From assembly GCA_963772145.1 (NCBI GenBank), contig CAVYVY010000025.1:165315-229314 (forward strand): DNA of 64,000 nucleotides, read 5' to 3'. The DNA comes from an uncultured bacterium (GTDB lineage: Bacteria > Krumholzibacteriota > Krumholzibacteriia > LZORAL124-64-63). Position numbers and translations under genes: made by a program. Under the pieces are notes generated by a model. That model saw only the letters and a program-made list of their open reading frames with translations. It did no database searches and was not told the DNA's origin. This document shows, one piece after another, positions 1 through 64,000 of the stretch. How positions within the stretch are numbered: position 1 is the stretch's first letter; the number at the start of each line of letters is the position of its first letter.

Positions 1-99
1 CGCGAAATCGGTGCGGTCAAATCGGATTTTTCGGCGACAAGAGCGAAGGCATCAACATACAGATCGCCCGGCCGGTGTCAAGCCTGAGTCGAAACCGCG

Positions 100-147
100 G
101 CCTTCATATATCAAAAGATCAAATAATATCCGGGCGGGCCGGCCCGC
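100..147 (-). terminator. putative intrinsic terminator downstream of the sigma-factor gene
   Basis: On the minus strand GCGGG-CCGG-CCCGC hairpin (palindrome at 134-147) is followed immediately by a U-rich tract (AUAUUAUUUGAUCUUUUGAUAUAU), starting 27 nt after the stop codon at 174-176. Confidence 0.45.
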
Positions 148-173
148 GTCAGTCCAGCACCCGATTCCACTTC

Positions 174-1040
174 CTACGCATAGTAGTCCGCCAGCAGGGC
201 CCGCCCCAGCGAACCCCGCATCTTGGTCAACGCCTTCTCCTTGATCTGCCGGATCCGCTCCCGGGTCAGCCCCATCCGCTGGCCGATCTCCTCCAGCGTC
301 AGAGCCTCCTCCGAGCCCAGGCCGAAATAGAGGACGATGATGTCGGCCTCGCGCGGCGTCAGCGCGGTCAGGCTGCGGCGCACGTCCTCCTGCAGACCCC
401 GCTCGAACAGCGGGACGTCGGGCGCCGGCTGGTTGTCGTCCACCAGCGATTCGGCCAGCGACCGTTCATCGTCCTCGCCGCCACAGTCGTCCAGCGTCAG
501 TTCCTGGCCGGCATGGCCCAGCGCGTGGCGCACCTCCTCCACATGACGACCGATATGCTGCGCGATCTGTTCCGCGTCGACCTGCCCCCCGGACGCTCCC
601 TGCAGGGCGTGTCGCGCCCGGTTGATCTTCATGAGCAGGGCCGCCTGATTCTGCGGCAGACGCACGAGACGCGCCTGGTCGAGCAGCGCCTGCAGGATCG
701 ACTGCCGTACCCACCAGACCGCGTAGGAGATGAACTTGAACCCGCGCTTCTCGTCGAAGCGATGCGCCGCCTTGAGCAGACCCATGTTGCCCTCGTTGAT
801 GAGGTCCGGCAGGGTCAGCCCCTGGCTCACGTAGCGCTTGGCCACCGACACCACGAAACGCAGGTTCGCGTTCACCAGGGACTGCAGCGCCTGCTGGTCC
901 CCTGCCTGGATGCGACGCGCGAGCTCCGCCTCCTGCTCACGCGTCAGCAGGGGGTAGCGGTTGATCTCGCGAAAATAGACCTCCAGGCTCTTCTCGTGCG
1001 TCGGCGGCAGGAGCGAGTTGCGACGTTTCATCCTGATCAC
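174..1040 (-). CDS. rpoD: RNA polymerase primary-type sigma factor, sigma-70 family; short (288 aa) Bacteroidota/FCB-type SigA/RpoD
   Basis: Intact 288-aa ORF with sigma-70 regions 1.2/2/3/4: motifs LRFVVSVAKRY, DLINEGNMGLLKAAHRFDEKRGFKFISYAVWWVRQSI and TLEEIGQRMGLTRERIRQIKEKAL. Length and sequence closely follow the ~287-aa primary sigma factor of Bacteroidota rather than the ~600-aa proteobacterial RpoD. Confidence 0.8.
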   Translation of the reverse strand: MIRMKRRNSLLPPTHEKSLEVYFREINRYPLLTREQEAELARRIQAGDQQALQSLVNANLRFVVSVAKRYVSQGLTLPDLINEGNMGLLKAAHRFDEKRGFKFISYAVWWVRQSILQALLDQARLVRLPQNQAALLMKINRARHALQGASGGQVDAEQIAQHIGRHVEEVRHALGHAGQELTLDDCGGEDDERSLAESLVDDNQPAPDVPLFERGLQEDVRRSLTALTPREADIIVLYFGLGSEEALTLEEIGQRMGLTRERIRQIKEKALTKMRGSLGRALLADYYA

Positions 1041-1110
1041 CGGCCTTCCGCGGGGTTGTTATTCGTCACCGGCTGTTCCATCCATCACCCATCCCATCAC
1101 CAAAGCTCCA

Positions 1111-2589
1111 TCACCCGTCGGCGTCCGGCCGATCGGGCCGGACACGCACCACACGCTCCAGGGTTCCGGTCCGGATCAGCAGCTCGAGCAACTGCTGGCG
1201 GCCGGCAACCTCACCACGCACCCGCCGCAGATCGTCCAGCCCGGCGATCGGCTGGCCGGCCACGGCGGCCACGACATCACCGGGGCGGATCCCCGCCCCG
1301 GCCGCCAGCCCTGCCGGCCGCACCGCCGTCACGATAACCCCGTTCCCCTCCGGCACCCCGAGCGCCTCCTTCAACTGCCTCACCCCGGGGCTCGGATCGG
1401 TCAGCTCCGCGACCTGCATGCCGAGCCAGTCGGCGGCAGGATCGAGGTTCCGCACCGCCTCCCCGCCGGCAGGCAACTCGGTCGGAACGATCGACAGGCG
1501 CTGCCGCTCTCCGGCCCGCACGACCAGGCAGGCCGCCGGACGGCCCACGGGGGCCTCCGCGATCTGGAACTGCAGATCCCGGTCGTCCGCCACGGCGCGG
1601 CCGGCGAACTCCACGATCACATCATCCACGACCAGGCCGGCCGCCTCGGCGGGGGAGCCGGGCAGCACGGCCGTCACGCGGGCGCCGGCCGCGTCGCCGA
1701 CGCCGGGATCCGCGGCGACGACGCGGGCCGCAAGCACGCCGATCCAGCCCCTGATCACCCGACCGTGCGCACGCAGCTGCGCGCAGACCCGCTGCGCCAG
1801 ATTGCTCGGCACCGCGAAGCTGATCCCCTGCCCGCCGGTGTTCACCGCGGTATTGACCCCGATGACCCGGCCGTCGATGTCGACCAGCGGCCCGCCGCTG
1901 TTGCCAAAGTTGATGGAGGCGTCGGTCTGGATGAAGTCCTGATAGCGCGGCGTTCCGCCGGCGATGACCAGGTCGCCACGTCCCTTGGCGCTGATCACGC
2001 CGACCGTGACGCTGCCTTCGAGGTTGCCGAAGGGATTGCCGATGGCGATCGCCCAGTCACCGACCGCGATGGCGTCCGAATCGCCGAACTCCAGGGCGGT
2101 CAGCGGCCGACCGACCGCGATCCGCAGCAGGGCCAGATCGGTGTTCGCGTCGGTGCCGACCACCACGGCCGGATGTTCGACGCGCTCGCCGCTGAAGCGG
2201 ACAGTCACCGAATCGGCGCCCGCCACGACATGGTGATTCGTGAGGATGAGACCATCCGCGGAGACGACAAAACCGGAACCGGTGCCGGAACGATCCAGTT
2301 GTGGACCCCGCGAATCCTCGCCACGGGGAAAGAAGCGGCGGAACATCTCCTGCAGCGGGCCGCTGTCCACGCCACCCTGCCCGAGGGAACGCGCTGCGCG
2401 GATATTGACCACCGACGGCCCGTTCCGACTCGCCACCGCCGCAAAGGGGGAGCGGCCGGTCTCCGGCCCCGGTGCAGCACCGGCGAACGCGCCGACGGCG
2501 ACGAGCGTCCACAGCGCCGCGAGCGCGCCGAATCCCGCGCGCCGCCCCGGCCGCGAACCACCGCGATCATGCTCGCCAGCCACGCCCAT
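1111..2589 (-). CDS. htrA: HtrA/DegP-family periplasmic serine endoprotease with two PDZ domains
   Basis: Intact 492-aa ORF with signal-like N-terminus and trypsin-fold catalytic motifs TNHHVV (His), DLALLRI (Asp) and GNSGGPLV (Ser), followed by two PDZ-like segments. Confidence 0.85.
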   Translation of the reverse strand: MGVAGEHDRGGSRPGRRAGFGALAALWTLVAVGAFAGAAPGPETGRSPFAAVASRNGPSVVNIRAARSLGQGGVDSGPLQEMFRRFFPRGEDSRGPQLDRSGTGSGFVVSADGLILTNHHVVAGADSVTVRFSGERVEHPAVVVGTDANTDLALLRIAVGRPLTALEFGDSDAIAVGDWAIAIGNPFGNLEGSVTVGVISAKGRGDLVIAGGTPRYQDFIQTDASINFGNSGGPLVDIDGRVIGVNTAVNTGGQGISFAVPSNLAQRVCAQLRAHGRVIRGWIGVLAARVVAADPGVGDAAGARVTAVLPGSPAEAAGLVVDDVIVEFAGRAVADDRDLQFQIAEAPVGRPAACLVVRAGERQRLSIVPTELPAGGEAVRNLDPAADWLGMQVAELTDPSPGVRQLKEALGVPEGNGVIVTAVRPAGLAAGAGIRPGDVVAAVAGQPIAGLDDLRRVRGEVAGRQQLLELLIRTGTLERVVRVRPDRPDADG

Positions 2590-2733
2590 GCTTCACCCCC
2601 GCGCCGAAGAATCGGGGACGTTTGCCGGCGCGCGACAAGGCGCACCACAACGTCTCCACGTTCCATGGTTTCGGGCAGGGGATCATTGCAGGTTGGGCGG
2701 TGGCGAGCCACCCAGTGCAGGGAACAGGTGAAC

Positions 2734-2762
2734 AATCTAGCAGGAAGTCACGCGGGTGTCAA
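2734..2762 (-). promoter_or_regulatory. sigma70-type promoter candidate for htrA (TTGACA-N17-TAGATT)
   Basis: Minus strand reads TTGACA (2762-2757), a 17-nt spacer, then TAGATT (2739-2734). The -35 overlaps the stop codon of the upstream gene and sits ~140 nt upstream of the htrA ATG at 2589. Confidence 0.4.
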
Positions 2763-3346
2763 TCGAACCCGGTGCGCGGGTCCCTGGCCGCCCCCCCCGT
2801 TTCCTCGGACTCTTCGTCGAGATTCAGAGGTTCGCTCCAGAGCGCGATTTCATCGTCCCAGGGGCCGGATTCCGCGCCACTGCCGACTCCCCGGCGCGGA
2901 TCCAGGGAGGCCTCGATCTCTGCATCGTCAGGTTCGTCGGTCTGCGGCGCACCCCCGGCGCGGGTGGGGAGATCCGCGTTGGCCGCCGCGCCAGGGCCCG
3001 CCGCAGGCGTCGCGGGGGCTCCGCTCCCGCCGCCGAGGTGCGGACCGGGCCGGGCCACTCCCCGGATGACCGCGATCTCACGCTCCTTCTGCTCGAGCTG
3101 CAGTTCAAGCGTGCGCAGCCGCTCCACGGCGTCGTGAACCGCGACATCGTGGGCGAAATCGGTCCGTCCCTCGCGGACGGACGCGTAGACGTGGCTGCCC
3201 AGATCCGTGAAGGCCCGCTCGATATCGCGCGAAATCGTGAATTTGTCGTACTTGCGCACGCCGATGCGAGCCATCTCCTCCGTCTTGTCGGCGGCGACGG
3301 CGTACCAATCGGACATGTTGGCCCGGACCTGGTCCCACAACGACAT
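2759..3346 (-). CDS. hypothetical protein (195 aa; conserved-looking N-terminal half, acidic low-complexity C-terminal half)
   Basis: ATG at 3346 preceded by GAGGAGG 6 nt upstream. The ORF-track ORF 2759-3580 has an implausible Arg-rich N-terminal extension before this Met. No family recognised. Confidence 0.5.
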   Translation of the reverse strand: MSLWDQVRANMSDWYAVAADKTEEMARIGVRKYDKFTISRDIERAFTDLGSHVYASVREGRTDFAHDVAVHDAVERLRTLELQLEQKEREIAVIRGVARPGPHLGGGSGAPATPAAGPGAAANADLPTRAGGAPQTDEPDDAEIEASLDPRRGVGSGAESGPWDDEIALWSEPLNLDEESEETGGAARDPRTGFD

Positions 3347-3428
3347 GGTGCCTCCTCGCGCGTCACGGCCACCCCGCGTGCAGATCGCGGTTGCCGCGGG
3401 CGCCTCATTCTTATACAAAGATGGCCAC

Positions 3429-4211
3429 ATGAGCAACCGTATCGCATCGACCGTGCTGTTCGTCGCCGACAGCCATTTCCATCTTCGTCCCGACGCCGCC
3501 GAGCGGAACCGCCTCGAGCGGTTCCTGGCGTTTCTCCACTTCTCCCGCCGCGCCACCGATCTGGTCCTGTTGGGTGACATCTTCGATTTCTGGTTCGCTT
3601 ATCCGCACTTCCGGCTGGACGGGTACGAGGAACTGCTCCGCGCCCTCGATGCCGTGCGCGCTGCGGGGACGCGGCTGCATTTCGTCGGCGGCAATCACGA
3701 CATCTGGGCCGCCGAGTACCTGCGGCGGCGCTATGGAACGACCGGCGACGGCGAGGCGGTCACGCTCGGGTTCGGGACGCAGCGGGTGCGACTCGACCAC
3801 GGAGACGGCTTCCTGGCCCGGGGGATGGTCTACCGCTCCTTCCGCGCCCTCGTCCGTCGGCGCGGCGCGGTGCTCTGCGCGAAGGCCCTGCACCCGGAAT
3901 TGCTGTACGCCTTTTCCATCTGGCTGAGCGGCACCAGCCGGATGGCCTCGCGCGACGAGGTCTCGCTGATCGAGCGGCGCGCCCGCGAGCGGCTCGTCGC
4001 AGCCGGAGCTGCGCCGTGGGACCTGCTCGTCATCGGACATGTCCATCATCCCTATGTCACCACGCACGCCGGCCGGACCCTGGCCTGCCTTGCGGGGTGG
4101 CTGCAGACCGAAGGGTACGGTCTCCTGCGCGACGGCCGCTTCGACCTGCTCGACTTCGCGCGGGACCCCCTGCCCGACCTGCCCCCCCGCGACCTCGCGG
4201 GCGACGCCTGA
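3429..4211 (+). CDS. lpxH: LpxH-family metallophosphoesterase (UDP-2,3-diacylglucosamine diphosphatase-like)
   Basis: Motifs VADSHFH, LLGDIFD, GGNHDIW, HGDG and IGHVHHP match the LpxH/calcineurin-like phosphoesterase signature order. ATG at 3429 gives 260 aa. Confidence 0.55.
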   Translation: MSNRIASTVLFVADSHFHLRPDAAERNRLERFLAFLHFSRRATDLVLLGDIFDFWFAYPHFRLDGYEELLRALDAVRAAGTRLHFVGGNHDIWAAEYLRRRYGTTGDGEAVTLGFGTQRVRLDHGDGFLARGMVYRSFRALVRRRGAVLCAKALHPELLYAFSIWLSGTSRMASRDEVSLIERRARERLVAAGAAPWDLLVIGHVHHPYVTTHAGRTLACLAGWLQTEGYGLLRDGRFDLLDFARDPLPDLPPRDLAGDA

Positions 4212-4285
4212 TCCGGGCCGAAACGCAGCGCGCGCGGTTCCGCCCCCCGCGCGCGACCAACCCGTCAACGCACCCGGCGCGTCGG

Positions 4286-5227
4286 CTAGTAGTGCAGTTC
4301 AAGCGAAAACTTGTGCAGATCGTCGAAGCCGGCCACTTTCGACTCTTCGAAGGCGTAGCCCACCTCCAGCGTCCCCTTGCGCAGACCGAGCCCGGCGGTC
4401 AACCCCTGATTGTCGTAATTGACACGCGATCCGACCCGCAGCGCGAGCTCCGGCACGACCCGGTACTCCGCCCCGATGTGCGCCTTCGCATTGCCATCAT
4501 TGGGCATGAAGATGTCTCCGGCCAGCGTCACCTTCCCGCGCAGGAACGGGTGCGACGGATCGTAGGCGGCACCCAGCCTCACCGCGGTGGGCAGGTCGAA
4601 CGGCTCGGCATTCAGATTGAGCTGCCCGCCCAGATTCGTCACGGACGCGCCGAGCACGAGTCCCTCGATCACCGCTTCGTGGCTGACGAACAGGTCCGCG
4701 GCAAAACCGGTGTCGCTGTAGATGTCTATCTTCTCGTACAGCACCTTCACGGTCGCCCCCACCGCCACCCGGTCGGCAACCTGTCGGGCATAGCTCACGC
4801 CGAAGGCGACGTCGTACGGCTTGAACGTCCCCTGCGGGACGCCGACCGTGTCCTCCTCGTAGCGATCGATCTCGTCGGCATAGAAACCGGAAAACTGCAC
4901 CCCGATCACGCCCCCCGCCGCGCGGTGGGCCAGGCAGACGCTCTCCTTGCTGAACAGGCCGTAGAGCCGCTGATGCTGCAGCAGCAGGTCGGTCCCGCCG
5001 CCCACCAGCGCGAGTCGGGCCGGATTCCACCAGACCGCCGCCGCGCCGGTCGGCGTCGCCACCCCCGCACCGCCCATCGCACTTTCGCGCGCCCCCACCG
5101 GCATCCGGAGGAAGAGGAGGCCGGCGTCGCCCGGCTTTCCGGCCCACGCCGCGGAGACTCCGGTGACCAGGGTGGCGGCCAGCGCCCACAGCGCCACCGT
5201 CCCGATTCGCATGTTCACGCGCGCCAT
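4286..5227 (-). CDS. outer-membrane beta-barrel protein, FadL/PorV/PorQ-like (NPA hatch motif)
   Basis: Signal peptide (TVALWALAATLVTGVSAAWA), N-terminal ...ESAMGGAGVATPTGAAAVWWNPARLA (NPA motif typical of FadL-fold barrels including T9SS PorV), alternating beta-strand pattern and C-terminal aromatic residue. Lies immediately downstream of a T9SS-CTD cargo gene. Confidence 0.5.
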   Translation of the reverse strand: MARVNMRIGTVALWALAATLVTGVSAAWAGKPGDAGLLFLRMPVGARESAMGGAGVATPTGAAAVWWNPARLALVGGGTDLLLQHQRLYGLFSKESVCLAHRAAGGVIGVQFSGFYADEIDRYEEDTVGVPQGTFKPYDVAFGVSYARQVADRVAVGATVKVLYEKIDIYSDTGFAADLFVSHEAVIEGLVLGASVTNLGGQLNLNAEPFDLPTAVRLGAAYDPSHPFLRGKVTLAGDIFMPNDGNAKAHIGAEYRVVPELALRVGSRVNYDNQGLTAGLGLRKGTLEVGYAFEESKVAGFDDLHKFSLELHY

Positions 5228-5330
5228 GATCCGCCTTTCTGCACCGCCACGCGACGGACCTCAGCCGTCCCGGGGGCATCATCATACTAACGAATGTCGT
5301 GTCCGCGGCGCCACTCCGGAAGCCGCCGCT

Positions 5331-8300
5331 TCAGCGCGCCACCGCCACCGGGGCGACACTGGTCCCGGTCGGCAGCCCCGCCCTTTCAGCGACCAGCCGG
5401 CAGAGGTAAAGCCCGCTGGCGAGTCCCTCCGCCGACAGCACGATCTCACCCGGTCCGCGGCCAGGAATGGCCACGGCCGTCGAAGCCAACACCAGCTGAC
5501 CCATCAGATCATACAGCGTGGCCCGCGCCACACACGCGGCCCCGAATTCGGCCCGCACGCGCAGGGGGCCCCGTTCCAGCGGCGTCGGATAGCAGATGTG
5601 GCTGCCCGCCACGATCAGCTCCGGCAATGTCGGGGCGACGGACTGCGGGCGCGGCAAGGGCCAGCGCCACGGATTTCCCTGCCACGCCGACCAGCCCGTA
5701 CCACCATCATCTTCCGCCACGATCCCCGTGCGATAGATCGCCAGGCGCGAAACAGGGTCCGTGCGCAGACCGCCCGTCTCCATGTTCCGATCCTCGATGC
5801 GCGCGAACGCGCCCACCGCGCAGATTTCCAGGCTGGAATCGCCGTCCAGATCGATGAAAAGACCGGTCCCGGCCACCGCGGACGGTCCCGCGACCGGCCA
5901 GCCGGCCTGCGTGCGGCCATCATCCCCGTTCAGATAGAGGCGACCGTCGCGGCTCTGGAAAAGCGTCAAATCCCTGCCGTCCGACCGCGCTTCCAGCGGC
6001 GCGGGGGCCATCGCGGCCGGTGCGGCGTCCATCTCCGGCCGGGGACGCATCGGCCAGCCGGTGCGCGGCGCGCCCGCGACCGTCACCCTCGCCAGACTCC
6101 CCTGGCCGACATAGGCGCCGCCGGCCGACAGCGGGCTGCGCACCGGTGAGCCGGTCGGCCAGGCATCCCGCCGCACGAACTCCTCGTTGCCGTTCCACCA
6201 CAGGGTCTCGGCCGCGCCCTCCGCGTCCACGATCACGGCGCCCCGCAGCGGCCCCTCGGCCACGACCGCCAGCAGGGGCAACGCCCCGGGGATCAGGGAC
6301 AGCGGCAAGGTCGCCGCGACAACCGGCGTCGCCGGCGGGGACCACGTGACCAGCCGCAGCGTCGACTCTCCGACCGCCGTGTCCACCACCGCGAGCGCCA
6401 GACGCGCCACGGCAACCGGAGTCGGCGGCGCCGGGACGGAGACGGCCCCCAGCAGCAGCGGCGGCAGGGCGTCCCGTCCGCCGGCGTCGATCCAGCGCAG
6501 GCGCGATTGTGCCGGTTCGCCGTACGTCTCGACCACGCAGGCCACGACGCTGCGGCCCGGGTCATAGACCTCGACACCGCCTGTCGCGGGCATCAGAACC
6601 GGCGGCAGCGCGCAATACTCCAGGGACGCCAGCAGCCCGAAGCTGTCCGGATCGTCGTCACCATCGGCAAGCTCACTGCCGTCCTCGCCATTGAAAGCGT
6701 ACAGACCGTGCGGTCCGCAGAGCACGATCTCCTGCCGGCCGTCCCCGTCGAGATCGCCGGCGGCGGCAGGCCCGTTCCAGCGCACCGGCACACCGTCGGC
6801 GTCGGTCCCGATCGCCAGAATCCCGCTGGTGGCGGGAGTCGCGTCGCCGTCGTACTGCTCGGACAGGTCCGGCTCGAAGGCGAAAACCTCGCCCCGCGCC
6901 CCTCCGACGACGATTTCCAGCCGGCCGTCGGGCGGCGCGTCGAGATCCACCGCCAGCAGGTGCGAACCGGCAAGATCGACGCCGTCCAGCCGCCGCTCCG
7001 CGCCCGGCACAGGGCCGGCGTCCGGTTCGTCCCGCCGGCAGCGGAAAGTCAGATGGTCGGCGTAGCGGATGAACGTCCGTGGCGGGACGTTGGAGATCGC
7101 GCTGGAGTCGGCCACCACGTTGGCGATGCGATCGATCACCACACCGGTCCAGGCGCCGCCGGCAGAGCGGCTGTCGGGGTTGGTCGTCGGGCCGAACGTG
7201 GCGTTGTCCTCGCCCCGGAAGCTGTCGAAGTCGCCGCCAAGCATGTACTCCGAAGGCTGGCGCGAGTCGAGATCCTGGATGCCGTCGGCCTCCTCCAGAT
7301 CGACGGACTTGCGGCGCGGATCGGAGTTGAAGAGGTTGCCCTCCGCCTCGATGGCGTCGGTGATCACCCCCTCGTCGACATGCCAGACATACAGCCCGCT
7401 GCCGGCCCCCTTCACGCCCGGCTGCCGCGCCTGATTCTCGCTCATGAAGAAGTCCCACTCGGCGCCGGTCAACAGCTCACGCGTGTCGGTCGCGGGATCG
7501 AAAAAGCCGGTCGGGGTGCCGTCACCGTTGGCTGAATTCGCGTCCAGAAAATCGGGAATATTGTTGCCGTTGAGATCACCGGCGAAGGAGAAGATGCGGT
7601 TCCCGTCGGGATCCTGCAGGCGGTACTCGAGCAGCCAGTACTCCCGTCCGCCGATCTCGACCCGCGCCGCCAGCGAATCCCCGGCCGCGCTCTCGATCGG
7701 ATCCAGACGCCAAACCTCTCCGGCGCCCGGTTCGACGGCATACGGTTCGATCCAGCCCATGAGGAGCTTGTTGAAGGCGGAAGGCTGACAGGGGATGAAG
7801 CCGGCGCCGACGAACAGTCCGTAGCCCATCAGATCGAATTCGCCCACGCCCTGACTGTCGGGATGCCCCGCCGGCGTGAAGTCGCTCAACGAGAGCATGC
7901 CCAGACGCAGGCCCACCTCGAAACAGTAGACCCCGAGGGAGCCGAAGAAGCCGCCGAAACCGGCGAACGGATCCTGGAATTCCGTTTCCGGCAAGCACCA
8001 GCACCTGGTTCACGATGACCGGTTCCCCCCCGCTGTCGACATCGTCGGTGGGCAGGTACGGCTGGGCCAGCATCGTATCGTCCGCGGCGCGGGCAAAGTC
8101 CTCGGGGCTCAGATAGGTGCTGTAGATCTGTTCCGGCGAATCGTTCAGCAGATCGGTCTCTTCGCCCGCGCCGGCGTGCACGATCACCACGGTGTCGTAG
8201 CGCGAGAAGTCCACCCGGTTGTCGAGCGCCGCGACCACGTCCCGCGCCAGCAGCACCGACTGCTCGCCCGCCACGGGGTGATTGCCGTACCAGCCCATCG

Positions 8301-8805
8301 GGCGGGCCAGGTTCGCCACGGCCCCCACGACAGCGCAGCGCACCGTGAGACGCCCGCCGCTGACGGCGTCGAAGTACGCGGCCACGTCGGCAAACTGATG
8401 CGCGAAGAAAAGCGAGTCGTGCGCCGCGTAGTAGAAATCGCTCTGCCGGGGCAGCGGAAACTCGCCCGGGACCGAGCCATATCGGCCGTACAGCAGACTG
8501 TCAGCGAAGTCGCAAAGCAACACAACGACGGACAGCGTGTCCGCGGGACTCTCCCCCGCGAGACGCTGGCGTAGCAGGGTACGCGAACCGTCCGCGAGCA
8601 GCGACGCCGACCGCTCCGCCAGAGCCTCCCGCACCGCCGACGGCAGCGGCCGGGGCGCGCGGGACGACGGCCCGGGCGCGGCCGGCACGGCGACGGCCGC
8701 GGCGAGCAACACCAGCATCACACCGGCCTGGAGCGCACACTGACACCGGCATCGGACAGGATGTGGCGCGGAAACACCGATCCGGGAACTGGACACCTTC
8801 GGCAT
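5331..8805 (-). CDS. large secreted protein with M6/InhA-like N-terminal domain, FG-GAP/VCBS repeats and T9SS C-terminal sorting domain; one apparent frameshift near 7985
   Basis: Two overlapping ORFs (7576-8853 and 5331-7994) in different frames. The upstream part has a signal peptide and M6-type motifs (VVLLCDFAD, VVIVHAGAGEE). The downstream part has FG-GAP-like DLDGDGRQEIV and DLDGDSSLEI repeats and a terminal T9SS CTD (ATLYDLMGQLV...GLASGLYLCRLV). ATG at 8805 has a GAGGAAG RBS. Confidence 0.6.
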
Positions 8806-8863
8806 GCCGATCTTCCTCACGAGTCGCGCGGGGATTCGTCGCGGGCGGGCCACCGACGTGGCG

Positions 8864-8893
8864 ATTATAAGGACGAACGGCCGACCCCGTCAA
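8864..8893 (-). promoter_or_regulatory. near-consensus sigma70 promoter (TTGACG-N18-TATAAT) upstream of the M6-like gene
   Basis: Minus strand reads TTGACG (8893-8888), an 18-nt spacer, then TATAAT (8869-8864), in a locally AT-rich patch ~55 nt upstream of the ATG at 8805. Confidence 0.45.
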
Positions 8894-8907
8894 CGCAGGG
8901 TCGGCCG
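8878..8907. repeat. perfect 10-bp inverted repeat (CGGCCGACCC / GGGTCGGCCG) with 10-nt loop
   Basis: Read directly from the sequence. The loop (cgtcaacgca) contains the -35 hexamer of the promoter above. On the minus strand the hairpin is followed by UUCGUCCUUAUAAU, ~205 nt after the stop of the upstream gene. Confidence 0.6.
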
Positions 8908-9112
8908 ACGATAGAGCCCGGAAGGGCCGGGGATCCGATATTGTCGCCCCTGATCGACAACAGCTTCACCCCGGTCCCCTCCGGCATCGATGACCACCGC
9001 CGGTCGGCTGTCGCGGCTCCCGTTCCCCTTGGCTGCCAACCTCTTCAGGGATCGGATCCGCGCCCCCCCGACCGGCGGCTGGGGGGAACAAATGACGAGC
9101 AACCTGCCCGGA

Positions 9113-10843
9113 TCAGCGCCGGCGCTGCTCTCCGTTATCTTCCTGGCCGCCCTTGGTGCGGCCTCCGCCACTCGCCGGGCGCGCGGTGCTCGGACCGCCC
9201 CCGGCACGCGCCGAGGGGGGCGATGCCGGGCGGTCCTCGCGGCGCAGCGCCGGCGCGGGCCGGTCGGTCGACGAGGGACGATCATCGCCACGGACCGCCT
9301 GTCCGCGCGCGGCTTCGGGCGCCCGAGTCTCTCCGCTCCCGTCCCTCACCCGCGAGGGCTCCGTGTCGCGTCCACGGCGGGATTCGGGCGCCGCCCGCTC
9401 GCCCCGCTCTGTGGTCGACCCGCCCCGTCCGCCCGACCAGATACGAGCGACGGGCTTGCGTGGATCGAGCGGTCTGATGGCGCCACGGTCAGTAGCGCCA
9501 CGCGCCGCGGACACCGGCCGCGCGGGGCTGAGCCGCTCGTCCCCGGGCCGCACCGGCGTGCGCACCCGGCCGCCCCGTACCTGATCTTCACGCACGCGCA
9601 GACCGCCTTCGCGAGCGTCACGAACCGGGGCCTCGCGGAAGGTTACCGGCTGGCGCAGGTCGGGGGCTACGTTCGCGAAGTCCCCGCGTCCGCCGCCCCC
9701 GCCCCCCTGCACGCGGGCCCCATCACGGTCGAGCTTCGTACGGGTGCGCAGGACCTCTTCCACGTCGCGCGGCGGACGCGCCTCGCGGACGAACGGTGTG
9801 GAACGCGCGATCTGCTTCTGCCGCCAGCGTTCGTCACGGATATCGCGCTTGTCGAGCGGCGAGTAGCGCCGATCACCCGACTTCCAGCGGCTCCAGGCGT
9901 CATCATGCCAGTAGGGCGAATAGTTCCAGACGTAGCAACTGAACGGCCAGTCGTACACCGCGTAGCCCGGCCAGTCATACCAGGGAGTGTACCAGTAGTT
10001 GATCCACGGCCGCGAACTCCAGGGATCGACATAGTAGTAGGCCGGGTACTGGTAGACCGGGTAATAGCCGAAACGGACGTACCAGCGGTTGGACCAGTCG
10101 TAGTCGTGATGAATCGCGATCGTGCAGCTCGCACCGTAAGGATCGTAGTTCTCGCCGGCGTGGCACTGACCGCACAGGTAGCGGGGATGCTCCACCTGGC
10201 GCTCGACGAAGTAGCTGACGTAGTTCGTCACGACGAAGTCCTCGGCGTTTTCCAGGCGGGTGATCGCGTGATTGACCTCGTTCATCGCCAGGAAAGGATC
10301 GCCAGCCACCGCGTAGCGATAATCTTCGTCCGCTGGCTCGTGATGAAAGTCCACCTCGATATCCCGCAGGTCGAAGGGGTACAGGGAGACCACGGCTTCG
10401 ACATACTCTACTCCCGGCTCGGAACCGGCGCGCAGGCGGGGTGCCCCGGCGGCCGGCAGGCTGTACTGATGACGGCCGAAGACAAAGCCGTCGTCGAGCC
10501 GGCTGCGTGGCCAGAGGATGGTGACCCCGCCATCGGAGTCGATGCGGTAGACGACGGCGTAGGCGTCCTGGTTCGCCTCGAAAGCGATGTTGATCTGTTC
10601 GCCCCGGCGGTACGTATCGCCGTCGCCGCGACCCTGCGTAATATTCACGCGCAGCGGCTGGTTCTCGTAGCCGGTCCAGCTCGGTCCGGCGCCATCGTCG
10701 GGCGGATTCGCCGCGGGGTTCGCCGCGCCGGCAAGGGGGATCAGCAGCAGCGCGACGAGCAGCAGGGAGAGCCGCGCCGACCCGTGACGGGTCCGGGCTA
10801 CTCCGCCCATGCCACGATGAGTGCGATATCCCTGATGTTCCAT
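9113..10843 (-). CDS. secreted hypothetical protein (576 aa): DUF4384-like N-terminal domain, CXXCH motif, extreme Tyr/Trp-rich segment, RGD, long Arg/Asp/Glu-rich disordered tail
   Basis: ATG at 10843 has a GAGGAGG RBS. Signal peptide LSLLLVALLLIPLAGAA. YAVVYRIDSDGGVTILWP resembles DUF4384. CGQCHAGENYDPYGASCTIAIHH follows, then ~70 aa with >45% Y/W (WYVRFGYYPVYQYPAYYYVDPW...). The last ~250 aa are R/D/E/G/P-rich with GGGGGGRGDF. Confidence 0.6.
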   Translation of the reverse strand: MEHQGYRTHRGMGGVARTRHGSARLSLLLVALLLIPLAGAANPAANPPDDGAGPSWTGYENQPLRVNITQGRGDGDTYRRGEQINIAFEANQDAYAVVYRIDSDGGVTILWPRSRLDDGFVFGRHQYSLPAAGAPRLRAGSEPGVEYVEAVVSLYPFDLRDIEVDFHHEPADEDYRYAVAGDPFLAMNEVNHAITRLENAEDFVVTNYVSYFVERQVEHPRYLCGQCHAGENYDPYGASCTIAIHHDYDWSNRWYVRFGYYPVYQYPAYYYVDPWSSRPWINYWYTPWYDWPGYAVYDWPFSCYVWNYSPYWHDDAWSRWKSGDRRYSPLDKRDIRDERWRQKQIARSTPFVREARPPRDVEEVLRTRTKLDRDGARVQGGGGGGRGDFANVAPDLRQPVTFREAPVRDAREGGLRVREDQVRGGRVRTPVRPGDERLSPARPVSAARGATDRGAIRPLDPRKPVARIWSGGRGGSTTERGERAAPESRRGRDTEPSRVRDGSGETRAPEAARGQAVRGDDRPSSTDRPAPALRREDRPASPPSARAGGGPSTARPASGGGRTKGGQEDNGEQRRR

Positions 10844-10889
10844 GTCACGCCTCCTCGCCGGCCCTTCAGCCGACCTCGCCATGCAGTCC

Positions 10890-11771
10890 CTAGAAACTCA
10901 TCACTTCGGCGACGACTCCCGTGCGAGACGGCGCCGGCATTGCCTTCAGCTCCCGATTGTCGGCAGCGATCTGATACGCCCAGTCAACAGTGATCGAGCC
11001 CGTGATGCCGTCAAGATCCATGACCGCGATCTTCGCGTAGTGATAGGTGGAAGTGCCGACGCGCACGACATAGGCATGGCCCCGAATCGCCTCGACCCGT
11101 CGCGCGACCGTCCAGCCCTCGAGGGGAGCGTAGCTGAGCAGATCGAGGTCGATGAAGCCCGAGTCGGTCATCACGTTGCCGTAGTCCTGCAGTTCGACAT
11201 CACTGCGCGCGGCGTAGACGAAAGGGACATCTCCGGACCACTCGACAAAGATGTCGGCCGTGGCATCCGCAGCCGGGACACGCAGGGCGCGGCTGAAGTC
11301 GAAGCCGCTGGCGGCCGGCGTGATGAGGCGGTCGAAGAGATCGACATCGAACCCCTCGGGACGCGGCGTGTCGAGCACGACCTCGAAGCTGAGCTCGCTC
11401 TCATTCCCCGCACCGTCGTACGAAGCGACCGCGTACTCATAGGTCAGGCCGTTCGTGACCGGTTCGTCCACGAAATGGTGCAGGCCGGTGGTCTGATCCC
11501 AATTCTCGTCCCAGGCAAGGTCGGCAAGATGCTCGAATTCGCCGTCGGCGTTGTCATCCCGATAAACGGCGTAGCCCGCCAGATCGCTCTGGTAGATGTC
11601 GTTCCACAACACGGTGATACGGCCGTCGCCGGTGACACTGTACACTCCGGTCGGCACCGCGGGGGGATCACGATCCACGCACTCGATGCAATCCTCTTCG
11701 GAACAGCCGCCGAGCCAGAACGCCACCGCCAGGGGCAGGATCGCCAGAGTCACCGCCTGCGCCATCTTCAT
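10890..11771 (-). CDS. lipoprotein with fibronectin type III-like domain
   Basis: ATG AAG ATG at 11771 has a GGAGG RBS. Lipobox LAVAFWLGGC. FN3-like strand pattern (YAVYRDDNADGEFEHL...GLTYEYAVASYDGAGNES). Confidence 0.6.
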   Translation of the reverse strand: MKMAQAVTLAILPLAVAFWLGGCSEEDCIECVDRDPPAVPTGVYSVTGDGRITVLWNDIYQSDLAGYAVYRDDNADGEFEHLADLAWDENWDQTTGLHHFVDEPVTNGLTYEYAVASYDGAGNESELSFEVVLDTPRPEGFDVDLFDRLITPAASGFDFSRALRVPAADATADIFVEWSGDVPFVYAARSDVELQDYGNVMTDSGFIDLDLLSYAPLEGWTVARRVEAIRGHAYVVRVGTSTYHYAKIAVMDLDGITGSITVDWAYQIAADNRELKAMPAPSRTGVVAEVMSF

Positions 11772-11850
11772 CTCTTCCTCCCTCACTTCGGCCGTCGCCG
11801 CCAGCCCCGCGCCGCGCCAGTGATGTGTCCCGGCCGAACCCGGATGTATC

Positions 11851-11865
11851 GCAGACATCGTGCCA
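11851..11865 (-). promoter_or_regulatory. sigma54-type promoter candidate P2 (TGGCACG-N4-CTGC)
   Basis: Minus strand reads TGGCACG ATGT CTGC G, a perfect -24 heptamer with the -12 GC correctly spaced. Predicted TSS is ~68 nt upstream of the FN3-lipoprotein ATG at 11771. Confidence 0.45.
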
Positions 11866-12159
11866 GGCTCACGCCCCCGCCGCGGATCGGGGATCGCACG
11901 ACGCCGTGCCGTGCGCGGCGGAGGAATGCCTCAGCATAAATTATTTGATTCGAGGATCTTGATTGCAGAGCCGGCCCTCGCCCGAAGGGTGGGAGTGGAC
12001 GACTCCCGCCAGTCGGCGTGCACCCGCGATGGGCGACACCGTCCCGGTTGTGCTCAACAGAGTCCAGCGGATCTCCGGGAGTAGACGCGGAACGGGCCGG
12101 GAAGTGGATGGCGCACGGCGGTGGGGAGCAGGCTGAATGCCGGTCCGGCGAGGCGGAAA

Positions 12160-12266
12160 AACGAGGAAAGAGCCCGCCGGGGTCCCGGCACGACCGACCT
12201 TGAATCTCGCCAATTCAAGGCCGGCCCGGCTCTTCCCTCGCATCGCCACATGCCTGACTGGTCAGG
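12160..12266. other. nested stable inverted repeats inside the AT-rich non-coding region (candidate structured RNA / leader)
   Basis: CGAGGAAAGAGCC (12162-12174) pairs with GGCTCTTCCCTCG (12228-12240), a ~13-bp helix with one mismatch. It encloses an 8-bp hairpin CCTTGAAT...ATTCAAGG (12198-12220). GCCTGAC-TG-GTCAGGC lies at 12251-12266. No conserved RNase P, tmRNA or SRP motifs were recognised. Confidence 0.2.
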
Positions 12267-12511
12267 CTTTGAATGAAACTTCGGGGAGGGATCCGTTCCG
12301 CCGGTTCTCTCTACTCTGCCCGATCGGTCCTCAAGACCCCACCTCTCAAGAACCCACAGGCAGAACCCACGAAGAGAACCTCCTCTTCCAGCCGGTAAGC
12401 AGTGAGGATCGCGGACCCGGATTTCCCTCCCCAAATTCTGCCGCCCCAGCGGCCTGGACCATGAGAAGCGGCTGTTTCCCTGCAACGAGAGCCCCTTCAG
12501 ATGCCATGTAC

Positions 12512-12527
12512 AGCACTCCGCGTGCCA
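12512..12527 (-). promoter_or_regulatory. sigma54-type promoter candidate P1 (TGGCACG-N4-GTGC)
   Basis: Minus strand reads TGGCACG CGGA GTGC T. Predicted TSS ~12501 would transcribe into the ~700-nt AT-rich non-coding region toward the downstream surface-protein genes. Confidence 0.4.
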
Positions 12528-12748
12528 CGGACGGCTTCGTTTGAAGAATCTTAAGTTATTGCAGAAACGCCATTTACATATTATGAGGAGGTATCCATCG
12601 GAGGACGGGAGCCGTGATTGATTCAATCGTTGACAGTCGGGGGCCTGCCCTCGCAAGTCGTTGATATAATGCTGTTTAATGTATTAAAATAATTTACAGG
12701 CGTCGGACCGCACATGGCCCGTGGTTACAAAAGGAGGGCAGGCGCGCG

Positions 12749-15700
12749 TCAGGAAGTCTGAAGACCGTAGAAACGGATCTTCTTGAGCAGATTGGGGTAG
12801 CTGATCTCCAGCATCCGGGCGGTCTCCGACTTGTTCCCTCGCGTCAGGCGGAGGGTTTCGGCGATCTCCCGGCATTCGACCGTCGCCAGAGTCTCGCGCA
12901 GCGGAGCCGGTCGACCAACCTTCCCCGCTGGCCGTCCCGCGCCGATCTCGTGCGGCAGATGCTCCGGCTTGAGAACACGCTCCTCCTGGGCCAGGACGAT
13001 CGCCCTCCGGACCGACTTCTCCAGCTCGCGGATGTTGCCGGGCCAGTCGTGCGCCACCAGCGCATCCATGAACGAGGAGGTGTATCCGGGGGGCGCAATC
13101 CCCAGTTCCCCGGCAAAGCGTTCGATGAAATGGTGCACGAGCAGCTGGATGTCATCGCGACGGGTGCGCAGCGGTGGTACAACGAGCGGAAAATCGAGCA
13201 ACCGGTAGAAAAGATCCTGGAGGAAAAGCCCGCGTTCCGTCAGGTCGTGGAGATCAGACTTGCTGGCGCAGATGATGCGCACATCGACCTGACGCTCCTG
13301 GTTGGAGCCGACCGGCCGGATGATCCTGGTGTCCAGGAACTGAAGCAGTTTGCCCTGCATGCTAAGCGGCATCTTCCCGATTTCGTCCAGGAAGACGGTT
13401 CCCCCCTCGGCCTCCGCCAGCAGCCCGCGCTTGTCGCCGATCGCCCCGGTGAAGCTGCCCTTGACGTGTCCGAACAACTCGCTTTCCAGCAGTGTTTCGG
13501 GAATCGCCGCGCAGTTGATCGCCAGGAAGCGCCCGCCGTGCCGCCGGCTGAGCGCGTGGACGGCCTGAGCCAGCAGCCCCTTGCCGGTGCCGGTCTCGCC
13601 GGTCAGCAGGACAGTGAGATCGCTGGGAGCCACCTTGCGAATGAGGGCGAGCAGTTCAAGCATCTGCTCGTTTTCGGTGATGACCTGATCGAAACTGGCG
13701 GTCTCGCCTGATGGCGCCACCGGCACAACAGGCTCGCCAGGCAGACGTCCCCGCCCCTTCTCGAACAGGAACAGGGCGAGAAAGCCCATGTAGGTGGCCA
13801 GGAAGTCGAGCGCGGGGCGCCCAAAGGCCACCTCACCACCCACGAGGCTGCTGCGTCCGAGGTAGAGGACGCCGAATCGTCTGCCCTCGAGCGTGATCGG
13901 CATGAAGAGACACCCGGCCGCCCTGTCCCGGAGCGCCGGCACGGCTGCCAACAGCGGTTCGCCCCCGGCCAGCCGGGAGAAGAGGACGGGGTTCGCCGAA
14001 TCCACGCTGGCGGGGACACTCGCGCGGTACCAGCGCCCGAGTTGATCGGAGAGATTGTCGGAAAGCCCCTCGCGAGCCACCACACGCAGCGGATGTGTTC
14101 CGGCCTCTGCCCAGTCGAGAGCGATGAAACCATGATCGGCGCGTACCCGGTCCATCCCCGCCCGCAGGACCGCCGTGAGATTGCGCGGGATGGAGGCATC
14201 ATGCCAACTGAAGATGCCTGGGATTCCGGAAATCGCCTGGAGATGGTTCTCGGTGCTCCCAATGTCGCCGAGCAGAGCGCGTTCGATGCGTCCGCGCAGA
14301 TCGCTGATCGCGAGACTGAGCCCGGCATCGCCCAGCCCGCCCGCGTTGCGCTCGAGTTCATAGGCCGTCAGCAGCGCGTCGTCGAACTGGCCGAGCCGCA
14401 TCTGCACTTCCGCCAGCCCCTGCTGCAGCCGGCAGAGCAGACGGTCATCGAGCACCGCGCTCCCGCTCTCCTGGGCCTCGCTCAGATAGCGGCGCAACAG
14501 CAGGAATTCCGGCTGGGCGGCCGTGGCAAGCCGGGCATCAAGGAAAGCGAGGATCGCATCGATCCAGAGACGGGGCAGGTTTTGCTGTCGGAACAACTGG
14601 ATCGCGCGCCTGAACTCCGCATCCGCTCCGGCAAAATCTCCCCGGGTCGCGCGGGCGCGACCGAGTGTCAGATGGCAAAATCCCAGTTCGTACTGCTCGC
14701 CGCACTTCTCGCAGACCACCACCGCCGCGAGGCCGGTTTCGATCGCCTGTTCGAGATCGCCCCGCATCCGCTGCGCCTCGGCGATCCGTCGGAGCAGTTC
14801 GCCCTCCAGATCACAGACTTTGCCGATCGTGCGACTCTTGTCGAGACCCAGACTGTAATTGAAGAGCGCCTTGTCTGTCTCGCCGCGCAGCAGCAGGATG
14901 TCCCCCAGGTACTCGTCCGCGATTGTCTCCTCGCGCAGGTACTGCTCCTGTTCAGCCAGGATCTTGCCCTCGAGCACGAACTCCTCGGCTTTGACGAGAC
15001 GTCCCGCACGCATTTCCAGCAGTCCGTAGGCCAGACAGACCTTGGTCTGACGATTCCGGTCACCGAGACTCCGCGCCAGACGCAGGCTGCGGTCGAGATC
15101 CTCGCGCGCTTCGCCCAGACGCCCGGTCTTGCCGAGAATGATGCCGCGATTCAGGTGCAGGCGGGCCAGCAGGTGCGTGGCGCCGTGACGCTGCGCGATG
15201 GCTACGGCCTTCTCGAGGAGATCGAGCGCCCGGTTCCAGCGGCAGGCGTTCTTGTGGAGCAGCCCGAGGTTGTTGTGCAGCGTGGCCGCACCCAGTTCGT
15301 CTCCGATCCGCCGATAACTGGACAGCGCGTCGAGATAAAACTCCTCCGCCTTGTCCAGACGTCCCGAGGCGTTGGTGGCAGGCCCCCATCGTCACCTGCA
15401 GGTTCGCCACCTCCCGATGCTCGTCCGTCACGGCCAGGATGGCGAAGGCGTGCTTGGCGGTCTGCAGGGCGTCGGTGAGCAGGCCCCGCTGGGAAAGGAG
15501 GATGGCCCGTCGGCCCATAAGCGGGGCAAGGAGATGGGCGCGCTCCTCGGCTGTCAGATCGTCGGCAGCGTCGAAGAGCGTGGAAGCGAGTCCAAGGAAC
15601 GATTCCGCAAGATCGAGATCACCGATATTCAGCGCGGCATCGACACTCTTGCGCAGCACCCCGGCCCGGCGGGCCGGGAGAAGCAGCTGCAACGTGGCAC

Positions 15701-15869
15701 CTTCGAGTAGTCGTCGATAGTACTCCAGCGAGGAACTGTAGGCGCAGGCCTGCGCGTGGAGATCCCCGATTTCCTCCAACCGATCGCACTCCTCCGCGTC
15801 GAGCGCGTGGGAACGCCGTGGATATTCCGCCTCCGGCCTGCTGTACCCGTTCGGCTGCTCGCTCATCAA
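12749..15869 (-). CDS. sigma54-dependent transcriptional activator (bacterial enhancer-binding protein) with N-terminal TPR repeats and GAF-like domain; apparent frameshift(s) near 15000-15400
   Basis: AAA+ sigma54-interaction domain (GETGTGKGLLAQAVH, GSFTGA, ESELFGH, arginine-finger region) and C-terminal Fis-type HTH in ORF 12749-15013. The N-terminal TPR region continues in ORF 15060-15869 in another frame. Confidence 0.75.
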
Positions 15870-15950
15870 TCCGTCCCCTGGCGAGTGGGTGGATGGATCA
15901 CTCCCACACTTCCGGCGACTTCGTCACCCGGCCCGTGATCGCCTCAACCG

Positions 15951-16286
15951 CTACGGCAACAGGCGCCGCAGCAGAAGGGTCACCCCACCCACCTTCAGCC
16001 AGAGCAGCACGGCCGCGCCGGCCGACGCAATGGTCACGGTGGATGAGCGGTCTGCCACAGCAAACACGCGATTGCCCTCGATGATGTCGTCGGGATCGCC
16101 ATTCGAGACGCCACCACCCGAACCGCCCCCAAGCACTCCGGTGGTCGGCGGGAGCACCGTCGAGCCGGGCGCGAGGGTCAGATTTCGAGGCTGGATCACG
16201 GTCGCCGCACTTGCCGGAGAAATACCCGAGGCGCCAAAGAGTGTCAGAGCCAGCAGGGTCACGAGGATCCAGCGAAACTTGCTCAT
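15951..16286 (-). CDS. small secreted protein (111 aa) with C-terminal hydrophobic segment plus RR tail
   Basis: ATG at 16286 has a GAGGAG RBS. Signal peptide MSKFRWILVTLLALTLFGASGISPASA. Gly-rich middle. C-terminus ...SAGAAVLLWLKVGGVTLLLRRLLP, a TM-like segment followed by a basic pair, as in tripartite C-terminal sorting signals. Expressed from the strong promoter below. Confidence 0.5.
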   Translation of the reverse strand: MSKFRWILVTLLALTLFGASGISPASAATVIQPRNLTLAPGSTVLPPTTGVLGGGSGGGVSNGDPDDIIEGNRVFAVADRSSTVTIASAGAAVLLWLKVGGVTLLLRRLLP

Positions 16287-16390
16287 ATCGGATCTCCTCA
16301 GCCTTGAGGCCGTGGGGCGGCCCCGCCAGGGAAGCCGCGGGCGAACGGCAACGGACCGCCCACCTCGATCCTCCCGATCAGGCAATCATT

Positions 16391-16419
16391 ATTATAGGTT
16401 AGTTGGTTCTCCCCGTCAA
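16391..16419 (-). promoter_or_regulatory. near-consensus sigma70 promoter TTGACG-N17-TATAAT
   Basis: Minus strand reads TTGACG (16419-16414), a 17-nt spacer, then TATAAT (16396-16391). Sits in an AT-rich patch between the response-regulator stop (16454) and the small-protein ATG (16286). Confidence 0.55.
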
Positions 16420-16453
16420 ATGCCGGAACCGGCCACCCCGCACCCCGAGGCGA

Positions 16454-17818
16454 TCAATCCTGACTGTTGGGCTGGGTTTTCAGGCGATAGCGGGTGATTT
16501 TCTTGTAGAGATTGCTCCGCTGCATTCCCAGCTGTTCTGCCGTTTGGCTGACATTGTAGCGATTCTCCCGCAGCTTCGCCTGCAGGAAAAGCGCCTCCGC
16601 CCGGGCCTTGAAATCCTGGAACTCCTTGCAAGACAACAGATCATCCAACTCCGATCCGACTTCGGGAGCCGGCCGCAACAGAGGCAGATCGACCGGCCGC
16701 ACCACCGGGCCCGGCGCGAGGATCAACAGCCGTTCCACGAGATTGCGCAGTTCGCGGACATTCCCCGGCCAGTTGTGCTCGCGCAACAGGGCCAGCGCTT
16801 CCGGACTGAACTCCCGGGGCAGCGTTTTCAGGTGGGGAGCGAGCATCCGCATGAAGTACTCAAGCAGAAGCGGAATATCATCGCCCCGGTCGCGCAGCGG
16901 CGGCAGATGGATCGCCAGCACGTTGAGCCGGAAGAACAGATCCTGCCGGAAGCCGGAGTCGGGTCGCGCAAGATCACGGTTTGTTGCCGCGACGATGCGC
17001 ACGTCGGTCCGCAGCGTTTCATTGCCACCGACCCTTTCGAAGCGACTTTCTTCGACGGCCTTCAGGACCTTGGCCTGCGCCTCGTCGCTCATGTCGCCGA
17101 TCTCATCGAGGAAGAGCGTGCCGCCATCGGCCTGCTCGAACTTGCCGATGCGCTGGCGCTCCGCGCCCGTGAAGGCCCCCTTCTCATGCCCGAACAGTTC
17201 ACTTTCCACCAGTTCGCGCGGAATGGCGGCACAGTTCACCTCCACGAGCGCCTGTTCGCGCCTGCGGCTCTGCTCGTGCAGCGCTCGGACAACCAGTTCC
17301 TTGCCGGTTCCGTTCTCGCCGGTGATGAGAACGGTCGAGTCGGTGGGGGCGACTTTCCCGATGAAAGAGCGCACCTCGCGCAGTTGGAAACATTCGCCAA
17401 TAAGGGGGTCGCGAAAACCGCCCCGCGCCTTGAGGTCCTCCCTCTCGAAAAGCACGCGCCTGTGCGCCAGGCAGTTCTCCAAAGTAACCAGCAACCTGGA
17501 GCGGTCGGGTGGCTTCTCCAGGAAATCGTAGGCGCCCTTGCGCACCGCTTCCACGGCGGTTTCAATATTGCCGTGTCCGGAGATGACGATCACCGGCGGC
17601 GGCGCCGGCGACTTCGCCATCTGATCGAGCACCTCGAAACCGTCCATGCCCGGCATCTTGATGTCCAGCAGAACGGCGTCGATGCTCTCGCCGGCCAAAG
17701 CCTTCAGGGCGGCGGCGCCCGAAGCGGCCTGCACGACCCGGTATTTCTCATAGGTCAGGATCCGGGCGAGCGCCGTCCGGATGGCGCTTTCGTCGTCAAC
17801 GACGAGGATGGTCCGCAA
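16454..17818 (-). CDS. sigma54-dependent two-component response regulator (NtrC family: REC + AAA+ + Fis HTH)
   Basis: Intact 454 aa. REC domain with VVDDE...D (phospho-acceptor region), GENGTGKELVVRALH Walker A, canonical GAFTGA, C-terminal HTH. TTG start with GAAAGGA RBS. Confidence 0.85.
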   Translation of the reverse strand: MRTILVVDDESAIRTALARILTYEKYRVVQAASGAAALKALAGESIDAVLLDIKMPGMDGFEVLDQMAKSPAPPPVIVISGHGNIETAVEAVRKGAYDFLEKPPDRSRLLVTLENCLAHRRVLFEREDLKARGGFRDPLIGECFQLREVRSFIGKVAPTDSTVLITGENGTGKELVVRALHEQSRRREQALVEVNCAAIPRELVESELFGHEKGAFTGAERQRIGKFEQADGGTLFLDEIGDMSDEAQAKVLKAVEESRFERVGGNETLRTDVRIVAATNRDLARPDSGFRQDLFFRLNVLAIHLPPLRDRGDDIPLLLEYFMRMLAPHLKTLPREFSPEALALLREHNWPGNVRELRNLVERLLILAPGPVVRPVDLPLLRPAPEVGSELDDLLSCKEFQDFKARAEALFLQAKLRENRYNVSQTAEQLGMQRSNLYKKITRYRLKTQPNSQD

Positions 17819-17860
17819 AGCAGGTCCTTTCCCGCAGGAATGCGCCGCCTCGAGGGCGCA

Positions 17861-18220
17861 TCACAGCATCCAGTCTTCGAGCACGCCATGGTCGATCGCC
17901 CGTTCGAAGGGGACAACGGCTGGCGCGATGGTCAGGGGCAGGGCGCCGGCGGCCGGGATCTCACGGCGGATCCAGACCGCCAGCGACGCGAGGGGAGTGC
18001 CGGCGACGATCGGGGCATAGACACGACGGCGGCCCTGACGTCGCGCGGCCAGCCAGCCGCCACGAACCAGCACCGCCAGATGATGCGAAACCAGGGATTG
18101 ACCCAGCCCGGTGGCCGCCATCAGATCGCCGACCGAGAGGGAACGATCGAGCAGCAGGCGCAAGAGGACCAGACGATTCGGATCGCCCAGCGCGAGCAGA
18201 CTTGCGGCCGCCGAGGTCAT
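17861..18220 (-). CDS. ArsR/SmtB-family transcriptional regulator
   Basis: 119 aa with winged HTH pattern LGDPNRLVLLRLL...SVGDL...GLGQSLVSHHLAVL...GWL. Sits directly upstream of, and co-oriented with, the response regulator. Confidence 0.7.
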   Translation of the reverse strand: MTSAAASLLALGDPNRLVLLRLLLDRSLSVGDLMAATGLGQSLVSHHLAVLVRGGWLAARRQGRRRVYAPIVAGTPLASLAVWIRREIPAAGALPLTIAPAVVPFERAIDHGVLEDWML

Positions 18221-18371
18221 CCCTTACCTCATTGCCGAATTGCGTGACGACGATGCGCGTCCTTCGGGCAGCTTGACCGGCGCGACTCGCGGGTGTCAAG
18301 ACAAGATCGACCGCCCGTGCGCGGTCCCGCCACGGCGGGCGCGCGCGCCGCGGTCGCGGCAGAGCAGAACC

Positions 18372-19496
18372 ATGACCGGTCCCAGACCGCTGATCCGCGA
18401 CGTGCCGACGGACGAATTGGCCCCCTGCTCCAGCGACTCGGCCAGCCGGCGTACCGGGCGCGAGCAGCTGGCGCTCTGGCTGCACCGGGCGCACGCGCTC
18501 GACTGGGAAACCCTCAGCGACCTGCCGCGCGATCTGCGCGTCGGCTGGCCGACCTGTACGACCTGCAGGGGCTGTTCCCGGGCGAGCGACACGCGGCCGA
18601 GGACGGCACGCGGAAGTTCCTGTTCCGCCTGCGCGACGGCGCGACCGTCGAGAGCGTCATCATCCCGATGGAGAATCACCTCACCTTCTGCCTCTCCTCC
18701 CAGGTGGGGTGCGCCATGGCGTGTCGCTTCTGCGCGACGGCGCGCGGCGGGCTGGTTCGCAACCTCAGCTCGCCGAGATCCAGGAGCAGGTGATGCATCT
18801 GGCTCGCGATCTGGCCGCTCAACCGCCGCCCGGATTCGGCGCGCGCGGTTTCAACCTGGTTTTCATGGGCATGGGTGAGCCGCTCGACAACTGGGAACAG
18901 GTCTGCGGCCGCGCTGGACGTCTTCACCGCTCCCGACGGCTGGGGGCTCTCGCCCCGCCGGGTGACCATTTCCACCTCGGGCCACCGGGAAGGCCTGCTG
19001 CAGCTGCTGCGCCTGCCGCAGGCGGTGGGACTGACCCTGTCCGTCAACGCCGTCTCGCCCGACCTGCGGCGGCGGCTGATGCCGGTCTCCGCCCGCACGC
19101 CGCTGCCACAGCTGCTGGAACTGGCCGAGAAATACGCCCGTCGCATCCAGCGCAAGGTCACGCTCGGCTATGTGCTGATCGGGGGCGTGAACGACGATCT
19201 CTGCCGAGGCGCGCGCGCTCGCCGCACTCGCCGCCCGCCGCCCGTTCAAGATCAATCTGATACCGCTCAACCGGCTCGACGACGATCGGCTCTCGCCGCC
19301 CGGGGCCGATCAGGTGCTCGCCTTCCAGCGCGTGCTGCTGGAGGCGGGATTGCAGGCATACATCCGGGTGAGCGGCGGTCAGGAGATCGCGGCGGCGTGC
19401 GGGCAACTGCGGCAGCGCCGACAGTCGCCAACGCCGTCCGGCGCCGGGAGCGCCCCCGGAGAGGGATCTCCCGGCGAAGCGGGGCGACCTGACTAG
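18372..19496 (+). CDS. rlmN: 23S rRNA/tRNA m2A methyltransferase RlmN (radical SAM); split over three frames by apparent indels
   Basis: RlmN segments occur in order across ORFs 18111-18878, 18293-18793, 18709-19260, 18875-19492 and 19314-19496: [79 protein letters not shown]. Confidence 0.75.
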
Positions 19497-19891
19497 AGCA
19501 GGTCGGCCAGGTGCGTTTCGTCGAGCGCCTTGACGAGCGCCTTCTGGGCGTTGCGCCAGGCGTCGGACACCAGACAATCCTCGTGGCGCTCGCAGGGATC
19601 GACGCTGCGCAGGCAGTGGTTCAGCGCAATGCCCCCCTCGCACACTTCGACGATGCTGCGCAGGGTGATCTCGTCCGGTTTGCGGCCGAGCGAGAAGCCA
19701 CCCTTGACCCCGCGGTGGGACTTCACGATGTCCTGCTGCGAGAGCATCTGGAAGATCTTGGCCAGGAACGCCTCGGAAACGCCGCAGGTCTGGGCGATGA
19801 CCTTGAGCTGGATCGGCTTGTCGCTGTTGCGACGCGCCAGTTCCTGCAGGCCACGAATCGCGTATTCCGTCTGACGGGTGATCTGAAGCAT
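19493..19891 (-). CDS. Rrf2-family (IscR/NsrR-like) transcriptional regulator with Cys cluster
   Basis: 132 aa: MLQITRQTEYAIRGLQELA...GVKGGFSLGR wHTH. Cys residues at 84/93/100/106 (CEGG...C...C.....C) are consistent with Fe-S cluster ligation. Overlaps the rlmN 3' end by 4 nt (convergent). Confidence 0.75.
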   Translation of the reverse strand: MLQITRQTEYAIRGLQELARRNSDKPIQLKVIAQTCGVSEAFLAKIFQMLSQQDIVKSHRGVKGGFSLGRKPDEITLRSIVEVCEGGIALNHCLRSVDPCERHEDCLVSDAWRNAQKALVKALDETHLADLL

Positions 19892-20010
19892 GAGCCACCC
19901 TTTCTCCGCGACATCCACTCTCCCCCGGGCGACAAAATTGGGAAAGCGGAGCCGCAAAGTCAAATCAGGCCGCAACGGTCCGACAAAAAGGCAAGTCGGC
20001 GGCCAGGCTC

Positions 20011-23000
20011 TCACATGGCCCGGCGGTACTGCCCTCCGACCTGGTAGAGGGCGTGGGTGATCTGCCCCAGGGAACAGACCCGGACGGCGCGCATCAGTTC
20101 CGCGAATACGTTGCCGTCCGACAGGGCCACCTCGCTCAACCTCGCCAGCGCCGCGTCGGCCGCCGTCGCGTGGCGGGCCCGGAAAGCGGCGAGATCGGCC
20201 AGGCGCGCCTCCTTCTCGCCGGCTCCGCAGCGCGCGAGCACGAGCTGTTCGACGGTCTCGGCGGCCGGCCGCTCCCGGACGAACATATTCACGCCGACGA
20301 TCGGCAGTTCGCCGGCGTGCTTGCGGTGCTCGTAGAGCAGGCTCTCCTCCTGGATCCGTCCCCGCTGGTACTGGGTTTCCATCGCGCCGAGCACGCCACC
20401 GCGGGCGTCGAGGCATTCGAACTCCCGCAGCACCGCCTCCTCGACGAGATCGGTCAGCGCCTCGATGAAGGCGCCGCCCTGCAGGGGATTCTCGTTGCGC
20501 GCCCAACCGAGTTCCCGGCTGATGATCAACTGGATCGCCATCGCGCGGCGCACCGACTCCTCGCTCGGCGTGGTGATGGCTTCGTCGTAGGAGTTGGTGT
20601 GGAGCGAATTGCAGTTGTCGAAGATCGCCATCAACGCCTGCAGCGTGGTGCGGATGTCGTTGAAATCGACCTCCTGGGCGTGCAGCGAACGGCCGGAAGT
20701 CTGGATGTGGTACTTCAGTTTCTGGCTGCGCTCGCTCGCGCCGTAGAGGTCGCGCATGGCGATGGCCCAGATGCGCCGCGCCACGCGACCGATGACGGTG
20801 TACTCCGCGTCCAGCCCGTTGCTGAAGAAGAAGGAGAGGTTCGGCGCGAAGGCGTCGACCTCCATCCCCCGGGCGCGCCACGCCTCCACGTACGTGAAGC
20901 CGTTGGCGAGCGTGAAGGCGAGCTGGCTGATCGGGTTGGCGCCGGCCTCGGCGATGTGGTAGCCGCTGATGGAGACCGAGTAGTAGTTCCGGATGTCGTG
21001 CTCGAGGAAGTACGCCTGCACGTCCCCCATCAGACGCAGGGCGAATTCGGTGGAGAAGATGCAGGTGTTCTGCGCCTGATCCTCCTTCAGGATGTCGGCC
21101 TGGACCGTGCCGCGCACGCTGGCGAGGGTCCGGGCGGCGACCTCGGCGGACCTCGGCCCCGGTGAGCGGACGGCCCAGTTCCGCCTCCCGGCGGGCGATC
21201 TGCTGATCGATCGCCGTATTGAAGAACATGGCCAGGATCACCGGCGCCGGCCCGTTGATCGTCATGGAGACGCTGGTGTTGGGATGGCAGAGATCGAAAC
21301 CGGCGTAGAGGGTCTTCATGTCGTCGAGCGTGCAGATGGACACGCCCCCCTCGCCGATCTTGCCGTAGATGTCGGGCCGGCGGTCGGGATCCTCGCCGTA
21401 GAGCGTCAGGCTGTCGAAGGCCGTGCTGAGCCGCTTGGCCTCGTCATGACGGCTGAGATAGTGGAAGCGCGCGTTCGTGCGGGCCGGCGCGCCCTCGCCC
21501 GCGAACTGGCGCCGCGGATCCTCGTCGGCCCGCTTGAACGGGAAGACGCCGGCCGTGAACGGGAAGGCGCCCGGCACGTTTTCCCGCCGCAGGAAGAGCA
21601 GACGGTCGCCGGCATCGTGGAGGGCCGGCAGCGCCACCTTCGGCACGCGCGTACCCGCCAGGGTGACGGTGTGCGCGGCGGTCCGCACCTCCCGGTCGCG
21701 GACGTGGAACACCAATTCGTCGCGGGCGACGATGGCCGCCAATTCGTCCCAGCCCGGCCACCTCCGCCAGCACGGCCTCGCCGGCCGTCGGCCCGCGCCG
21801 CCTCGAGGTGGCGCCGCAGGGCGCCGGCGGCGGCGCGCGATCCGGGGTCGGCGGCAGCCTCCAACTCGCCGAGCGCCGCGGCCAGGTTCTGGCAGCGCCG
21901 CACCAGCGCGGCGTCGCGAACGGCCTGCGCGCGGTGCGCCCGCACGGCCCGCGTGATCTCGCCCAGGTAGCCGACCCGGTGACGCGGAATCAGGGTGCCG
22001 ACCTGCGCCGTTGCGCGAGGCTCCCCCGCGGGACCGGCGAGCCCTGCGTCGAGCGGCCGGCCGCCGCGAACACAAAGCAGCAGGCGTTCCAGGCAGGCGA
22101 AGAGCGCATTGACGCCCGTGTCGTTGAAGCGGCTGGCCACGGTGCCGAAGACCGGGAGCTGCGCGTCGGGCCGCGTGAATTCATTGCGGCTCCGCCGGTA
22201 CTGCCGGCGCACGTCGCGGAGGGCGTCCTCCGCACCGGGGCGCTCGAACTTGTTGACGACGATGACGTCGGCGAAGTCGATCATGTCGATCTTCTCGAGC
22301 TGGGTTGCGGCGCCGAATTCGCTGGTCATGACGTAGAGCGAAATGTCGCTGATCTCGGCGATGGCGGAATCGCCCTGGCCGATTCCGCTCGTCTCGACCA
22401 GGACCAGGTCGAATCCCCAGACGCGCGCCAGCGCGATCGCGGCGCTGACGGCGGCGCTCAACTCGCCACGGGCGCCGCGGGTGGCGAAACTGCGCAGGAA
22501 GCAGCGCGGGTCGTGGATCGCGTTCATGCGGATGCGGTCGCCCAGCAGCGCTCCGCCGGTGCGGCGCTTGCTCGGATCGACGGCGAACAGCGCCACCGCC
22601 TGGTCCGGGTGGGCCGCGAGATGGCGCCGGATCAATTCGTCCGTCAGCGAGCTCTTGCCCGCGCCGCCGGTCCCGGTGATGCCGACGACCGGTACCCGCC
22701 CCGCGCGGATCGCCACGTCCGCCGGCGGCGTGACCGCCTCCCCCGCCTCGGCCAGGGTGAGCGCGCGGGCGAACGCCGCGTCGTCCGCGGGATCCGTGCC
22801 GGCCGGCGATCGCCGGCAACCCCGCCGGCCGGCCGCTGCGCGCGGCGCGCGCGCGGTCGTGCATGTCGGCGATCATGCCCTCGAGACCGAGCGTCCGTCC
22901 GTCGTCGGGTGAATAGACCCGCGTGATGCCGGCGGCGTGCAGGGCCGCGATCTCGCCCGGCAGGATCACGCCGCCCCCGCCACCGAAAATCGCCACGTGG

Positions 23001-23281
23001 CGGAGCCCGCGCGCATCGAGTTCGTGGCGCAGGAAGGTGAAGTACTCCACGTGCCCGCCCTGGTAACTGCTGATCGCGACCGCGTCGGCGTCCTCCTGCA
23101 GGACCGCGCTCACGACCTCCGGGACCGAACGGTTGTGGCCCAGATGGATGACCTCGGCGCCCGATTGCTGCAACAGCCGCCGGATGATGTTGATCGAGGC
23201 ATCGTGGCCGTCGAAGAGCGCGGCGGCCGTGACGTAGCGCAGTCGCGCGCCGCTCGTAGTCGTCGTGGCGGTGCTGTCCAT
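20011..23281 (-). CDS. icmF: fused isobutyryl-CoA mutase IcmF (B12-binding domain + MeaB-like GTPase + mutase substrate domain); at least 3 apparent frameshifts
   Basis: N-terminal B12 domain ([15 protein letters not shown]) in ORF 22181-23725. P-loop GTPase ([18 protein letters not shown]) in ORF 21406-22716. Mutase TIM-barrel segments ([25 protein letters not shown]...[11 protein letters not shown]) in ORFs 19493-22075 and 20011-21117. Confidence 0.75.
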
Positions 23282-23388
23282 GGCATCTCTCCGGGTGACG
23301 CGGCCCGCCGGGGGGCCGGAAGCGAAACTCGACCATTCCTGTTTGATGATAGCCGCGCCGGCACCGCCGGGCAACGGCTGCCGGCGAC

Positions 23389-24564
23389 TCAGACCGGCGC
23401 GCGGCCGACGGCACGCAGCGCCTTGCGGGCCAGACCGGACAGGGGCGGCGGCGGCTCGTCCGGTGCCCACCAGACCGCGTCCGGCGGCCAGACGCCCGCG
23501 CCCCCTCCCCCCCGAGCTCGGCGCAGGCGACGAAGACCTCCAGGTTGAACGTCGTGATCGCGTGTCGGAAGACGCCGGCCCTCTGCCGGAAGTGCGCCGC
23601 GCGCACGCCCGCGCCGGCCAGCCAGGCCGACCAGCCGGCCGCCACGTCGCGTCCGAATCCCGCGTCGCCGGCGTCCGGTCGGGACACGGCGCACCACGGA
23701 GAGGAGGGCAGGCCCCACAGACCACGCGTGAGCGTCCGGAATTCGCCGCGGCGGACGACCGTTCCGGACGGCGGATCGATCTGCGGCGGCGCGCCCGGCG
23801 GGAGCAGCAACAACGCGCCCCCGCGCTGCACGACCAGGAGGTCGAGTCGCGCGCGGGAGCGCGGGCGGCGCGCCGGCGGGGCCGGCACGCGGTCCGCCAC
23901 GCCCGCGGCTCGCGCGCGGCACCAGGGCGACGCCGGGCAGGCGTCGCAGGCCGGGGCGACGGGGCGGCACAGCGCCGCGGCCAGGTCCATCAGCGCCTGG
24001 TTCCAGTCGCCGGGACGATCCCGGGCAACGAACGCCGCCGCCGCCTCTTCCAGTTGTCGTGGCGCCACGCGGGCCGCCGCGTCGGACGAATCGCACAGCC
24101 AGCGCAGGAGCACCCGGCGCGCGTTCGCGTCGACCGCGGGCACCCGTTCGCCGCCGGCGATGCTGGCGATCGCCCCGGCCGTGTAGCGACCGATGCCGGG
24201 CAGCGCCAGCCAGGCCGGGAAACTGTCGGGAAAGCCGTCCGCCGTCGCGCGCCACGATGGTGCGGGCCGCCGCGTGCAGATCGCGCGCCCGCCGGTAGTA
24301 GCCCAGACCGGCCCACGACGCGAGCACCTCCGGCTCGGACGCGGCCGCGAGCGCGGTCACGTCGGGAAACCGGGCGAGAAAACGCTCCCAGTACGGCGCC
24401 GCCACGGCGACCGTGGTCTGCTGCAGCATTATCTCGGCGATCCAGGTGCCGTAGATCGACCGGCGTTCCCGCCACGGCAGGACGCGCCCGTGCTCGTCAT
24501 ACCAGGCCAGCAGTCGGCGGCGCAGGGCCGCCGCCGACCGGGGCGCGAGGGGACCGCGCACCAT
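23389..24564 (-). CDS. mutY: A/G-specific adenine DNA glycosylase MutY; apparent frameshift(s), 3' end uncertain
   Basis: HhH-GPD N-terminus ([15 protein letters not shown]...[15 protein letters not shown]) in ORF 23389-24564. The 4Fe-4S Cys motif ([10 protein letters not shown]) and NUDIX-like C-terminal segment (GLWGLPSS...[15 protein letters not shown]) are in ORF 22644-24143 in another frame. Confidence 0.65.
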
Positions 24565-25349
24565 CAGCGCGAAATGTCGCGGGGCGGCTCCTTGGCCAGC
24601 CGCTGCGCCTTCGGCAGGAGCTTGGCGGCCTGCGCCTTGTAGTCACCGTCGTTGGGTTCGCGCGCCGGCAGGTCGAGGACGGACTGGAACAGCGGAATCG
24701 CTTCCTGTGCGCGATCCATCTCCAGATAAGTCACGCCCAGTTCGAGGCGATGGCTCAGCCGCGCCGGATCGATCGCCATGGCACGCTGGAAAAGCTCGAC
24801 CGCCTGCGCGTTGCTCGCCCCCTCGGGCACGCCGCCATAGACCACCTTCGCGGCCAGCTTCAGGAACGGACTGAGATTGGCGATCTCCCGGTTCCACCGG
24901 CCAAGGATGTGCAGCGAGCGATCGTTGCGGGGGTCGAGCTCGACGGCGCGGTTCGCCTCGTCGCGAACCTCCTTCGACAGTTGGATCTTCCGCTTGCCGC
25001 CGGCGCTCAGCGCCAGCTTGCCCAGCGACGCCGCGAGATAGTGGTGCCCCCAGGTGCCGGCGGGCTGCAGTTCGGTCGCCCGCCGCGCCTGTTTCTCCGC
25101 CTCGGCATAGAGCGCTTCGCGCGCCGGCCTGGCCGTTTCCCGGTTGCCCAGGTCGATGAGCACGCGCGCCAGCATCCAGTGCGCGGCGGCGTCGGCGGGC
25201 GCGGCGGCCAGCGCCGCTTCGGCGGCGCCGCGCGAAGCCGCCAGATCGCCGGCGAGATAGGCGGTTTCGCAGTCCTCCAACGGCCCGGCCAGGACCGGCG
25301 CGAAAGCGCCGCAGGCGATGACCAGACAGACGCACGCGGCCAACCGCAT
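24564..25349 (-). CDS. secreted TPR-like repeat protein
   Basis: 261 aa with signal peptide MRLAACVCLVIACGAFAPVLAGP and helical-repeat composition. Its stop overlaps the mutY start region. Confidence 0.5.
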   Translation of the reverse strand: MRLAACVCLVIACGAFAPVLAGPLEDCETAYLAGDLAASRGAAEAALAAAPADAAAHWMLARVLIDLGNRETARPAREALYAEAEKQARRATELQPAGTWGHHYLAASLGKLALSAGGKRKIQLSKEVRDEANRAVELDPRNDRSLHILGRWNREIANLSPFLKLAAKVVYGGVPEGASNAQAVELFQRAMAIDPARLSHRLELGVTYLEMDRAQEAIPLFQSVLDLPAREPNDGDYKAQAAKLLPKAQRLAKEPPRDISR

Positions 25350-25531
25350 GACAGCAAACGACGATCCGGACGCGGGACGGCGACATGGACAGACCTCCTC
25401 GTACAGGACGGACCAGACACGGCGTTGACAGACCTTTCCACGGCGTGCTAGCCATTGTCAACTTCCTCTGTCCGCGATGAAATCCCGTACCGCCGCCTTC
25501 GCCCCTGAAACTCCGGCCCGGGAGGCCCGCC

Positions 25532-27332
25532 ATGGCCCCGCAGACGATCCCCGAACTCTGGGCCACCGCCGTGCGGGAGCGCCCCCGCCCGGACTGCTTC
25601 GCGAGCAAGGATCGCCAGGGCCGCTATGCGCCCCTCTCCTCGGCCGACGCCTGGGAACAGGTGCAGGCGCTGAGGCTCGCGCTGGCGGAGGCGGGCATCG
25701 TCCCGGGCGCCCGGGCGGCGATCCTCTCCGAGAACCGCGTGGAGTGGGCGCTCGCCGACCTCGCCGTGCTCGGCAACGGCGGCGCCGACGTGCCGATCTA
25801 TCCGACGCTGCTGCCCGAGACGATCGCCTTCATCCTCAAGGATTGCCGACCGACGGTCCTCTTCCTCTCCACCCCCGCGCAGGCGGAGAAGATCGCGGCC
25901 ATCCGCGACGAGCTGCCTTTCATCGAGCACATCTACTGTTTCGAGCCGGCGCCGCTGCGCGGCTCGGTCACCTTCGCGGAACTTCTCGAGCGGGGCCGTC
26001 GCCTGCGGCAGGAGCGGGGCGCCGATCCGGAACCGGCGGCCGTCGCGCCGCAGGATCTCGCGAGCATCATCTACACGTCGGGCACGACGGGCCAGCCGAA
26101 GGGGGTCATGCTCTCGCACGGCAACTTCGTGTCGAACGTGCTGGCGGCCGCCGGCCTGCGTGCCCCTGTACACGACGGACCGCTGCCTCTCCTTCCTGCC
26201 GCTCTCGCACGTGCTGGAGCGGATGGCCGGCTACTACCTCATGCTGCACGCCGGCATCGGGATCGCGTACGCGGAGGCCGTGGACACGGTCCCGCAGGAC
26301 ATGCTGGCGGTGCGGCCGACGATCGTGGTGAGCGTGCCGCGCCTCTACGAGAAGATCTACGCGCGCATCCTCGGCACCGCCCTCGCGCGGCCCGAAACTG
26401 CGCAAGCACATCTTCTTCTGGGCCAAGCGGCAGGGCGAGCGTTACGGGCGGCACAAGCGCGAGAACCGGCCGATCCACTGGTGGGCCCGCATTCAAGTTC
26501 CACGTCGCCGACCGGATCGTTTTCAGCAAGCTGCGGGAGCGCACCGGCGGGCGCCTGCGCTTCTTCGTCTCCGGCGGCGCGCCGCTGGCGCTGGAAATCA
26601 ACGAGTTCTTCTACGCGGCCGGCATGGTCATTCTCGAAGGCTACGGCCTGACCGAAAGCTCGCCGGTGCTGTCGGTGAACACGTTCGACCACCTGCGCCT
26701 GGGCAGCGTCGGCCCGCCGCTGCCCGGCACCGAGATCCGGATCGCCGAGGACGGCGAGATCCTGGCGCGCGGACCGCAGATCATGATGGGCTACTACAAC
26801 CGTCCCGACGCCACGCGGGAGGTGCTCGACGCGGACGGCTGGCTGCACACGGGCGACATCGGCCACATCGACGCGGACGGCTTCGTCTACATCACCGACC
26901 GCAAGAAGGACCTGATCGTCACCGCCGGGCGGCAAGAACATCGCCCCCCAGCCGATCGAGAGCGAATTCAAGCACAACCGCTACATCAGCCAGATCGTGG
27001 TGATCGGCGATCGCCGCCCCTATCTCGCCTGCCTGCTGGTGCCCAACTTCGAGAACCTGGTGAAGTACGCCAACCGCCGCAAGATCGGGTTCACCGACGT
27101 GTCCGGACTCGCGAAGCACCCCGACATCATCGCCATGTACGAACGCCAGCTCGAGCGCGTGAACCGGACCCTGCCGCCGTTCAGCCAGGTCCGGCGGTGC
27201 GCCGTGCTCGAACACGACTTCACGCTCGAATCGGGCGAACTGACGCCGACGATGAAGGTCAAGCGACGGGTCGTGCAGAAGAAGTACAGCGAGGTGATCG
27301 ACGCGCTTTACGGCGGCCCGGAGGGGCAGTAG
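25532..27332 (+). CDS. fadD: long-chain fatty-acid--CoA ligase (AMP-dependent synthetase/ligase); at least 3 apparent frameshifts
   Basis: AMP-binding motif IIYTSGTTGQPKGVMLSH, followed in other frames by GYGLTESSPV, TGDIGHIDADGFVYITDRKKDLI and a C-terminal domain (ORFs 25532-27865, 26160-26651, 26997-27332). Confidence 0.7.
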
Positions 27333-27355
27333 GGCGCCGGCCGCACGACGCCGGC

Positions 27356-28655
27356 CTAGCGGCGCGCGGCCAGGGCGACCAGGAACGTGACGGTCGCCGC
27401 GCCGCGCCGCACCTCCACCGTCACCGTGTCGCCGGGCGCGTGCGCGTACAGTTCGCGCGTGTACGTCTGCAGATCCGCGACCGGGCGACCCGCGAACGCC
27501 ACGAGCACATCGCCGCGGACCAGACCGGCCGCCGCCGCGGGACTGCCCGGCATCACCCCCGCCAGTCTGACGCCGCCGGCCCCCTCCACGAAATCCGGGA
27601 TGACACCGAGCCAGGCGCGACGCGTCTCGCCACCTCGCGCCGTCGCGCGAGTCCGGGGCGCGTCGCGCGGGCGGCGGCTCGCCGACCGCCGTGTAGACCA
27701 GCGGCCCGCGGCCAGCGTGCGCAGCCCGCCGGCGAGGTCGCGCGCGAACTCCGCGACGGCGACGAGGCCGGCCGGCTCGACGAGCGGCCAGTCGTCGGCC
27801 GGGGTGTGGTACTGCTCGTGCGGCCCGGTGAGCAGGAAGAGCACCGGCACGCCGATGCGCGTTGAAGGAGACGTGGTCGCTGGCCTCCCACCCGCCCCGG
27901 CTGATCTCCAGGTGCAGACCGTGCGCGGCGTTGGCCGCCGCGACGAGTCCGGGCAGCGCCGCGGCGGTGCCGACGCCGGCCACATAGAGCCGGTCGTCGC
28001 GCAGACGCCCCACCGAATCGAGGTTGAGCATCGCGTCGAGCGAATCGCGCGGGGCCGGCAGGTCGCGCACGAAACAGGCCGAGCCCTGCAGGCCGTCCTC
28101 CTCCCCCGCGAAGGCGACGAAGACGACCGCGCGCGCGTCGGGACCGCCGCCGTCCGCCGTGTCGCCCGCGGCGAGCAGCCGCGCCACCTCGACCAGCACG
28201 GCCACCCCCGACGCGTTGTCGTCGGCGCCGGGGTGGTAGCGTCCGGCGACGCCTTCGCCCCGGACCGGCCCGAGGTGGTCATAGTGCGCGCCGATGACGA
28301 GCCAGCGGGAGGCGAGCGCCCCCCGGCCCGGGAGGCGGCCGATCACGTTGCGGGCCGGCCGCCCGGCCAGATCGCCCCCCTGCAGCGTGAAGTCCTGGAA
28401 CCAGCCGGACGAGCCGCCCGGCGCGAGACCGGCGTCGGCGAACCAGCGGGCGACGCTGTCGGCCGCGGCCAGCGCCTCCGGCGTGCCGTTGCCCCGGCCC
28501 GCCAGGGCGGGCGCGGCGAGCGCGCGCACCCGCGCCAGCATCGCTTCGCCGTCGGCGCCCGGCGCGGCGACCGCCGGGACCGCCCCCGACGGGATCGCCC
28601 AGAGCGCGGCCAGGGCCACCGGCAGCAGGCGGATCAGGATGGCTCGCGGTCCCAC
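27356..28655 (-). CDS. M28-family peptidase with C-terminal PDZ domain; apparent frameshift near 27860
   Basis: M28 motifs HYDHLG, GADDNASG, FAGEEDGLQGS and SDHVSF in ORF 26919-29117. PDZ-like C-terminus (GVMPGSPAAAAGLVRGDVLVAFAGRPV) in ORF 27356-28282. GTG start at 28655 with GGGAGGGA RBS and signal-like N-terminus. Confidence 0.6.
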
Positions 28656-28726
28656 GGCGTCCCTCCCGGACAGGGCCTGCGCGGGCACGCGTTGACCGCG
28701 CCGCGCGGCTCTGAGAATATGGGCGG

Positions 28727-30105
28727 ATGGCCCCCCCCGCAATCCCGACCGTCCCTCTGCCGCGCCCGCTGCCGGCCGCCGCCGCTCCGGCGGTGGGCGT
28801 GGTGCGCCGCCTGGCCGCCGCGGGCCATCAGGCCTACCTGGTCGGGGGCGCCGTGCGGGACCTGATGCTCGACCGCGAGCCGGGCGACTTCGACGTCGCC
28901 ACCAGCGCGTCGCCGGAGCAGATCCTCGCCCTGTTCCCGCTGGCGCGGCAGGCGGGCGCCGCCTTCCCCGTGGTGCTGGTGCATCGAGCAGGGGAGTCGT
29001 CGTGGAGACGGCGACCTTCCGCGTCGAGGGACCGTACAGCGACGCGCGCCACCCCGACTCCGTCGACCTGACCACCTCGCTCCCGGCCGACGCGCGCCGG
29101 CGCGACTTCACGGTCAACGCGCTCTACCTCGATCCGCTCGCGGAGGTGATCGTCGATCCGGTGGGGGGCGCGGCCGACTGCGCCCGCCGCGTGCTGCGCT
29201 GCGTCGGCGAACCGGGTCCAGCGGTTTCGCGAGGATGCGCTGCGGCTGCTGCGCGCGCCCCGCCTGGCGGCGCAGTGCGGACTGACGATCGACGAACGAC
29301 ACGCGCGCGGCGCTCGCCGCGAGCCGCGAGGGGATCCGCCGGTCGCCGCCGAGCGGGTGGGCCAGGAGCTCGCGCGGATCCTGACCGGGCCGGGCCCGGC
29401 CGACGCCCTCGAGGAACTGGCCGGCAGCGGGCTGCTGGCGATCGTCCTGCCGGAGGTCGACGCCATGCGCGGCGTCCCGCAGCCGCCCCAGTTCCACCCG
29501 GAGGGGGATGTCTGGACCCACACCGTGCTGATGTTCCGGCATTCGCCGGCACGCTCGCTGCCGCTCGGGTCTGGCGATCCTGCTGCACGACGTGGCGAAG
29601 CCGGTCACGCTCACGCGCACGGACCGCATCCGCTTCCACGGACACGCCGCCCGGGGCGCCGAGATGACCGCTGGCGATCGGGCGCCGCCTGCGCTACGCC
29701 GCCGCGGACGTGGCGCGCGCGGCCGATCTCGTGGCCCAGCACCTGCGCTTCATCGAGGTGCGGCACATGCGACCGTCCACGCTCAAGCGCTTCCTGCGGC
29801 AGCCCGGCTTCGCCGACCATCTCGAACTGCACCGGCTCGACTGCCTCGGCAGCCACCGCGATCTCGGCCAGTGGGAGTTCTGCCGGGAGACGCTGGCGGG
29901 GCTCTCGCACGAGGAACTGGCGCCGCCGCCGCTGCTGCGCGGCGCCGACCTGCTGGCGCTCGGCTATCCGCCGGGGCCGCTGCTGGGCCGCATCCTGCGG
30001 GAACTGGAGACCGCGCAGCTCGACGGCGAACTGCCGACGCGGGACGTCGCGGAGGTCTGGGTGCGGCGACGCTTTCCCCACCGCGGCGATCCGTCGGTCC
30101 GCTAG
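28727..30105 (+). CDS. cca: CCA-adding tRNA nucleotidyltransferase / poly(A) polymerase-family protein with HD domain; at least 3 apparent frameshifts
   Basis: Head domain GGAVRDLMLDREPGDFDVAT and RDFTVNALY, then an HD-domain segment (FHPEGDVWTHT) and C-terminal region in successive frames (ORFs 28727-29071, 29002-29667, 29357-30142, 29710-30105). Confidence 0.7.
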
Positions 30106-31781
30106 TAGCCGGCCGGTTCGCCGATCCCCCGCGGATCGCTGACCCCGGTCCGGACACCGGTGCGCGGGTCGACCAGGATCGCCTGCACGTTGCCCACGGC
30201 CGCGCGAGGCACCAGCGCCAGTCCGTGCGCGCGCAGCATCGCCGCGACCTCGGGCGCCACGGCCAGCGGCTCGCACCCGGTCTCGGGTGGCGACCACTGC
30301 TGGTGGATTCGGGGGGCCCGCACGGCCGTTGCCAGGTCCAGGCCGAAGTCGACCACGTTCACCAGCACCTGCAATACCGCCGTGATGATGCGACTGCCGC
30401 CAGGACTGCCGAGCACCAGCCACGGCTGCCCGTCGCGGAGCACGATCGTCGGCGTCATGCTGGAGAGTGGGCGCTTGCCCGGCGCAATCGCGTTCGCCTC
30501 GCCGCCGACCAGACCGAAATAGTTCGGCGTGCCGGGCCGCGCGGAGAAGTCGTCCATCTCGTCATTGAGAATCACGCCGGTGCCGGGGGCGATCACGCCG
30601 GACCCGAAGGATAGATTGATGGTGAGGGTGGCGGCCACAGCGTTGCCCGCGCCGTCGATCACCGACAGGTGGGTGGTGTGCGGCGATTCGATCGGCGTGC
30701 CTTCCGCCGCCGGGGCCGGGAACACCGCGTCCAGGCGCGCGCGCTGCGAATCGGCGTAGCCGGGCGACGTGAGACGCGCCACCGGCACGGGGAAGAAATC
30801 CGGATCGCCGAGCCAGCGGGCCCGATCGGCGAAGGCGAGACTCATCGCGCCGGCCAGGCACCGCCACGCCTCGGCCGCACCCCACCCCGCGGCGGCGAGA
30901 TCGCGGCCCGACAGGACGTTGAGCATCTCCATCAGCAGGACACCGCCGGAACTCGGCGGGGGCATGGACCAGACCTCGGTACCGCGGTAGGTCCCGCGAA
31001 CCGGTTCGCGCCAGAGCGGCCGGCAGGCCGCGAGATCCGCGGTCGTGAGTACACCACCGGCGGCGCACGCGCCGGCCACAATCGCCTCGGCCAGCGGCCC
31101 GGTGTAGAAAACCTCCGCGCCGCCGACCGCGATCGCCGTGAGCGTGCGCGCGAGATCGGCCTGGACCAGCCGCGCGCCGACGGCCGGCGTGACACCGTCC
31201 GGCCGGAAGATCGCCTGCCCCGCGGGATCCAGTCGCGACGCCTCCTGCTCGATCCGGGCCCGCAGTTCGGCGTCGACCGGGAAGCCTTCCCTCGCCAGCG
31301 CGATCGCCGGCTGCAGCAGATCGGCCCACGGCAGGCGCCCCCCCGCGCGGTGCAACTCGGCCAGACCGCGCACCAGGCCCGGCGTCGCCACCGCCAGACC
31401 GCCGGTCTGGCTGAGCTCCGGGTCGGCCGCGCCACCCCTCACGAACATGTCGCGCCGCGCCGCGGCGGGCGCCGTCTCCCGGCAGTCGAGTGCGCGGACA
31501 CGGCCGTCGGCCACCGTGTGCACGAGGAGCAGACCGCCGCCGCCAACGCCCGAGGCGTACGGCTCGACCACCGCCAGCGCGAAGGCCGCGGCGACCGTGG
31601 CGTCGCAGGCGTTGCCTCCGGCGCGCAGGACATCGCGACCGATGCGCGAGGCAAGCGGGTGCGCGGTGACCACCATCCCCTCCCGCCCGGTCGCCACCTG
31701 CGGATCGGCGCGCGCCATCACGCCCCACAACGCCAGCGCGAGCAGCAGGAGAATGCGGCAACAGAGGGACAGGAAACGCAT
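30102..31781 (-). CDS. ggt: gamma-glutamyltranspeptidase
   Basis: Intact ORF. Signal peptide, then TTHLSVIDGAGNAVAATLT (catalytic Thr region) and GSPGGSRI motifs. ATG at 31781 with GGGAGA RBS. Confidence 0.85.
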   Translation of the reverse strand: MRFLSLCCRILLLLALALWGVMARADPQVATGREGMVVTAHPLASRIGRDVLRAGGNACDATVAAAFALAVVEPYASGVGGGGLLLVHTVADGRVRALDCRETAPAAARRDMFVRGGAADPELSQTGGLAVATPGLVRGLAELHRAGGRLPWADLLQPAIALAREGFPVDAELRARIEQEASRLDPAGQAIFRPDGVTPAVGARLVQADLARTLTAIAVGGAEVFYTGPLAEAIVAGACAAGGVLTTADLAACRPLWREPVRGTYRGTEVWSMPPPSSGGVLLMEMLNVLSGRDLAAAGWGAAEAWRCLAGAMSLAFADRARWLGDPDFFPVPVARLTSPGYADSQRARLDAVFPAPAAEGTPIESPHTTHLSVIDGAGNAVAATLTINLSFGSGVIAPGTGVILNDEMDDFSARPGTPNYFGLVGGEANAIAPGKRPLSSMTPTIVLRDGQPWLVLGSPGGSRIITAVLQVLVNVVDFGLDLATAVRAPRIHQQWSPPETGCEPLAVAPEVAAMLRAHGLALVPRAAVGNVQAILVDPRTGVRTGVSDPRGIGEPAGY

Positions 31782-31890
31782 GGCGGTTCTCCCGGCGACG
31801 GCTCGCCTCAGCCGGTCCGCGACAGGAACCCGGCGCAGACCACGCGGCCGCCACAATGAGCGGTGGACAAGACCGGCCAGCAGATCGAGG

Positions 31891-32512
31891 TCACCGGCCA
31901 GCGAGGCCCGATGGATACGCCGACGTGGCGAACACGATCGCCAGCAGCCGCCGCGTCGTCTCGTCGACGCTCGTCCGCGGGGAGTCGCTGGTCGGCGAGC
32001 CGAACGGGCCGCTGCGCGTCGAACAGGCCGAGGCGGCCTTCGAGATGGATCTCGCCCTTGCGGATGCCGGGGTACGCTTCGCCCGCGCGACCGCGCCGCA
32101 GCTCGACATCGCCCCTTACCCGGTCAAGATCGTAGAGACCGATCGGCAGCAGGAAAAAGAGCGAAGCGAGGTTGATCGCGTCGACCGCCGCGTTCACGCG
32201 CGGCAGCGGCTGCTCCCTGAGCACCCGGCGCAACAACGCCTCCGACGAGGGGCGGGTCCGGGTGGGATCGACGCCGGCGGCCCGGTAGAGCCGGCGCGCT
32301 TCGCCCAGAGCCGGGATGTCGCCCGGCGACAGGTCGCGGTAGAGCCGCCGCAATTCCACCGCCCTGACGGACATTTCGGCCGCGAGGTCCGGTGCGTCGC
32401 CGACCGCCACGCCGTCGACGGCCAGCACGCCACAGCGCACCACGCCGGCCAGTTCCGCCGCGATGACCGTGGCCCGGCCGTCGGGCAGGTCCAGCCGGCC
32501 GGTCGCCGTCAT
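31891..32512 (-). CDS. B3/4 domain protein (COG3382-like tRNA-binding-related); apparent frameshift near 32100
   Basis: B3/4 signature DRVRGDVELRRGRAGEAYPGIRKGEIHLEGR in ORF 31808-32512. The conserved C-terminus (GPFGSPTSDSPRTSVDETTRRLLAIVFA) is in ORF 31891-32109. Confidence 0.5.
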
Positions 32513-32524
32513 CCCGACCCGCGT

Positions 32525-33551
32525 TCACCGGCCGCCGTACCTCCCGTCGGGACCGTAGAGGGTCGTGTAGTAGTCACGGTAGGCGCCACTGCGGATCTTC
32601 TCCCACCAGGCCCGGTTGTCCAGATACCAGCGCACCGTGGCGGCCAGACCGTCCGCGAAACGGTGCGCCGGCGCCCAGCCGAGTTCGCGGCGGATCTTCG
32701 AGGCGTCGATCGCGTAGCGGCGGTCGTGCCCGGGACGGTCGGCCACGAAGGCGATGAGCGACTCCGGCCGGTCGAGCAGGCGCAGCAGCGTGCGCACGAG
32801 CTCGAGGTTCGGCAGCTCGTTGTCGCCGCCGACGTTGTAGACCTCGCCCGGCCGGCCGCGGCGCAGGACCAGGTCGAGGGCGGCGCAGTGGTCCGCCACG
32901 TAGAGCCAGTCGCGCACGTTCAGCCCGTCGCCGTAGACCGGCAGCGGCCGGCCCTCGAGGGCGTTGGCGATCATCAGCGGGATCAGCTTCTCGGGAAACT
33001 GGTACGGACCGTAGTTGTTGCTGCAGCGCGTGATGACCACCGGGAAGCCGAACGTGTGGTGGTAGGCCCGGCAGACCAGGTCCGCGGCCGCCTTGGTGGC
33101 GGCGTAGGGGGAGTTCGGGGCGAGCGGCGTCGCCTCGGTGAACTTCCCCTCGGCGCCGAGCGAGCCGTACACCTCGTCGGTGCAGACCTGCAGGAAGCGG
33201 CCGACACCCGCCTCCCGCGCCGCGGCCAGCAGGGTCTGCGTGCCCAGCACGTTCGGTCTCGAGGAAGAGCCGCGGCGCGTCGAGCGAGCGGTCGACGTGG
33301 CTCTCGGCCGCGAAATTCACGACCGCCTCGATGCGCTCCCCGTCCAGCAGGGCGCGCACGAGTTCACGGTCGCCGATGTCGCCGCGCACGAAACGGTAGC
33401 GCGGGTGCTCCTCCAGGCCGGCCAGGTTCTCGAGATTGCCCGCGTAGGTCAGCACATCGAGGTTGACCACGCGGTCGTCCGTGTTGGCGAGCAGCCAGCG
33501 CACGTGATTGGCGCCGATGAAGCCGGCCCCGCCCGTGACCAGGATGTTCAT
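32525..33551 (-). CDS. rfbB: dTDP-glucose 4,6-dehydratase; one apparent frameshift near 33250
   Basis: N-terminal [21 protein letters not shown] (Rossmann GxxGxxG) in ORF 32574-33551. Catalytic [11 protein letters not shown] (YxxxK) and remainder in ORF 32525-33250. Confidence 0.8.
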
Positions 33552-33597
33552 GCTTCGCTCCCCGCGCCGGCCCCGTGGATCCCGCGCGCCGCGCGCC

Positions 33598-34327
33598 TCA
33601 TGGCCGGTTGGCGCCGCCGCGCGCCACGAGCGTGGAGGCGTGCAGCAGACTCGGGAAAGTACCGGCGTCGGTCCACCAGCCGTCGAGCACGCTCCACTGC
33701 AACTGATCGCGCTCGATGTACATGTTGTTCACGTCCGAGATCTCCAGTTCGCCCCGCGTCGATGGCTGCAGCCGGGAGATCATCTCGAAGACCTGGTGAT
33801 CGTAGAAGTAGATCCCGGTCACGGCGAAGCGCGACTTCGGCGCCCGCGGCTTCTCCTCGATGCGCACGATGCGGTCCCCGGCGAACTCCGGCACGCCGAA
33901 ACGCTGGGGATCGTCGACCTCCTTGAGCAGGATGCGCGCCCCCGACGACTGCCCCTGAAAGGCCGCGACCGCGGGGCAGGATGGAGCGCTCGACGATGTT
34001 GTCGCCGAGGATCACGCAGATGCGCCCACCGTCGGCGAAATCCTGCGCGAGCCGCAGCGCGTCGGCGATGCCCCCTTCCCCCTCCTGATACGTGTAGTGC
34101 AGCTCCTTGAGCCCGAACTCCTTGCCGTTGCCGAGCAACTGCAGGAAGTCCCCGGCGAAGCTGCCGCCGGTGACGATCATGATGTCGCGCACGCCCGCGT
34201 GCACCAGCGCTTCGATGGGATAGAAGATCATCGGGCGGTCATAGACCGGAAGCAGATGCTTGTTGGTGATCTTCGTGCAGGGGAACAGCCGACTGCCGAG
34301 GCCGCCGGCCAGGATGACACCCTTCAT
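33598..34327 (-). CDS. rfbA: glucose-1-phosphate thymidylyltransferase; one apparent frameshift
   Basis: MKGVILAGGLGSRLFPCTKITNKHLLPVYDRPMIFYPIE in ORF 33548-34990. C-terminal EISDVNNMYIERDQL in ORF 33598-33894. Directly upstream of rfbB. Confidence 0.8.
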
Positions 34328-34652
34328 CGCGAGACGCTCCCTTCGTTTTTCGCGGCGGTTACGCAGGCGACCACGCGCGCGGTATCGACCGGGCGGAACG
34401 GTCCGGACCCGGGAGGCTGCAGGCTCATGTCGACGATCCGGCCGTTCATCCGGCGGGCCTGGAAGTGTGGATTCTCCGCATCGGCTTCGTCGCGGCAAGT
34501 CGCCACGGACGGCATTATAACGGCCCGACGGGTGGTGCGAAACCCCCCAGAATGCGCGCTGTCGCGCTTCGGGGTTGGCCGGACCGCCGCTGTCCGCTAC
34601 ATTCTGCCGCGATCCGGACAGCGCATGGCGGAACGGGCGGCAGGAGGCGATA

Positions 34653-35240
34653 ATGCAGGTCATCCAGGGCAGGATCGGCTGGATCGAGGTCATTTGCGGG
34701 CCGATGTTCAGCGGCAAGAGCGAGGAGCTCATCCGCCGGCTGCGCCGCGTCGAGATCGCGCGACAGCGCCTGCAGGTCTTCAAGCCGGCTCTCGACAACC
34801 GTTTCCACGCCTCGGATATCGTTTCGCACAGCCAGCAGCGCATGCCAGGCGAGGTCGTCGCGACGAGCGCCGACATCCTCGTCCGCCTCGACGACAAGAC
34901 CGAAGTCGTGGGCGTCGATGAGGGGCAGTTCTTCGACGCGGGCGTGGTGGATGTCTGCAACCGGCTCGCCAATCTCGGCAAACGGGTCATCGTGGCGGGG
35001 CTCGACCAGGACTACCGTGGTCGTCCGTTCGGCCCGATGCCGGCCATGATGGCGACCGCCGAATACGTCACGAAGCAGCTCGCGATCTGCGTCGTCTGCG
35101 GCAATCCCGCCAACCACACGCAGCGTCTGACCGCCAGCCTGGATCAGATCGTCGTCGGCGCCCAGGGCACGTACGAGGCGCGCTGCCGCCGCTGTTTCGA
35201 GCCGCCGGCCGGCGAGGGGAGCGAGAACGCGGCGGGCTGA
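34653..35240 (+). CDS. tdk: thymidine kinase
   Basis: Intact 195 aa. GWIEVICGPMFSGKSEELIRR P-loop and C-terminal zinc ribbon (CVVCG...CRRC). ATG at 34653 with GGAGG RBS. Confidence 0.85.
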   Translation: MQVIQGRIGWIEVICGPMFSGKSEELIRRLRRVEIARQRLQVFKPALDNRFHASDIVSHSQQRMPGEVVATSADILVRLDDKTEVVGVDEGQFFDAGVVDVCNRLANLGKRVIVAGLDQDYRGRPFGPMPAMMATAEYVTKQLAICVVCGNPANHTQRLTASLDQIVVGAQGTYEARCRRCFEPPAGEGSENAAG

Positions 35241-35258
35241 GCGGGGCCGACCGAGGCG

Positions 35259-36158
35259 TCAGCCGAACAGCTGCGGATCGATGCGCAGGCGACGGGCCTT
35301 CTCCAGCAGATCGACGTAGGTCGTTTCGGAAACGTCGAGCAGACGGGCCGCTTCGCTCATCTCCCAGATCGTCAGCCCTTCGTCCGGTACGCTGCCGCTG
35401 CAGGCCGCGATCTCCTCCCCGAGCGCGATCATGGCGGCGAGGGGACGCGCCACGCCGGCCTCGGCGAGGCGATGATGCGTGCGTACGGCCTCCTCCAGCT
35501 CGTCGCTCAGATTCCACTCGCGGATAAGCAGCGCACCAAGCGCCCCGTGATCGAAGCCGAGCAATTCGCGCTCGACCACGTGGTAGGGAACCTGTGCGTC
35601 CGCGGACGTATCGAGCACCTGTCGGAACAGCTCCGGCGACGCCTTCGCCAGCGCCAGCTGCCCGATGTTCTGCATCAGCCCGCCGACAAACACCGACTCC
35701 GGCGAGGAGTGGCGCACGTGCTCGGCCACGAGCTGACTGGCCATCGCCGACAACACCGACTGCTGCCAGATCTGCTGCAGAGCCGGCCCGGACGCGGCGT
35801 CGAGGAACACCGACTTGGCCGCCGTGACGAGCGTCCAGTTGCGGATCGTGACGAAACCGAGACGCACGATCGCCTCGCTGACCGTGTTCACGTCGCGCAG
35901 CCCGCCGTAGAAGGAGGAGTTGGCGATCTTGAGGATCTTGGCGGTGAGGGCCTGATCCAGGATGATCGCCTTCTCGAGCTTGCCGGCGGTCGTGTTCGGA
36001 TCCGCGATCAGGGCCAGGATATGGTTGGCCACGCGCGGCAGCGCCGGCAGCTCACCGACACGACGGATGAGCTCCTCCGGATCCACGCTCGCTGTCGCCG
36101 ACGTCGGAGCCCGGTTCCTGACGCGGCTTGCCCGGCGCGGACGCCCCGTCGCCGACAT
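35259..36158 (-). CDS. HDOD domain protein
   Basis: LPALPRVANHILALIADPNTTAGKLEKAIILDQALTAKILKIANSSFYGGLRDVNTVSEAIVRLGF matches the HDOD signature. 299 aa. Confidence 0.7.
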   Translation of the reverse strand: MSATGRPRRASRVRNRAPTSATASVDPEELIRRVGELPALPRVANHILALIADPNTTAGKLEKAIILDQALTAKILKIANSSFYGGLRDVNTVSEAIVRLGFVTIRNWTLVTAAKSVFLDAASGPALQQIWQQSVLSAMASQLVAEHVRHSSPESVFVGGLMQNIGQLALAKASPELFRQVLDTSADAQVPYHVVERELLGFDHGALGALLIREWNLSDELEEAVRTHHRLAEAGVARPLAAMIALGEEIAACSGSVPDEGLTIWEMSEAARLLDVSETTYVDLLEKARRLRIDPQLFG

Positions 36159-36339
36159 CCCTCAGGATCGTGGCCAGATCCGCGGGCGAGCGCACCGGAC
36201 CGTCGCCGGGAACCGGGGCAGGGGGACGGACGCGCTGCGCCGGCTGGGTCGCGGGCGGCAGGGGTGCGGCCGGTCTCTCCCGGCGGGGTGCCGGCGCGGG
36301 GGACGGGCCTGACAGGGTCCTCCCCCCTTGGCCCGGCAC

Positions 36340-37135
36340 CGCCCCTCCGCGCCAACTCCTGCGTCAGGATCGCCGCACTCTTCTGGGGTTTTGTCTTCTC
36401 GCCGTGCTCCAGCAGCAGCAGGCGGGCCAGCGCGTAGCGCGCCAGCAGTTCGGCCGCCCCGACCGCGGCGGGATCCGCGTGCGGAGCGTCGAGGAGAATG
36501 AAGGTGTTCCAGCGGCCGCGCAGCGGCAGCGGCAGAACCACGATGTGGCGATCCTGACCACGCCCGAGCAGCAGCGAGAGATCGAGCGGGAAGTGCTTCA
36601 CCGGCACCGGACCGGCGTAGACACAGTGGTCCCCGGCCAGAGCGGAGAAAAGATCGTCGTCGCGAATCGGAATGCGACCTTCCGGCAGGGAGTCCGCATC
36701 GCCGCCGGCACGGCTCCGCTCGATCCCCTCGGCGAGCAGGATTTCGAGCCCCGAACTCCAGCGCTTCAGCAGCAGCATGCCCAGGCCGGTCTGCTGGGCG
36801 AGCCGCACGAAGAAGCGGGGGAAATCCTTGACGTCCTCCGCCGCGTCGAGCACCGCCAGGCCGGCGCGCAGGTCGGCCGTCGGCACACCCGAAGCCGTCT
36901 CCTCGGTGACACGGCCTGTCGTCGGCCGCACGGTCGCCGCGGTCTGGCGGGAAACGGCGACGGCACGATCGGCGGCCGCCGCGGGGCGCGCCGCCGCGGA
37001 CGATTCCTCGCGCTCCCGCGCGACGTCGGTGCGGGGCACGGCCACCGCCACCGTCGATTCGACGACGGACACCCGGCGCGCCAGCGCCTGCAGCGCCTGC
37101 CGCAATTCCAGCAGTTCGCGTTCCTCGGCAGACAA
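36340..37135 (-). CDS. hypothetical protein with N-terminal coiled coil and GAF-like fold; 3' end uncertain (frame turns Arg-rich near 36370) and may be fused to the HDOD gene
   Basis: ORF 36008-37135 (TTG start). Plausible sequence from MSAEERELLELRQALQ through ...HFPLDLSLLLGRGQDRHIVVLPLPLRGRWNTFILLDAPHAD, then composition becomes Arg-rich and non-protein-like. Confidence 0.35.
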
Positions 37136-37344
37136 GTGATCACCCCGTCAGTCGGAAACGGGCCGTGGCGGGCCGGACCCTCTCCCCGCGCCTGTGCATT
37201 CGGCCGGATCAGACATCGCTTGAGGGACTTCCGGTTGTCCGGGACTGTCCGCTGGCGCCCCGTCGGTCACCGCTTATTCTTGTGGACGCCGCCGTCGCCC
37301 CGCCGCACCCCCGCGGCGCGGTCGCGCCGCGGACGGGAGCGCTC

Positions 37345-37707
37345 ATGCCGACGCGGATCACCAAGTCTTTCACGTTTGACGCCGCGCACCGCCTGCCACG
37401 CGTCCCGGCCGGCCATCCCTGCGGCCGACTGCACGGCCATACCTACACGGCGACCCTGGTGATCGAGGGATCGGTCGGCGCGGAAAGCGGCTGGATCGTG
37501 GACTTCGGAGAGATCAAGGCGGCGTTCGCTCCATTGCGGGAGCGTCTGGATCACGCCTGCCTGAACGACATCGCGGGGCTGGAAAACCCGACCGCCGAAC
37601 TGCTGGCGCGCTGGATTCATGACCAGCTGGCGCCGGCGCTCCCGCTGCTGGTGGAGGTCAGGGTACAGGAAACGCCGACCTCGTGCGCCTCCTATCGACC
37701 GGAGTAG
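37345..37707 (+). CDS. queD: 6-carboxy-5,6,7,8-tetrahydropterin synthase (QueD / PTPS family)
   Basis: Intact 120 aa. FTFDAAHRLP...CGRLHGHTY motif with CxxxHGH zinc site. ATG at 37345 with GGGAG RBS. Confidence 0.8.
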   Translation: MPTRITKSFTFDAAHRLPRVPAGHPCGRLHGHTYTATLVIEGSVGAESGWIVDFGEIKAAFAPLRERLDHACLNDIAGLENPTAELLARWIHDQLAPALPLLVEVRVQETPTSCASYRPE

Positions 37708-37725
37708 ACGGCCCGGACGGCGGCT

Positions 37726-39788
37726 TCAGCGGGGATGCTCCGCCAGCCAGCGGCTGGCCTGGGGGTCGCCGGGACGACGGGCGACCAGCTCTTCGCAGGC
37801 CCGGCGCGCCTCCTCCTGCCGACCGGAGTGGTCGTAGATGGCGGCGAGATTGCCGAGCGCCTGCCAGTAGTCCGGTTGCCGCCGCAGAACCTCGCGAAAC
37901 GTCTGTTCCGCCTCGCCCCACCGCTGGAGATCCATGAGGCAGAGTCCGGCGCCGAACAGCGCCTGCACACCCGACGGTCCGTCGGTCAGACCGCGGAACC
38001 GGCGCAGCGCCGCGCCCAGTCGCCATTCGCGCGCAGAATCCAGGCGTGGCCGAGCTGCGCCCCCTGATCATCCGGGGCTGTCCGCAGGGCCACCTCGAAC
38101 TGCGCCGCCGCCTCGGCGGTGCGTCCTGCCTGGAACAGCAGCTCGCCCAGCATCACCCGGCCCGCGATCGTGGCCGGTTGGGCGCGCACCCATTCCGTGC
38201 AGAGAGTCAGGGCGTCAGCCGTCCGCTGCTGGGACAGGTAGATACGGCCGAGGCTATTGTAGAGCGGCTCCGCGATCAGCCCGAACTGCGTCAGCCGGAA
38301 TCGCCGCTGCACAGCCAGCGCGTCCTCATAGGCGCGCCGCGCGCCGTCGGAGTCGCCGTTGCTCGGCCAGGGCATTGCCCAGGGCGAAGCGGCTGAAGAC
38401 ATCGGCGTCGACGCGGTTCTCGCGAAAGGTGAGCAGATCGGACGCGGAAAAGGCCAGCAGGCCGACCGCCAGCAGAGGACCGGCCAGACCGTCCGGCCAG
38501 CGTCGGGCCCGCAGACCGCTGATGATCCGCTCCAGCCCGGCGCCGGCCGGCGCCGCGAGCAGCGCCAGCAGCGGCAGCCGGAACCGCCCGTTGACGAAGA
38601 ACACCAGCACCGACGCGGCGTAGACCACGGCGACGCCCAGCAACAGGGTCCGGCGCGACCGCGCCAGATCCCGCCGCCAGAAGCCCAGGGTCGCCAGCGC
38701 GAGCACCGGCGCCCAGCCCAGCCAGATCGGCCAGCGCAGCACCGGCGACCAGCGCCGCCAGAAGTAGGGATTGTTGTTGTTGCCCCGTTCCCCGGCCGCC
38801 AGCAGGAGCCGCAGCTTGTGCGCCGTGAGCAGCGCGGCCCGACCCGGTTCACGCGCGATGAAGGCGAGTCCCTTGCGCAGGTAGTGCGCGTCGACCTGGG
38901 AAGGGCGAAGCCGGTGACCGGCCTCGCGCTCCGCCAGCGCGATGGCGTCCTCGTATCCCGCCCTGCCAGGTCGCCCGCGTGCCCGGCACGATGGCGGTCC
39001 GGCCATCGGATTGCGGGTTGTTCCCGATCCAGAAATTGACCCCTCCCTGCGTGGCGATGAGCACGGCATCGTGTCCGCGCACGACATTGTGCAGCGTCAC
39101 CGGCAGGATCGGCAGCAGCAGGCCGGTCGCCAGCGCCGCCCAGCCCGGGGAGCGCCAGCGCAGTCCCCGCCCGCGCCGCAGATAGAAGACGATCACCGGC
39201 ACGAACACGAGCAGTGGCGGACGCGTGACCACACCGAGGCCGGCCACCAGACCGGTGCCGAACAGGCCGGCCGCGCGCGGCGTGGCATCCCCCTCGCCGT
39301 CGTCGCGCAGCAGTCGCCAGACGAGCCACAGCGCGAGTGTCGTGACCAGCGTCTCGAAAAGCAGCTCGCCCGCGAAATAGATGCTCGTCCAGAGCGCGGC
39401 GAAGATGCCGCCGGCCAGCCAGCCGGCGCGCCGGTTCCAGGCGCGTTCCGCGCAGAGCGCCACGAGTCCGGCGCCCAGAGCCGAGATGAGGGCCTGCACC
39501 AGCACGGTCGCCAGACGCGCTCCCGGCTCGCCGGGATCGAGACCGAGCAACCGCAGGACACCGTAGAGAACGCCCAGGAAGAGCGGGTAGCCGGGCGCGC
39601 GGAAGAACGGTTCCGCTCCGGGCCAGGTGCCGGCCAGCAGGCCGCGGGCCCAGGCATCGTGCACCGCCGCGTCCATGAGGGGATGCGTGAACAGCGGGTT
39701 GCCGGGCAAGCGTGAGCACGTGGGCCACCCGCACCGCCAGCGCCGCCGCCGTGGTTCCCCAGAAGAGCCGGGCCGATTCGCGTCGCAT
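37726..39788 (-). CDS. GT39 (ArnT/PMT)-like membrane glycosyltransferase-fold protein with C-terminal TPR repeats; multiple apparent frameshifts
   Basis: N-terminal polytopic region (LFTHPLMDAAVHDAWARGLLAG...PGYPLFLGVLYGVL) in ORF 38849-39814. Middle in ORF 38326-39087. TPR C-terminus in ORFs 37986-40583 (tail) and 37726-37968. Confidence 0.5.
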
Positions 39789-39817
39789 GTTCCCCGCTGC
39801 CTCCCCGGTGACACGGC

Positions 39818-40583
39818 TCACGGCAGCCGTACTGTCTCGACGCTGGTCGCCGGGAGCCAGCCGGTCCCGGCGCCGCCCAGGCTGATCCGCCGCCACCCCT
39901 CCTGCCGGTCCTGCACGGTGAGCGGCAAACCGTCGTGCACGCGGAAAGACGACCGGGTAGGAGGCCGCCGGGCCGCTGCGCACCTCCGCCTCGGCAACCA
40001 CCACCACGGCCTGCCCGCCGGCCCGTTCCTGATGGAAGCGCAACGCCGTCGTCGCGCCGGCCGCGACCAGCAGGAACAGCCCGCCACGGAGCAGTCGCGC
40101 GACGAACGGCGGCGCGCCGCGTCGTCGCCACCGCAGAGCGGCCAGCGCGCGCGCAGATCCACGTGAGCGCCAGCGTGAGCAGACTCCATTCGTCGAGCGA
40201 GAGCGATGCCCGGCAGAGCCGCCAGCTGGGCGATGCCGGGGGGCAGGCGGTCGCGGCAGCAGATCGCGATCCCGCCCCCGCGCGAGCGTCAGTTCCAGAT
40301 TCGCCCGCACGTCCCGATCCCGCGGAGCCAGGCGGCGGGCGCGCAGGTAGCTGACGACCGCGAGGCCGAGTTCGCCCCGTCTGGCATGCGCATTGCCGAG
40401 GTTGTAGTGCAGGGCGGGATCATCCACGCCCAGCGCCACGGCCTCGCGATAGCGCGCGACCGCGGTGGCGTCATCGCCGGCCGCGCACGCCGCGGCGCCC
40501 TCGGACAGCAACCGCGCCACGGCGGCCGTGTCACGACCGACTTCGCCCGCTCCGGCCGCGCCCGGGCCGAGCAGGCAGACCAT
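39818..40583 (-). CDS. batE: BatE-like protein (TPR + SH3b); 2 apparent frameshifts
   Basis: ATG at 40583. TPR segment (YREAVALGVDDPALHYNLGNAHARRGELGLAV), TM, then SH3b-like C-terminus (AVVVVAEAEVRSGPAASYPVVF...VHDGLPLTVQDRQEGWRRISLGGAGTGWLPATSV) in ORF 39818-40189. Confidence 0.5.
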
Positions 40584-40589
40584 GACCAG

Positions 40590-42492
40590 CCAGAAGCGCG
40601 CCGGGCGGCCGGCGCAGCCGCCATCGCGGTCGCCTGGGGCTGGCGTTCTCCAGCGCGCATCAGCAGCCGTTCCGCCTCCGCGGCCAGCGCCGCCGGGGAG
40701 GCGGACGAGTCCCGGCCGGCAAAACGCGCCTCATCACAGGCGCGCAGAACGTGCGCCAACCGTTCCCCCACCTCGGCGAGCCCGAGAGCCGCCGCGTGCT
40801 CCCGCAGTTCACCTGCACCGACGGCAGTGGCCGGACGATCGGTGCAGTCCCCGACGTAGCCGACGATCGCGTGGGCGATGTCGGCCGGCGCCCCCGCGCC
40901 ACCATCCCCGCCGACGGCCCGCCGCAGACGACGCCGGGCCTCGGCCAGGGCGAGCGTCCGGCGCCGGGCGGCGGGATCACGCGCGAGGCGCCGCTCCCGC
41001 CGACGGCGCAGATCGAGCACCCCGAGCGCCAGCGGCGGCACCAATAACGCCGCCCACCAGCCTGGTCGCGCCGGCAAAGGCTCGTCCGCGCAGCCGCGGA
41101 CGCAGCCGGTACGGGGATGCTCCACCGCCGGTTCACGCGCCGCTCGCGCGTCCGCTCCGTCGGCCAGCGCGACCGACCGCGCGGCGCCGCCTGGTCCGAC
41201 GCTCAGGTCACCCGGCTCCGCCTGCGCCGTGGCATATCTGCCGCGCGTCGGATCGAAGTAGGAGAATTGAACCGGCGGCAGGTGCACGGTCCCCTCGTCC
41301 TGGGGCACGAGCACTTTCTCCTCCCGGTAGTGACTGACCAGGCGATCGCCGCTGCGATCGACCTCGAAGCGATCGCCCGCGTCGTGGACTTCGATCCCCG
41401 GCAACGACGGCAGAGGCACCCCCGCCAGACCCTTCAGGAATCCGTCGGCCTGGAGTTCGACGGTCAGCGTGAGCGGCTCGCCGCGAGGCACCCGCGCCTG
41501 GGAGAGCCTGGCCGCGAGGGTCGCGCGGGTGGCGACGATCCCGCTGAACGCCGCGGGGCGGGGCTCGGGCAGGGCCATGACCTCCAGGGTGAGCGCCCCC
41601 GTGCGCAACAGACGCGGCAGCTCCGGCGCGGTCGAGCGGCCGAAGAAACGGTCGAAGCGGGAGAACGGATTGTCCGGAAGCGAAACCTCGGCCGGCTCGA
41701 TGATGAGACGCCCCGCGCGCGTCGGAAAAAGGGCGTACCGGATTTCGGTGACCTCGTAGCGGGCGCCGGCCACCGTCACGGCAGAAATTGCGCTCCGGGG
41801 TGAGATCCTCGCGCCAGAACCCCTCACTGCGGGGCGGACGGTACTGCGGCGCATCCCATAGCGGCACCCGACGGTGAAAACGGAACGCGACCACGACCTG
41901 CTCCCCGATCCAGGCGCGCGAGCGATCCGCGGTCAGGGTGACGAACAGCGGGTCGCCCGGACCTCCGGCGCTCCCATCCGAGCGGGAGCGCGAGCCAGGC
42001 CGGGTGGGAGTCGCCGTGACCGACGGCTGGCCGGACGCGGACGCACGCACCGCCGGCCGCACCTGGCACGACCTCGATCGGAATGGGCCGGGTCGCGTAA
42101 TCCTGTCCGTCGACCCGGAGCGTCAGCGCCGGGATGGTGAAGGAACGGTCGCGCCGCACCTCGATCACATAGGAAAAACTCAGGCTCCCTTTCCGCTGGC
42201 CGTCGATCAGCGTGAAACTCCGGCTCGTGCCCCCCTCCCGCACGATCACGCCTTCGAGGGAGGGCAGGACGGGCGGCGCCACGTCCTGGAACGTCCCATC
42301 GAGGGAGATCGTCAGGAGAATCTGCTCACCCGGAGACACCCGGGCACGGTCCGTCTGCGCCGTGCAGATCAGGGCCGCGGCGACCGCAGGGGTGATCATC
42401 AGGCCGAGCGCGAGGATCAGTCCCAACACCGACGCGCGACCGCCTCTCGCCCGTCCTGACAGGGCCGGAAAACCGCAGGGCCCCCTTACCAT
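40590..42492 (-). CDS. batD: BatD-like oxygen-tolerance protein; apparent frameshifts, 3' end approximate
   Basis: Signal peptide plus conserved BatD blocks spread over ORFs 41824-42492, 41208-42062 and 40289-41854 (for example YEVTEIRYALFPTRAGRLIIEPAEVS and the C-terminal TM LLVPPLALGVL followed by RRRR). Confidence 0.55.
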
Positions 42493-43330
42493 CGTTTCCC
42501 ACCTGCCCCCGGGGTGCCTTTGACCCGTTTCTGAACCGATCGACGCAACTCCGTCTCGTCACGATCCAAAGCGCGCAGCAGATCGAGCGCCTGATCCCGG
42601 GTCATCTCACCGGGACCCGCGCGGCCGCCGGCGGCCGCGGCCGCCTCCGCCGTCGACGACGGCGCGCCTCCTCCTGGTCCCCGGCAGCCCCGCTCGATCC
42701 GGGGGGAGGGGGAGTCGGGCGCTCCGGCGGCCGGACTCCCCGCGGATCCCTCCGGCGGTGATGGCTGTGAAGAGGACGGTTCCCCACCTGCCGACGGATC
42801 CTGTCCGGTCTGCGGAGATCCCGCCTCCTTGTCCGGGGAGGAGTCGTCCCCCTGCTGCGGCTGACCCTGCTCCCCCGGGGAGGGCGCCTGCCTCGCCGCT
42901 TCGCGCAACGCGATCTCGAGGTTGCGCAGAGCATCCTCCCGCCCCGGGTCGAGAGTCAGCGACTGGCGCAGGGCTTTCACGGCCGCATCGGTCTGTCCGG
43001 CCGCGAGCAGGGAGGTGCCGGCGTTGTAAAGACTTTCGGCGCGCAGATCAGGGCGATCCGCGCGAGCCGCCGCCCGACGGAATTCGTCGACCGCCTCAGG
43101 GGAGCGCCCGAGTCGCGCCAGGGTCTCGCCAACGGCAAGCGTCAGGCGGGGGTCGTTCGGATTCAGCGCCCGCGCGGAAGTGAACGCCCGCAGCGCCTCC
43201 TCGTAGCGACCCTCCCGGTAGAGGGCGCGACCGCGATCGGCCTCCACCGCCCCCGGCGGACGCAGGCCGGGTGGGGTCGGCGCGGCGCGCGCGCCGGAGG
43301 CCGCGAGGATCAGCAGGGCCAGTCCGATCA
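42486..43330 (-). CDS. batC: BatC-like TPR protein
   Basis: Intact. Signal/TM MIGLALLILAASGARA, TPR repeats, then a low-complexity acidic/Pro-rich C-terminus. Confidence 0.55.
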
Positions 43331-43399
43331 TCCCGACCGGCGCCGCGACACGCCGCCGCCGCCACCGCGCGCGGGACGCGCCGGTCGATCCCGCGGGGC

Positions 43400-44435
43400 T
43401 CCCCCACGGCCGACGCGGGCCGCCGCCGGGGCAGCAGGAACAGCAGGTCGCGCGCGACCAGGCAGAACAGGGCCAGTCCGAGCGGCCAGACGAAGCGCTC
43501 CGCGTACGCGGCGATGCGTCGCTCCACCAGGTCACGTTCGCCGAGACGCAACACCTCCGCGCGCAGCCTGTCGACCTCGAGACCCGCGGGACCCGACGGC
43601 AGGACCACGCCATCGGTGGCCCGGGCGAGCTGCTCGAGCACGGCGGGATCGGCCCGCGAGAGCACCACCTGACCGGCGTCATCCTTGAGATAGCCGGCCG
43701 CCCGGCCGGCGGCGTCACGCAGCGGGAGCAGGCCGCCCCGCGGACTCCCCGACCGGCACGGCCAGGATCGCCACGTCCGCCTCCCGGCAACGCCTCGCCT
43801 CCGCCTCCCAGCCACCGCCGAAGTCCTCGCCATCGCTCACCAGGATGATCGCCCGGCGGGCCGTCGCCGCCCCCGCGCCGGCGCCGCGTTCGAGCAGTTC
43901 ACGCGACGTGGCGAGGGCCTGGGCGATTCCGGTGCCCTGGGCCGTGATCATGTCCGGCTCGGCCTGACCCAGGAAAAGGCGCGCCGTCGCATGGTCGAGC
44001 GTGAGCGGACACTGCACGAACGACGCCCCGGCGAACAGGACCAGGCCGACCCGGCCCCGCCCGAGCCGCGCCAGGAAATTGTCGAGACCGGCCCGGGCCT
44101 GCAGCAGGCGGCTCGGCGCCACATCCTCGGCGAGCATGGAATTCGAGATATCGAGCGCGATGACCACGTCGGTCCCCCGCTCGCGGATTGTCACCTCGCG
44201 CGCGCCCCACTGCGGCCGCGCCAGCGCCAGCACGAGCGCCCCGCCGGCCACCAGCAGCAGGAGACGGCGACGCGCCCGCAGACGCGGCCGCTCCCCCTCC
44301 ACGTGCTCCGCGGCCCGTGGCCCCAGGAGCGCCTGCAGGGCGCGCCGCGCCCGGCCGTCGCTGACCCGCCAGCAGCAGCCAGAGCAGCGGCAGCACTACG
44401 AGCAGGAACAGCCATCCGTGCGCCGCGAAGCGCAT
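43400..44435 (-). CDS. batB: BatB-like vWA-domain protein; apparent frameshifts, 3' end approximate
   Basis: MRFAAHGWLFLLVVLPLLWLL N-terminal TM (ORF 43899-44435). vWA MIDAS (VVIALDISNSM...LVSDGED) in ORF 43715-44302. C-terminal TM region in ORF 43096-43833. Confidence 0.6.
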
Positions 44436-44448
44436 CGTGATCCCCTCC

Positions 44449-45440
44449 CTAGGGCAGCCGGCGCAGCAGCGTGGCGCCCAGCGCCGCCTCCAGCAGCAGC
44501 AGCATCAGGGCCGGCACGCCGCAGACGGCCATCAATTCGCGGTAATTGGTGCTCACGGTCGTCTGGTACCGGCTCTTCTCCAGCCGGTCGATGGTGGCGA
44601 AGATCGCGCGCAGCGCTTCCGGATCCTCGGCCCGGAAGTACTCGCCGCCGGTCGTGGCGGCGATCCGCCGCAGCAGCGCCTCGTCGATGTGCGTCTCGAT
44701 GCGGGTCAGTCGCCGCCCCAGCAGCGGATCGTCGACCGGGTAGGGGGCGTACCCCTCGCGTCCCACGCCCACGGTGTAGACGCGCACGCCGAGCGCCCGC
44801 GCCAGTTCGGCCGCCGTCGCCGGCTCCAGCGTCGGCACGTTGTTGAGCCCGTCCGTGAGCAGGATCACGGTCCGGCTGAGGGCCGTCGACTGCTTCAACC
44901 GGTTCGACGGCGGTGGCGAGCCCGAGGCCGATCGCGGTGCCGTCCTCGATCAGTCCCACCTGCACCTCGTCCAGGAAGCCGAGCAGCACGGTGCGATCGA
45001 CGGTGAGCGGGCACTGGGTGAAGGCACGCGAGGCGAAAACGACCAGGCCGATGCGATCGGTCGGCCGCTGCGTCACGAATTCCCGGATCACCTGCTTGGC
45101 GACGCCGAGCCGGTCCTGCGGCTGAAAATCGAGCGCGCGCATGCTGCCGCTGATGTCGAGGGCGACGACGATGTCGATCCCCTCGCCTTCCACCTCGCGG
45201 GTGCTGTGCGCGAGACGCGGCCGGGCGAGCGCGACGAACCACGAGCACCAGCGCGGCCAGGCGCAGGCCGAACAGGATCCGCCCCGCGCGAATCCGCCAG
45301 CCGCCCGCGTCGGTCGGCAGCAGCGCCAGGCTGGGGTGGCGCAACGCCGCGCGCACCCGCGGACGCCGCCGCGCCAGAAGCAGCAGCGTGGCCAGCGCCG
45401 GAGCGAGCAGCAGCACCCACGGGTGCGCGAATTCAAGCAT
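44449..45440 (-). CDS. batA: BatA-like vWA-domain protein; apparent frameshifts
   Basis: MLEFAHPWVLLLAPALATLLLL (ORF 44895-46208), vWA DIVVALDISGSM (ORF 44396-45508), C-terminal VILLTDGLNN...TM in ORF 44449-44898. Confidence 0.6.
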
Positions 45441-45520
45441 CGCGCCCCTCCCCGTCCGCGGATCCGACCGTCCTGCCCACGCCCGGCAGGGCGCCCAGAC
45501 GCGCCCACGCGGCCTCGCCT

Positions 45521-46500
45521 TCAATGAGCAGCGGCGCCGGCACGACCGTGAAGCGGGCCGGCGACCCGTCCGGCGGCGACCAGCGCGACCGCCTCCGCCA
45601 GCAGCGCCTGGCAGGTCGCGGACGTCGCCGCCCCGGGCGCGAATCGCCGCGCGTCGCAGCCTCTCAGCAGGCGCTCGCCGGCGGCCGCGAGCGGCGCCGG
45701 GTGGCCGAGCGCGGTCAGCGCCGCGGCGATCTCGTCGGGCGTCAGGGTCGGCGCCGGCACGCGGTAGCGCGCGCGCAGATAGAGTCGGATCTCGCCCGCG
45801 AGCCGATCGAGGAAACGGCGCCCTTCGCCCCGCGCCGGCAGCGCCTCGTCGACCAGCGCGCGCAGCGCGCGCGCGGCGGCCAGATAGGCGGGCGGCGGCA
45901 ACGGGGCATCGACCGGCCCGGCCGGCGCGTGGCGCCGGCGCCAGCGCCGCGCCAGCAGCAGCGACGAGGGCGACGGCGACGAGAGCCAGCAGCGCCAGAC
46001 GCCGGCCCCGCCAGCCCAGACCGCGCGGATCCCGCACCGGCGCCGGCGGCGCGGCCGCCGGCAGGCGCGGGCGCACGTTCACGACGGCGGAAAGCAGCTC
46101 CGGCTGCCCCGCCCAGCCGAAGCGCAGCGGACCGGACCGGTACGCGCGCGCGCGGCCCACCACGCGCGCGCCGGAATCCGGGGGCGGCCAGCCGCGCGGC
46201 GGCGCCAAACGCGCCCCGGCGCCGCGCCGCCCCGATCAGCTGCGGGAGATTCCCACTCCAGCCAGTCCGCGCCCGCGGCCGCAGAGGGGCGAAGGCACGG
46301 CACGTCCCGGCCAGGGCCACCCAGAACGGATCGCCGAAGGAGACCGTGTCGGGCCAGACCAGGATGGCGCGGGGAGCGACCGTCCCGGCCGCCCCGGCCA
46401 GCAGGGCCGTCGCGGTGTCGGACGGGGACGACGGACGACGCCGGGCCGGCGGCGGCGCGCGTGACTGCCGCCGACTGGCGACGACGCCCAGCCACACCGC
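45521..46500 (-). CDS. hypothetical membrane protein, DUF4381-like (usual third gene of Bat operons); frameshifted, boundaries approximate
   Basis: C-terminal RLYLRARYRVPAPTLTPDEIAAAL (ORF 45521-45901) resembles the DUF4381 C-terminus. An upstream TM segment (LALLALVAVALVAAAGAAL) sits in another frame. Confidence 0.3.
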
Positions 46501-46537
46501 CAGCGATCGCCGCCGCGACGCCCCTCGCGAGGCCGCC

Positions 46538-47452
46538 TCACGGTCCTCTCCTGAGGCGCCGCTGGCGGCGGGCGAAGAAGGACTGCAGCGGGATCACATA
46601 GGAACGGGTGGCGTCCACTTCGACCAGATCGACCCCCAGCCGCAGCAGGAGCCGCTCGAGGCCGGCGTCGTGCGCGGCGGCCCGCGCGGCCGCCTCCCGG
46701 CGCGTCCGCTCGCGGTCGGTGTCGACGAGACGGGTCTCGCCGGTCTCCGCGTCGATCCAGCGCACCAGCCCGGCAGGGGCCATCCCGGTCTCCCGCGGAT
46801 CGCGCACCCGCACCGCCACGCAATCGTGGCGCCGGGTCACGACGCGCAGGGAGGTGGCGAAGTCGGGCGTCCAGAAATCGGAAACCAGGAAGACCGTGGC
46901 GCGCCGCTTCACGACCGAGCCGAGCATGCGCAGCGGGGCGTTGAGATCGGTGCCGCGCCCCACGGGGCGCGCGGCGAGCAGTTCCCGGATCACCCGCAGC
47001 ACGTGGCCCCGCCCCCGCGCCGGCGGGATGAACAGTTCCACCTGATCGGAGAAGAGGACCAGCCCCACCTTGTCGCGGTTGGTCACGGCCGCCAGAGCGA
47101 GCACGCCGCACAGCTCGGCCACGATCTCGGCCTTGTCGCGCGGCCCGGTGCCGAAGCGGCCCGAGCGCGAGACGTCGACGACCAGCATCACCGTCAGCTC
47201 CCGCTCCTCGTCGAACACCTTGACGAACGGGTGCCCGGTGCGCGCCGTCACGTTCCAGTCGATCGACCGCACGTCGTCGCCCGGGACGTACTCCCGCACT
47301 TCGCGGAAGGCCACGCCCCGGCCGTGGAAGACCGAGTGGTACTCGCCCGAGAAGGTTTCGTCGACCAGGCGCCGCGCGCGGATCTCGATGCGGCGGACCG
47401 CCTCGAGGATCTCGCGCGGGATGGCGGTGGGCGGCGTTTCCTGCCGCGCCAT
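46538..47452 (-). CDS. DUF58 domain protein (MoxR-associated)
   Basis: Intact 304 aa. GEYHSVFHGRGVAFREVREYVPGDDVRSIDWNVTAR is the DUF58 signature. Starts 2 nt after the moxR stop. Confidence 0.75.
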   Translation of the reverse strand: MARQETPPTAIPREILEAVRRIEIRARRLVDETFSGEYHSVFHGRGVAFREVREYVPGDDVRSIDWNVTARTGHPFVKVFDEERELTVMLVVDVSRSGRFGTGPRDKAEIVAELCGVLALAAVTNRDKVGLVLFSDQVELFIPPARGRGHVLRVIRELLAARPVGRGTDLNAPLRMLGSVVKRRATVFLVSDFWTPDFATSLRVVTRRHDCVAVRVRDPRETGMAPAGLVRWIDAETGETRLVDTDRERTRREAAARAAAHDAGLERLLLRLGVDLVEVDATRSYVIPLQSFFARRQRRLRRGP

Positions 47453-47454
47453 GC

Positions 47455-48442
47455 TCAGGGCACCTCGATGCCCTCGAACAGCGACGTCACGACGTCGTCG
47501 CTGGTGAGCCGCTCCGCCTCGGCCTCGTAGGTGACGAGGACGCGGTGGCGCAGCACGTCGTGCCCGCACGCCTTGACGTCCTCCGGCATGACGTAGGTCC
47601 GCCCCTGCAGCAGCGCCCGCGCGCGCGAGGCCTGCGTGAGCGCCAGGGTGGCGCGCGGCGAGGCGCCCCAGGCGATCAGCGGCCCGAGCCCCAGCCCGAA
47701 GGCGCCGGGTCGCGCGTGGCGAAGACGAGGTCGAGGATGTAGTCCTTGATCTTCTCGTCGACGTAGACATCCCCCACCGCCGCGCGGATCTCCGCCAGCT
47801 CGGGCGGGGCGATCACCGGCCGCACCGCCGGCGCCTCGCGACCGGCCATGCGCTCGAGGATCAGCCGCTCCTCCTCGCGGCTGGGATAGCCGACCCGCAG
47901 CTTGAGCAGGAAGCGGTCGACCTGCGCCTCGGGCAGGGGATAGGTCCCCTCCTGCTCGATCGGATTCTGGGTGGCCAGCACCAGGAACGGATCCGGCAGC
48001 GGGAAGGTCGTCTCGCCGATCGTGACCTGGCGCTCCTGCATCGCCTCGAGCAGCGCGCTCTGCACCTTGGCGGGGGCGCGGTTGATCTCGTCGGCCAGGA
48101 TGATGTTGGTGGAAGATCGGCCCCTTCTTGACGGTGAACTCGCCGGTCTCGCGGCGATAGATGGTGGTGCCGATGATGTCGGCCGGCAGCAGGTCGGGCG
48201 TGAACTGGATGCGCTGGAAGCTGGCGTCGATGGCGCCCGGCCAGGGTGCGCACCGCCAGCGTCTTGGCCAGGCCCGGCACGCCCTCGAGCAGCACGTGGC
48301 CGCCGGTGAGCAGCCCCAGCAGCAGCCCCTCCAGCATCGACCGCTGCCCCACGATGACCCGGCCGGCCTCGGCCAGCACCTCTTCGAGGCGCCGGGAAAG
48401 CTCCCCGGCGCGGCTCCTGTCGAGCGTCTGATCGCTTGGCAT
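47455..48442 (-). CDS. moxR: MoxR-family AAA+ ATPase; split over 3 frames by apparent indels
   Basis: Walker A region [20 protein letters not shown] (ORF 47861-48442), middle [28 protein letters not shown] (ORF 47676-48065), C-terminal segment in ORF 47455-48597. Confidence 0.8.
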
Positions 48443-48638
48443 GGCTTCCTTCCGTGGCTTGCCCCGGGCACGATCGCCGGGCGGGCCTTCAACGCAGCCG
48501 GCCCGCCCCGGTTCCCGCGGCGCGCCCTACGGTAGTCGAGGGAAAAGCACTTGCCAAGACCGGCCCGAAGGCTTTTGATAGGCGCCGTCGCCGCCACGTG
48601 GCCAACCGCCGCGCGGCGCCGGCACCTGGAGGCATCCT

Positions 48639-48920
48639 GTGAGGCTCTCCTCGCGCAAGGTCGAATACCTGAGCGACAAAATCCTGAAGTTGATTCAGGA
48701 CAATCGGAACATGCATCTCGTCACGCACCCCGATCTGGCGCAACGCGCGGTCGCCGACACCATCCGGGCCAATCTGCGCGCCGAGGAGGAACTCGAAGAC
48801 GAAGTCGAGCGCCTGCTGGACGCGCACCGCGGGGAAATCCAGGGTCAGGAGATGGACCTGACCGTGCTGCGCCAGAAGATGAAGCGCGAACTGGCGCGCA
48901 AGCGGGGATTCACACTCTAG
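48639..48920 (+). CDS. DUF507 family protein
   Basis: 93 aa starting [21 protein letters not shown] (GTG start, TGGAGG RBS) and ending ...[15 protein letters not shown], the typical DUF507 pattern. Divergent from moxR. Confidence 0.55.
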
Positions 48921-48956
48921 GCAGCGTCCCCCTGGGGCGACCGGAGGCGGCGCGGC

Positions 48957-49244
48957 ATGAGGCTGACGGAGGAACGGGTGGCGGCTCTCGCCCGCCAGAT
49001 CTGCGAAGCCCTCCTCGAACGAGGAGCACGTCGACCTCGAGATCACCGAGGAGCGGTTCCGTTTTCCTGATCGAGAATCTCATTCTCGAAGACATGCGCA
49101 CCGAAGAGCGGATCGACGCCGAGGCCACGCAGTGGCTGCGACATCAACAAGACCTACCTGCAGGAGGGCACGCCCGACTGGGAGCTCGCCCTCGAAAAGG
49201 TCCGCGACGACCTCGCGATCGCCAAGGGCTACGTGATCCACTGA
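48957..49244 (+). CDS. second DUF507-like paralog (tandem); 2 apparent frameshifts
   Basis: ATG at 48957 with GGAGG RBS: MRLTEERVAALARQICEALLE... Continues in other frames as FLIENLILEDMRTEERIDAEA and ...WELALEKVRDDLAIAKGYVIH-stop at 49242. Confidence 0.4.
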
Positions 49245-49266
49245 GGCGCCGGGGAGGTCGGGACAC

Positions 49267-50512
49267 ATGCGGGTCCTGATCGTATCTCCCTACCTGCCGC
49301 ATCGCAGCGTCGGGCATGGCGGCGGGGTTTCGGTGCGCGAGCTGGCCCGCCACCTGGCCCGCCGGCACGAAACGCATCTGCTCGCTCTCCTGCGCCCGGG
49401 GGACGCCGGCCGGGTCGCCGAAGTCGCCGAGCTGGGGGTCCAGGTCCACACCATCCCGTTCTCCGACCGGGGCGCCTCCGGCGCGCGATCGGCTCACCCT
49501 GTTCGCCGCCCGCGCCCAGGCCTGGCTGCGCAGCCGGCGGTCGGGCTACCCCTACTATGTCGAGAAATACCATTCCCGCCGCGCTTTCCCGCGCCGTCGT
49601 CGACGGCCGTGGACCGGCTGCGCCCGGACGTGGTCCAGATCGAGTACCTCCAGCTCTCCCTGCTGTGCCGGGATCTGCGCGCCTGGCGGGAACAGGCCGG
49701 AACCGACCGGTCCGCGCCTGGTCCTCAACAGCCACGAACTCGGCGCCCTGCCGCTGCGGCGACGCGCGCTGATCACCCGGAACGCCCCCCTCAGGGCGCT
49801 GCTCGCCGCGCGCGCCCGCGCCTGGGAACGGCTGCAGACGGCGGCCACCCGCTGGGCCGACGTCACGCTCTGCGTCACGGACCAGGACCGCGCCCTGCTC
49901 GAGGCGGGAGGAGGCCGCCGTTGCGTGACGGTGCCCCTGGGCATCGACACCGCGGCCATCCGTCCGGTCTGGGATCCCCAGGACCCGCCACGACTGCTCT
50001 TTGTCGGCAGTTTCGGACATCGCCCCAACCGGGTGGCAGCGAAATTTTTGGTTGACAAGGTCTGGCCCAACATCGCCCAATGCAACGCATTCGCTCAGCT
50101 TGTGCTTGCCGGACGCGGCTCCGATGTGTTTCTTTCGGGGCTGAACCGACAGCCGGAGCGGGTGCAGGCGCTGGGTTACGTCGAGGATCTGACCCCGCTC
50201 TTTCGCGAGTGCCGGCTCTTCGTGGCCCCGCTCGCCGAGGGGGGCGGCATCAAGATCAAGATCCTGGAGGCCATGGCCCGTGGCATCCCGGTCTTGACGA
50301 CGCCCATCGGGGCGGAAGGGATCGTCGACTCGGCCGAGGACGCGCTCGCGATCGCGGGCGCGGACGCGACCTTCGCCGAGGCGATGATCCGGGTTCTGGC
50401 GGCGCCGGAAGCCGCGCGCGGGCGGGCCGAGCGCGCCCGGCGGATCATTGAACAGCGTTTCAGTTGGTCGGCCATCACGGAGAGGCTGACCACTCTCTAC
50501 GAGGGGGGGTGA
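49267..50512 (+). CDS. glycosyltransferase family 1 (GT4-like); apparent frameshifts
   Basis: N-terminal MRVLIVSPYLPHRSVGHGGG (ORF 49267-50055). C-terminal GT1 fold with E-x7-E region (GGGIKIKILEAMARGIPVLTTPIGAEG) in ORF 49316-50512. Confidence 0.65.
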
Positions 50513-50620
50513 TCGATCGCGAACGAGTCAAAGGGCAGGCTCCCGCGGGGAGCCGACAGGTACCCCTGAGGAACCTTTGATGAGCAGCAGATCGATGGCT
50601 TAGACGAAGGAGCGTTCACG

Positions 50621-52034
50621 ATGTTCAAGCGACTCATGTTTCTGATCCTGTGCCTGGCCATGCTGGTCGGGATGGGATTGGCCACGACCGCGGCGATCGC
50701 CGGCGACGGCATGTACGGCGAAATGCGCTACCGCTGGGAAGGGTTCAAGAATTTCGACGACTGGTCCAGCGACAACGACGACAATTTCGGCTTCGCGCAC
50801 GTGCGTTCCCGCCTCGGCTACAGCACCGAGATCGGCGAGCGTGGCCTGTTCAACATGTCGGTGCAGAACACCCGCGTGCTGGGCTACGACGGCTACTACT
50901 ACATCTACGACGAAGGCCGGCGAATGGATGTTCAACGGCAACATGCCGTGATCCTCAACGAGGGCTATCTGGGCATTTCCGACTTCCTGTTCAACGGCTT
51001 CGACGTCTACGCCGGCCGCTTCGCCCTCGCGTACGGCCGCGAGCGGGTCATCGGCGCCGAGGAGTGGACCTTCGATTCGGAGCATCCGCTTCGACGGCTT
51101 CAAGGGCCACTACGTGTTCGAGAAGGGCTGGTTCGACCTGCTCTGCCTGAAGCTGAACGAGACCTTCATGGACAAGTACATGGCAGGATACGGGCGACCT
51201 GGACCTGCGCGGCATCTACGCGCACTTCGACGCTCGCCGAGGGCATGTACATCGAGCCCTACGTCCTGATGATGTCCATGGACAACTACCAGGACTACGA
51301 TGAATCGACGATGAACTTGTCGACGTGGCGAACGACAACTACTTCACGTTCGGCGCCCTGTTCGACTACATGAGCGACTCCGGCCTGCACTTCTACGCCG
51401 AAGGACTCATGACCAACGGCACCGAACACGATTCGTGGGGCGCCGACTACGAGTGGGACGCGTCGACGCTCGGCTTCTACACCGGCCTGTTCTACGAGTT
51501 CGAGTCGACGCTGAAGCCGTTCATCGGCGCCGAGTTCAACTACGCCAGCGGCAGCGAAGAACGCCGACGACGACAACCACGAGGACAAGACCTTCTTCTC
51601 GCCGTTCGGCTCCGACAGCTCGTACATGGGCATCATGGACATGGTCGACTGGGCCAACACGGCGACGATCCGCTTCTCGGGCGGCCTCACGCCGGTCGAA
51701 GGCACCGACGTCAAGCTGGACTTCTACCTGTTCAAGCTCGCCACCGACGAGGACCGCGCTTACGGATACAACTTCGAGAATCTCGGCAACTACTACGGGA
51801 CCTCCGGGTACTACGATTTACTACCCCAACGGCCTGTACGGCGACAGCGTCGACGGCGTCTACACCTCGAAGAGCGTGGGCACGGAGATCGACTTCTTCG
51901 TGAACCACAAGATCGAGGACGGCGTTTCGCTCGAGGGCGGCGCGGCGATGTTCTCGTTCGGCGACTATTTCGGCGCCGACAACACGTTCGATTCGCTGCT
52001 CTACGGCTGGCTGGGCGCCAAGGTCGAGTTCTAG
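50621..52034 (+). CDS. outer-membrane beta-barrel protein, alginate-export-family-like; split over 3 frames
   Basis: Signal peptide MFKRLMFLILCLAMLVGMGLATTAAIA, GEMRYRWEGF-type motif, alternating aromatic beta-strand pattern, C-terminal ...YGWLGAKVEF ending in Phe (ORFs 50621-51373, 51325-51903, 51435-52034). Confidence 0.45.
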
Positions 52035-52123
52035 GACTCGTCCGCCGGCACTGCCGGTCATGAAAAGCCGGGCGGTCCCTCGGGGCCGCCCGGCTCGCTT
52101 TTCGGTCCAGCCGAGCGGCGGGA

Positions 52124-52876
52124 TCAGGAGCGCCGCGCCAGCCCCTGCAGGATGCCGCGCACCAGCCCCTCCACCAGATCGTCCAGCGCCGCCGGGAGCG
52201 GATCGCCCCCGGGCACGCACGGCGCGAACACGTGCGCCGCGTCCCGACCGCCGCGCAGGGCCGCCACCTCGCCGGCGCCCAGACGGCGCTCCCCCCCCGC
52301 GAGGCGCGCCAGGAGCGTGACCTGCGCGAGCCGCTCCACGGTCTCGAGCCGGAAGAACGCCTCGGTCAGCGTGGCGCCGACGGCGACCACTCCGTGGTTG
52401 GCCAGCAGGAGCGCGTCGTGGCCGGCGATCAGATCCCGCACGGCGCGCGGGACCTCCTCCGTGCCAGGGGTGGCGTAGGGGGCGAGGGGAACCGAGCCGA
52501 GCGTCGCCACGACCTCCGGCAGCAGGCAGCCGTCCAGCGCCTGGCCCGCCGCGGCGAACGCCGTGGCGAATGGTGGATGGCCGTGGCAGACCGCGGCCAC
52601 GTCGGCGCGCACGCCGTAGATCTCGCGGTGCAGGCGCCACTCGGAACTGGGCCGGGCCCCCGCGGGGGAATCGCCGGCCGGCCGACCCCGGAGATCCACG
52701 GCCACGGCGTCCGCCTCGGTGAGCTGACCCTTGCAGCGGCCGGCGGGGGTCACCAGAAAGCGATCGCCGCCGAGGCGGGCGGACAGGTTGCCCTCGGCGG
52801 CGACGACGAGTTGACGATCATACATCAGGCGGCCGATCCGCACCATTTCAGCTCGCAGCGCGGCCTCGTCCGACAT
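52124..52876 (-). CDS. class II aldolase/adducin-family protein (L-fuculose-phosphate aldolase / MtnB-like)
   Basis: Intact 250 aa from ATG at 52876. VAAEGNLSARLGGDRFLVTPAG and HGHPPFATAF / ANHGVVAVG motifs. Confidence 0.7.
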   Translation of the reverse strand: MSDEAALRAEMVRIGRLMYDRQLVVAAEGNLSARLGGDRFLVTPAGRCKGQLTEADAVAVDLRGRPAGDSPAGARPSSEWRLHREIYGVRADVAAVCHGHPPFATAFAAAGQALDGCLLPEVVATLGSVPLAPYATPGTEEVPRAVRDLIAGHDALLLANHGVVAVGATLTEAFFRLETVERLAQVTLLARLAGGERRLGAGEVAALRGGRDAAHVFAPCVPGGDPLPAALDDLVEGLVRGILQGLARRS

Positions 52877-52890
52877 CCCTGCCCCCGGGC

Positions 52891-54259
52891 TCACCAGCCC
52901 TGGAACGTGAAAACATGCGTCATGATGCGAGCGAAGTACTCCAGTTCGATACGCTTCGCCGCGGCCAGTTGATTCACCAGGACGTCGTTCATCAGGGGAT
53001 CCGCCGCCCGGATTTCGTCGCGCGCCTCCAGTTCCAGGCGATCGAGCATCTCGGTCGGAAAGCCCATGGCGCTGGAGAGCAGCAGGACGTTGTTCGATCC
53101 GGGCAGGAACCGGGCCTGGACGTCGTCCTCCCGGCTGAAGAAGGCGATTTGCCGGCTCCAGCCGACCGTCCGACGGGATCCGCCAGATGGAACGATCGTG
53201 CAGGGTGATCGACGGTGCGCGTCGCGTGGACGTGAACACGATGGTGGAGCCGTCCGCACTGAAGGACGGCTCGCTGTTCTGGATCGGGATCGGATTCCCG
53301 TCGGGTATGCTCGTGAAGGTGAGCCGCCTGAGCCCCTGGTCGAGCGGCACCGTGCCGGTGGCGGCCTGAGTCCCGTCGAAGGTGATGGAGAAGATTTCAC
53401 TGCCGTAGAAAGAGCCGCCATCGATGAGATCGAGCGTGGCGTCGAACGCGATCCGGCCCCCGTCCGCGGACCACGCCGGGTTGCCGATCAATGGCCCCTT
53501 CGCTCGTCAACGGCATCGCGATCATCGGCGTCCGGTTCAGGCTGACGACCCAGAGTCGCTGCTTGGTGTAGGTCTGCAGCGAGTCCGGCGAGATGCGCGA
53601 GCTGCCGAAACGCGAGAAGGCGACCCACTGACCGTCCGGAGAGATCGCCGGATCGTGGTGCTGCCAGTAACGGCCCGTCGCTCCAGCAGATCCTCGCTCT
53701 CGTAGTAGACGAATTTCGGGCACGATGGAGATCTTGGTCAGGTCGGCCCGGAAAAGACGATCGCCGCGCCGCGTATGCATCCAGAAGATCAGGGTTTGAT
53801 CGTCCAGCCAGCAGGGCGAACCCTTCTGGTCATCGAGCATGCGGATACTGCATCCAGGCGCGCGTCCGCCACCGCGATGAGTGCACGGCGAACGAAAACG
53901 GCACCAGCGTGGCGCCCGACTCCGCCAGGCGCTGCTCCGGATGCGTGCCGACACGATTCGGAACGAGCACCAGCTGGCGGATCGTCGGCACGGGATCAGG
54001 CGGCTGGCCGCTGACGGCAGAGCCGCCCAGTCGACCGTGAAGACGATGCGGAGCCGTCGGGCGAGAGGCTCGGCTCCAGATAGTGATAGCCGTTGGACGA
54101 GGTGTCGGTGGTGACCATCACCAGCGTGCCGGGTGAGTGGTTCCCCTGCAACACCAGCGTCTCGTTCGGATCTTCCCGCGTCGAGCACCCGACCACCAGG
54201 GTCGCCAGGAGCAGCCCACAGTAGAAGAGCGGCAGGGCAGGTGACTTGAACCGCGTCAT
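52891..54259 (-). CDS. lipoprotein with TolB-like PD40 beta-propeller repeats; multiple apparent frameshifts
   Basis: ATG at 54259. Lipobox LATLVVGC. PD40-like blades (PSLSPDGS..., AISPDGQWVAFSR, PAWSADGGRIAF, PSFSADGSTIVFTS) distributed over ORFs 53996-54385, 53397-54287, 52124-53491 (N-terminal part) and 52891-53421. Confidence 0.5.
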
Positions 54260-54415
54260 CGGCACAATGACCTCCGGCAACAGACACCGAATGCCGACCG
54301 GGCCGACACGGCCCGACCGGCGCGCGCGGACGGTGGGAAGTCGCACGCGAAAACTGTCATAAAGTAACGGCTTCGGCGGTCGCAAATCAACCGGGGATTG
54401 GCCCGGAGCGCCCGC

Positions 54416-55352
54416 TCAGCGAATGATTTTGAACGGAACCGGAAGACGCAGCCACGACCAGACCGGGTATTCACCGAGCCGGGCCGGTTCGAACCGCGCC
54501 GCCAGCAGGGCCGCGACCGCGGCCGTGGTGAGGCGGGAATCGGGGCTCGCCACGGTCACGGTCTGCACCACGAACCCCGCGGGATCGATCAGAAGATCCA
54601 GCTCCACCACTCCGGACTTGCCCTCTCGACCCGCCTCGACAGGAAAGTCGGGGACCACCCGGCTGACGAGCCGGGCCGGTCGACCCTGCAATCCCTGATA
54701 ACGACGCAGGATCTCCAGGCTGCGCGGCAGCAGGCACTTGCGGATCCCCTCGGCCAGCGACAGGGCCGCGGCGGCGGTGTCGCCACGGGCGGTGGACAGA
54801 TCGGACAACAGGTACTCGACGCTCCCGTCGTCGGGCCGCACAGTCCGCGCCTCCCGCAGCAGCGATTCCGCCCGGTCCAGGAGACGTTCGCGGGTCCGGG
54901 ACCATTGCCGCGTGGCCGCCGCCGGCCCCTCGCGCGGCACCAGGACCCGCTCGCCACGAGCGCCCAGCAGGTACATCTGCCCGAGGGTGACCAGCAGCAG
55001 ACCGTCGCGGGGGTGTGCACGGAGGCAGATTTCCAGCTCCATGATGGCGTCGGATCCCGCGCGTTGGTTCCGATAGAGATCCCACGCCAAGACCGAGGAG
55101 CGCTCGACCGCGGCGGGCGCCTCGTCGGCCCGGCGGCAGCGCGCGAGCACGTGCGGCCGCCAGTCCCCTTCGGGAGCAGGCGATTCTCGCCAGACCTCCG
55201 GCGTCGACTGCTGCGCCGCGTCGGGCAGGCGGGGATCCGGGAGACGGGCAACGCCTGCCGGGTCGCCACGGGCGCACATCCGGCGAGAACAGGCCCAGCG
55301 TCAAGGCGAGGCCACCCGCCAGGCGACAGAGCCGGTCAGTGACAGACGTCAA
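54416..55352 (-). CDS. TonB-family energy transducer (C-terminal TonB domain); apparent frameshift
   Basis: TonB-C signature VPDFPVEAGREGKSGVVELDLLIDPAGFVVQTVTVASPDSRLTTAAVAALLAARFEP in ORF 54416-55279. N-terminal signal/TM (LAGGLALTLGLF) in ORF 54471-55352. Confidence 0.55.
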
Positions 55353-55524
55353 GAGAGCACCTCGATGCGGCCAGACGCGGGCCGGACAGGCGAACGCGGG
55401 CCATGACGCAGACTACGCCCGAGGCGCGACGCACGGCAACCGGCAACCCACCCCGTCCCCGCAACGGCCACCGCCGCGTAGATTGCGGCGGCGGCAGAGA
55501 AGGACGAGGACGCAGACCTCCGTC

Positions 55525-56464
55525 TCAGCGGTAGGTGTTCTTCACGGCGCCCCAGGTGGCGTCCGTAACGGGAATGCTCGGATCGACGCTGGCCGTCGTG
55601 AACGAATCGCACTCCAGCCGACTGCCCAGGGTCACCACGTCGCCGGTCATGCTCACCGCGAACGCGGTGTACCAGTACTGGCTGACCTGCGGATTATCGT
55701 GGATCACGGCGTAGCTCTGCCCCGGTATCGTCGGCATGACAGTCAGCAGATTCTCCGTCGAAGATCGACGTGGGCGACACACCGTCGGCGCGGTAGCGGA
55801 TCATCGTGAATTCGCCGCCGCCGGCGGTCCAGCCAAGTTCGATCACGAAACCGCCCGACTGCAGGGCGGTCAGCCCCCGCACCGGCGCAGTGCGGCTCCC
55901 GGCAGAGCGGCGGCTGGCAGTGGTAGAGGTCTGTGGCGCCGGCGTAGACGCCGTGGCGCGGCGTGACGGCCGGCAGCTCACCACTGAAGATGTTGGTCAC
56001 GTCGGCGCTCCGGAACCGCCGAAGCCGGCCACGTCGGCGAACAGCGTTGTCGTACCCGCGGGGACCAGCAAGCTCGAGCTGGCCCAGCAGCGCCGGACCG
56101 CAGAGGGTGCCGCTCAGTTCGAGATCGACGAACCAGAGACCCCCGTCCTGGACGGGCCATCCATCCGCGACCGGGTCACGCCCGGCGCGGGCTGAAAGCC
56201 GGTGATCTCCGCGGACGCGACGAGGCGCAGGCGGGCGCCCAACGCTTCGCCCTGGAGATTGTAGGCGTACACCGGCAGGGCAAGGGCGCCCGGCAGCGTC
56301 CCCGGCAACGGCATGGCGCACAGATCCGCCTCCCCCTCACCCGGATGAAAATCGATGCGCGGCAGATAGTCGGTGCCGAAGCCGACGACATTCGCGCTCG
56401 TCGGCGAGAGCGCCTCGCAGACTCCACCCTGCGCGGCCGCTGTCGTCAGGAGCGAGAGCGCCAT
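55525..56464 (-). CDS. hypothetical secreted protein; split over 3 frames
   Basis: Signal peptide MALSLLTTAAAQGG (ORF 56114-56464) with continuation in ORFs 55743-56321 and 55525-55782. No family recognised. Confidence 0.3.
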
Positions 56465-56771
56465 GATGATCGTCGTTCGCCAGCGGACCCGCCTCTGCCG
56501 ACCACCGGCGGAGCATCTGATTCATGCCAACATCCTTTCCTGGCCGGGCCGCACCGGCCAGCAATTCCCTAACCTATCCTGTTGCCAGACCGGACGACTT
56601 GACGATCCCCCAAGAGCAGACAATAATAATACAGCAATACAACAAATTCGTCAAGAGCGTGTCATGATAAAGCAAATTATTGGCGGCAAACTTGCCGGTT
56701 TGGGATTCTGTAACCGGAGGATTGAAGCCGCCGTGCGAGCGCGCGGCGGAGGCCGCCCCCCGCAGCGGGCG

Positions 56772-58339
56772 TCAACGCGGCTTGTCGGTCCGGGCGGGAT
56801 CGAGGGCGTCCGCGCGACGCAACTCCTCCTGCGCCTCCGCCTGATGCCCGAGCCGCTCAAGCAGCAGCGCCCGATTGTGCCGGTAGGAGGACTGCCGGCC
56901 ATCGAGCACGATCGCCCGCTCCACAGCGCGCAGACCCTTCCGGGTCGCGATCAGTCTCGATCAGGACAACCGCCGCCATCCCCCAGAGCTCGGAATCGTC
57001 TGCGAAGGCGGCGCTTCCGCACCCGGGCGGTGGTGCTGCCACGACGCCCCGCCACCCGCCTCGCCCGTGCGGGCTCGGCGCGTCCCCGGCAGCCCGCTCC
57101 TCCGGGAGCGCCGTCAGCAGCGACAACGCCCGCGTCGGGTCAGCCAGAACGCGATCCGCCTCGAGGATCAGGCGACCGCTCCTGGACGTCGAGCGAGTCC
57201 GGCCAGAGCGGGGCCAGCAACGCGATGACGCCGCGCGCATCTCCTGTGCGCAGCCGGGCCGGGCGAGGGTCCGACGCACGGCCGGTCTCGGGACGGCCTC
57301 CCAGGCACCTTCGCAAGGGCGCAGGGCAGCCGTGAAGTTGCCCGCCGACAATTCAAGGCACCGAACGCTCTGGGGCGCCGGGACAGTCGTCGCAGAGTCG
57401 TCCTGCCCTCCTCCAGTTCCCAGCACGGGCGGCCACGGTTTGTCCGTAGGCCGCCAAAGCCTGCCCGTAATCGACCCGCGCCCGCCAGGCGGTCGGGTCG
57501 AGCGCGACAGCCGCCTCGAACTCGGCGAACGCCCGTCCCCGCTCACCGAGGGCCATCAGAGCGCTGGCCAGGTTGAGGTGCAGGGTTGCGGCTCGCGGGG
57601 CGCCGCGCAGACCCCGTTCGAAGGCCGCCACCGCCGCGGCGAAGCGGCCCAGCCGCCCCAGGGCCAGACCCTGCCGCTCCTCCAGTTGCCAGGCCAGTTC
57701 AGCAAACGGGCCGGCCCGGGCCAGCAGCAGGTCCACTTCGCGCACGCCGCGGCATCGGCCCGCACCGCCAGCAGCGAGTCCACCCGTGCCAGCCCCTGTC
57801 GCAGGGCCGCCGCCTCGGGCGGGGAACCGGGAGCGGAAAACGCGGCCGTCACGACGGACACGAGGGTCACCACGATCAGCGTCGCGATCAGGACAGCATG
57901 CCGTCCGTCGGCCAGGAAAGGCGCGCCACCGGCCGCAGAGCATATTGAGCGGGTGACCCCGGGGCAGCGCTCGGAAAACAGGCGGACGCCGCCGCCCCAT
58001 CACCTGGAGTTCGTTCGAAACCCGGGGATCTCCCGGCGAGAGCGAGAAGGCTTTCATGAGAAAACGGAACGCCTGTTGCTTGCGACCACCCAGCAGATAG
58101 ATGCGACCAAGGGCATGGTATCCGCTCGCCTCGCCGGGCGCCACCTTGATGGCGCGCGCCGCCAGACGCTCGGCGGTGACGTAGCGACGCTGTCCCTCGG
58201 CCAGACAGAGCGCGAGCGCGGCCAGACAGCCGGCATGTTCCGGCACCCTTGCCAACCCCTGGCGCAGTGAGCGCTCCGCCCCCTCGTGATCGCCGCGTTC
58301 GAGGCTGACGATCGCGCTGCGCAGCAGGGATTCCACCAC
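56772..58339 (-). CDS. TPR repeat protein; multiple apparent frameshifts
   Basis: TPR-like segments in ORFs 57353-58339 and 56857-57546. The true C-terminus (ALLLERLGHQAEAQEELRRADALDPARTDKPR-stop at 56772) was found by manual translation in a frame lacking a start codon. Confidence 0.4.
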
Positions 58340-58597
58340 GAGCCGGTCCGCGCCGCTGCCGGCTTGGGGAGGAGGATGAAACGACCACGGTCATGCGCTG
58401 GTCCCTTCGCTGCCACGCGCCGAGCCTGCAAACGGCCGACTGCGGGCGATTTTAGGTTGGGCACGGGCGAGGAGCCGCGGGATCAGTGCCTTCAAGCGCC
58501 GGGCCGTTCCCGGGAGTATCTCGTGCCACCCCGTGGAGGCTGGCAATGCAAAGATCGCACCTTATCAAAATACGACGTCCAAAACATCAAAACACTC

Positions 58598-58627
58598 TTG
58601 ACCAATCGGCGCCATCTTTGATATCAT
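58598..58627 (+). promoter_or_regulatory. sigma70-type promoter candidate TTGACC-N18-TATCAT
   Basis: Sits in an AT-rich patch ~40 nt upstream of the ATG ATG at 58669. Confidence 0.4.
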
Positions 58628-58668
58628 TTTCCTGTTGGTTACGAACACCTCAACCCTTCGGGGGCCAG

Positions 58669-59436
58669 ATGATGGCTTATAGAAGTCTGGCCCGAGTTCC
58701 TGCCGCGACCGCGGCGTCCGCCTCTCTGCGCCCTCGCCATGCTGGTGCTTCTCGTGCCGGCCATGGCTCCGGCCTTCGAGAGCAATCACCAAAGCGTCGA
58801 CCTGGTCTGGAGCATCGATGGCGCGGAGTGCGCAGCCGCCCCGATGACCCTGACAGGCGACGGCTTCTGGAGGTCAGCCGCGGCTGCCGGGGGCAACAGG
58901 CAGTGATGTGACAGCTCTCGTCTATTTTCAGTACATGGTCGACGGCAATCTGCAGCCGAACTACTACGGTAAGGACATCGAGCGGGAATTCGGCCTGCTG
59001 TTCGGACCGAATCCGCCCAGCGTGGTCGCTTCCATCGCCGTGCCGGGCTACACGATCTTCACGCTCGACGAGACTGCGCTCTCTATTCGGTCACGCCGGC
59101 GCCCGGCCTGATCCGCGCCACCGTGACGTACGAAGGGACGGGCTCTCCGCCTCCCGCCGATCTGCTGGCCGCCACCCGCGTCGACGTTCGCGACCAGACC
59201 GCTTCGATCGACCTCGGCGCCTGGGGCGGCGCCGACGCGCAGTCGGTGCTGACGATCGGGGGGCTGCTGCCGGCCCGCACCTATGAGTTGGACGTTCTCC
59301 GCCCCCGGCTATCAGTCGGTCAGCCGTCATCGAGGCGCTGCCGGACGCCAGTCCTCGTGATATCATGGTCACCCTGCGGAAGCTGGTCCCGACCGAGCAG
59401 AACAGTTGGGGCACGTTCAAGTCCCTGTACCGCTGA
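58669..59436 (+). CDS. hypothetical secreted protein; several apparent frameshifts
   Basis: Hydrophobic signal-like ALAMLVLLVPAMAPAFE. Plausible segments in three frames (ORFs 58908-59111, 59123-59446, plus a C-terminal ...IEALPDASPRDIMVTLRKLVPTEQNSWGTFKSLYR-stop). Confidence 0.3.
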
Positions 59437-59599
59437 TAGGGAGTGAACTTGTGTCAAAGGGCCGCCTTCCTGCGGGGAGGCGGCTCTTCTTTTGTCTTTT
59501 CCCGGTTCCGATATCCGGAGGCGGTGGAAGCGCCGCACCGGAGGTCACCCCCGACGATGGAACCACCGGAGGGAACGATACGCCTCGGCGCGTCTCGCC

Positions 59600-60205
59600 T
59601 CAGCCGGCGGAAGCCCCGGAGCCGGGAGGCGGCGGCGCGGGCGGCAGCGCACACCGACCGAAGCGGCAGAGAATCAAGGCGCCCAGACCGTAGGCCAGAG
59701 CGACGATTCTCAGGAGAACGTCGAGCCCGACCAGGAGACCGGCCACGACCCACAGTCCCGGCACCAGCCCGAGCAGCGCCCCCAGAAGGCCCGGCAGATG
59801 CAGCAGGAACAGCCCGAGCGAGGTGAACGAAAGCCGGTGCGACCATCCCAGGCCCCAGGCGACCGCCACGCGGGCGCCGAGTTGATGGCTCGTCACCCCC
59901 AGCGCGAGCAGGGCCAGCGCCAGGTAGGCGACGCAGAGCAGCAGGGCGAGCGGGATTCCGATCAGCGTGAGGATCAGCACCGCCATGAGGAACGTCAGCA
60001 GCAGGTGGCCTGCCAACAGCCAGAGGAGGCCCTGCCCCAGACAGACCGTCGGACGCGAACAGAGTGCGTCGAGCGCCCGATTGAGCCGGTCACGCGGGAC
60101 GAGCACGAAGAGCAGCATCATCAGCAGGGCGGTGGACAGCAGAAGCAGCAGCTTCGCCGCGAACGCGAGCCAGCCGCCCCACAGCAGCCGGCGAAAACCA
60201 CCCAT
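59600..60205 (-). CDS. polytopic membrane protein (hypothetical)
   Basis: ATG at 60205 (MGGFRRLLWGGWLAFAAKLLLLLSTALL...) followed by four or more hydrophobic helices. Confidence 0.4.
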   Translation of the reverse strand: MGGFRRLLWGGWLAFAAKLLLLLSTALLMMLLFVLVPRDRLNRALDALCSRPTVCLGQGLLWLLAGHLLLTFLMAVLILTLIGIPLALLLCVAYLALALLALGVTSHQLGARVAVAWGLGWSHRLSFTSLGLFLLHLPGLLGALLGLVPGLWVVAGLLVGLDVLLRIVALAYGLGALILCRFGRCALPPAPPPPGSGASAG

Positions 60206-61040
60206 GCCGCGGGGCAAGTCCGGAGTCGAGCGCGAACACGCTGCCCCCCACCTCGGCCCGCGGATCACGTTCAAGGTGGCCGAGCAGCGACACGACATCG
60301 CGCCCCACCTCGGCATCGCCATCGAGATGGACGTTGCCGAGCACCGACACGACACGCCCATCGACGTGTCCGCGGACGACGACCTTGCCGAACACAGCGA
60401 TCACGTCTCCCCGCACGTCTTCGTCGGCCGTCACGTCGACGTCGCCGAACACCCGCACCACATCGCCGCCCACCACGCGCCGCGGCGGGGGAGGGGGCGG
60501 GGGGCCGGCGCGAAAATACGGGCCGCCGCGTCCCTGACGGACGGCGTCGTCAGGCGCCACTGCTGTCGCGCCGTTCCGCCGCGAATCACCAGGGTGTCCG
60601 GCAGTTCGTCGAGGATGGAGGCCGTGATCGAACTGATGCCCTGGCTGATCCGCGTGCCGAGATCGGGAGGAATGTTGATGCGGACGCGTCCGCCGCCGGC
60701 CCGGTCACGCAGCGAAATGGCCTGGTCCTCGATCTGAACGTCGAGGTTGGACAGTTCCTGGGTCAGGTTTTCGAGCACACCACCCAGCTCATCGAGCGCC
60801 TGATCGATCGCCTGTTCCTGGACCGAATCGGGCAGCGAAGCGATCGCCCGCAGGCGCGACACGCGCAGGCGGAGGCTCTCGGCGACGGCCGAATCAGGCA
60901 ACTGGCCGCGCGGCGCCGGCGGGACCGTCTTCCGCCAACGCGCGGCCCGGCGGGACGGCGCCAGGCGAGCAGCAGCACCAAGACGAAGGCCCGCCGGACA
61001 GGGATCGCCCGGCGGGACAGCTGGCACGCGCACACCTGAG
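60090..61040 (-). CDS. beta-helical repeat protein (bactofilin / DUF4097 toast-rack-like); frameshifted, boundaries approximate
   Basis: C-terminal part (ORF 60090-60560) has VxGxV-type repeats (VVRVFGDVDVTADEDVRGDVIAVFGKVVVRGHVDGRVVSVLGNVHLDGDAEVGRDVV). The N-terminal part is in ORF 60431-61078. Confidence 0.35.
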
Positions 61041-61046
61041 CGGGGT

Positions 61047-61566
61047 TCAGCCACTCTCCGACCTCTGTACGTGTCCATAACGACGCCGCACCAGACGCTG
61101 CAGGCGCACGATCGCCTCGGGAAGCAGACCGCCCAGCAGCGCCACGATCGCGAGGTCCGGCCAACGTCCGCTGAGCAGGCCGGCGCCGGTCACGACGGCC
61201 AGCGCCACCCCCGTCCCGCGCACGAGGGGTGCCCGCAACGGCGCGGGCAGGAAATTCTCCTCCAGGAACACCGGCACCCGCTCGCGCCGCAGCGGTTCCA
61301 TCGCACGGTAGGCGGCGTACGGCACCGCCGCAAGCACCCGGGCATCGAAATCCGCCGGCACGGCCAGCGGCGGCAGCGCATCCAGTTGCGCGAACAACTG
61401 CTTGACCGCGGCCAATTCGGCATGCACAGTCGCGGCAGTCGCGCGCGTGCAGGAAGACTTCGAGCGAACGCTCCCGGGCGAGATCGCCGTCAACGTACGC
61501 CTGGAAATCCGCGCGCAGGGCGCGGCAGACGTCCGGTCGGTCCGAATGTTCGAGATTTCCGTTCAT
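61047..61566 (-). CDS. anti-sigma factor with zf-HC2 zinc-finger and C-terminal TM segment; apparent frameshift
   Basis: ATG at 61566 with AAGGAG RBS. MNGNLEHSDRPDVCRALRADFQAYVDGDL...LEVFLHARDCRDCA (H-x3-C-x2-C). TM (VALAVVTGAGLLSG...IVALLGGLL) in ORF 61047-61493. Confidence 0.55.
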
Positions 61567-61955
61567 CGCCAACTCCTTCCCGCTGGGCGGGTGCGGGGGA
61601 CGGCGCGCGTCCTGCCCGGCGCTGCGCCAGCCGACCTTGCCCGCTCCCGCCGTGCAACCGGATCCGCGGCTGGCGGCTGTTCCCCGGCCCGGCACGTCGT
61701 CGTGCCCAATCGCCCGTTCGCCCCGGGCACTCGGCGTTCAGGAGGAGGGTGAGGGCGACGACCGCGAGGTCCCCGCCCCCATCCCTGCCTCCCCAACAGG
61801 CAGGCGTCGTATCCCCCGACACGTACTGTTCGCCTGCGACTGTTGAGCCAGCCGCTCCTTACGGATGCGGCCCGGCAAGGTTGCGGGCGGTGCCGCCTTA
61901 TTTGCCGCCCGGATCAGATCAGGGCCGACGTGGCCAACGCGCGCCGCCGCGCGAC

Positions 61956-62537
61956 TCAGAGATCCAGCGCCCGATCGCGCAGGATCTGCATGATCATGTT
62001 GCGGGCCCGATGGATACGCGCCTTGACCGTCCCGAGCGGCAGATCGAGGATGGTGGCGATCTCCTCGTAGGACAGTTCCTCGTCGTGGCGCAGCAGAGTG
62101 ATGACCCGGTAGTGAGGCGGCAGGCCGGCGATGATCTCTTCGAGATGCGCCATCGCCTCCTTCCGCTCCAGCAGGCGATCGGGCCGCGGGCCGGGGTCCG
62201 GCAGCGGCAGTTCCATCTCCTCGCCCGAGGGGCCGACCTGCGCTTCGAGCGGCAGGAAGCGCAGTCGGTTGCGCCGCAGGTGGTCGATGCAGTGGTTCGT
62301 CGCGATCCGGAACAGCCAGCTCGAGAAGGCGTAGGTTTCGTCGTAGCGATCCAGCAGGGAGAAGACCTTGATGAACACCTCCTGCGCCAGATCGCGCGCG
62401 TCCTCGACGTTGCGGGTCATCCGGTAGCACAGGCCGTAGACCGGCGACCGGTACCGCTCGAGCAGTTGGGCAAAGGACGGCTCGTGGCCGCGCTTGCACC
62501 GGCGGATGAGCTGGAGGTCACTATGGCGGTCAAACAT
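61956..62537 (-). CDS. ECF-type RNA polymerase sigma factor (sigma-70 family, group 4)
   Basis: 193 aa from ATG at 62537. Region 2 (LAQEVFIKVF...YAFSSWLFRIATNHCIDHLRR) and region 4 (LSYEEIATILDLPLGTVKARIHRAR). Confidence 0.8.
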   Translation of the reverse strand: MFDRHSDLQLIRRCKRGHEPSFAQLLERYRSPVYGLCYRMTRNVEDARDLAQEVFIKVFSLLDRYDETYAFSSWLFRIATNHCIDHLRRNRLRFLPLEAQVGPSGEEMELPLPDPGPRPDRLLERKEAMAHLEEIIAGLPPHYRVITLLRHDEELSYEEIATILDLPLGTVKARIHRARNMIMQILRDRALDL

Positions 62538-62661
62538 CAGGCGGCCCTCGGAGCGCGAAGATAGGGGTCGTGCCGCGCGGACGGTCAACCGGGACTTCCG
62601 CCGGGCCGAGCCGCCGCCCGCCTCCGGCGGTCGTCTTGACACTGCTGCACGCGCCGCCTAG

Positions 62662-64000
<1,339 letters not shown>

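Follow-up and report, generated by a model that had tools for sequence, protein, structure and literature searches.

A conserved Krumholzibacteriota-like locus with two putative sigma-54 promoters, a structured RNA and surface-protein genes

The locus at positions 4286 to 18220 of the 64-kb window (the whole stretch of DNA analyzed) is likely to be a conserved Krumholzibacteriota-like regulatory module of four same-strand transcription units, including a structured RNA driven by one predicted sigma-54 promoter (P1) and an FN3-DUF4384 gene pair driven by a second (P2). This reading is carried by both promoters, through their conservation and their positions, by the structure and terminator of the RNA, and by the synteny of the locus; the transcription starts and ends of all units are predictions from sequence.

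In the model that we propose, a sigma-70-type promoter would drive the genes for a small secreted protein and a TPR-GAF enhancer-binding protein (EBP2), with the gene for a response-regulator EBP (RR-EBP) just upstream. P1, equipped with TGTNAA-N5-TT sites at -171 and about -108 and with an IHF-like site, would drive a ~345-nt RNA that stops at its own terminator, and P2, with its own upstream element, would drive the FN3 and DUF4384/CXXCH genes followed by a ~190-nt 3′ element with a terminator. Another sigma-70-type promoter would serve the genes for an inactivated M6-like CTD protein and a PorV/PorQ-like barrel, which probably anchors the CTD protein at the cell surface. EBP2 would activate P1, RR-EBP would activate P2, and the RNA would regulate in trans through its invariant apical loops. 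In order of transcription, the features are:

17861-18220, minus strand: ArsR/SmtB-family regulator gene (Pfam HTH_5, E = 2.5e-12; NCBIfam NF033788, 63 bits vs cutoff 55)
16454-17818, minus strand: gene for RR-EBP, NtrC-type with REC, AAA+ and HTH_8 domains (Pfam Sigma54_activat, E = 5.6e-65; Response_reg, E = 6.6e-31; HTH_8)
16391-16419, minus strand: putative sigma-70-type promoter TTGACG-N17-TATAAT before the small-protein gene and EBP2 (11/12 positions match)
15951-16283, minus strand: gene for a small secreted protein of ~110 aa (signal peptide, GDPDDxIxGNR motif, hydrophobic C-terminus)
12749-15869, minus strand: gene for EBP2, TPR-GAF-AAA+-HTH (Pfam Sigma54_activat, E = 2.5e-63; TPR; weak GAF match; HTH_8)
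12680-12698, minus strand: distal of the two elements upstream of P1 (TGTAAATTATTTTAATACA), at -171 (TGTNAA-N5-TT motif), candidate binding site for an EBP
12619-12635, minus strand: proximal of the two elements upstream of P1 (TGTCAACGATTGAATCA), at about -108 (position matches the TGTNAA-N5-TT sites of homologs)
12550-12564, minus strand: IHF-like site (CTGCAATAACTTAAG) between the P1 upstream elements and P1 (CAA-N4-TTA/R block, by eye)
12512-12527, minus strand: predicted sigma-54 promoter P1 (TGGCACGCGGAGTGCT), exact match, inferred transcription start 12501
12157-12501, minus strand: structured non-coding RNA, ~345 nt (covariation; intrinsic terminator AAGAGCC...GGCUCUU plus U-tract)
12046-12088, minus strand: element upstream of P2 (CGTCTAC...GGAGA...GCACAAC), conserved in relatives, candidate second-EBP binding site
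11850-11865, minus strand: predicted sigma-54 promoter P2 (TGGCACGATGTCTGCG), exact match, inferred start 11839, leaving 68 nt to the FN3 ATG
10890-11771, minus strand: gene for an FN3 lipoprotein (true start codon, ATG, at 11771; LGGC lipobox)
9113-10882, minus strand: gene for a DUF4384/CXXCH protein with a W/Y-rich region (Pfam DUF4384, E = 2.7e-12; HPRYxCxQCH...C motif)
8907-9103, minus strand: second conserved non-coding element, ~190 nt, abutting the DUF4384 stop (invariant UCCCCCCAUC-like, GAAGAGGUUGGCA and GAUCAGGGG blocks; terminator hairpin)
8864-8893, minus strand: putative sigma-70-type promoter TTGACG-N18-TATAAT before the M6-like gene (11/12 positions match)
5331-8853, minus strand: gene for an inactivated, M6-like metalloprotease that carries FG-GAP repeats and a T9SS-type CTD (NCBIfam NF052323, E = 7.5e-41; TIGR03296, 62 bits)
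4286-5227, minus strand: gene for a PorV/PorQ-family outer-membrane barrel (NCBIfam NF033709, 145 bits vs cutoff 90)

Genes and protein-coding units

The gene order given in the preliminary description, running on the minus strand from an ArsR regulator to a PorV-like barrel, agreed with the ORF and family search results, and its remark that the window holds no histidine kinase partner was borne out by the lack of any histidine-kinase H-box in the 64 kb. Among relatives, only L001 and L002, the closest ones, had the ArsR gene upstream of RR-EBP, and RR-EBP was syntenic in L001-L009 and in many metagenome loci. Both activators had an intact loop, GAFTGA at about 17179 in RR-EBP and GSFTGA in EBP2. 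The EBP2 and M6-like genes each carried one +1 homopolymer insertion relative to all relatives: in EBP2 an extra G near 15363-15365 broke the frame, the two frames rejoining at ...CHQRLG/RLDKAEEF, and in the M6-like gene an extra T did so near 7993-7994. The G was not present in L001 (where the gene lies in one frame), L002 or L003, nor the T in L086, L001, L090 or L003. Past the RR-EBP stop codon, a TTGACx-N16-18-TAxxxT pair was found at 20-60 nt in 16/16 loci examined. The small secreted protein had no family match in Pfam or NCBIfam; an ORF with the same features separated the two EBP genes in each of 16 loci examined.

P2 is predicted to serve directly only the FN3 and DUF4384 genes. The FN3 lipoprotein had 573 homologs, the named ones being from Krumholzibacteriia or Latescibacteria, and the G-C of the lipobox was invariant; its AlphaFold model (pLDDT 84.5) matched tandem FN3 domains. 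For the DUF4384 protein, model confidence was limited to the N-terminal domain, and the HPRYxCxQCH...C motif was invariant in all orthologs, remote ones included. The second non-coding element begins behind this gene. Its blocks were invariant in a 14-locus alignment, from which RNAalifold recovered 10 pairs, 6 of them compensatory; individual folds gave a long terminator hairpin whose apical loop holds GAUCAGGGG, and no Rfam match was obtained for the element.

Downstream of it, a TTGACx-N17/18-TATAAT pair scored at least 10/12 in 21 of 25 loci, mostly ~200-250 nt past the DUF4384 stop, with TTGAC invariant in the 14-locus alignment, and no good sigma-54 site lay between DUF4384 and the M6-like gene. 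Because the M6-like and PorV/PorQ-like genes are preceded by a terminator-ended element and a conserved sigma-70-type promoter, and by no sigma-54 site, their dependence on sigma-54 is doubtful. The dedicated sigma-54 regulon first proposed for the whole surface module would thus stand in part: the promoters do lie beside EBP genes and P2 leads into FN3 and DUF4384, but P1 leads into the RNA and the last two genes appear to have a promoter of their own. We consider it unlikely that a single sigma-54-dependent operon takes in all six downstream genes, the internal TTGACx/TATAAT pair being non-functional or minor. Such an operon would fit the common strand, the FN3-DUF4384-M6-PorV synteny kept in Krumholzibacteriota-like loci, and the weak U-tract of the second element's terminator in high-GC members, the window included, but it leaves aside the near-consensus -35/-10 pair behind a conserved terminator hairpin and the remote loci that hold FN3-DUF4384 together, often without the M6 and PorV genes.

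In the M6-like protein, HEXXH is replaced by CFEVGLRLG, as read by eye. The T9SS CTD ascribed to it was sub-threshold in the window protein itself (TIGR04183, E = 0.02) but is supported by orthologs, with E down to 1.8e-5, and the claim of a PorV-like barrel held at the family level through NF033709. Our literature searches returned no description of such an M6-like and barrel gene pair.

A structured RNA behind the distal promoter

The gap between EBP2 and FN3, initially taken for an ~800-bp AT-rich non-coding stretch, measures about 890 bp and is indeed lower in GC (61% vs 70% for the window), but it is not empty, as a conserved RNA gene lies inside. P1 is predicted to transcribe this ~345-nt structured RNA, with its own terminator, and not a surface-protein gene. 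From 37 non-redundant homologs in a MAFFT-based, imperfect alignment, RNAalifold derived a consensus of 46 pairs, 34 with compensatory changes. Paired cells amounted to 90.5%, compared with 40-58% when the structure was slid along the alignment, double-change cells to 304, compared with 51-128 in the slid controls, and 0 of 500 shuffles reached the observed values. When the 37 homologs were folded independently by MFE, 33-36 of them showed the same helices; helices P1, P3 and P5 of the RNA were backed by these folds and not by the covariation tool. The window RNA had an MFE of -182.3 kcal/mol (z = -6.1). A few nucleotides at most separate the start of helix P1 from the predicted +1, and a stem followed by a U-tract closes the RNA at its 3′ end. 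Each locus held one copy, and the apical loops GUUGCAGGGA, ACCGGC, GGUGGGGU and GGCGAGAYUC were invariant.

We considered whether the P1 transcript might belong to the FN3 operon as a long leader acting in cis, in the manner of an attenuator or riboswitch, with read-through into FN3-DUF4384 and P2 as an auxiliary promoter. The RNA always has the same orientation immediately 5′ of FN3 in all informative loci, its terminator could be conditional, and its structure is large and riboswitch-like. Nevertheless, we regard this reading as quite improbable: between the terminator and FN3 lies P2, which is conserved in its own right and has an upstream element of its own; the post-terminator spacer is anywhere from 171 to 476 nt long and shows poor conservation; one relative (L006) tolerates a ~1.2-kb IS element between the terminator and P2, both of which are intact; and P2-FN3 occurs without the RNA in remote lineages.

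Still less probable, to the point that we give it little weight, is that the 345-nt region encodes a small protein or belongs to a known RNA family that the searches overlooked. Some homologs allow ORFs of up to 75 codons, but several have no ATG-initiated ORF at all, starts and frames differ among homologs, no ORF is conserved across them, indels are not multiples of three, and paired columns covary. Rfam is limited to curated families; Rfam 15 gave no match for the window RNA at the gathering threshold or at E<=10, nor for five diverse homologs at E<=1, and literature searches returned no ncRNA described for the host phylum. We therefore favor, on these comparisons, a previously undescribed family, a putative sigma-54-dependent RNA encoded beside an activator gene. 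By analogy with CbrB-CrcZ, GlrR-GlmY and LuxO-Qrr, it may regulate in trans via its invariant apical loops; a crude duplex test of the RNA against the P2 leader found no preferred pairing (mean z = -0.08).

The two sigma-54 promoters and their candidate activators

Scanning of the 64-kb window for TGGCACG-N5-TGC returned two exact minus-strand matches, 12527-12513 and 11865-11851, which lie, as the preliminary description had placed them, past the EBP genes and before the surface-protein genes; 0.30 matches per window are expected by chance, and two or more occurred in 3 of 100 shuffles. Its further statement that the window holds no comparably good match did not hold. With an approximate sigma-54 PSSM, P1 (14.8 bits) and P2 (12.1 bits) ranked 2nd and 8th, and the top match was 40382-40397 on the plus strand, which we rejected as clearly spurious, lying antisense within a TPR gene. 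Because the best site of shuffled windows averages 14.8 bits, the score alone is not significant in a window of 70% GC. Ranking within the window therefore did not single out the two sites, but because they are conserved at fixed positions across relatives, they exceed chance expectation by far. A search for rpoN found none in the 64-kb window or in the relatives' loci examined.

In 11/11 syntenic genome loci, whose FN3 proteins were 43-96% identical to that of the window, the two best PSSM matches in the 2.3 kb upstream of FN3 were the equivalents of P1 (distal, ranked first) and P2 (proximal, ranked second, at -87 to -185 from the FN3 match). A metagenome search with an RNA-only pattern, the promoters not being part of the query, returned 41 loci, of which ~34 had both -24/-12 elements at fixed distances: the P1 equivalent 110-132 nt upstream of the ACCGGC block of the RNA and the P2 equivalent 217-361 nt downstream of the RNA pattern. 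The order EBP2, RNA, FN3, DUF4384 (then M6-like and PorV-like) on one strand recurred in 36/36 informative loci. Both predicted promoters thus appear to be real and conserved in about 45 loci of related uncultured bacteria. That the motifs are chance GC-rich matches in a locus transcribed by ordinary promoters only is barely credible: although shuffled windows yield sites as good as P1, P2 ranks just 8th, an equally good match at 40382 is spurious and sigma-70-type promoters are present in the locus, GG-N10-GC is kept at fixed positions in ~45 loci whose flanking proteins are 36-60% identical and whose surrounding spacer has diverged, two EBP genes adjoin the sites, and the window motif scan found no sigma-70-type match in front of the RNA or FN3.

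Upstream of P1, TGTNAA-N5-TT occurred at -171/-172 in 12/37 loci and at -108 to -114 in 13/37, where the background rate is 0.059 per kb on each strand; the window copy of the proximal element departs from the strict motif. The CAA-N4-TTA/R block was kept ~35-50 nt upstream of P1, as read by eye, without statistics, from right-aligned sequences. Upstream of P2, by 155-245 nt, relatives had GTCYC-N14-TGTCC (repeat spacing exactly 19 nt) and then CRCACAA; the window element is a degenerate copy of this arrangement. Most remote loci had a single sigma-54 site before FN3. An EBP gene also lay directly upstream of a sigma-54 site and FN3 in Zixibacteria-type loci, which combine RR-EBP, one such site and FN3 without the RNA, with a palindrome, GCACAA-N3-5-TTGTGC, beside the RR-EBP gene. 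The different conserved elements at P1 and P2 suggest one activator per promoter, and co-occurrence together with the shared GCACAA half-site may point to EBP2 for P1 and RR-EBP for P2.

Comparison with known systems

In Pseudomonas, crcZ adjoins cbrB, and in the GlrR(QseF)-GlmY and LuxO-Qrr systems an EBP gene stands beside at least one sRNA gene. The CbrB-CrcZ system resembles the predicted P1 unit in that an NtrC-family EBP, CbrB, together with IHF activates a sigma-54 promoter for an ncRNA of several hundred nucleotides (PMC6296734). It differs in its activator (in the window, from an FCB-group phylum, a TPR-GAF and/or a REC-type EBP) and in the RNA, as CrcZ shares no sequence or structure similarity with the window RNA (no Rfam hit) and acts via unstructured A-rich Hfq/Crc-binding motifs, whereas the window RNA is almost fully paired with four invariant apical loops. 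GlmY, which is sigma-54 dependent, and the Qrr RNAs are likewise sigma-54-dependent sRNAs with RR-EBP-dependent promoters (PMC3162934). In contrast, these RNAs are ~100-200 nt long and belong to Rfam families; the window RNA has ~345 nt and no sequence relation to them, and a second putative sigma-54 promoter, for a surface-protein operon, accompanies it.

Among the proteins, the M6-like product aligns to the N-terminal M6 region of NF052323 ("T9SS-dependent M6-like inactivated metalloprotease"), has lost the HEXXH histidines and is linked to a C-terminal sorting domain via its orthologs, but its 140 bits against a cutoff of 600 make it a distant relative, not an equivalog. The barrel passes the NF033709 family cutoff but fails those of the PorQ, PorV and PorV2 equivalog models (89, 61 and 40 bits). 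A general theme of sigma-54 is to control the cell exterior (Francke et al., 2011, PMC3162934), and the locus agrees with it in that EBP genes adjoin predicted sigma-54 promoters of secreted and lipoprotein genes; it is unlike that theme in belonging to an uncultured phylum and in joining, within one putative module, a structured RNA and a protein operon with two different activators.

Gene order and regulators of the locus

Listing of the ORFs together with Pfam and NCBIfam scans bore out the gene order proposed in the preliminary description, and gave the following map.

Features of the locus, in the direction of transcription
17861-18220, minus strand: ArsR regulator, from the ORF listing and family scans
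16454-17818, minus strand: REC-AAA+-HTH enhancer-binding protein (RR-EBP)
16419-16391, minus strand: sigma-70-type promoter, TTGACx-N17/18-TATAAT, just past the RR-EBP stop and before the genes for the small protein and EBP2
15951-16283, minus strand: small ORF with a signal peptide, between the two EBP genes
15869 to 12749, minus strand: TPR-GAF-AAA+-HTH enhancer-binding protein (EBP2), full extent across a broken frame
about 890 bp: gap between the EBP2 and FN3 genes
11771, minus strand: true ATG of the FN3 lipoprotein gene
9113-10882, minus strand: DUF4384 gene
8907-9103, minus strand: conserved element of about 200 nt directly past the DUF4384 stop (second element)
8893-8864, minus strand: sigma-70-type promoter, TTGACx-N17/18-TATAAT, between the DUF4384 and M6-like genes
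about 8853 to 5331, minus strand: M6-like/FG-GAP gene, full extent across a broken frame
downstream of the M6-like/FG-GAP gene, minus strand: barrel of the PorV/PorQ family

Both enhancer-binding proteins (EBPs) carry the AAA+ sigma-54 interaction domain (Pfam PF00158, E = 5.6e-65 and 2.5e-63), and their loops read GAFTGA and GSFTGA, as in EBPs cognate to sigma-54 promoters. We found no H-box anywhere in the window, in agreement with the earlier remark that a histidine kinase partner for the response regulator is missing. In 16/16 loci examined a small ORF separates the two EBP genes, and its product has a signal peptide, GDPDDxIxGNR as an invariant motif and a C-terminus that is hydrophobic. 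This protein, which matched no known family, could serve the neighbouring regulators as a signal or ligand.

Two genes of the locus are broken by +1 homopolymer insertions, an extra G at about 15363-15365 in EBP2 and an extra T at about 7993-7994 in the M6-like gene. Since neither insertion is present in any relative, and since the closest relative (L001, from a Microflora Danica long-read MAG) carries a different indel of its own, in a G-run, the two frameshifts are probably sequencing or assembly errors rather than biology. Other long ORFs of the window also appear frame-broken, for example 19493-22075 on the minus strand, in which, from the translation read by eye, the last ~145 residues resemble an Rrf2/IscR-type regulator and the upstream part, in mixed frame, a methylmalonyl-CoA-mutase-family protein.

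The FN3 lipoprotein had 573 homologs, whose sources, where named, were Candidatus Krumholzibacteriia or Latescibacteria, and a genome scan yielded 30 loci with true FN3 orthologs. For the window's own proteins, a search of recorded contigs gave no identical entry. Ten of these loci (L001-L010) were syntenic with the window, sharing the RR-EBP, the small ORF, the TPR-GAF EBP, a gap of ~0.9 kb, and the FN3, DUF4384, M6-like and PorV-like genes; L002, L005, L007 and L010 are truncated at one end of the locus.

Sigma-54 sites and the RNA between them

The two TGGCACG sites noted previously are real: TGGCACG-N5-TGC occurs exactly twice in the window, at 12527-12513 and 11865-11851, both on the minus strand, compared with 0.30 occurrences expected by chance, and at least two matches were reached in 3/100 shuffles. 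Both sites place GG and GC 10 bp apart in a TGGCAC-N5-TTGC-like sequence, the -24/-12 arrangement. With an approximate sigma-54 weight matrix, its frequencies only approximating the compilation of Barrios et al. (1999), they scored 14.8 bits (rank 2 in the window) and 12.1 bits (rank 8). Because the best match per shuffled window, at a GC content of ~70%, averaged 14.8 bits as well, such a score is not significant and by itself proves nothing. The matrix also contradicted the earlier statement that the window holds no comparably good match elsewhere, its top match being TGGCATGCGCATTGCC at 40382-40397 on the plus strand. We rejected this match as a promoter and regard it as spurious, since it falls inside a TPR-protein gene (37986-40583, minus strand), antisense to the stretch that encodes LGNAHAR. 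An RpoN-box regular expression found no match within the window or among the collected related loci.

It was the comparison of loci that carried the case for the two sites. In 11/11 loci (L001-L010 and the window), the two top sigma-54 scores within the 2.3 kb upstream of FN3 were the distal site (hereafter promoter P1), at -620 to -1021 from FN3, or -1867 where an insertion is present, and the proximal site (promoter P2), at -87 to -185. In the majority of the remote loci (Zixibacteria, WOR-3, Ignavibacteria and others), the single best sigma-54 match lay 33-276 nt upstream of FN3. Altogether, the -24/-12 elements were conserved in about 45 loci. As both the distal and the proximal site are kept across loci, this phylogenetic footprint shows the two predicted elements to be functional.

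The stretch between P1 and P2, described beforehand as non-coding, instead appears to be an RNA gene, as argued by conservation of the DNA between the promoters, covariation and a terminator. The inter-promoter DNA is conserved between loci whose proteins share only 45–60% identity. We aligned 37 non-redundant copies and obtained a consensus structure of 46 pairs, 34 of which show compensatory changes. Of the cells, 90.5% were paired, compared with 40–58% when the partners were slid, and double-change cells numbered 304, compared with 51–128 in the slid controls; 0/500 shuffles reached the observed values. The same helices, a covarying long-range one (GGGGAGGGA/UCCCUCCCC, UUCGGAAGGGGA/UCCCCUCCGA, UUCGGGAGA/UCUCCCGAA) included, recurred in 33–36 of the 37 independent minimum-energy folds, which also served to check helices P1, P3 and P5 (stems of the RNA, distinct from the promoters), the anchored alignment being better in some regions and worse at the 3′ end. 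For the window copy (12501-12157), the minimum free energy was -182.3 kcal/mol (z = -6.1).

From the position of the -24/-12 element we infer the start of transcription at P1, and only a few nucleotides separate this predicted +1 from the start of the first helix. At the 3′ end, AAGAGCC pairs with GGCUCUU to close a three-way junction, and a U-tract comes next. As placed from sequence, these boundaries are those of a non-coding transcript of ~345 nt running from a sigma-54 promoter to an intrinsic terminator, and no ORF was conserved across the homologs. The RNA was present in one copy per locus, with no second copy within the window and none in the remote loci. Searches of Rfam 15 gave no match at the gathering threshold, none at E ≤ 10 for the window region and none at E ≤ 1 for five diverse homologs, and a tRNA search found none.

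We also searched metagenomes with a pattern drawn only from three internal blocks of the RNA, and containing no promoter sequence (ACCGGC-N44-56-AKGTGGGGT-N95-125-GGCGAGAYTC). It recovered 41 loci, in ~34 of which ACCGGC was preceded, at 110–132 nt, by a -24/-12 element, with another lying 217–361 nt downstream. All 36 informative loci had the TPR-GAF EBP upstream and FN3-DUF4384 downstream, on the same strand throughout, with the M6-like and PorV-like genes following wherever the contig reached far enough. Three hits (L087, L093 and L104) had neither the promoters nor the synteny and were set aside as chance matches. We regard as our main result this new structured RNA family under a conserved, predicted sigma-54 promoter, along with the redrawn map of operons given below.

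One further locus, L020 (3414-3775), has a TPR-GAF-type EBP and two sigma-54 sites just 345 nt apart, the distal of which is followed by a much shorter sequence of ~150 nt with a clear terminator (GAGCACCGG...CCGGGGCUC and U7). The RNA profile did not match this ~150-nt sequence, which may be a divergent or minimal form of the ~345-nt RNA.

Candidate activator sites, proposed transcription units and surface proteins

Upstream of P1, the motif TGTNAA-N5-TT is sharply fixed in place, at -171/-172 in 12 loci and at -108 to -114 in 13, against a background of 0.059 per kb per strand; 28 of its 41 occurrences in 696 kb, counted on both strands, fall within P1 upstream regions. By eye, an IHF-site-like block, CAA-N4-TTA/R, lies 35–50 nt upstream of P1. 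The element upstream of P2 differs, consisting of GTCYC-N14-TGTCC, with repeats exactly 19 nt apart in at least 10 loci, followed by CRCACAA, and it is located 155–245 nt from P2. In Zixibacteria-type loci FN3 is accompanied by just one sigma-54 site and an EBP of REC type, and in six of them (L015, L023, L024, L026, L027 and L029) the palindrome GCACAA-N3-5-TTGTGC, a likely enhancer site, lies beside the REC-type EBP gene, 60–110 nt upstream of the single FN3 sigma-54 site. Two observations suggest, by inference only, which EBP serves which promoter: the half-site GCACAA is shared, and the TPR-GAF EBP strictly co-occurs with P1 and the RNA. P2 would then be the target of the REC-type EBP, and P1 that of the TPR-GAF EBP.

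An IS-like element sits between the RNA terminator and P2 in L006 (8500-9800), with a zinc-finger transposase-like ORF of 271 aa running on the opposite strand; the RNA, P2 and the operon are all intact. Since the insertion disturbs neither the terminator nor P2, the RNA and the FN3 operon are, to judge from this natural arrangement, separable units.

A consensus scan detected the two sigma-70-type promoters listed above, each matching at 11/12 positions and each intergenic. At the position past the RR-EBP, TTGACx-N16-18-TAxxxT was present in 16/16 loci examined, with 8–11 of 12 positions matching, and in the gap between the DUF4384 and M6-like genes a motif matching at least 10/12 positions was found in 21 of 25 loci, mostly ~200–250 nt past the DUF4384 stop. 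No good sigma-54 site was found in this gap across the 25 loci scanned. Because near-consensus promoters are conserved across related loci, the lineage appears to rely on -35/-10 promoters of the canonical sigma-70 kind, in contrast to Bacteroidota.

The second element has three invariant blocks, a C-rich UCCCCCCAUC-like block, GAAGAGGUUGGCA and GAUCAGGGG, and ends at its 3′ side in a long hairpin, a terminator, and a U-rich tail. RNAalifold gave 10 pairs for this hairpin, 6 of them compensatory. The element had no Rfam match, and could be a structured 3′ UTR or a 3′-UTR-derived sRNA. The dedicated sigma-54 regulon first envisaged for the whole surface module would be narrowed to FN3-DUF4384; the M6-like and PorV-like genes lie behind a predicted housekeeping-type promoter of their own. 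Given the second element with its terminator and the sigma-70-type promoter past DUF4384, the sigma-54-dependent protein unit is most likely FN3-DUF4384, a pair that remote lineages also keep together.

We compared the RNA with the P2 leader in 37 loci using RNAduplex, a crude test that yields long unconstrained duplexes, and obtained a mean z of -0.08 with no consistent site. By eye, the RNA loop GGUGGGG might also pair with CCCCAUC in the second element, an idea we discarded because the window's own sequences do not covary consistently.

Among the surface proteins, the barrel scored above the cutoff of the PorV/PorQ family NF033709 (145 bits vs. 90) and below the equivalog cutoffs for PorQ (89 vs. 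220), PorV (61 vs. 250) and PorV2 (40 vs. 325). The M6-like protein matched TIGR03296 (E = 6.9e-17) and, at 140 bits, fell below the cutoff of 600 for NF052323 (“T9SS-dependent M6-like inactivated metalloprotease”). Its translation has CFEVGLRLG at what we take, by eye rather than from an HMM alignment, to be the place of HEXXH in M6 peptidases; relatives conserve this stretch of DNA. The T9SS C-terminal domain (CTD) ascribed to this protein was sub-threshold in the window copy (TIGR04183, 14.9 bits vs. a cutoff of 23; PF18962, 12.3 vs. 27). Its orthologs reached 14.8–24.6 bits, and their matches to the C-terminal end of NF052323 had E-values as low as 6e-13. Because PorZ-PorQ and PorU-PorV offer precedents for the anchoring of CTD proteins by barrels, it is probably this barrel that holds the putative CTD protein at the cell surface.

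The AlphaFold model of the FN3 lipoprotein (pLDDT 84.5) matched only generic tandem FN3 domains. DUF4384 orthologs, those of Zixibacteria type included, share an invariant HPRYxCxQCH with a further Cys 12 residues on (residues ~230–260), followed by an extremely W/Y-rich segment, and CxQCH, invariant in all orthologs, has the form of CXXCH, the haem-attachment motif of c-type cytochromes. The DUF4384 model is confident just for an N-terminal beta-sandwich, with generic Ig-like domains as its fold matches, and has pLDDT <50 at the CXXCH region; the motif may be a haem c or a Cys3-His metal site, which we consider equally possible.

Comparison with known sigma-54-dependent RNAs

These data offer a first view of sigma-54/EBP circuitry and of sigma-70-type promoters in a phylum that has no cultured representative among them. 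Our literature search on Krumholzibacteriota returned no description of T9SS, sigma-54 or non-coding RNA; that on PorV2 or the M6-like family returned nothing, and that on DUF4384 nothing useful. The FN3 lipoprotein and the DUF4384/CXXCH protein form a pair preceded by a sigma-54 site in several FCB-group lineages, pointing to a widespread surface module. The RNA family, absent from Rfam 15, now has predicted boundaries, a promoter and a likely regulator, which makes it directly testable, and its location illustrates that, where a “non-coding spacer” separates an activator gene from the target presumed for it, the spacer itself can be what is controlled.

Tentatively, and with more doubt than conviction, we propose that the RNA may be the first of a class of riboregulators, large, highly structured and under sigma-54 control, in an uncultured FCB phylum. 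The RNA would be made when the TPR-GAF activator senses a signal and, with the second element, would control assembly of a surface complex through protein binding or loop-loop contacts, and not through classical seed pairing.

RNA genes of the CrcZ, GlmY and Qrr type adjoin the genes for their activators. According to PMC6296734, CbrB together with IHF activates crcZ, a sigma-54-dependent regulatory RNA. According to PMC3162934, glmY depends on sigma-54, for which control of the cell exterior is a general theme; LuxO-Qrr is another example of a sigma-54-dependent regulatory RNA. The ~345-nt RNA resembles these RNAs in genomic logic only: it is larger than they are, has nearly all of its bases paired, shows no relation to them in sequence and has no match in Rfam. 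By analogy, it may work like the CrcZ, GlmY and Qrr RNAs while belonging to none of their families.

Follow-up and report, generated by a model that had tools for sequence, protein, structure and literature searches.

Gene model and genomic context

In the window (the whole 64-kb stretch of DNA that was analyzed), positions 9113..10843 of the reverse strand encode an exported DUF4384/CxxCH family protein of 576 amino acids, followed by a stop codon, for which full-length homologs were found. The ORF list gives an open frame spanning 9113..10882 (−). We preferred the start at 10843 (MEHQGY...) over that at 10882; an AGGAGG Shine-Dalgarno-like box is located 6 nt upstream of this ATG, and the homolog P0002 starts at the same point. 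Both this start and the unusual composition had been described in an earlier sequence-only reading of this DNA, and both were borne out. The same reading had considered that the aromatic and basic regions could be frameshift artefacts. This was ruled out, and the frame is genuine: it is kept in more than 80 species-level Krumholzibacteriota genomes, and comparison with L007, a 93% identical relative, revealed 19 synonymous and 5 non-synonymous changes in the folded part, 2 and 0 in the aromatic segment, and 27 and 25 in the tail, where all indels are multiples of three. Single-base indel errors are present in the assembly, and are located in neighboring genes outside 9113-10843.

Gene order was invariant in all 52 Krumholzibacteriota loci: a sigma-54 activator, an FN3-like lipoprotein, the DUF4384/CxxCH gene, an M6-like T9SS cargo and a PorV/PorQ-family barrel. 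These loci were gathered with the narrower A3 alignment and are confined to the Krumholzibacteriota clade. All five genes lie on the reverse strand in the window. The activator (12749..15869) is a TPR-GAF protein of the bEBP type (Pfam Sigma54_activat, E=2.5e-63), whose gene is split in the assembly at about 15013-15060 and is intact (1065 aa) in L007. The partner gene (10890..11771), 46 nt upstream of the DUF4384/CxxCH gene, codes for a 293-aa lipoprotein with an LGGC lipobox and an FN3-like region; a homologous gene of 270-278 aa is found directly upstream of the family member in three Ignavibacteria/Bacteroidota loci (L005, L006 and L088). Downstream are an M6-like “inactivated metalloprotease” with FG-GAP repeats, a T9SS-type cargo (5331..8853; partial matches to NCBIfam NF052323, Pfam FG-GAP), and a PorV/PorQ-family outer-membrane barrel gene (4286..5227; NCBIfam NF033709, 145 bits against a cutoff of 90). 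The M6-like gene is broken in the assembly by a single-base indel near 8000, as judged by comparison with L007, and is intact (1105-1142 aa) in L001 and L003.

A pattern search located two sigma-54-type promoter-like elements on the same strand. The proximal one, TGGCACGATGTCTGCG (11850..11865), lies about 80 nt before the lipoprotein ATG, and related loci have equivalent boxes clustered at the corresponding position. The distal one, TGGCACGCGGAGTGCT (12512..12527), is identical in L007, and boxes recur at that relative position elsewhere. Such boxes, which are sequence matches to the −24/−12 consensus, are positionally enriched upstream. The neighbors listed in the sequence-only reading, i.e., sigma-54-type −24/−12 boxes upstream and an M6-like T9SS-type protein and a PorV/PorQ-family protein (NF033709) downstream, were all recovered. 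An Rfam scan of the whole window, aimed at a long leader upstream of the operon, gave no match. In other clades the context varies, including Tol-Pal, ECF sigma factor and DUF58/BatA genes, and we found no universal functional partner across clades, gene context being non-uniform. Because the context differs outside Krumholzibacteriota, Ignavibacteria and Bacteroidota, the link to T9SS may be lineage-specific.

Domain architecture of the protein

The N-terminus (residues 1-40; 10724..10843, −) reads as a Sec-type signal peptide, with a basic N-region, a hydrophobic LSLLLVALLLIPLAG core and an A-G-A cleavage-type site; homologs have the same layout, ending in AxA-Q. The protein is thus predicted to be Sec-exported. 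The signal peptide is followed by a folded domain (residues 61-222; 10178..10663, −), which consists of an Ig-like beta-sandwich, a conserved GDPFLAMNEVN helix and one further strand, and was predicted by AlphaFold with pLDDT of 85-98. Pfam DUF4384 (PF14326) matched at 10385-10615 with E=2.7e-12 and 47 bits (cutoff 27), covering 78 of 81 model positions, and what had been noted as a DUF4384-like domain is thus placed above the cutoff of this family. A Foldseek search against PDB returned only generic beta-sandwich, CBM and MG-domain matches, and sequence search detected no relatives with solved structure. In the literature surveyed, DUF4384 is mentioned chiefly as an accessory domain in orthocaspases and in Ser/Thr kinases. 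The protein family described here resembles these proteins in its N-terminal beta-sandwich, which exceeds the PF14326 threshold, and differs from them in three added parts that no Pfam or NCBIfam model covers, namely a conserved CxxCH module, an aromatic region and a cationic tail. In the same literature we found nothing that describes this architecture.

Residues 250-312 (9908..10096, −), defined by composition and alignment, form a Tyr/Trp/Pro-rich segment with eight aromatic-Pro-aromatic units. Its 63 residues include 16 Tyr, 10 Trp and 2 Phe (44% aromatic) as well as 8 Pro, and its conservation in Krumholzibacteriota extends to individual positions (YYVDPW, WVNYWY-PWY-WP, SPYW). AlphaFold gave pLDDT of only 33-55 in this segment, and about 50 even with a 105-sequence alignment, i.e., no fold. 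Nothing like this segment had been recognized when the sequence was read by itself; its composition is indeed extreme, but a very large family proved to share a conserved region of moderate aromatic content, which reaches its extreme in Krumholzibacteriota.

A charged linker follows (residues 313-379; 9707..9907, −), recognized by composition and alignment A1, with a conserved RRYxPLDK island. The remainder (residues 380-576; 9116..9706, −) is a polycationic Arg/Gly/Pro/Asp/Glu tail with 20% Arg, 17% Gly and a net charge of +15, predicted to be disordered (pLDDT <40). It contains conserved islands, GLRV (9593-9607), IRPxxPR...R[IV]WSGGR (9425-9478) and the basic C-terminus, and is net-positive in all 148 motif-bearing members of the family (mean +26). 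Sec export is unusual for a tail this strongly charged (+15 to +40 net), which speaks against the explanation that we prefer below. Two features that had attracted attention near the start of the tail did not hold up in the alignment: the GGGGGG run is not conserved, nor is any of the three RGD triplets (residues 72, 386 and 518), which are best regarded as chance triplets in an Arg/Gly/Asp-rich protein. An RGD-type adhesin was ruled out on this basis. The protein itself was also ruled out as a T9SS cargo. Although its gene shares a conserved cluster with the M6-like T9SS-type protein and the PorV/PorQ-family barrel, its C-terminus is a disordered basic tail (the last ~200 residues), and Pfam and NCBIfam recognized no C-terminal sorting domain in it.

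A conserved CxxCH module in a large protein family

The protein is a member of a large, unnamed family of FCB (Fibrobacterota-Chlorobiota-Bacteroidota) phyla. A profile of the core region matched 3794 representatives at E<=1e-3 and 147 at E<=1e-30, and a profile of the CxxCH module only matched 362 clusters. Members were found in Krumholzibacteriota, Ignavibacteria, Bacteroidota, Gemmatimonadota and Eisenbacteria, and public records label them only as “DUF4384 domain-containing protein” or “hypothetical protein”.

The aromatic region is only moderate in most clades, and conservation across the whole family is strongest in the CxxCH module, a putative c-type heme attachment site that was defined by alignment and profile. 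In our protein it reads R221-Y-L-C224-G-Q-C227-H228 ... P-Y236 ... C240 (10124..10183, −), and its CGQCH (residues 224-228 counted from the 10843 start; 10160-10174) is the sole CxxCH in the window when all six reading frames are considered from stop to stop at lengths of 100 aa or more. The family signature, [YH]PR[YF]xCxxCH, about 6-15 residues and PYxxxC, sits directly after the Ig-like DUF4384 domain. An alignment of 105 diverse members showed that the Arg, both Cys, the His, the Tyr and the third Cys are invariant, the last two being located 8 and 12 residues past the motif His. The motif occurs in 148 of 159 long representatives, each with exactly one CxxCH, and P[YF]xxxC is located 11-20 residues downstream in 147 of these 148. 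The single CxxCH to which the sequence-only reading had drawn attention is therefore present and not a matter of chance. In P0054, a divergent member, the two Cys and the His of the motif are missing along with the third Cys, and this concerted loss suggests that the four residues act as one unit. With a deep alignment, AlphaFold predicted the module with pLDDT of 81-88 and a short helix over RYLCGQ. The 105-member alignment contained no other invariant His or Met; in particular, the histidines of the nearby CTIAIHH, which had been suggested as extra ligands, vary across homologs.

Possible roles of the module and of the protein

Since the CxxCH motif is near-invariant and non-chance, heme c binding is a reasonable hypothesis, and the sequence suggests that the module most likely binds a c-type heme. 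We compared it with known heme sites. In a search of the module profile against PDB, the sole match at E<=10 was the heme-2 site of NapB, the dihaem cytochrome of periplasmic nitrate reductase (PDB 1JNI), with a non-significant E=0.2; Pfam NapB matched 1 of 33 members, below threshold (E=0.039). Both proteins are exported, and RRYFCLQCH...DP of NapB resembles PRYLCxQCH...DP of our family, but the similarity covers ~17 residues, NapB has two CxxCH motifs compared with one here, and the overall architecture is unrelated. Both NapB hemes have bis-His ligation, whereas our family has no conserved second His. The single CxxCH and the lack of an above-threshold NapB model match ruled out an identity as NapB dihaem cytochrome. 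Certain exported c-type heme proteins with His/Cys ligation, such as SoxAX, TsdA and DsrJ, also have a CxxCH and a separate conserved Cys that is a possible axial ligand. The combination is thus similar, but the conserved Cys of our family lies 11-20 residues past the His, its role as a ligand would be conjectural, and no sequence or fold similarity to these proteins was detected. A magnetochrome-like arrangement, in which a His just before CxxCH is the distal ligand, was ruled out as a family feature because this position is Tyr in most clades. No cytochrome family in Pfam or NCBIfam matched the module region, no family was common to more than three members when the isolated module was scanned against Pfam (33 members, E<=10), and no cytochrome fold was recovered, the Foldseek matches in PDB being beta-sandwiches only. 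Many c-type and multiheme proteins have been reported in Krumholzibacteriota genomes (PMC7914226; PMC11495043), and the phylum should therefore have the machinery for heme attachment.

The explanation that we tentatively prefer, with slightly less than even confidence, is a Sec-exported envelope protein with a putative c-type heme at CxxCH, which would be a periplasmic and possibly redox-active member of a cell-surface module. The CxxCH would attach the heme covalently, with the motif His as proximal ligand; distal ligation could come from the invariant downstream Cys (or the Tyr), and the invariant Arg might pair with a heme propionate. The aromatic/proline segment may pack around or beside the cofactor, which would explain why it has no fold in a cofactor-free prediction, and the cationic tail with its short conserved islands could anchor the protein to partner proteins or to anionic material of the envelope. 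In Krumholzibacteriota, it appears to be co-produced with the FN3-like lipoprotein from the sigma-54-type promoters, which are probably driven by the adjacent activator. The placement as a periplasmic member of a cell-surface module follows from the phylum-wide cluster with a T9SS cargo and a dedicated PorV/PorQ barrel.

A somewhat unlikely alternative is that no heme is present, and that the three Cys and the His form a small structural Zn/Fe site or a redox-active disulfide which stabilizes the boundary where the Ig-like domain meets the aromatic region; the protein would then have a structural or tethering role only in the envelope. A metal site could also be built from an odd number of conserved Cys, an observation that speaks against the heme reading. 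Conservation of three Cys rather than two with no conserved distal His or Met, the disappearance of all four residues together in P0054 and the failure to match any cytochrome fold or family are consistent with such a site, as are weak matches of a rubredoxin-like zinc ribbon, zf-ChsH2, in 3 of 33 members (E=0.025) and of a zinc knuckle in one member. However, zinc ribbons require two CxxC knuckles, whereas the family has one CxxC and a single Cys; a zinc ribbon or rubredoxin-like knuckle, which has two CxxC/CxxH knuckles with four ligands, was ruled out on these grounds. Moreover, a His right after the second Cys is the signature of heme c, and a His in this position is unfavorably located for sharing a metal ion with the adjoining Cys. 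The residues that precede the second Cys (D, Q, S, G or N) and the RY[FL]CxQCH context are also like those of the NapB heme site, and export of the protein would make the motif reachable by the heme-attachment machinery.

Two further possibilities concern the protein as a whole, and we consider both of them improbable. It could be a glycan- or polymer-binding protein of the surface or matrix, close to the adhesive or matrix role suggested in the sequence-only reading, with a CBM-like Ig-like domain, a Tyr/Trp/Pro segment that stacks on sugars or polyphenols, an Arg-rich tail that sticks to anionic polymers and a CxxCH of secondary importance. The top Foldseek matches were a porphyran-binding CBM (8wae), the chitin-binding colonization factor GbpA (2xwx, 8gul) and a chitin-binding domain (3uam), with probabilities of 0.89-1.0, but these matches are weak (best E=7.5e-4, the rest 1e-3 or weaker; TM-score of 0.11-0.23 on the query) and represent generic beta-sandwiches. 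The 44% aromatic composition, the Arg/Gly-rich tail and the clustering with T9SS cargo and PorV-family genes would fit such a role, as would the description of Krumholzibacteriota as polysaccharide degraders (PMC7914226). In contrast, surface exposure is unsupported, as neither a T9SS C-terminal domain nor another outer-membrane export signal was found, and it is the CxxCH module rather than the aromatic segment, moderate in most clades, that is most conserved in the family.

The second possibility, for which the chances appear similarly poor, is a periplasmic sensing partner, i.e., a cofactor-bearing accessory protein that, with the lipoprotein, reports the redox state of the envelope or a ligand to nearby regulators. 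For example, in L005, L006 and L088 the lipoprotein and the family member are followed by a DUF4783 gene and then by a gene for a 1283-1341-aa protein. In L005 and L006 this large protein has HAMP, HisKA and HATPase domains; for its L088 counterpart no Pfam match was recorded. Similarly, the Krumholzibacteriota pair comes after two sigma-54 activators in all 52 loci, and one clade adjoins an ECF sigma/anti-sigma pair. However, adjacency to activators is equally explained by plain operon regulation, the link to the kinase is one of gene neighborhood, and Gemmatimonadota and other clades lack nearby regulators.

It is very unlikely, finally, that the family represents an undescribed class of exported c-type cytochromes with a single heme and a non-canonical ligand pair (His/Cys or His/Tyr). 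On this reading, a Tyr/Trp/Pro ladder and a polycationic tail of RGG-like type would adjoin the heme, the aromatic and Arg-rich parts would drive self-association through cation-pi contacts, and the heme could support oxidative cross-linking of Tyr or electron hopping, so that the protein would form a redox-active matrix or conduit of the envelope with a link to a surface protein anchored by T9SS.

As regards the preferred reading, a periplasmic envelope protein with a putative c-type heme, binding of heme by the motif would reveal a widespread family of cytochromes that is unnamed in domain-based surveys because no cytochrome model covers it. Estimates of how much redox and extracellular electron-transfer capacity bacteria of sediment, soil and wastewater possess would then change. 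Whatever the cofactor, three features are unusual: a conserved segment with 44% aromatic residues, the presence on an exported protein of a disordered tail that is cationic throughout the family, and a gene cluster which is invariant across a whole uncultured phylum and includes a T9SS cargo, a dedicated PorV/PorQ paralog and apparent sigma-54 control. Together the aromatic segment, the cationic tail and the invariant cluster mark a cell-envelope module.

Gene limits and reading frame

The gene lies on the minus strand at 9113-10843. Although the longest ORF in the ORF listing spans 9113..10882 (minus), the start at 10843 was preferred, as had been read from the sequence, because of an AGGAGG box 6 nt upstream and because the homologue P0002 has its first Met at the equivalent position. 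From this start, the DUF4384/CxxCH protein has 576 aa. At its N-terminus, a basic stretch, the hydrophobic core LSLLLVALLLIPLAG and an A-G-A site together look like a Sec signal peptide, and aligned homologues had a like layout, mostly with AxA-Q at the end.

A genome scan yielded 86 related loci, 80 of which were kept; taxon-named records among these were mostly Krumholzibacteriota MAGs, and some were labelled 'uncultured Fibrobacteraceae'. One relative, locus L007, was 93% identical to the window across 12.8 kb. Codon changes between the two were 19 synonymous and 5 non-synonymous in the folded part, 2 and 0 in the aromatic segment, and 27 and 25 in the tail, where all indels were multiples of three and conserved islands were unchanged. 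Such changes are what a coding gene would show if its core is constrained and its disordered tail evolves fast. A frameshift origin of the aromatic and tail regions is ruled out by these codon changes and tail indels.

Single-base assembly errors do exist, but they are located in neighbouring genes. The M6-like T9SS cargo gene (minus) is present as two overlapping ORFs (7576-8853 and 5331-7994) with a break near 8000 (7900-8120), where GGTGCTTGCCGG has an extra T; the break in its counterpart in L007 (8560-8790) falls within poly-G, 35 nt upstream of that in the window. These two different single-base indels suggest assembly errors of homopolymer or long-read type, and the true gene probably encodes about 1170 aa, against 1105-1142 aa for loci L001 and L003. 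Similarly, the TPR-GAF sigma-54 activator (12749-15869, minus) is split into 12749-15013 and 15060-15869 in the window, probably by another assembly indel, and is a single 1065-aa ORF (736-3933) in L007. An example of a true frameshift in a family gene is P0049 (locus L084), which has TATATIRSTATRPTSTSIPGPGG... where the aromatic segment is expected; this sequence resembles an alternative-frame ORF at window 9667-10134, and the P0049 gene as called in its MAG is frameshifted.

Protein architecture and family signature

The DUF4384 domain proposed in the sequence-only reading was borne out by a Pfam match over threshold (E=2.7e-12). This domain is already known and the records bear its label: a word-indexed search found 54 clusters of close relatives of about 550-575 aa, named only 'DUF4384 domain-containing' or 'hypothetical'. 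The CxxCH module, aromatic region and tail had no Pfam or NCBIfam coverage and were absent from the literature searched. Two other features of that reading also held: a single CxxCH motif, CGQCH at residues 224-228 (no other was found in the window in stop-to-stop frames of at least 100 aa, six frames), and a Tyr/Trp-saturated segment, residues 250-312, whose 63 positions include 16 Tyr, 10 Trp, 2 Phe and 8 Pro. The tail comprises the last 197 residues (20% Arg, 17% Gly, net charge +15). An RGD once thought meaningful proved in the homologue alignment to be a chance triplet.

AlphaFold with 51 close homologues was confident for residues 61-222 only (pLDDT 85-98), modelled as a beta-sandwich plus one helix and an additional strand; pLDDT was 33-38 in the aromatic segment, and the tail was disordered. 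When 105 diverse members were used, pLDDT over the CxxCH module rose to 81-88, RYLCGQ formed a short helix, and the aromatic region was still near 50. This segment would need a cofactor or partner to fold.

A core-region profile (DUF4384 domain through aromatic segment, disordered tail excluded) was searched against 1.84 billion representatives and gave 3794 matches at E<=1e-3, of which 1129 reached E<=1e-10 and 147 reached E<=1e-30; the post-DUF4384 module profile on its own found 362 clusters. Members with a named source came from Ignavibacteria, Bacteroidota, Gemmatimonadota, Eisenbacteria and Krumholzibacteriota. Few residues were invariant in the 105 diverse members, among them GDP of the helix cap and the R, C, C, H, Y and C of PR[YF]xCxxCH...PYxxxC. 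Among 159 representatives with 400 aa or more, 148 carried R[YFT]xCxxCH, each with exactly one CxxCH; P[YF]xxxC followed 11-20 residues past the motif in 147 of the 148, and all 148 tails were net-positive (mean +26 over about 220 residues). The CxxCH module and cationic tail therefore constitute the family signature. The aromatic region was found in the whole family, moderate in most clades and rising to about 27 aromatics in 60 residues for the QCH-motif clade that includes the window. Along the protein, the Ig-like domain is followed by the invariant CxxCH-PY-C module, next by the aromatic/proline segment, which is conserved as well, and last by the cationic disordered tail, in which short islands are conserved. 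A Gemmatimonadota subfamily of about 350 aa (P0292, P0298, P0307, P0217; loci L090 and L091) has a conserved terminal GEPELRRR[KR]P motif and is a divergent neighbour of DUF58/BatA-type genes, without the lipoprotein partner.

Genomic neighbourhood

The gene adjoins an upstream 293-aa lipoprotein gene (10890-11771, minus) with an LGGC lipobox and FN3-like region. Downstream are a relative of the M6-like 'T9SS-dependent inactivated metalloprotease', which contains FG-GAP repeats, and a PorV/PorQ-family protein over the NCBIfam threshold, in agreement with the T9SS cargo and PorV-like neighbours noticed earlier. Two distant Krumholzibacteriota contigs showed the order response-regulator sigma-54 activator, 100-aa gene, TPR sigma-54 activator, gap of about 860 bp, 305-331-aa gene, DUF4384/CxxCH gene, M6-like gene (1105-1142 aa) and a gene of about 313 aa. 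By tblastn, lipoprotein, M6-like, PorV-family and TPR-activator genes were co-oriented in all 52 loci with full flanks; the cluster, T9SS cargo and PorV/PorQ paralogue included, is phylum-wide.

For the expected sigma54-type promoters, boxes matching the consensus TGGCA[CT]-N5-xTGC lie at 11850-11865 and 12512-12527 (pattern search); within 6 kb upstream in related loci, such boxes occurred almost only at those two relative positions. The activator-lipoprotein gap, about 860-980 bp in the window (11772-12748), L001 and L003, holds these two positionally conserved boxes (window; equivalent region of L007-L086), and the distal one would imply a leader of 400-700 nt. No Rfam match was found in the gap, and a quick ORF listing of L003 only showed no conserved ORF.

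In Ignavibacteria/Bacteroidota loci L005 and L006, a clear lipoprotein homologue lies directly upstream of the family gene, and L088 has a 278-aa gene at the equivalent place; in all three a DUF4783 gene follows, then a protein of about 1300 aa, with histidine-kinase domains in L005 and L006. Neighbours in the remaining clades differ (Tol-Pal, ECF sigma factor, DUF58/BatA). Since the pairing recurs while other neighbours differ, the stable unit is the lipoprotein plus the DUF4384/CxxCH protein, and the T9SS cargo/PorV link is a feature of Krumholzibacteriota. The partner (window 10890-11771 minus; L005 7132-7944; L006 7087-7917) represents an unnamed conserved family sharing C..DC, LAGY.VY, GNESELS, DTPRPEG, DFS, GH.YV and DWAYQ; it had no Pfam match and only weak NCBIfam FN3-like matches. 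In L089, the family gene (P0180) is divergent beside a complete Tol-Pal-like cluster (MotA/ExbB, ExbD, PD40 protein, OmpA-family protein, YfiO/TPR protein), which is a further hint of a link to the cell envelope.

The CxxCH module and possible roles

The chance that the CGQCH module binds haem is roughly even, which ranks this reading above each single alternative. The module would carry haem c, with Cys240 or Tyr236 of PYxxxC as possible distal ligand; the CTIAIHH residues suggested as extra His ligands vary between homologues. In favour of haem, CxxCH is nearly universal in a family that reads as exported, residues ahead of the second Cys (D, Q, S, G, N) suit a haem site, and an invariant Arg lies three residues ahead of the first Cys. 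Also, the divergent member P0054 has other residues in place of all three Cys and the His together. The sole PDB match of the module profile at E<=10 was the NapB haem-2 site (RRYFCLQCH...DP versus PRYLCxQCH...DP in the family), suggestive only given its E-value of 0.2. Krumholzibacteriota MAGs are reported to encode OmcS-like, Cyc2, NrfAH and cbb3 proteins and to be unusually rich in multihaem proteins (PMC7914226; PMC11495043), so haem-attachment machinery should exist in the phylum.

Against haem, no cytochrome family or fold was matched and a second invariant His or Met is absent. The module may instead be a structural metal or disulfide site: the third conserved Cys is equally compatible with a small metal site, and zinc-ribbon family matches were just as weak as that to NapB. 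Alternatively, the protein may be a glycan- or polymer-binding matrix protein. All Foldseek matches in PDB were weak and of a generic beta-sandwich kind (CBMs, GbpA, complement MG domains, antibodies), with no cytochrome fold among them, and a PDB sequence search with the full profile had no match. It may also be a sensing accessory of the nearby regulators.

The conserved, putatively exported protein would be tethered by its tail to anionic envelope material or partners. While function is putative, the family is broad and striking in composition, and what would be new is that a DUF4384 scaffold carries a putative module for c-type haem.
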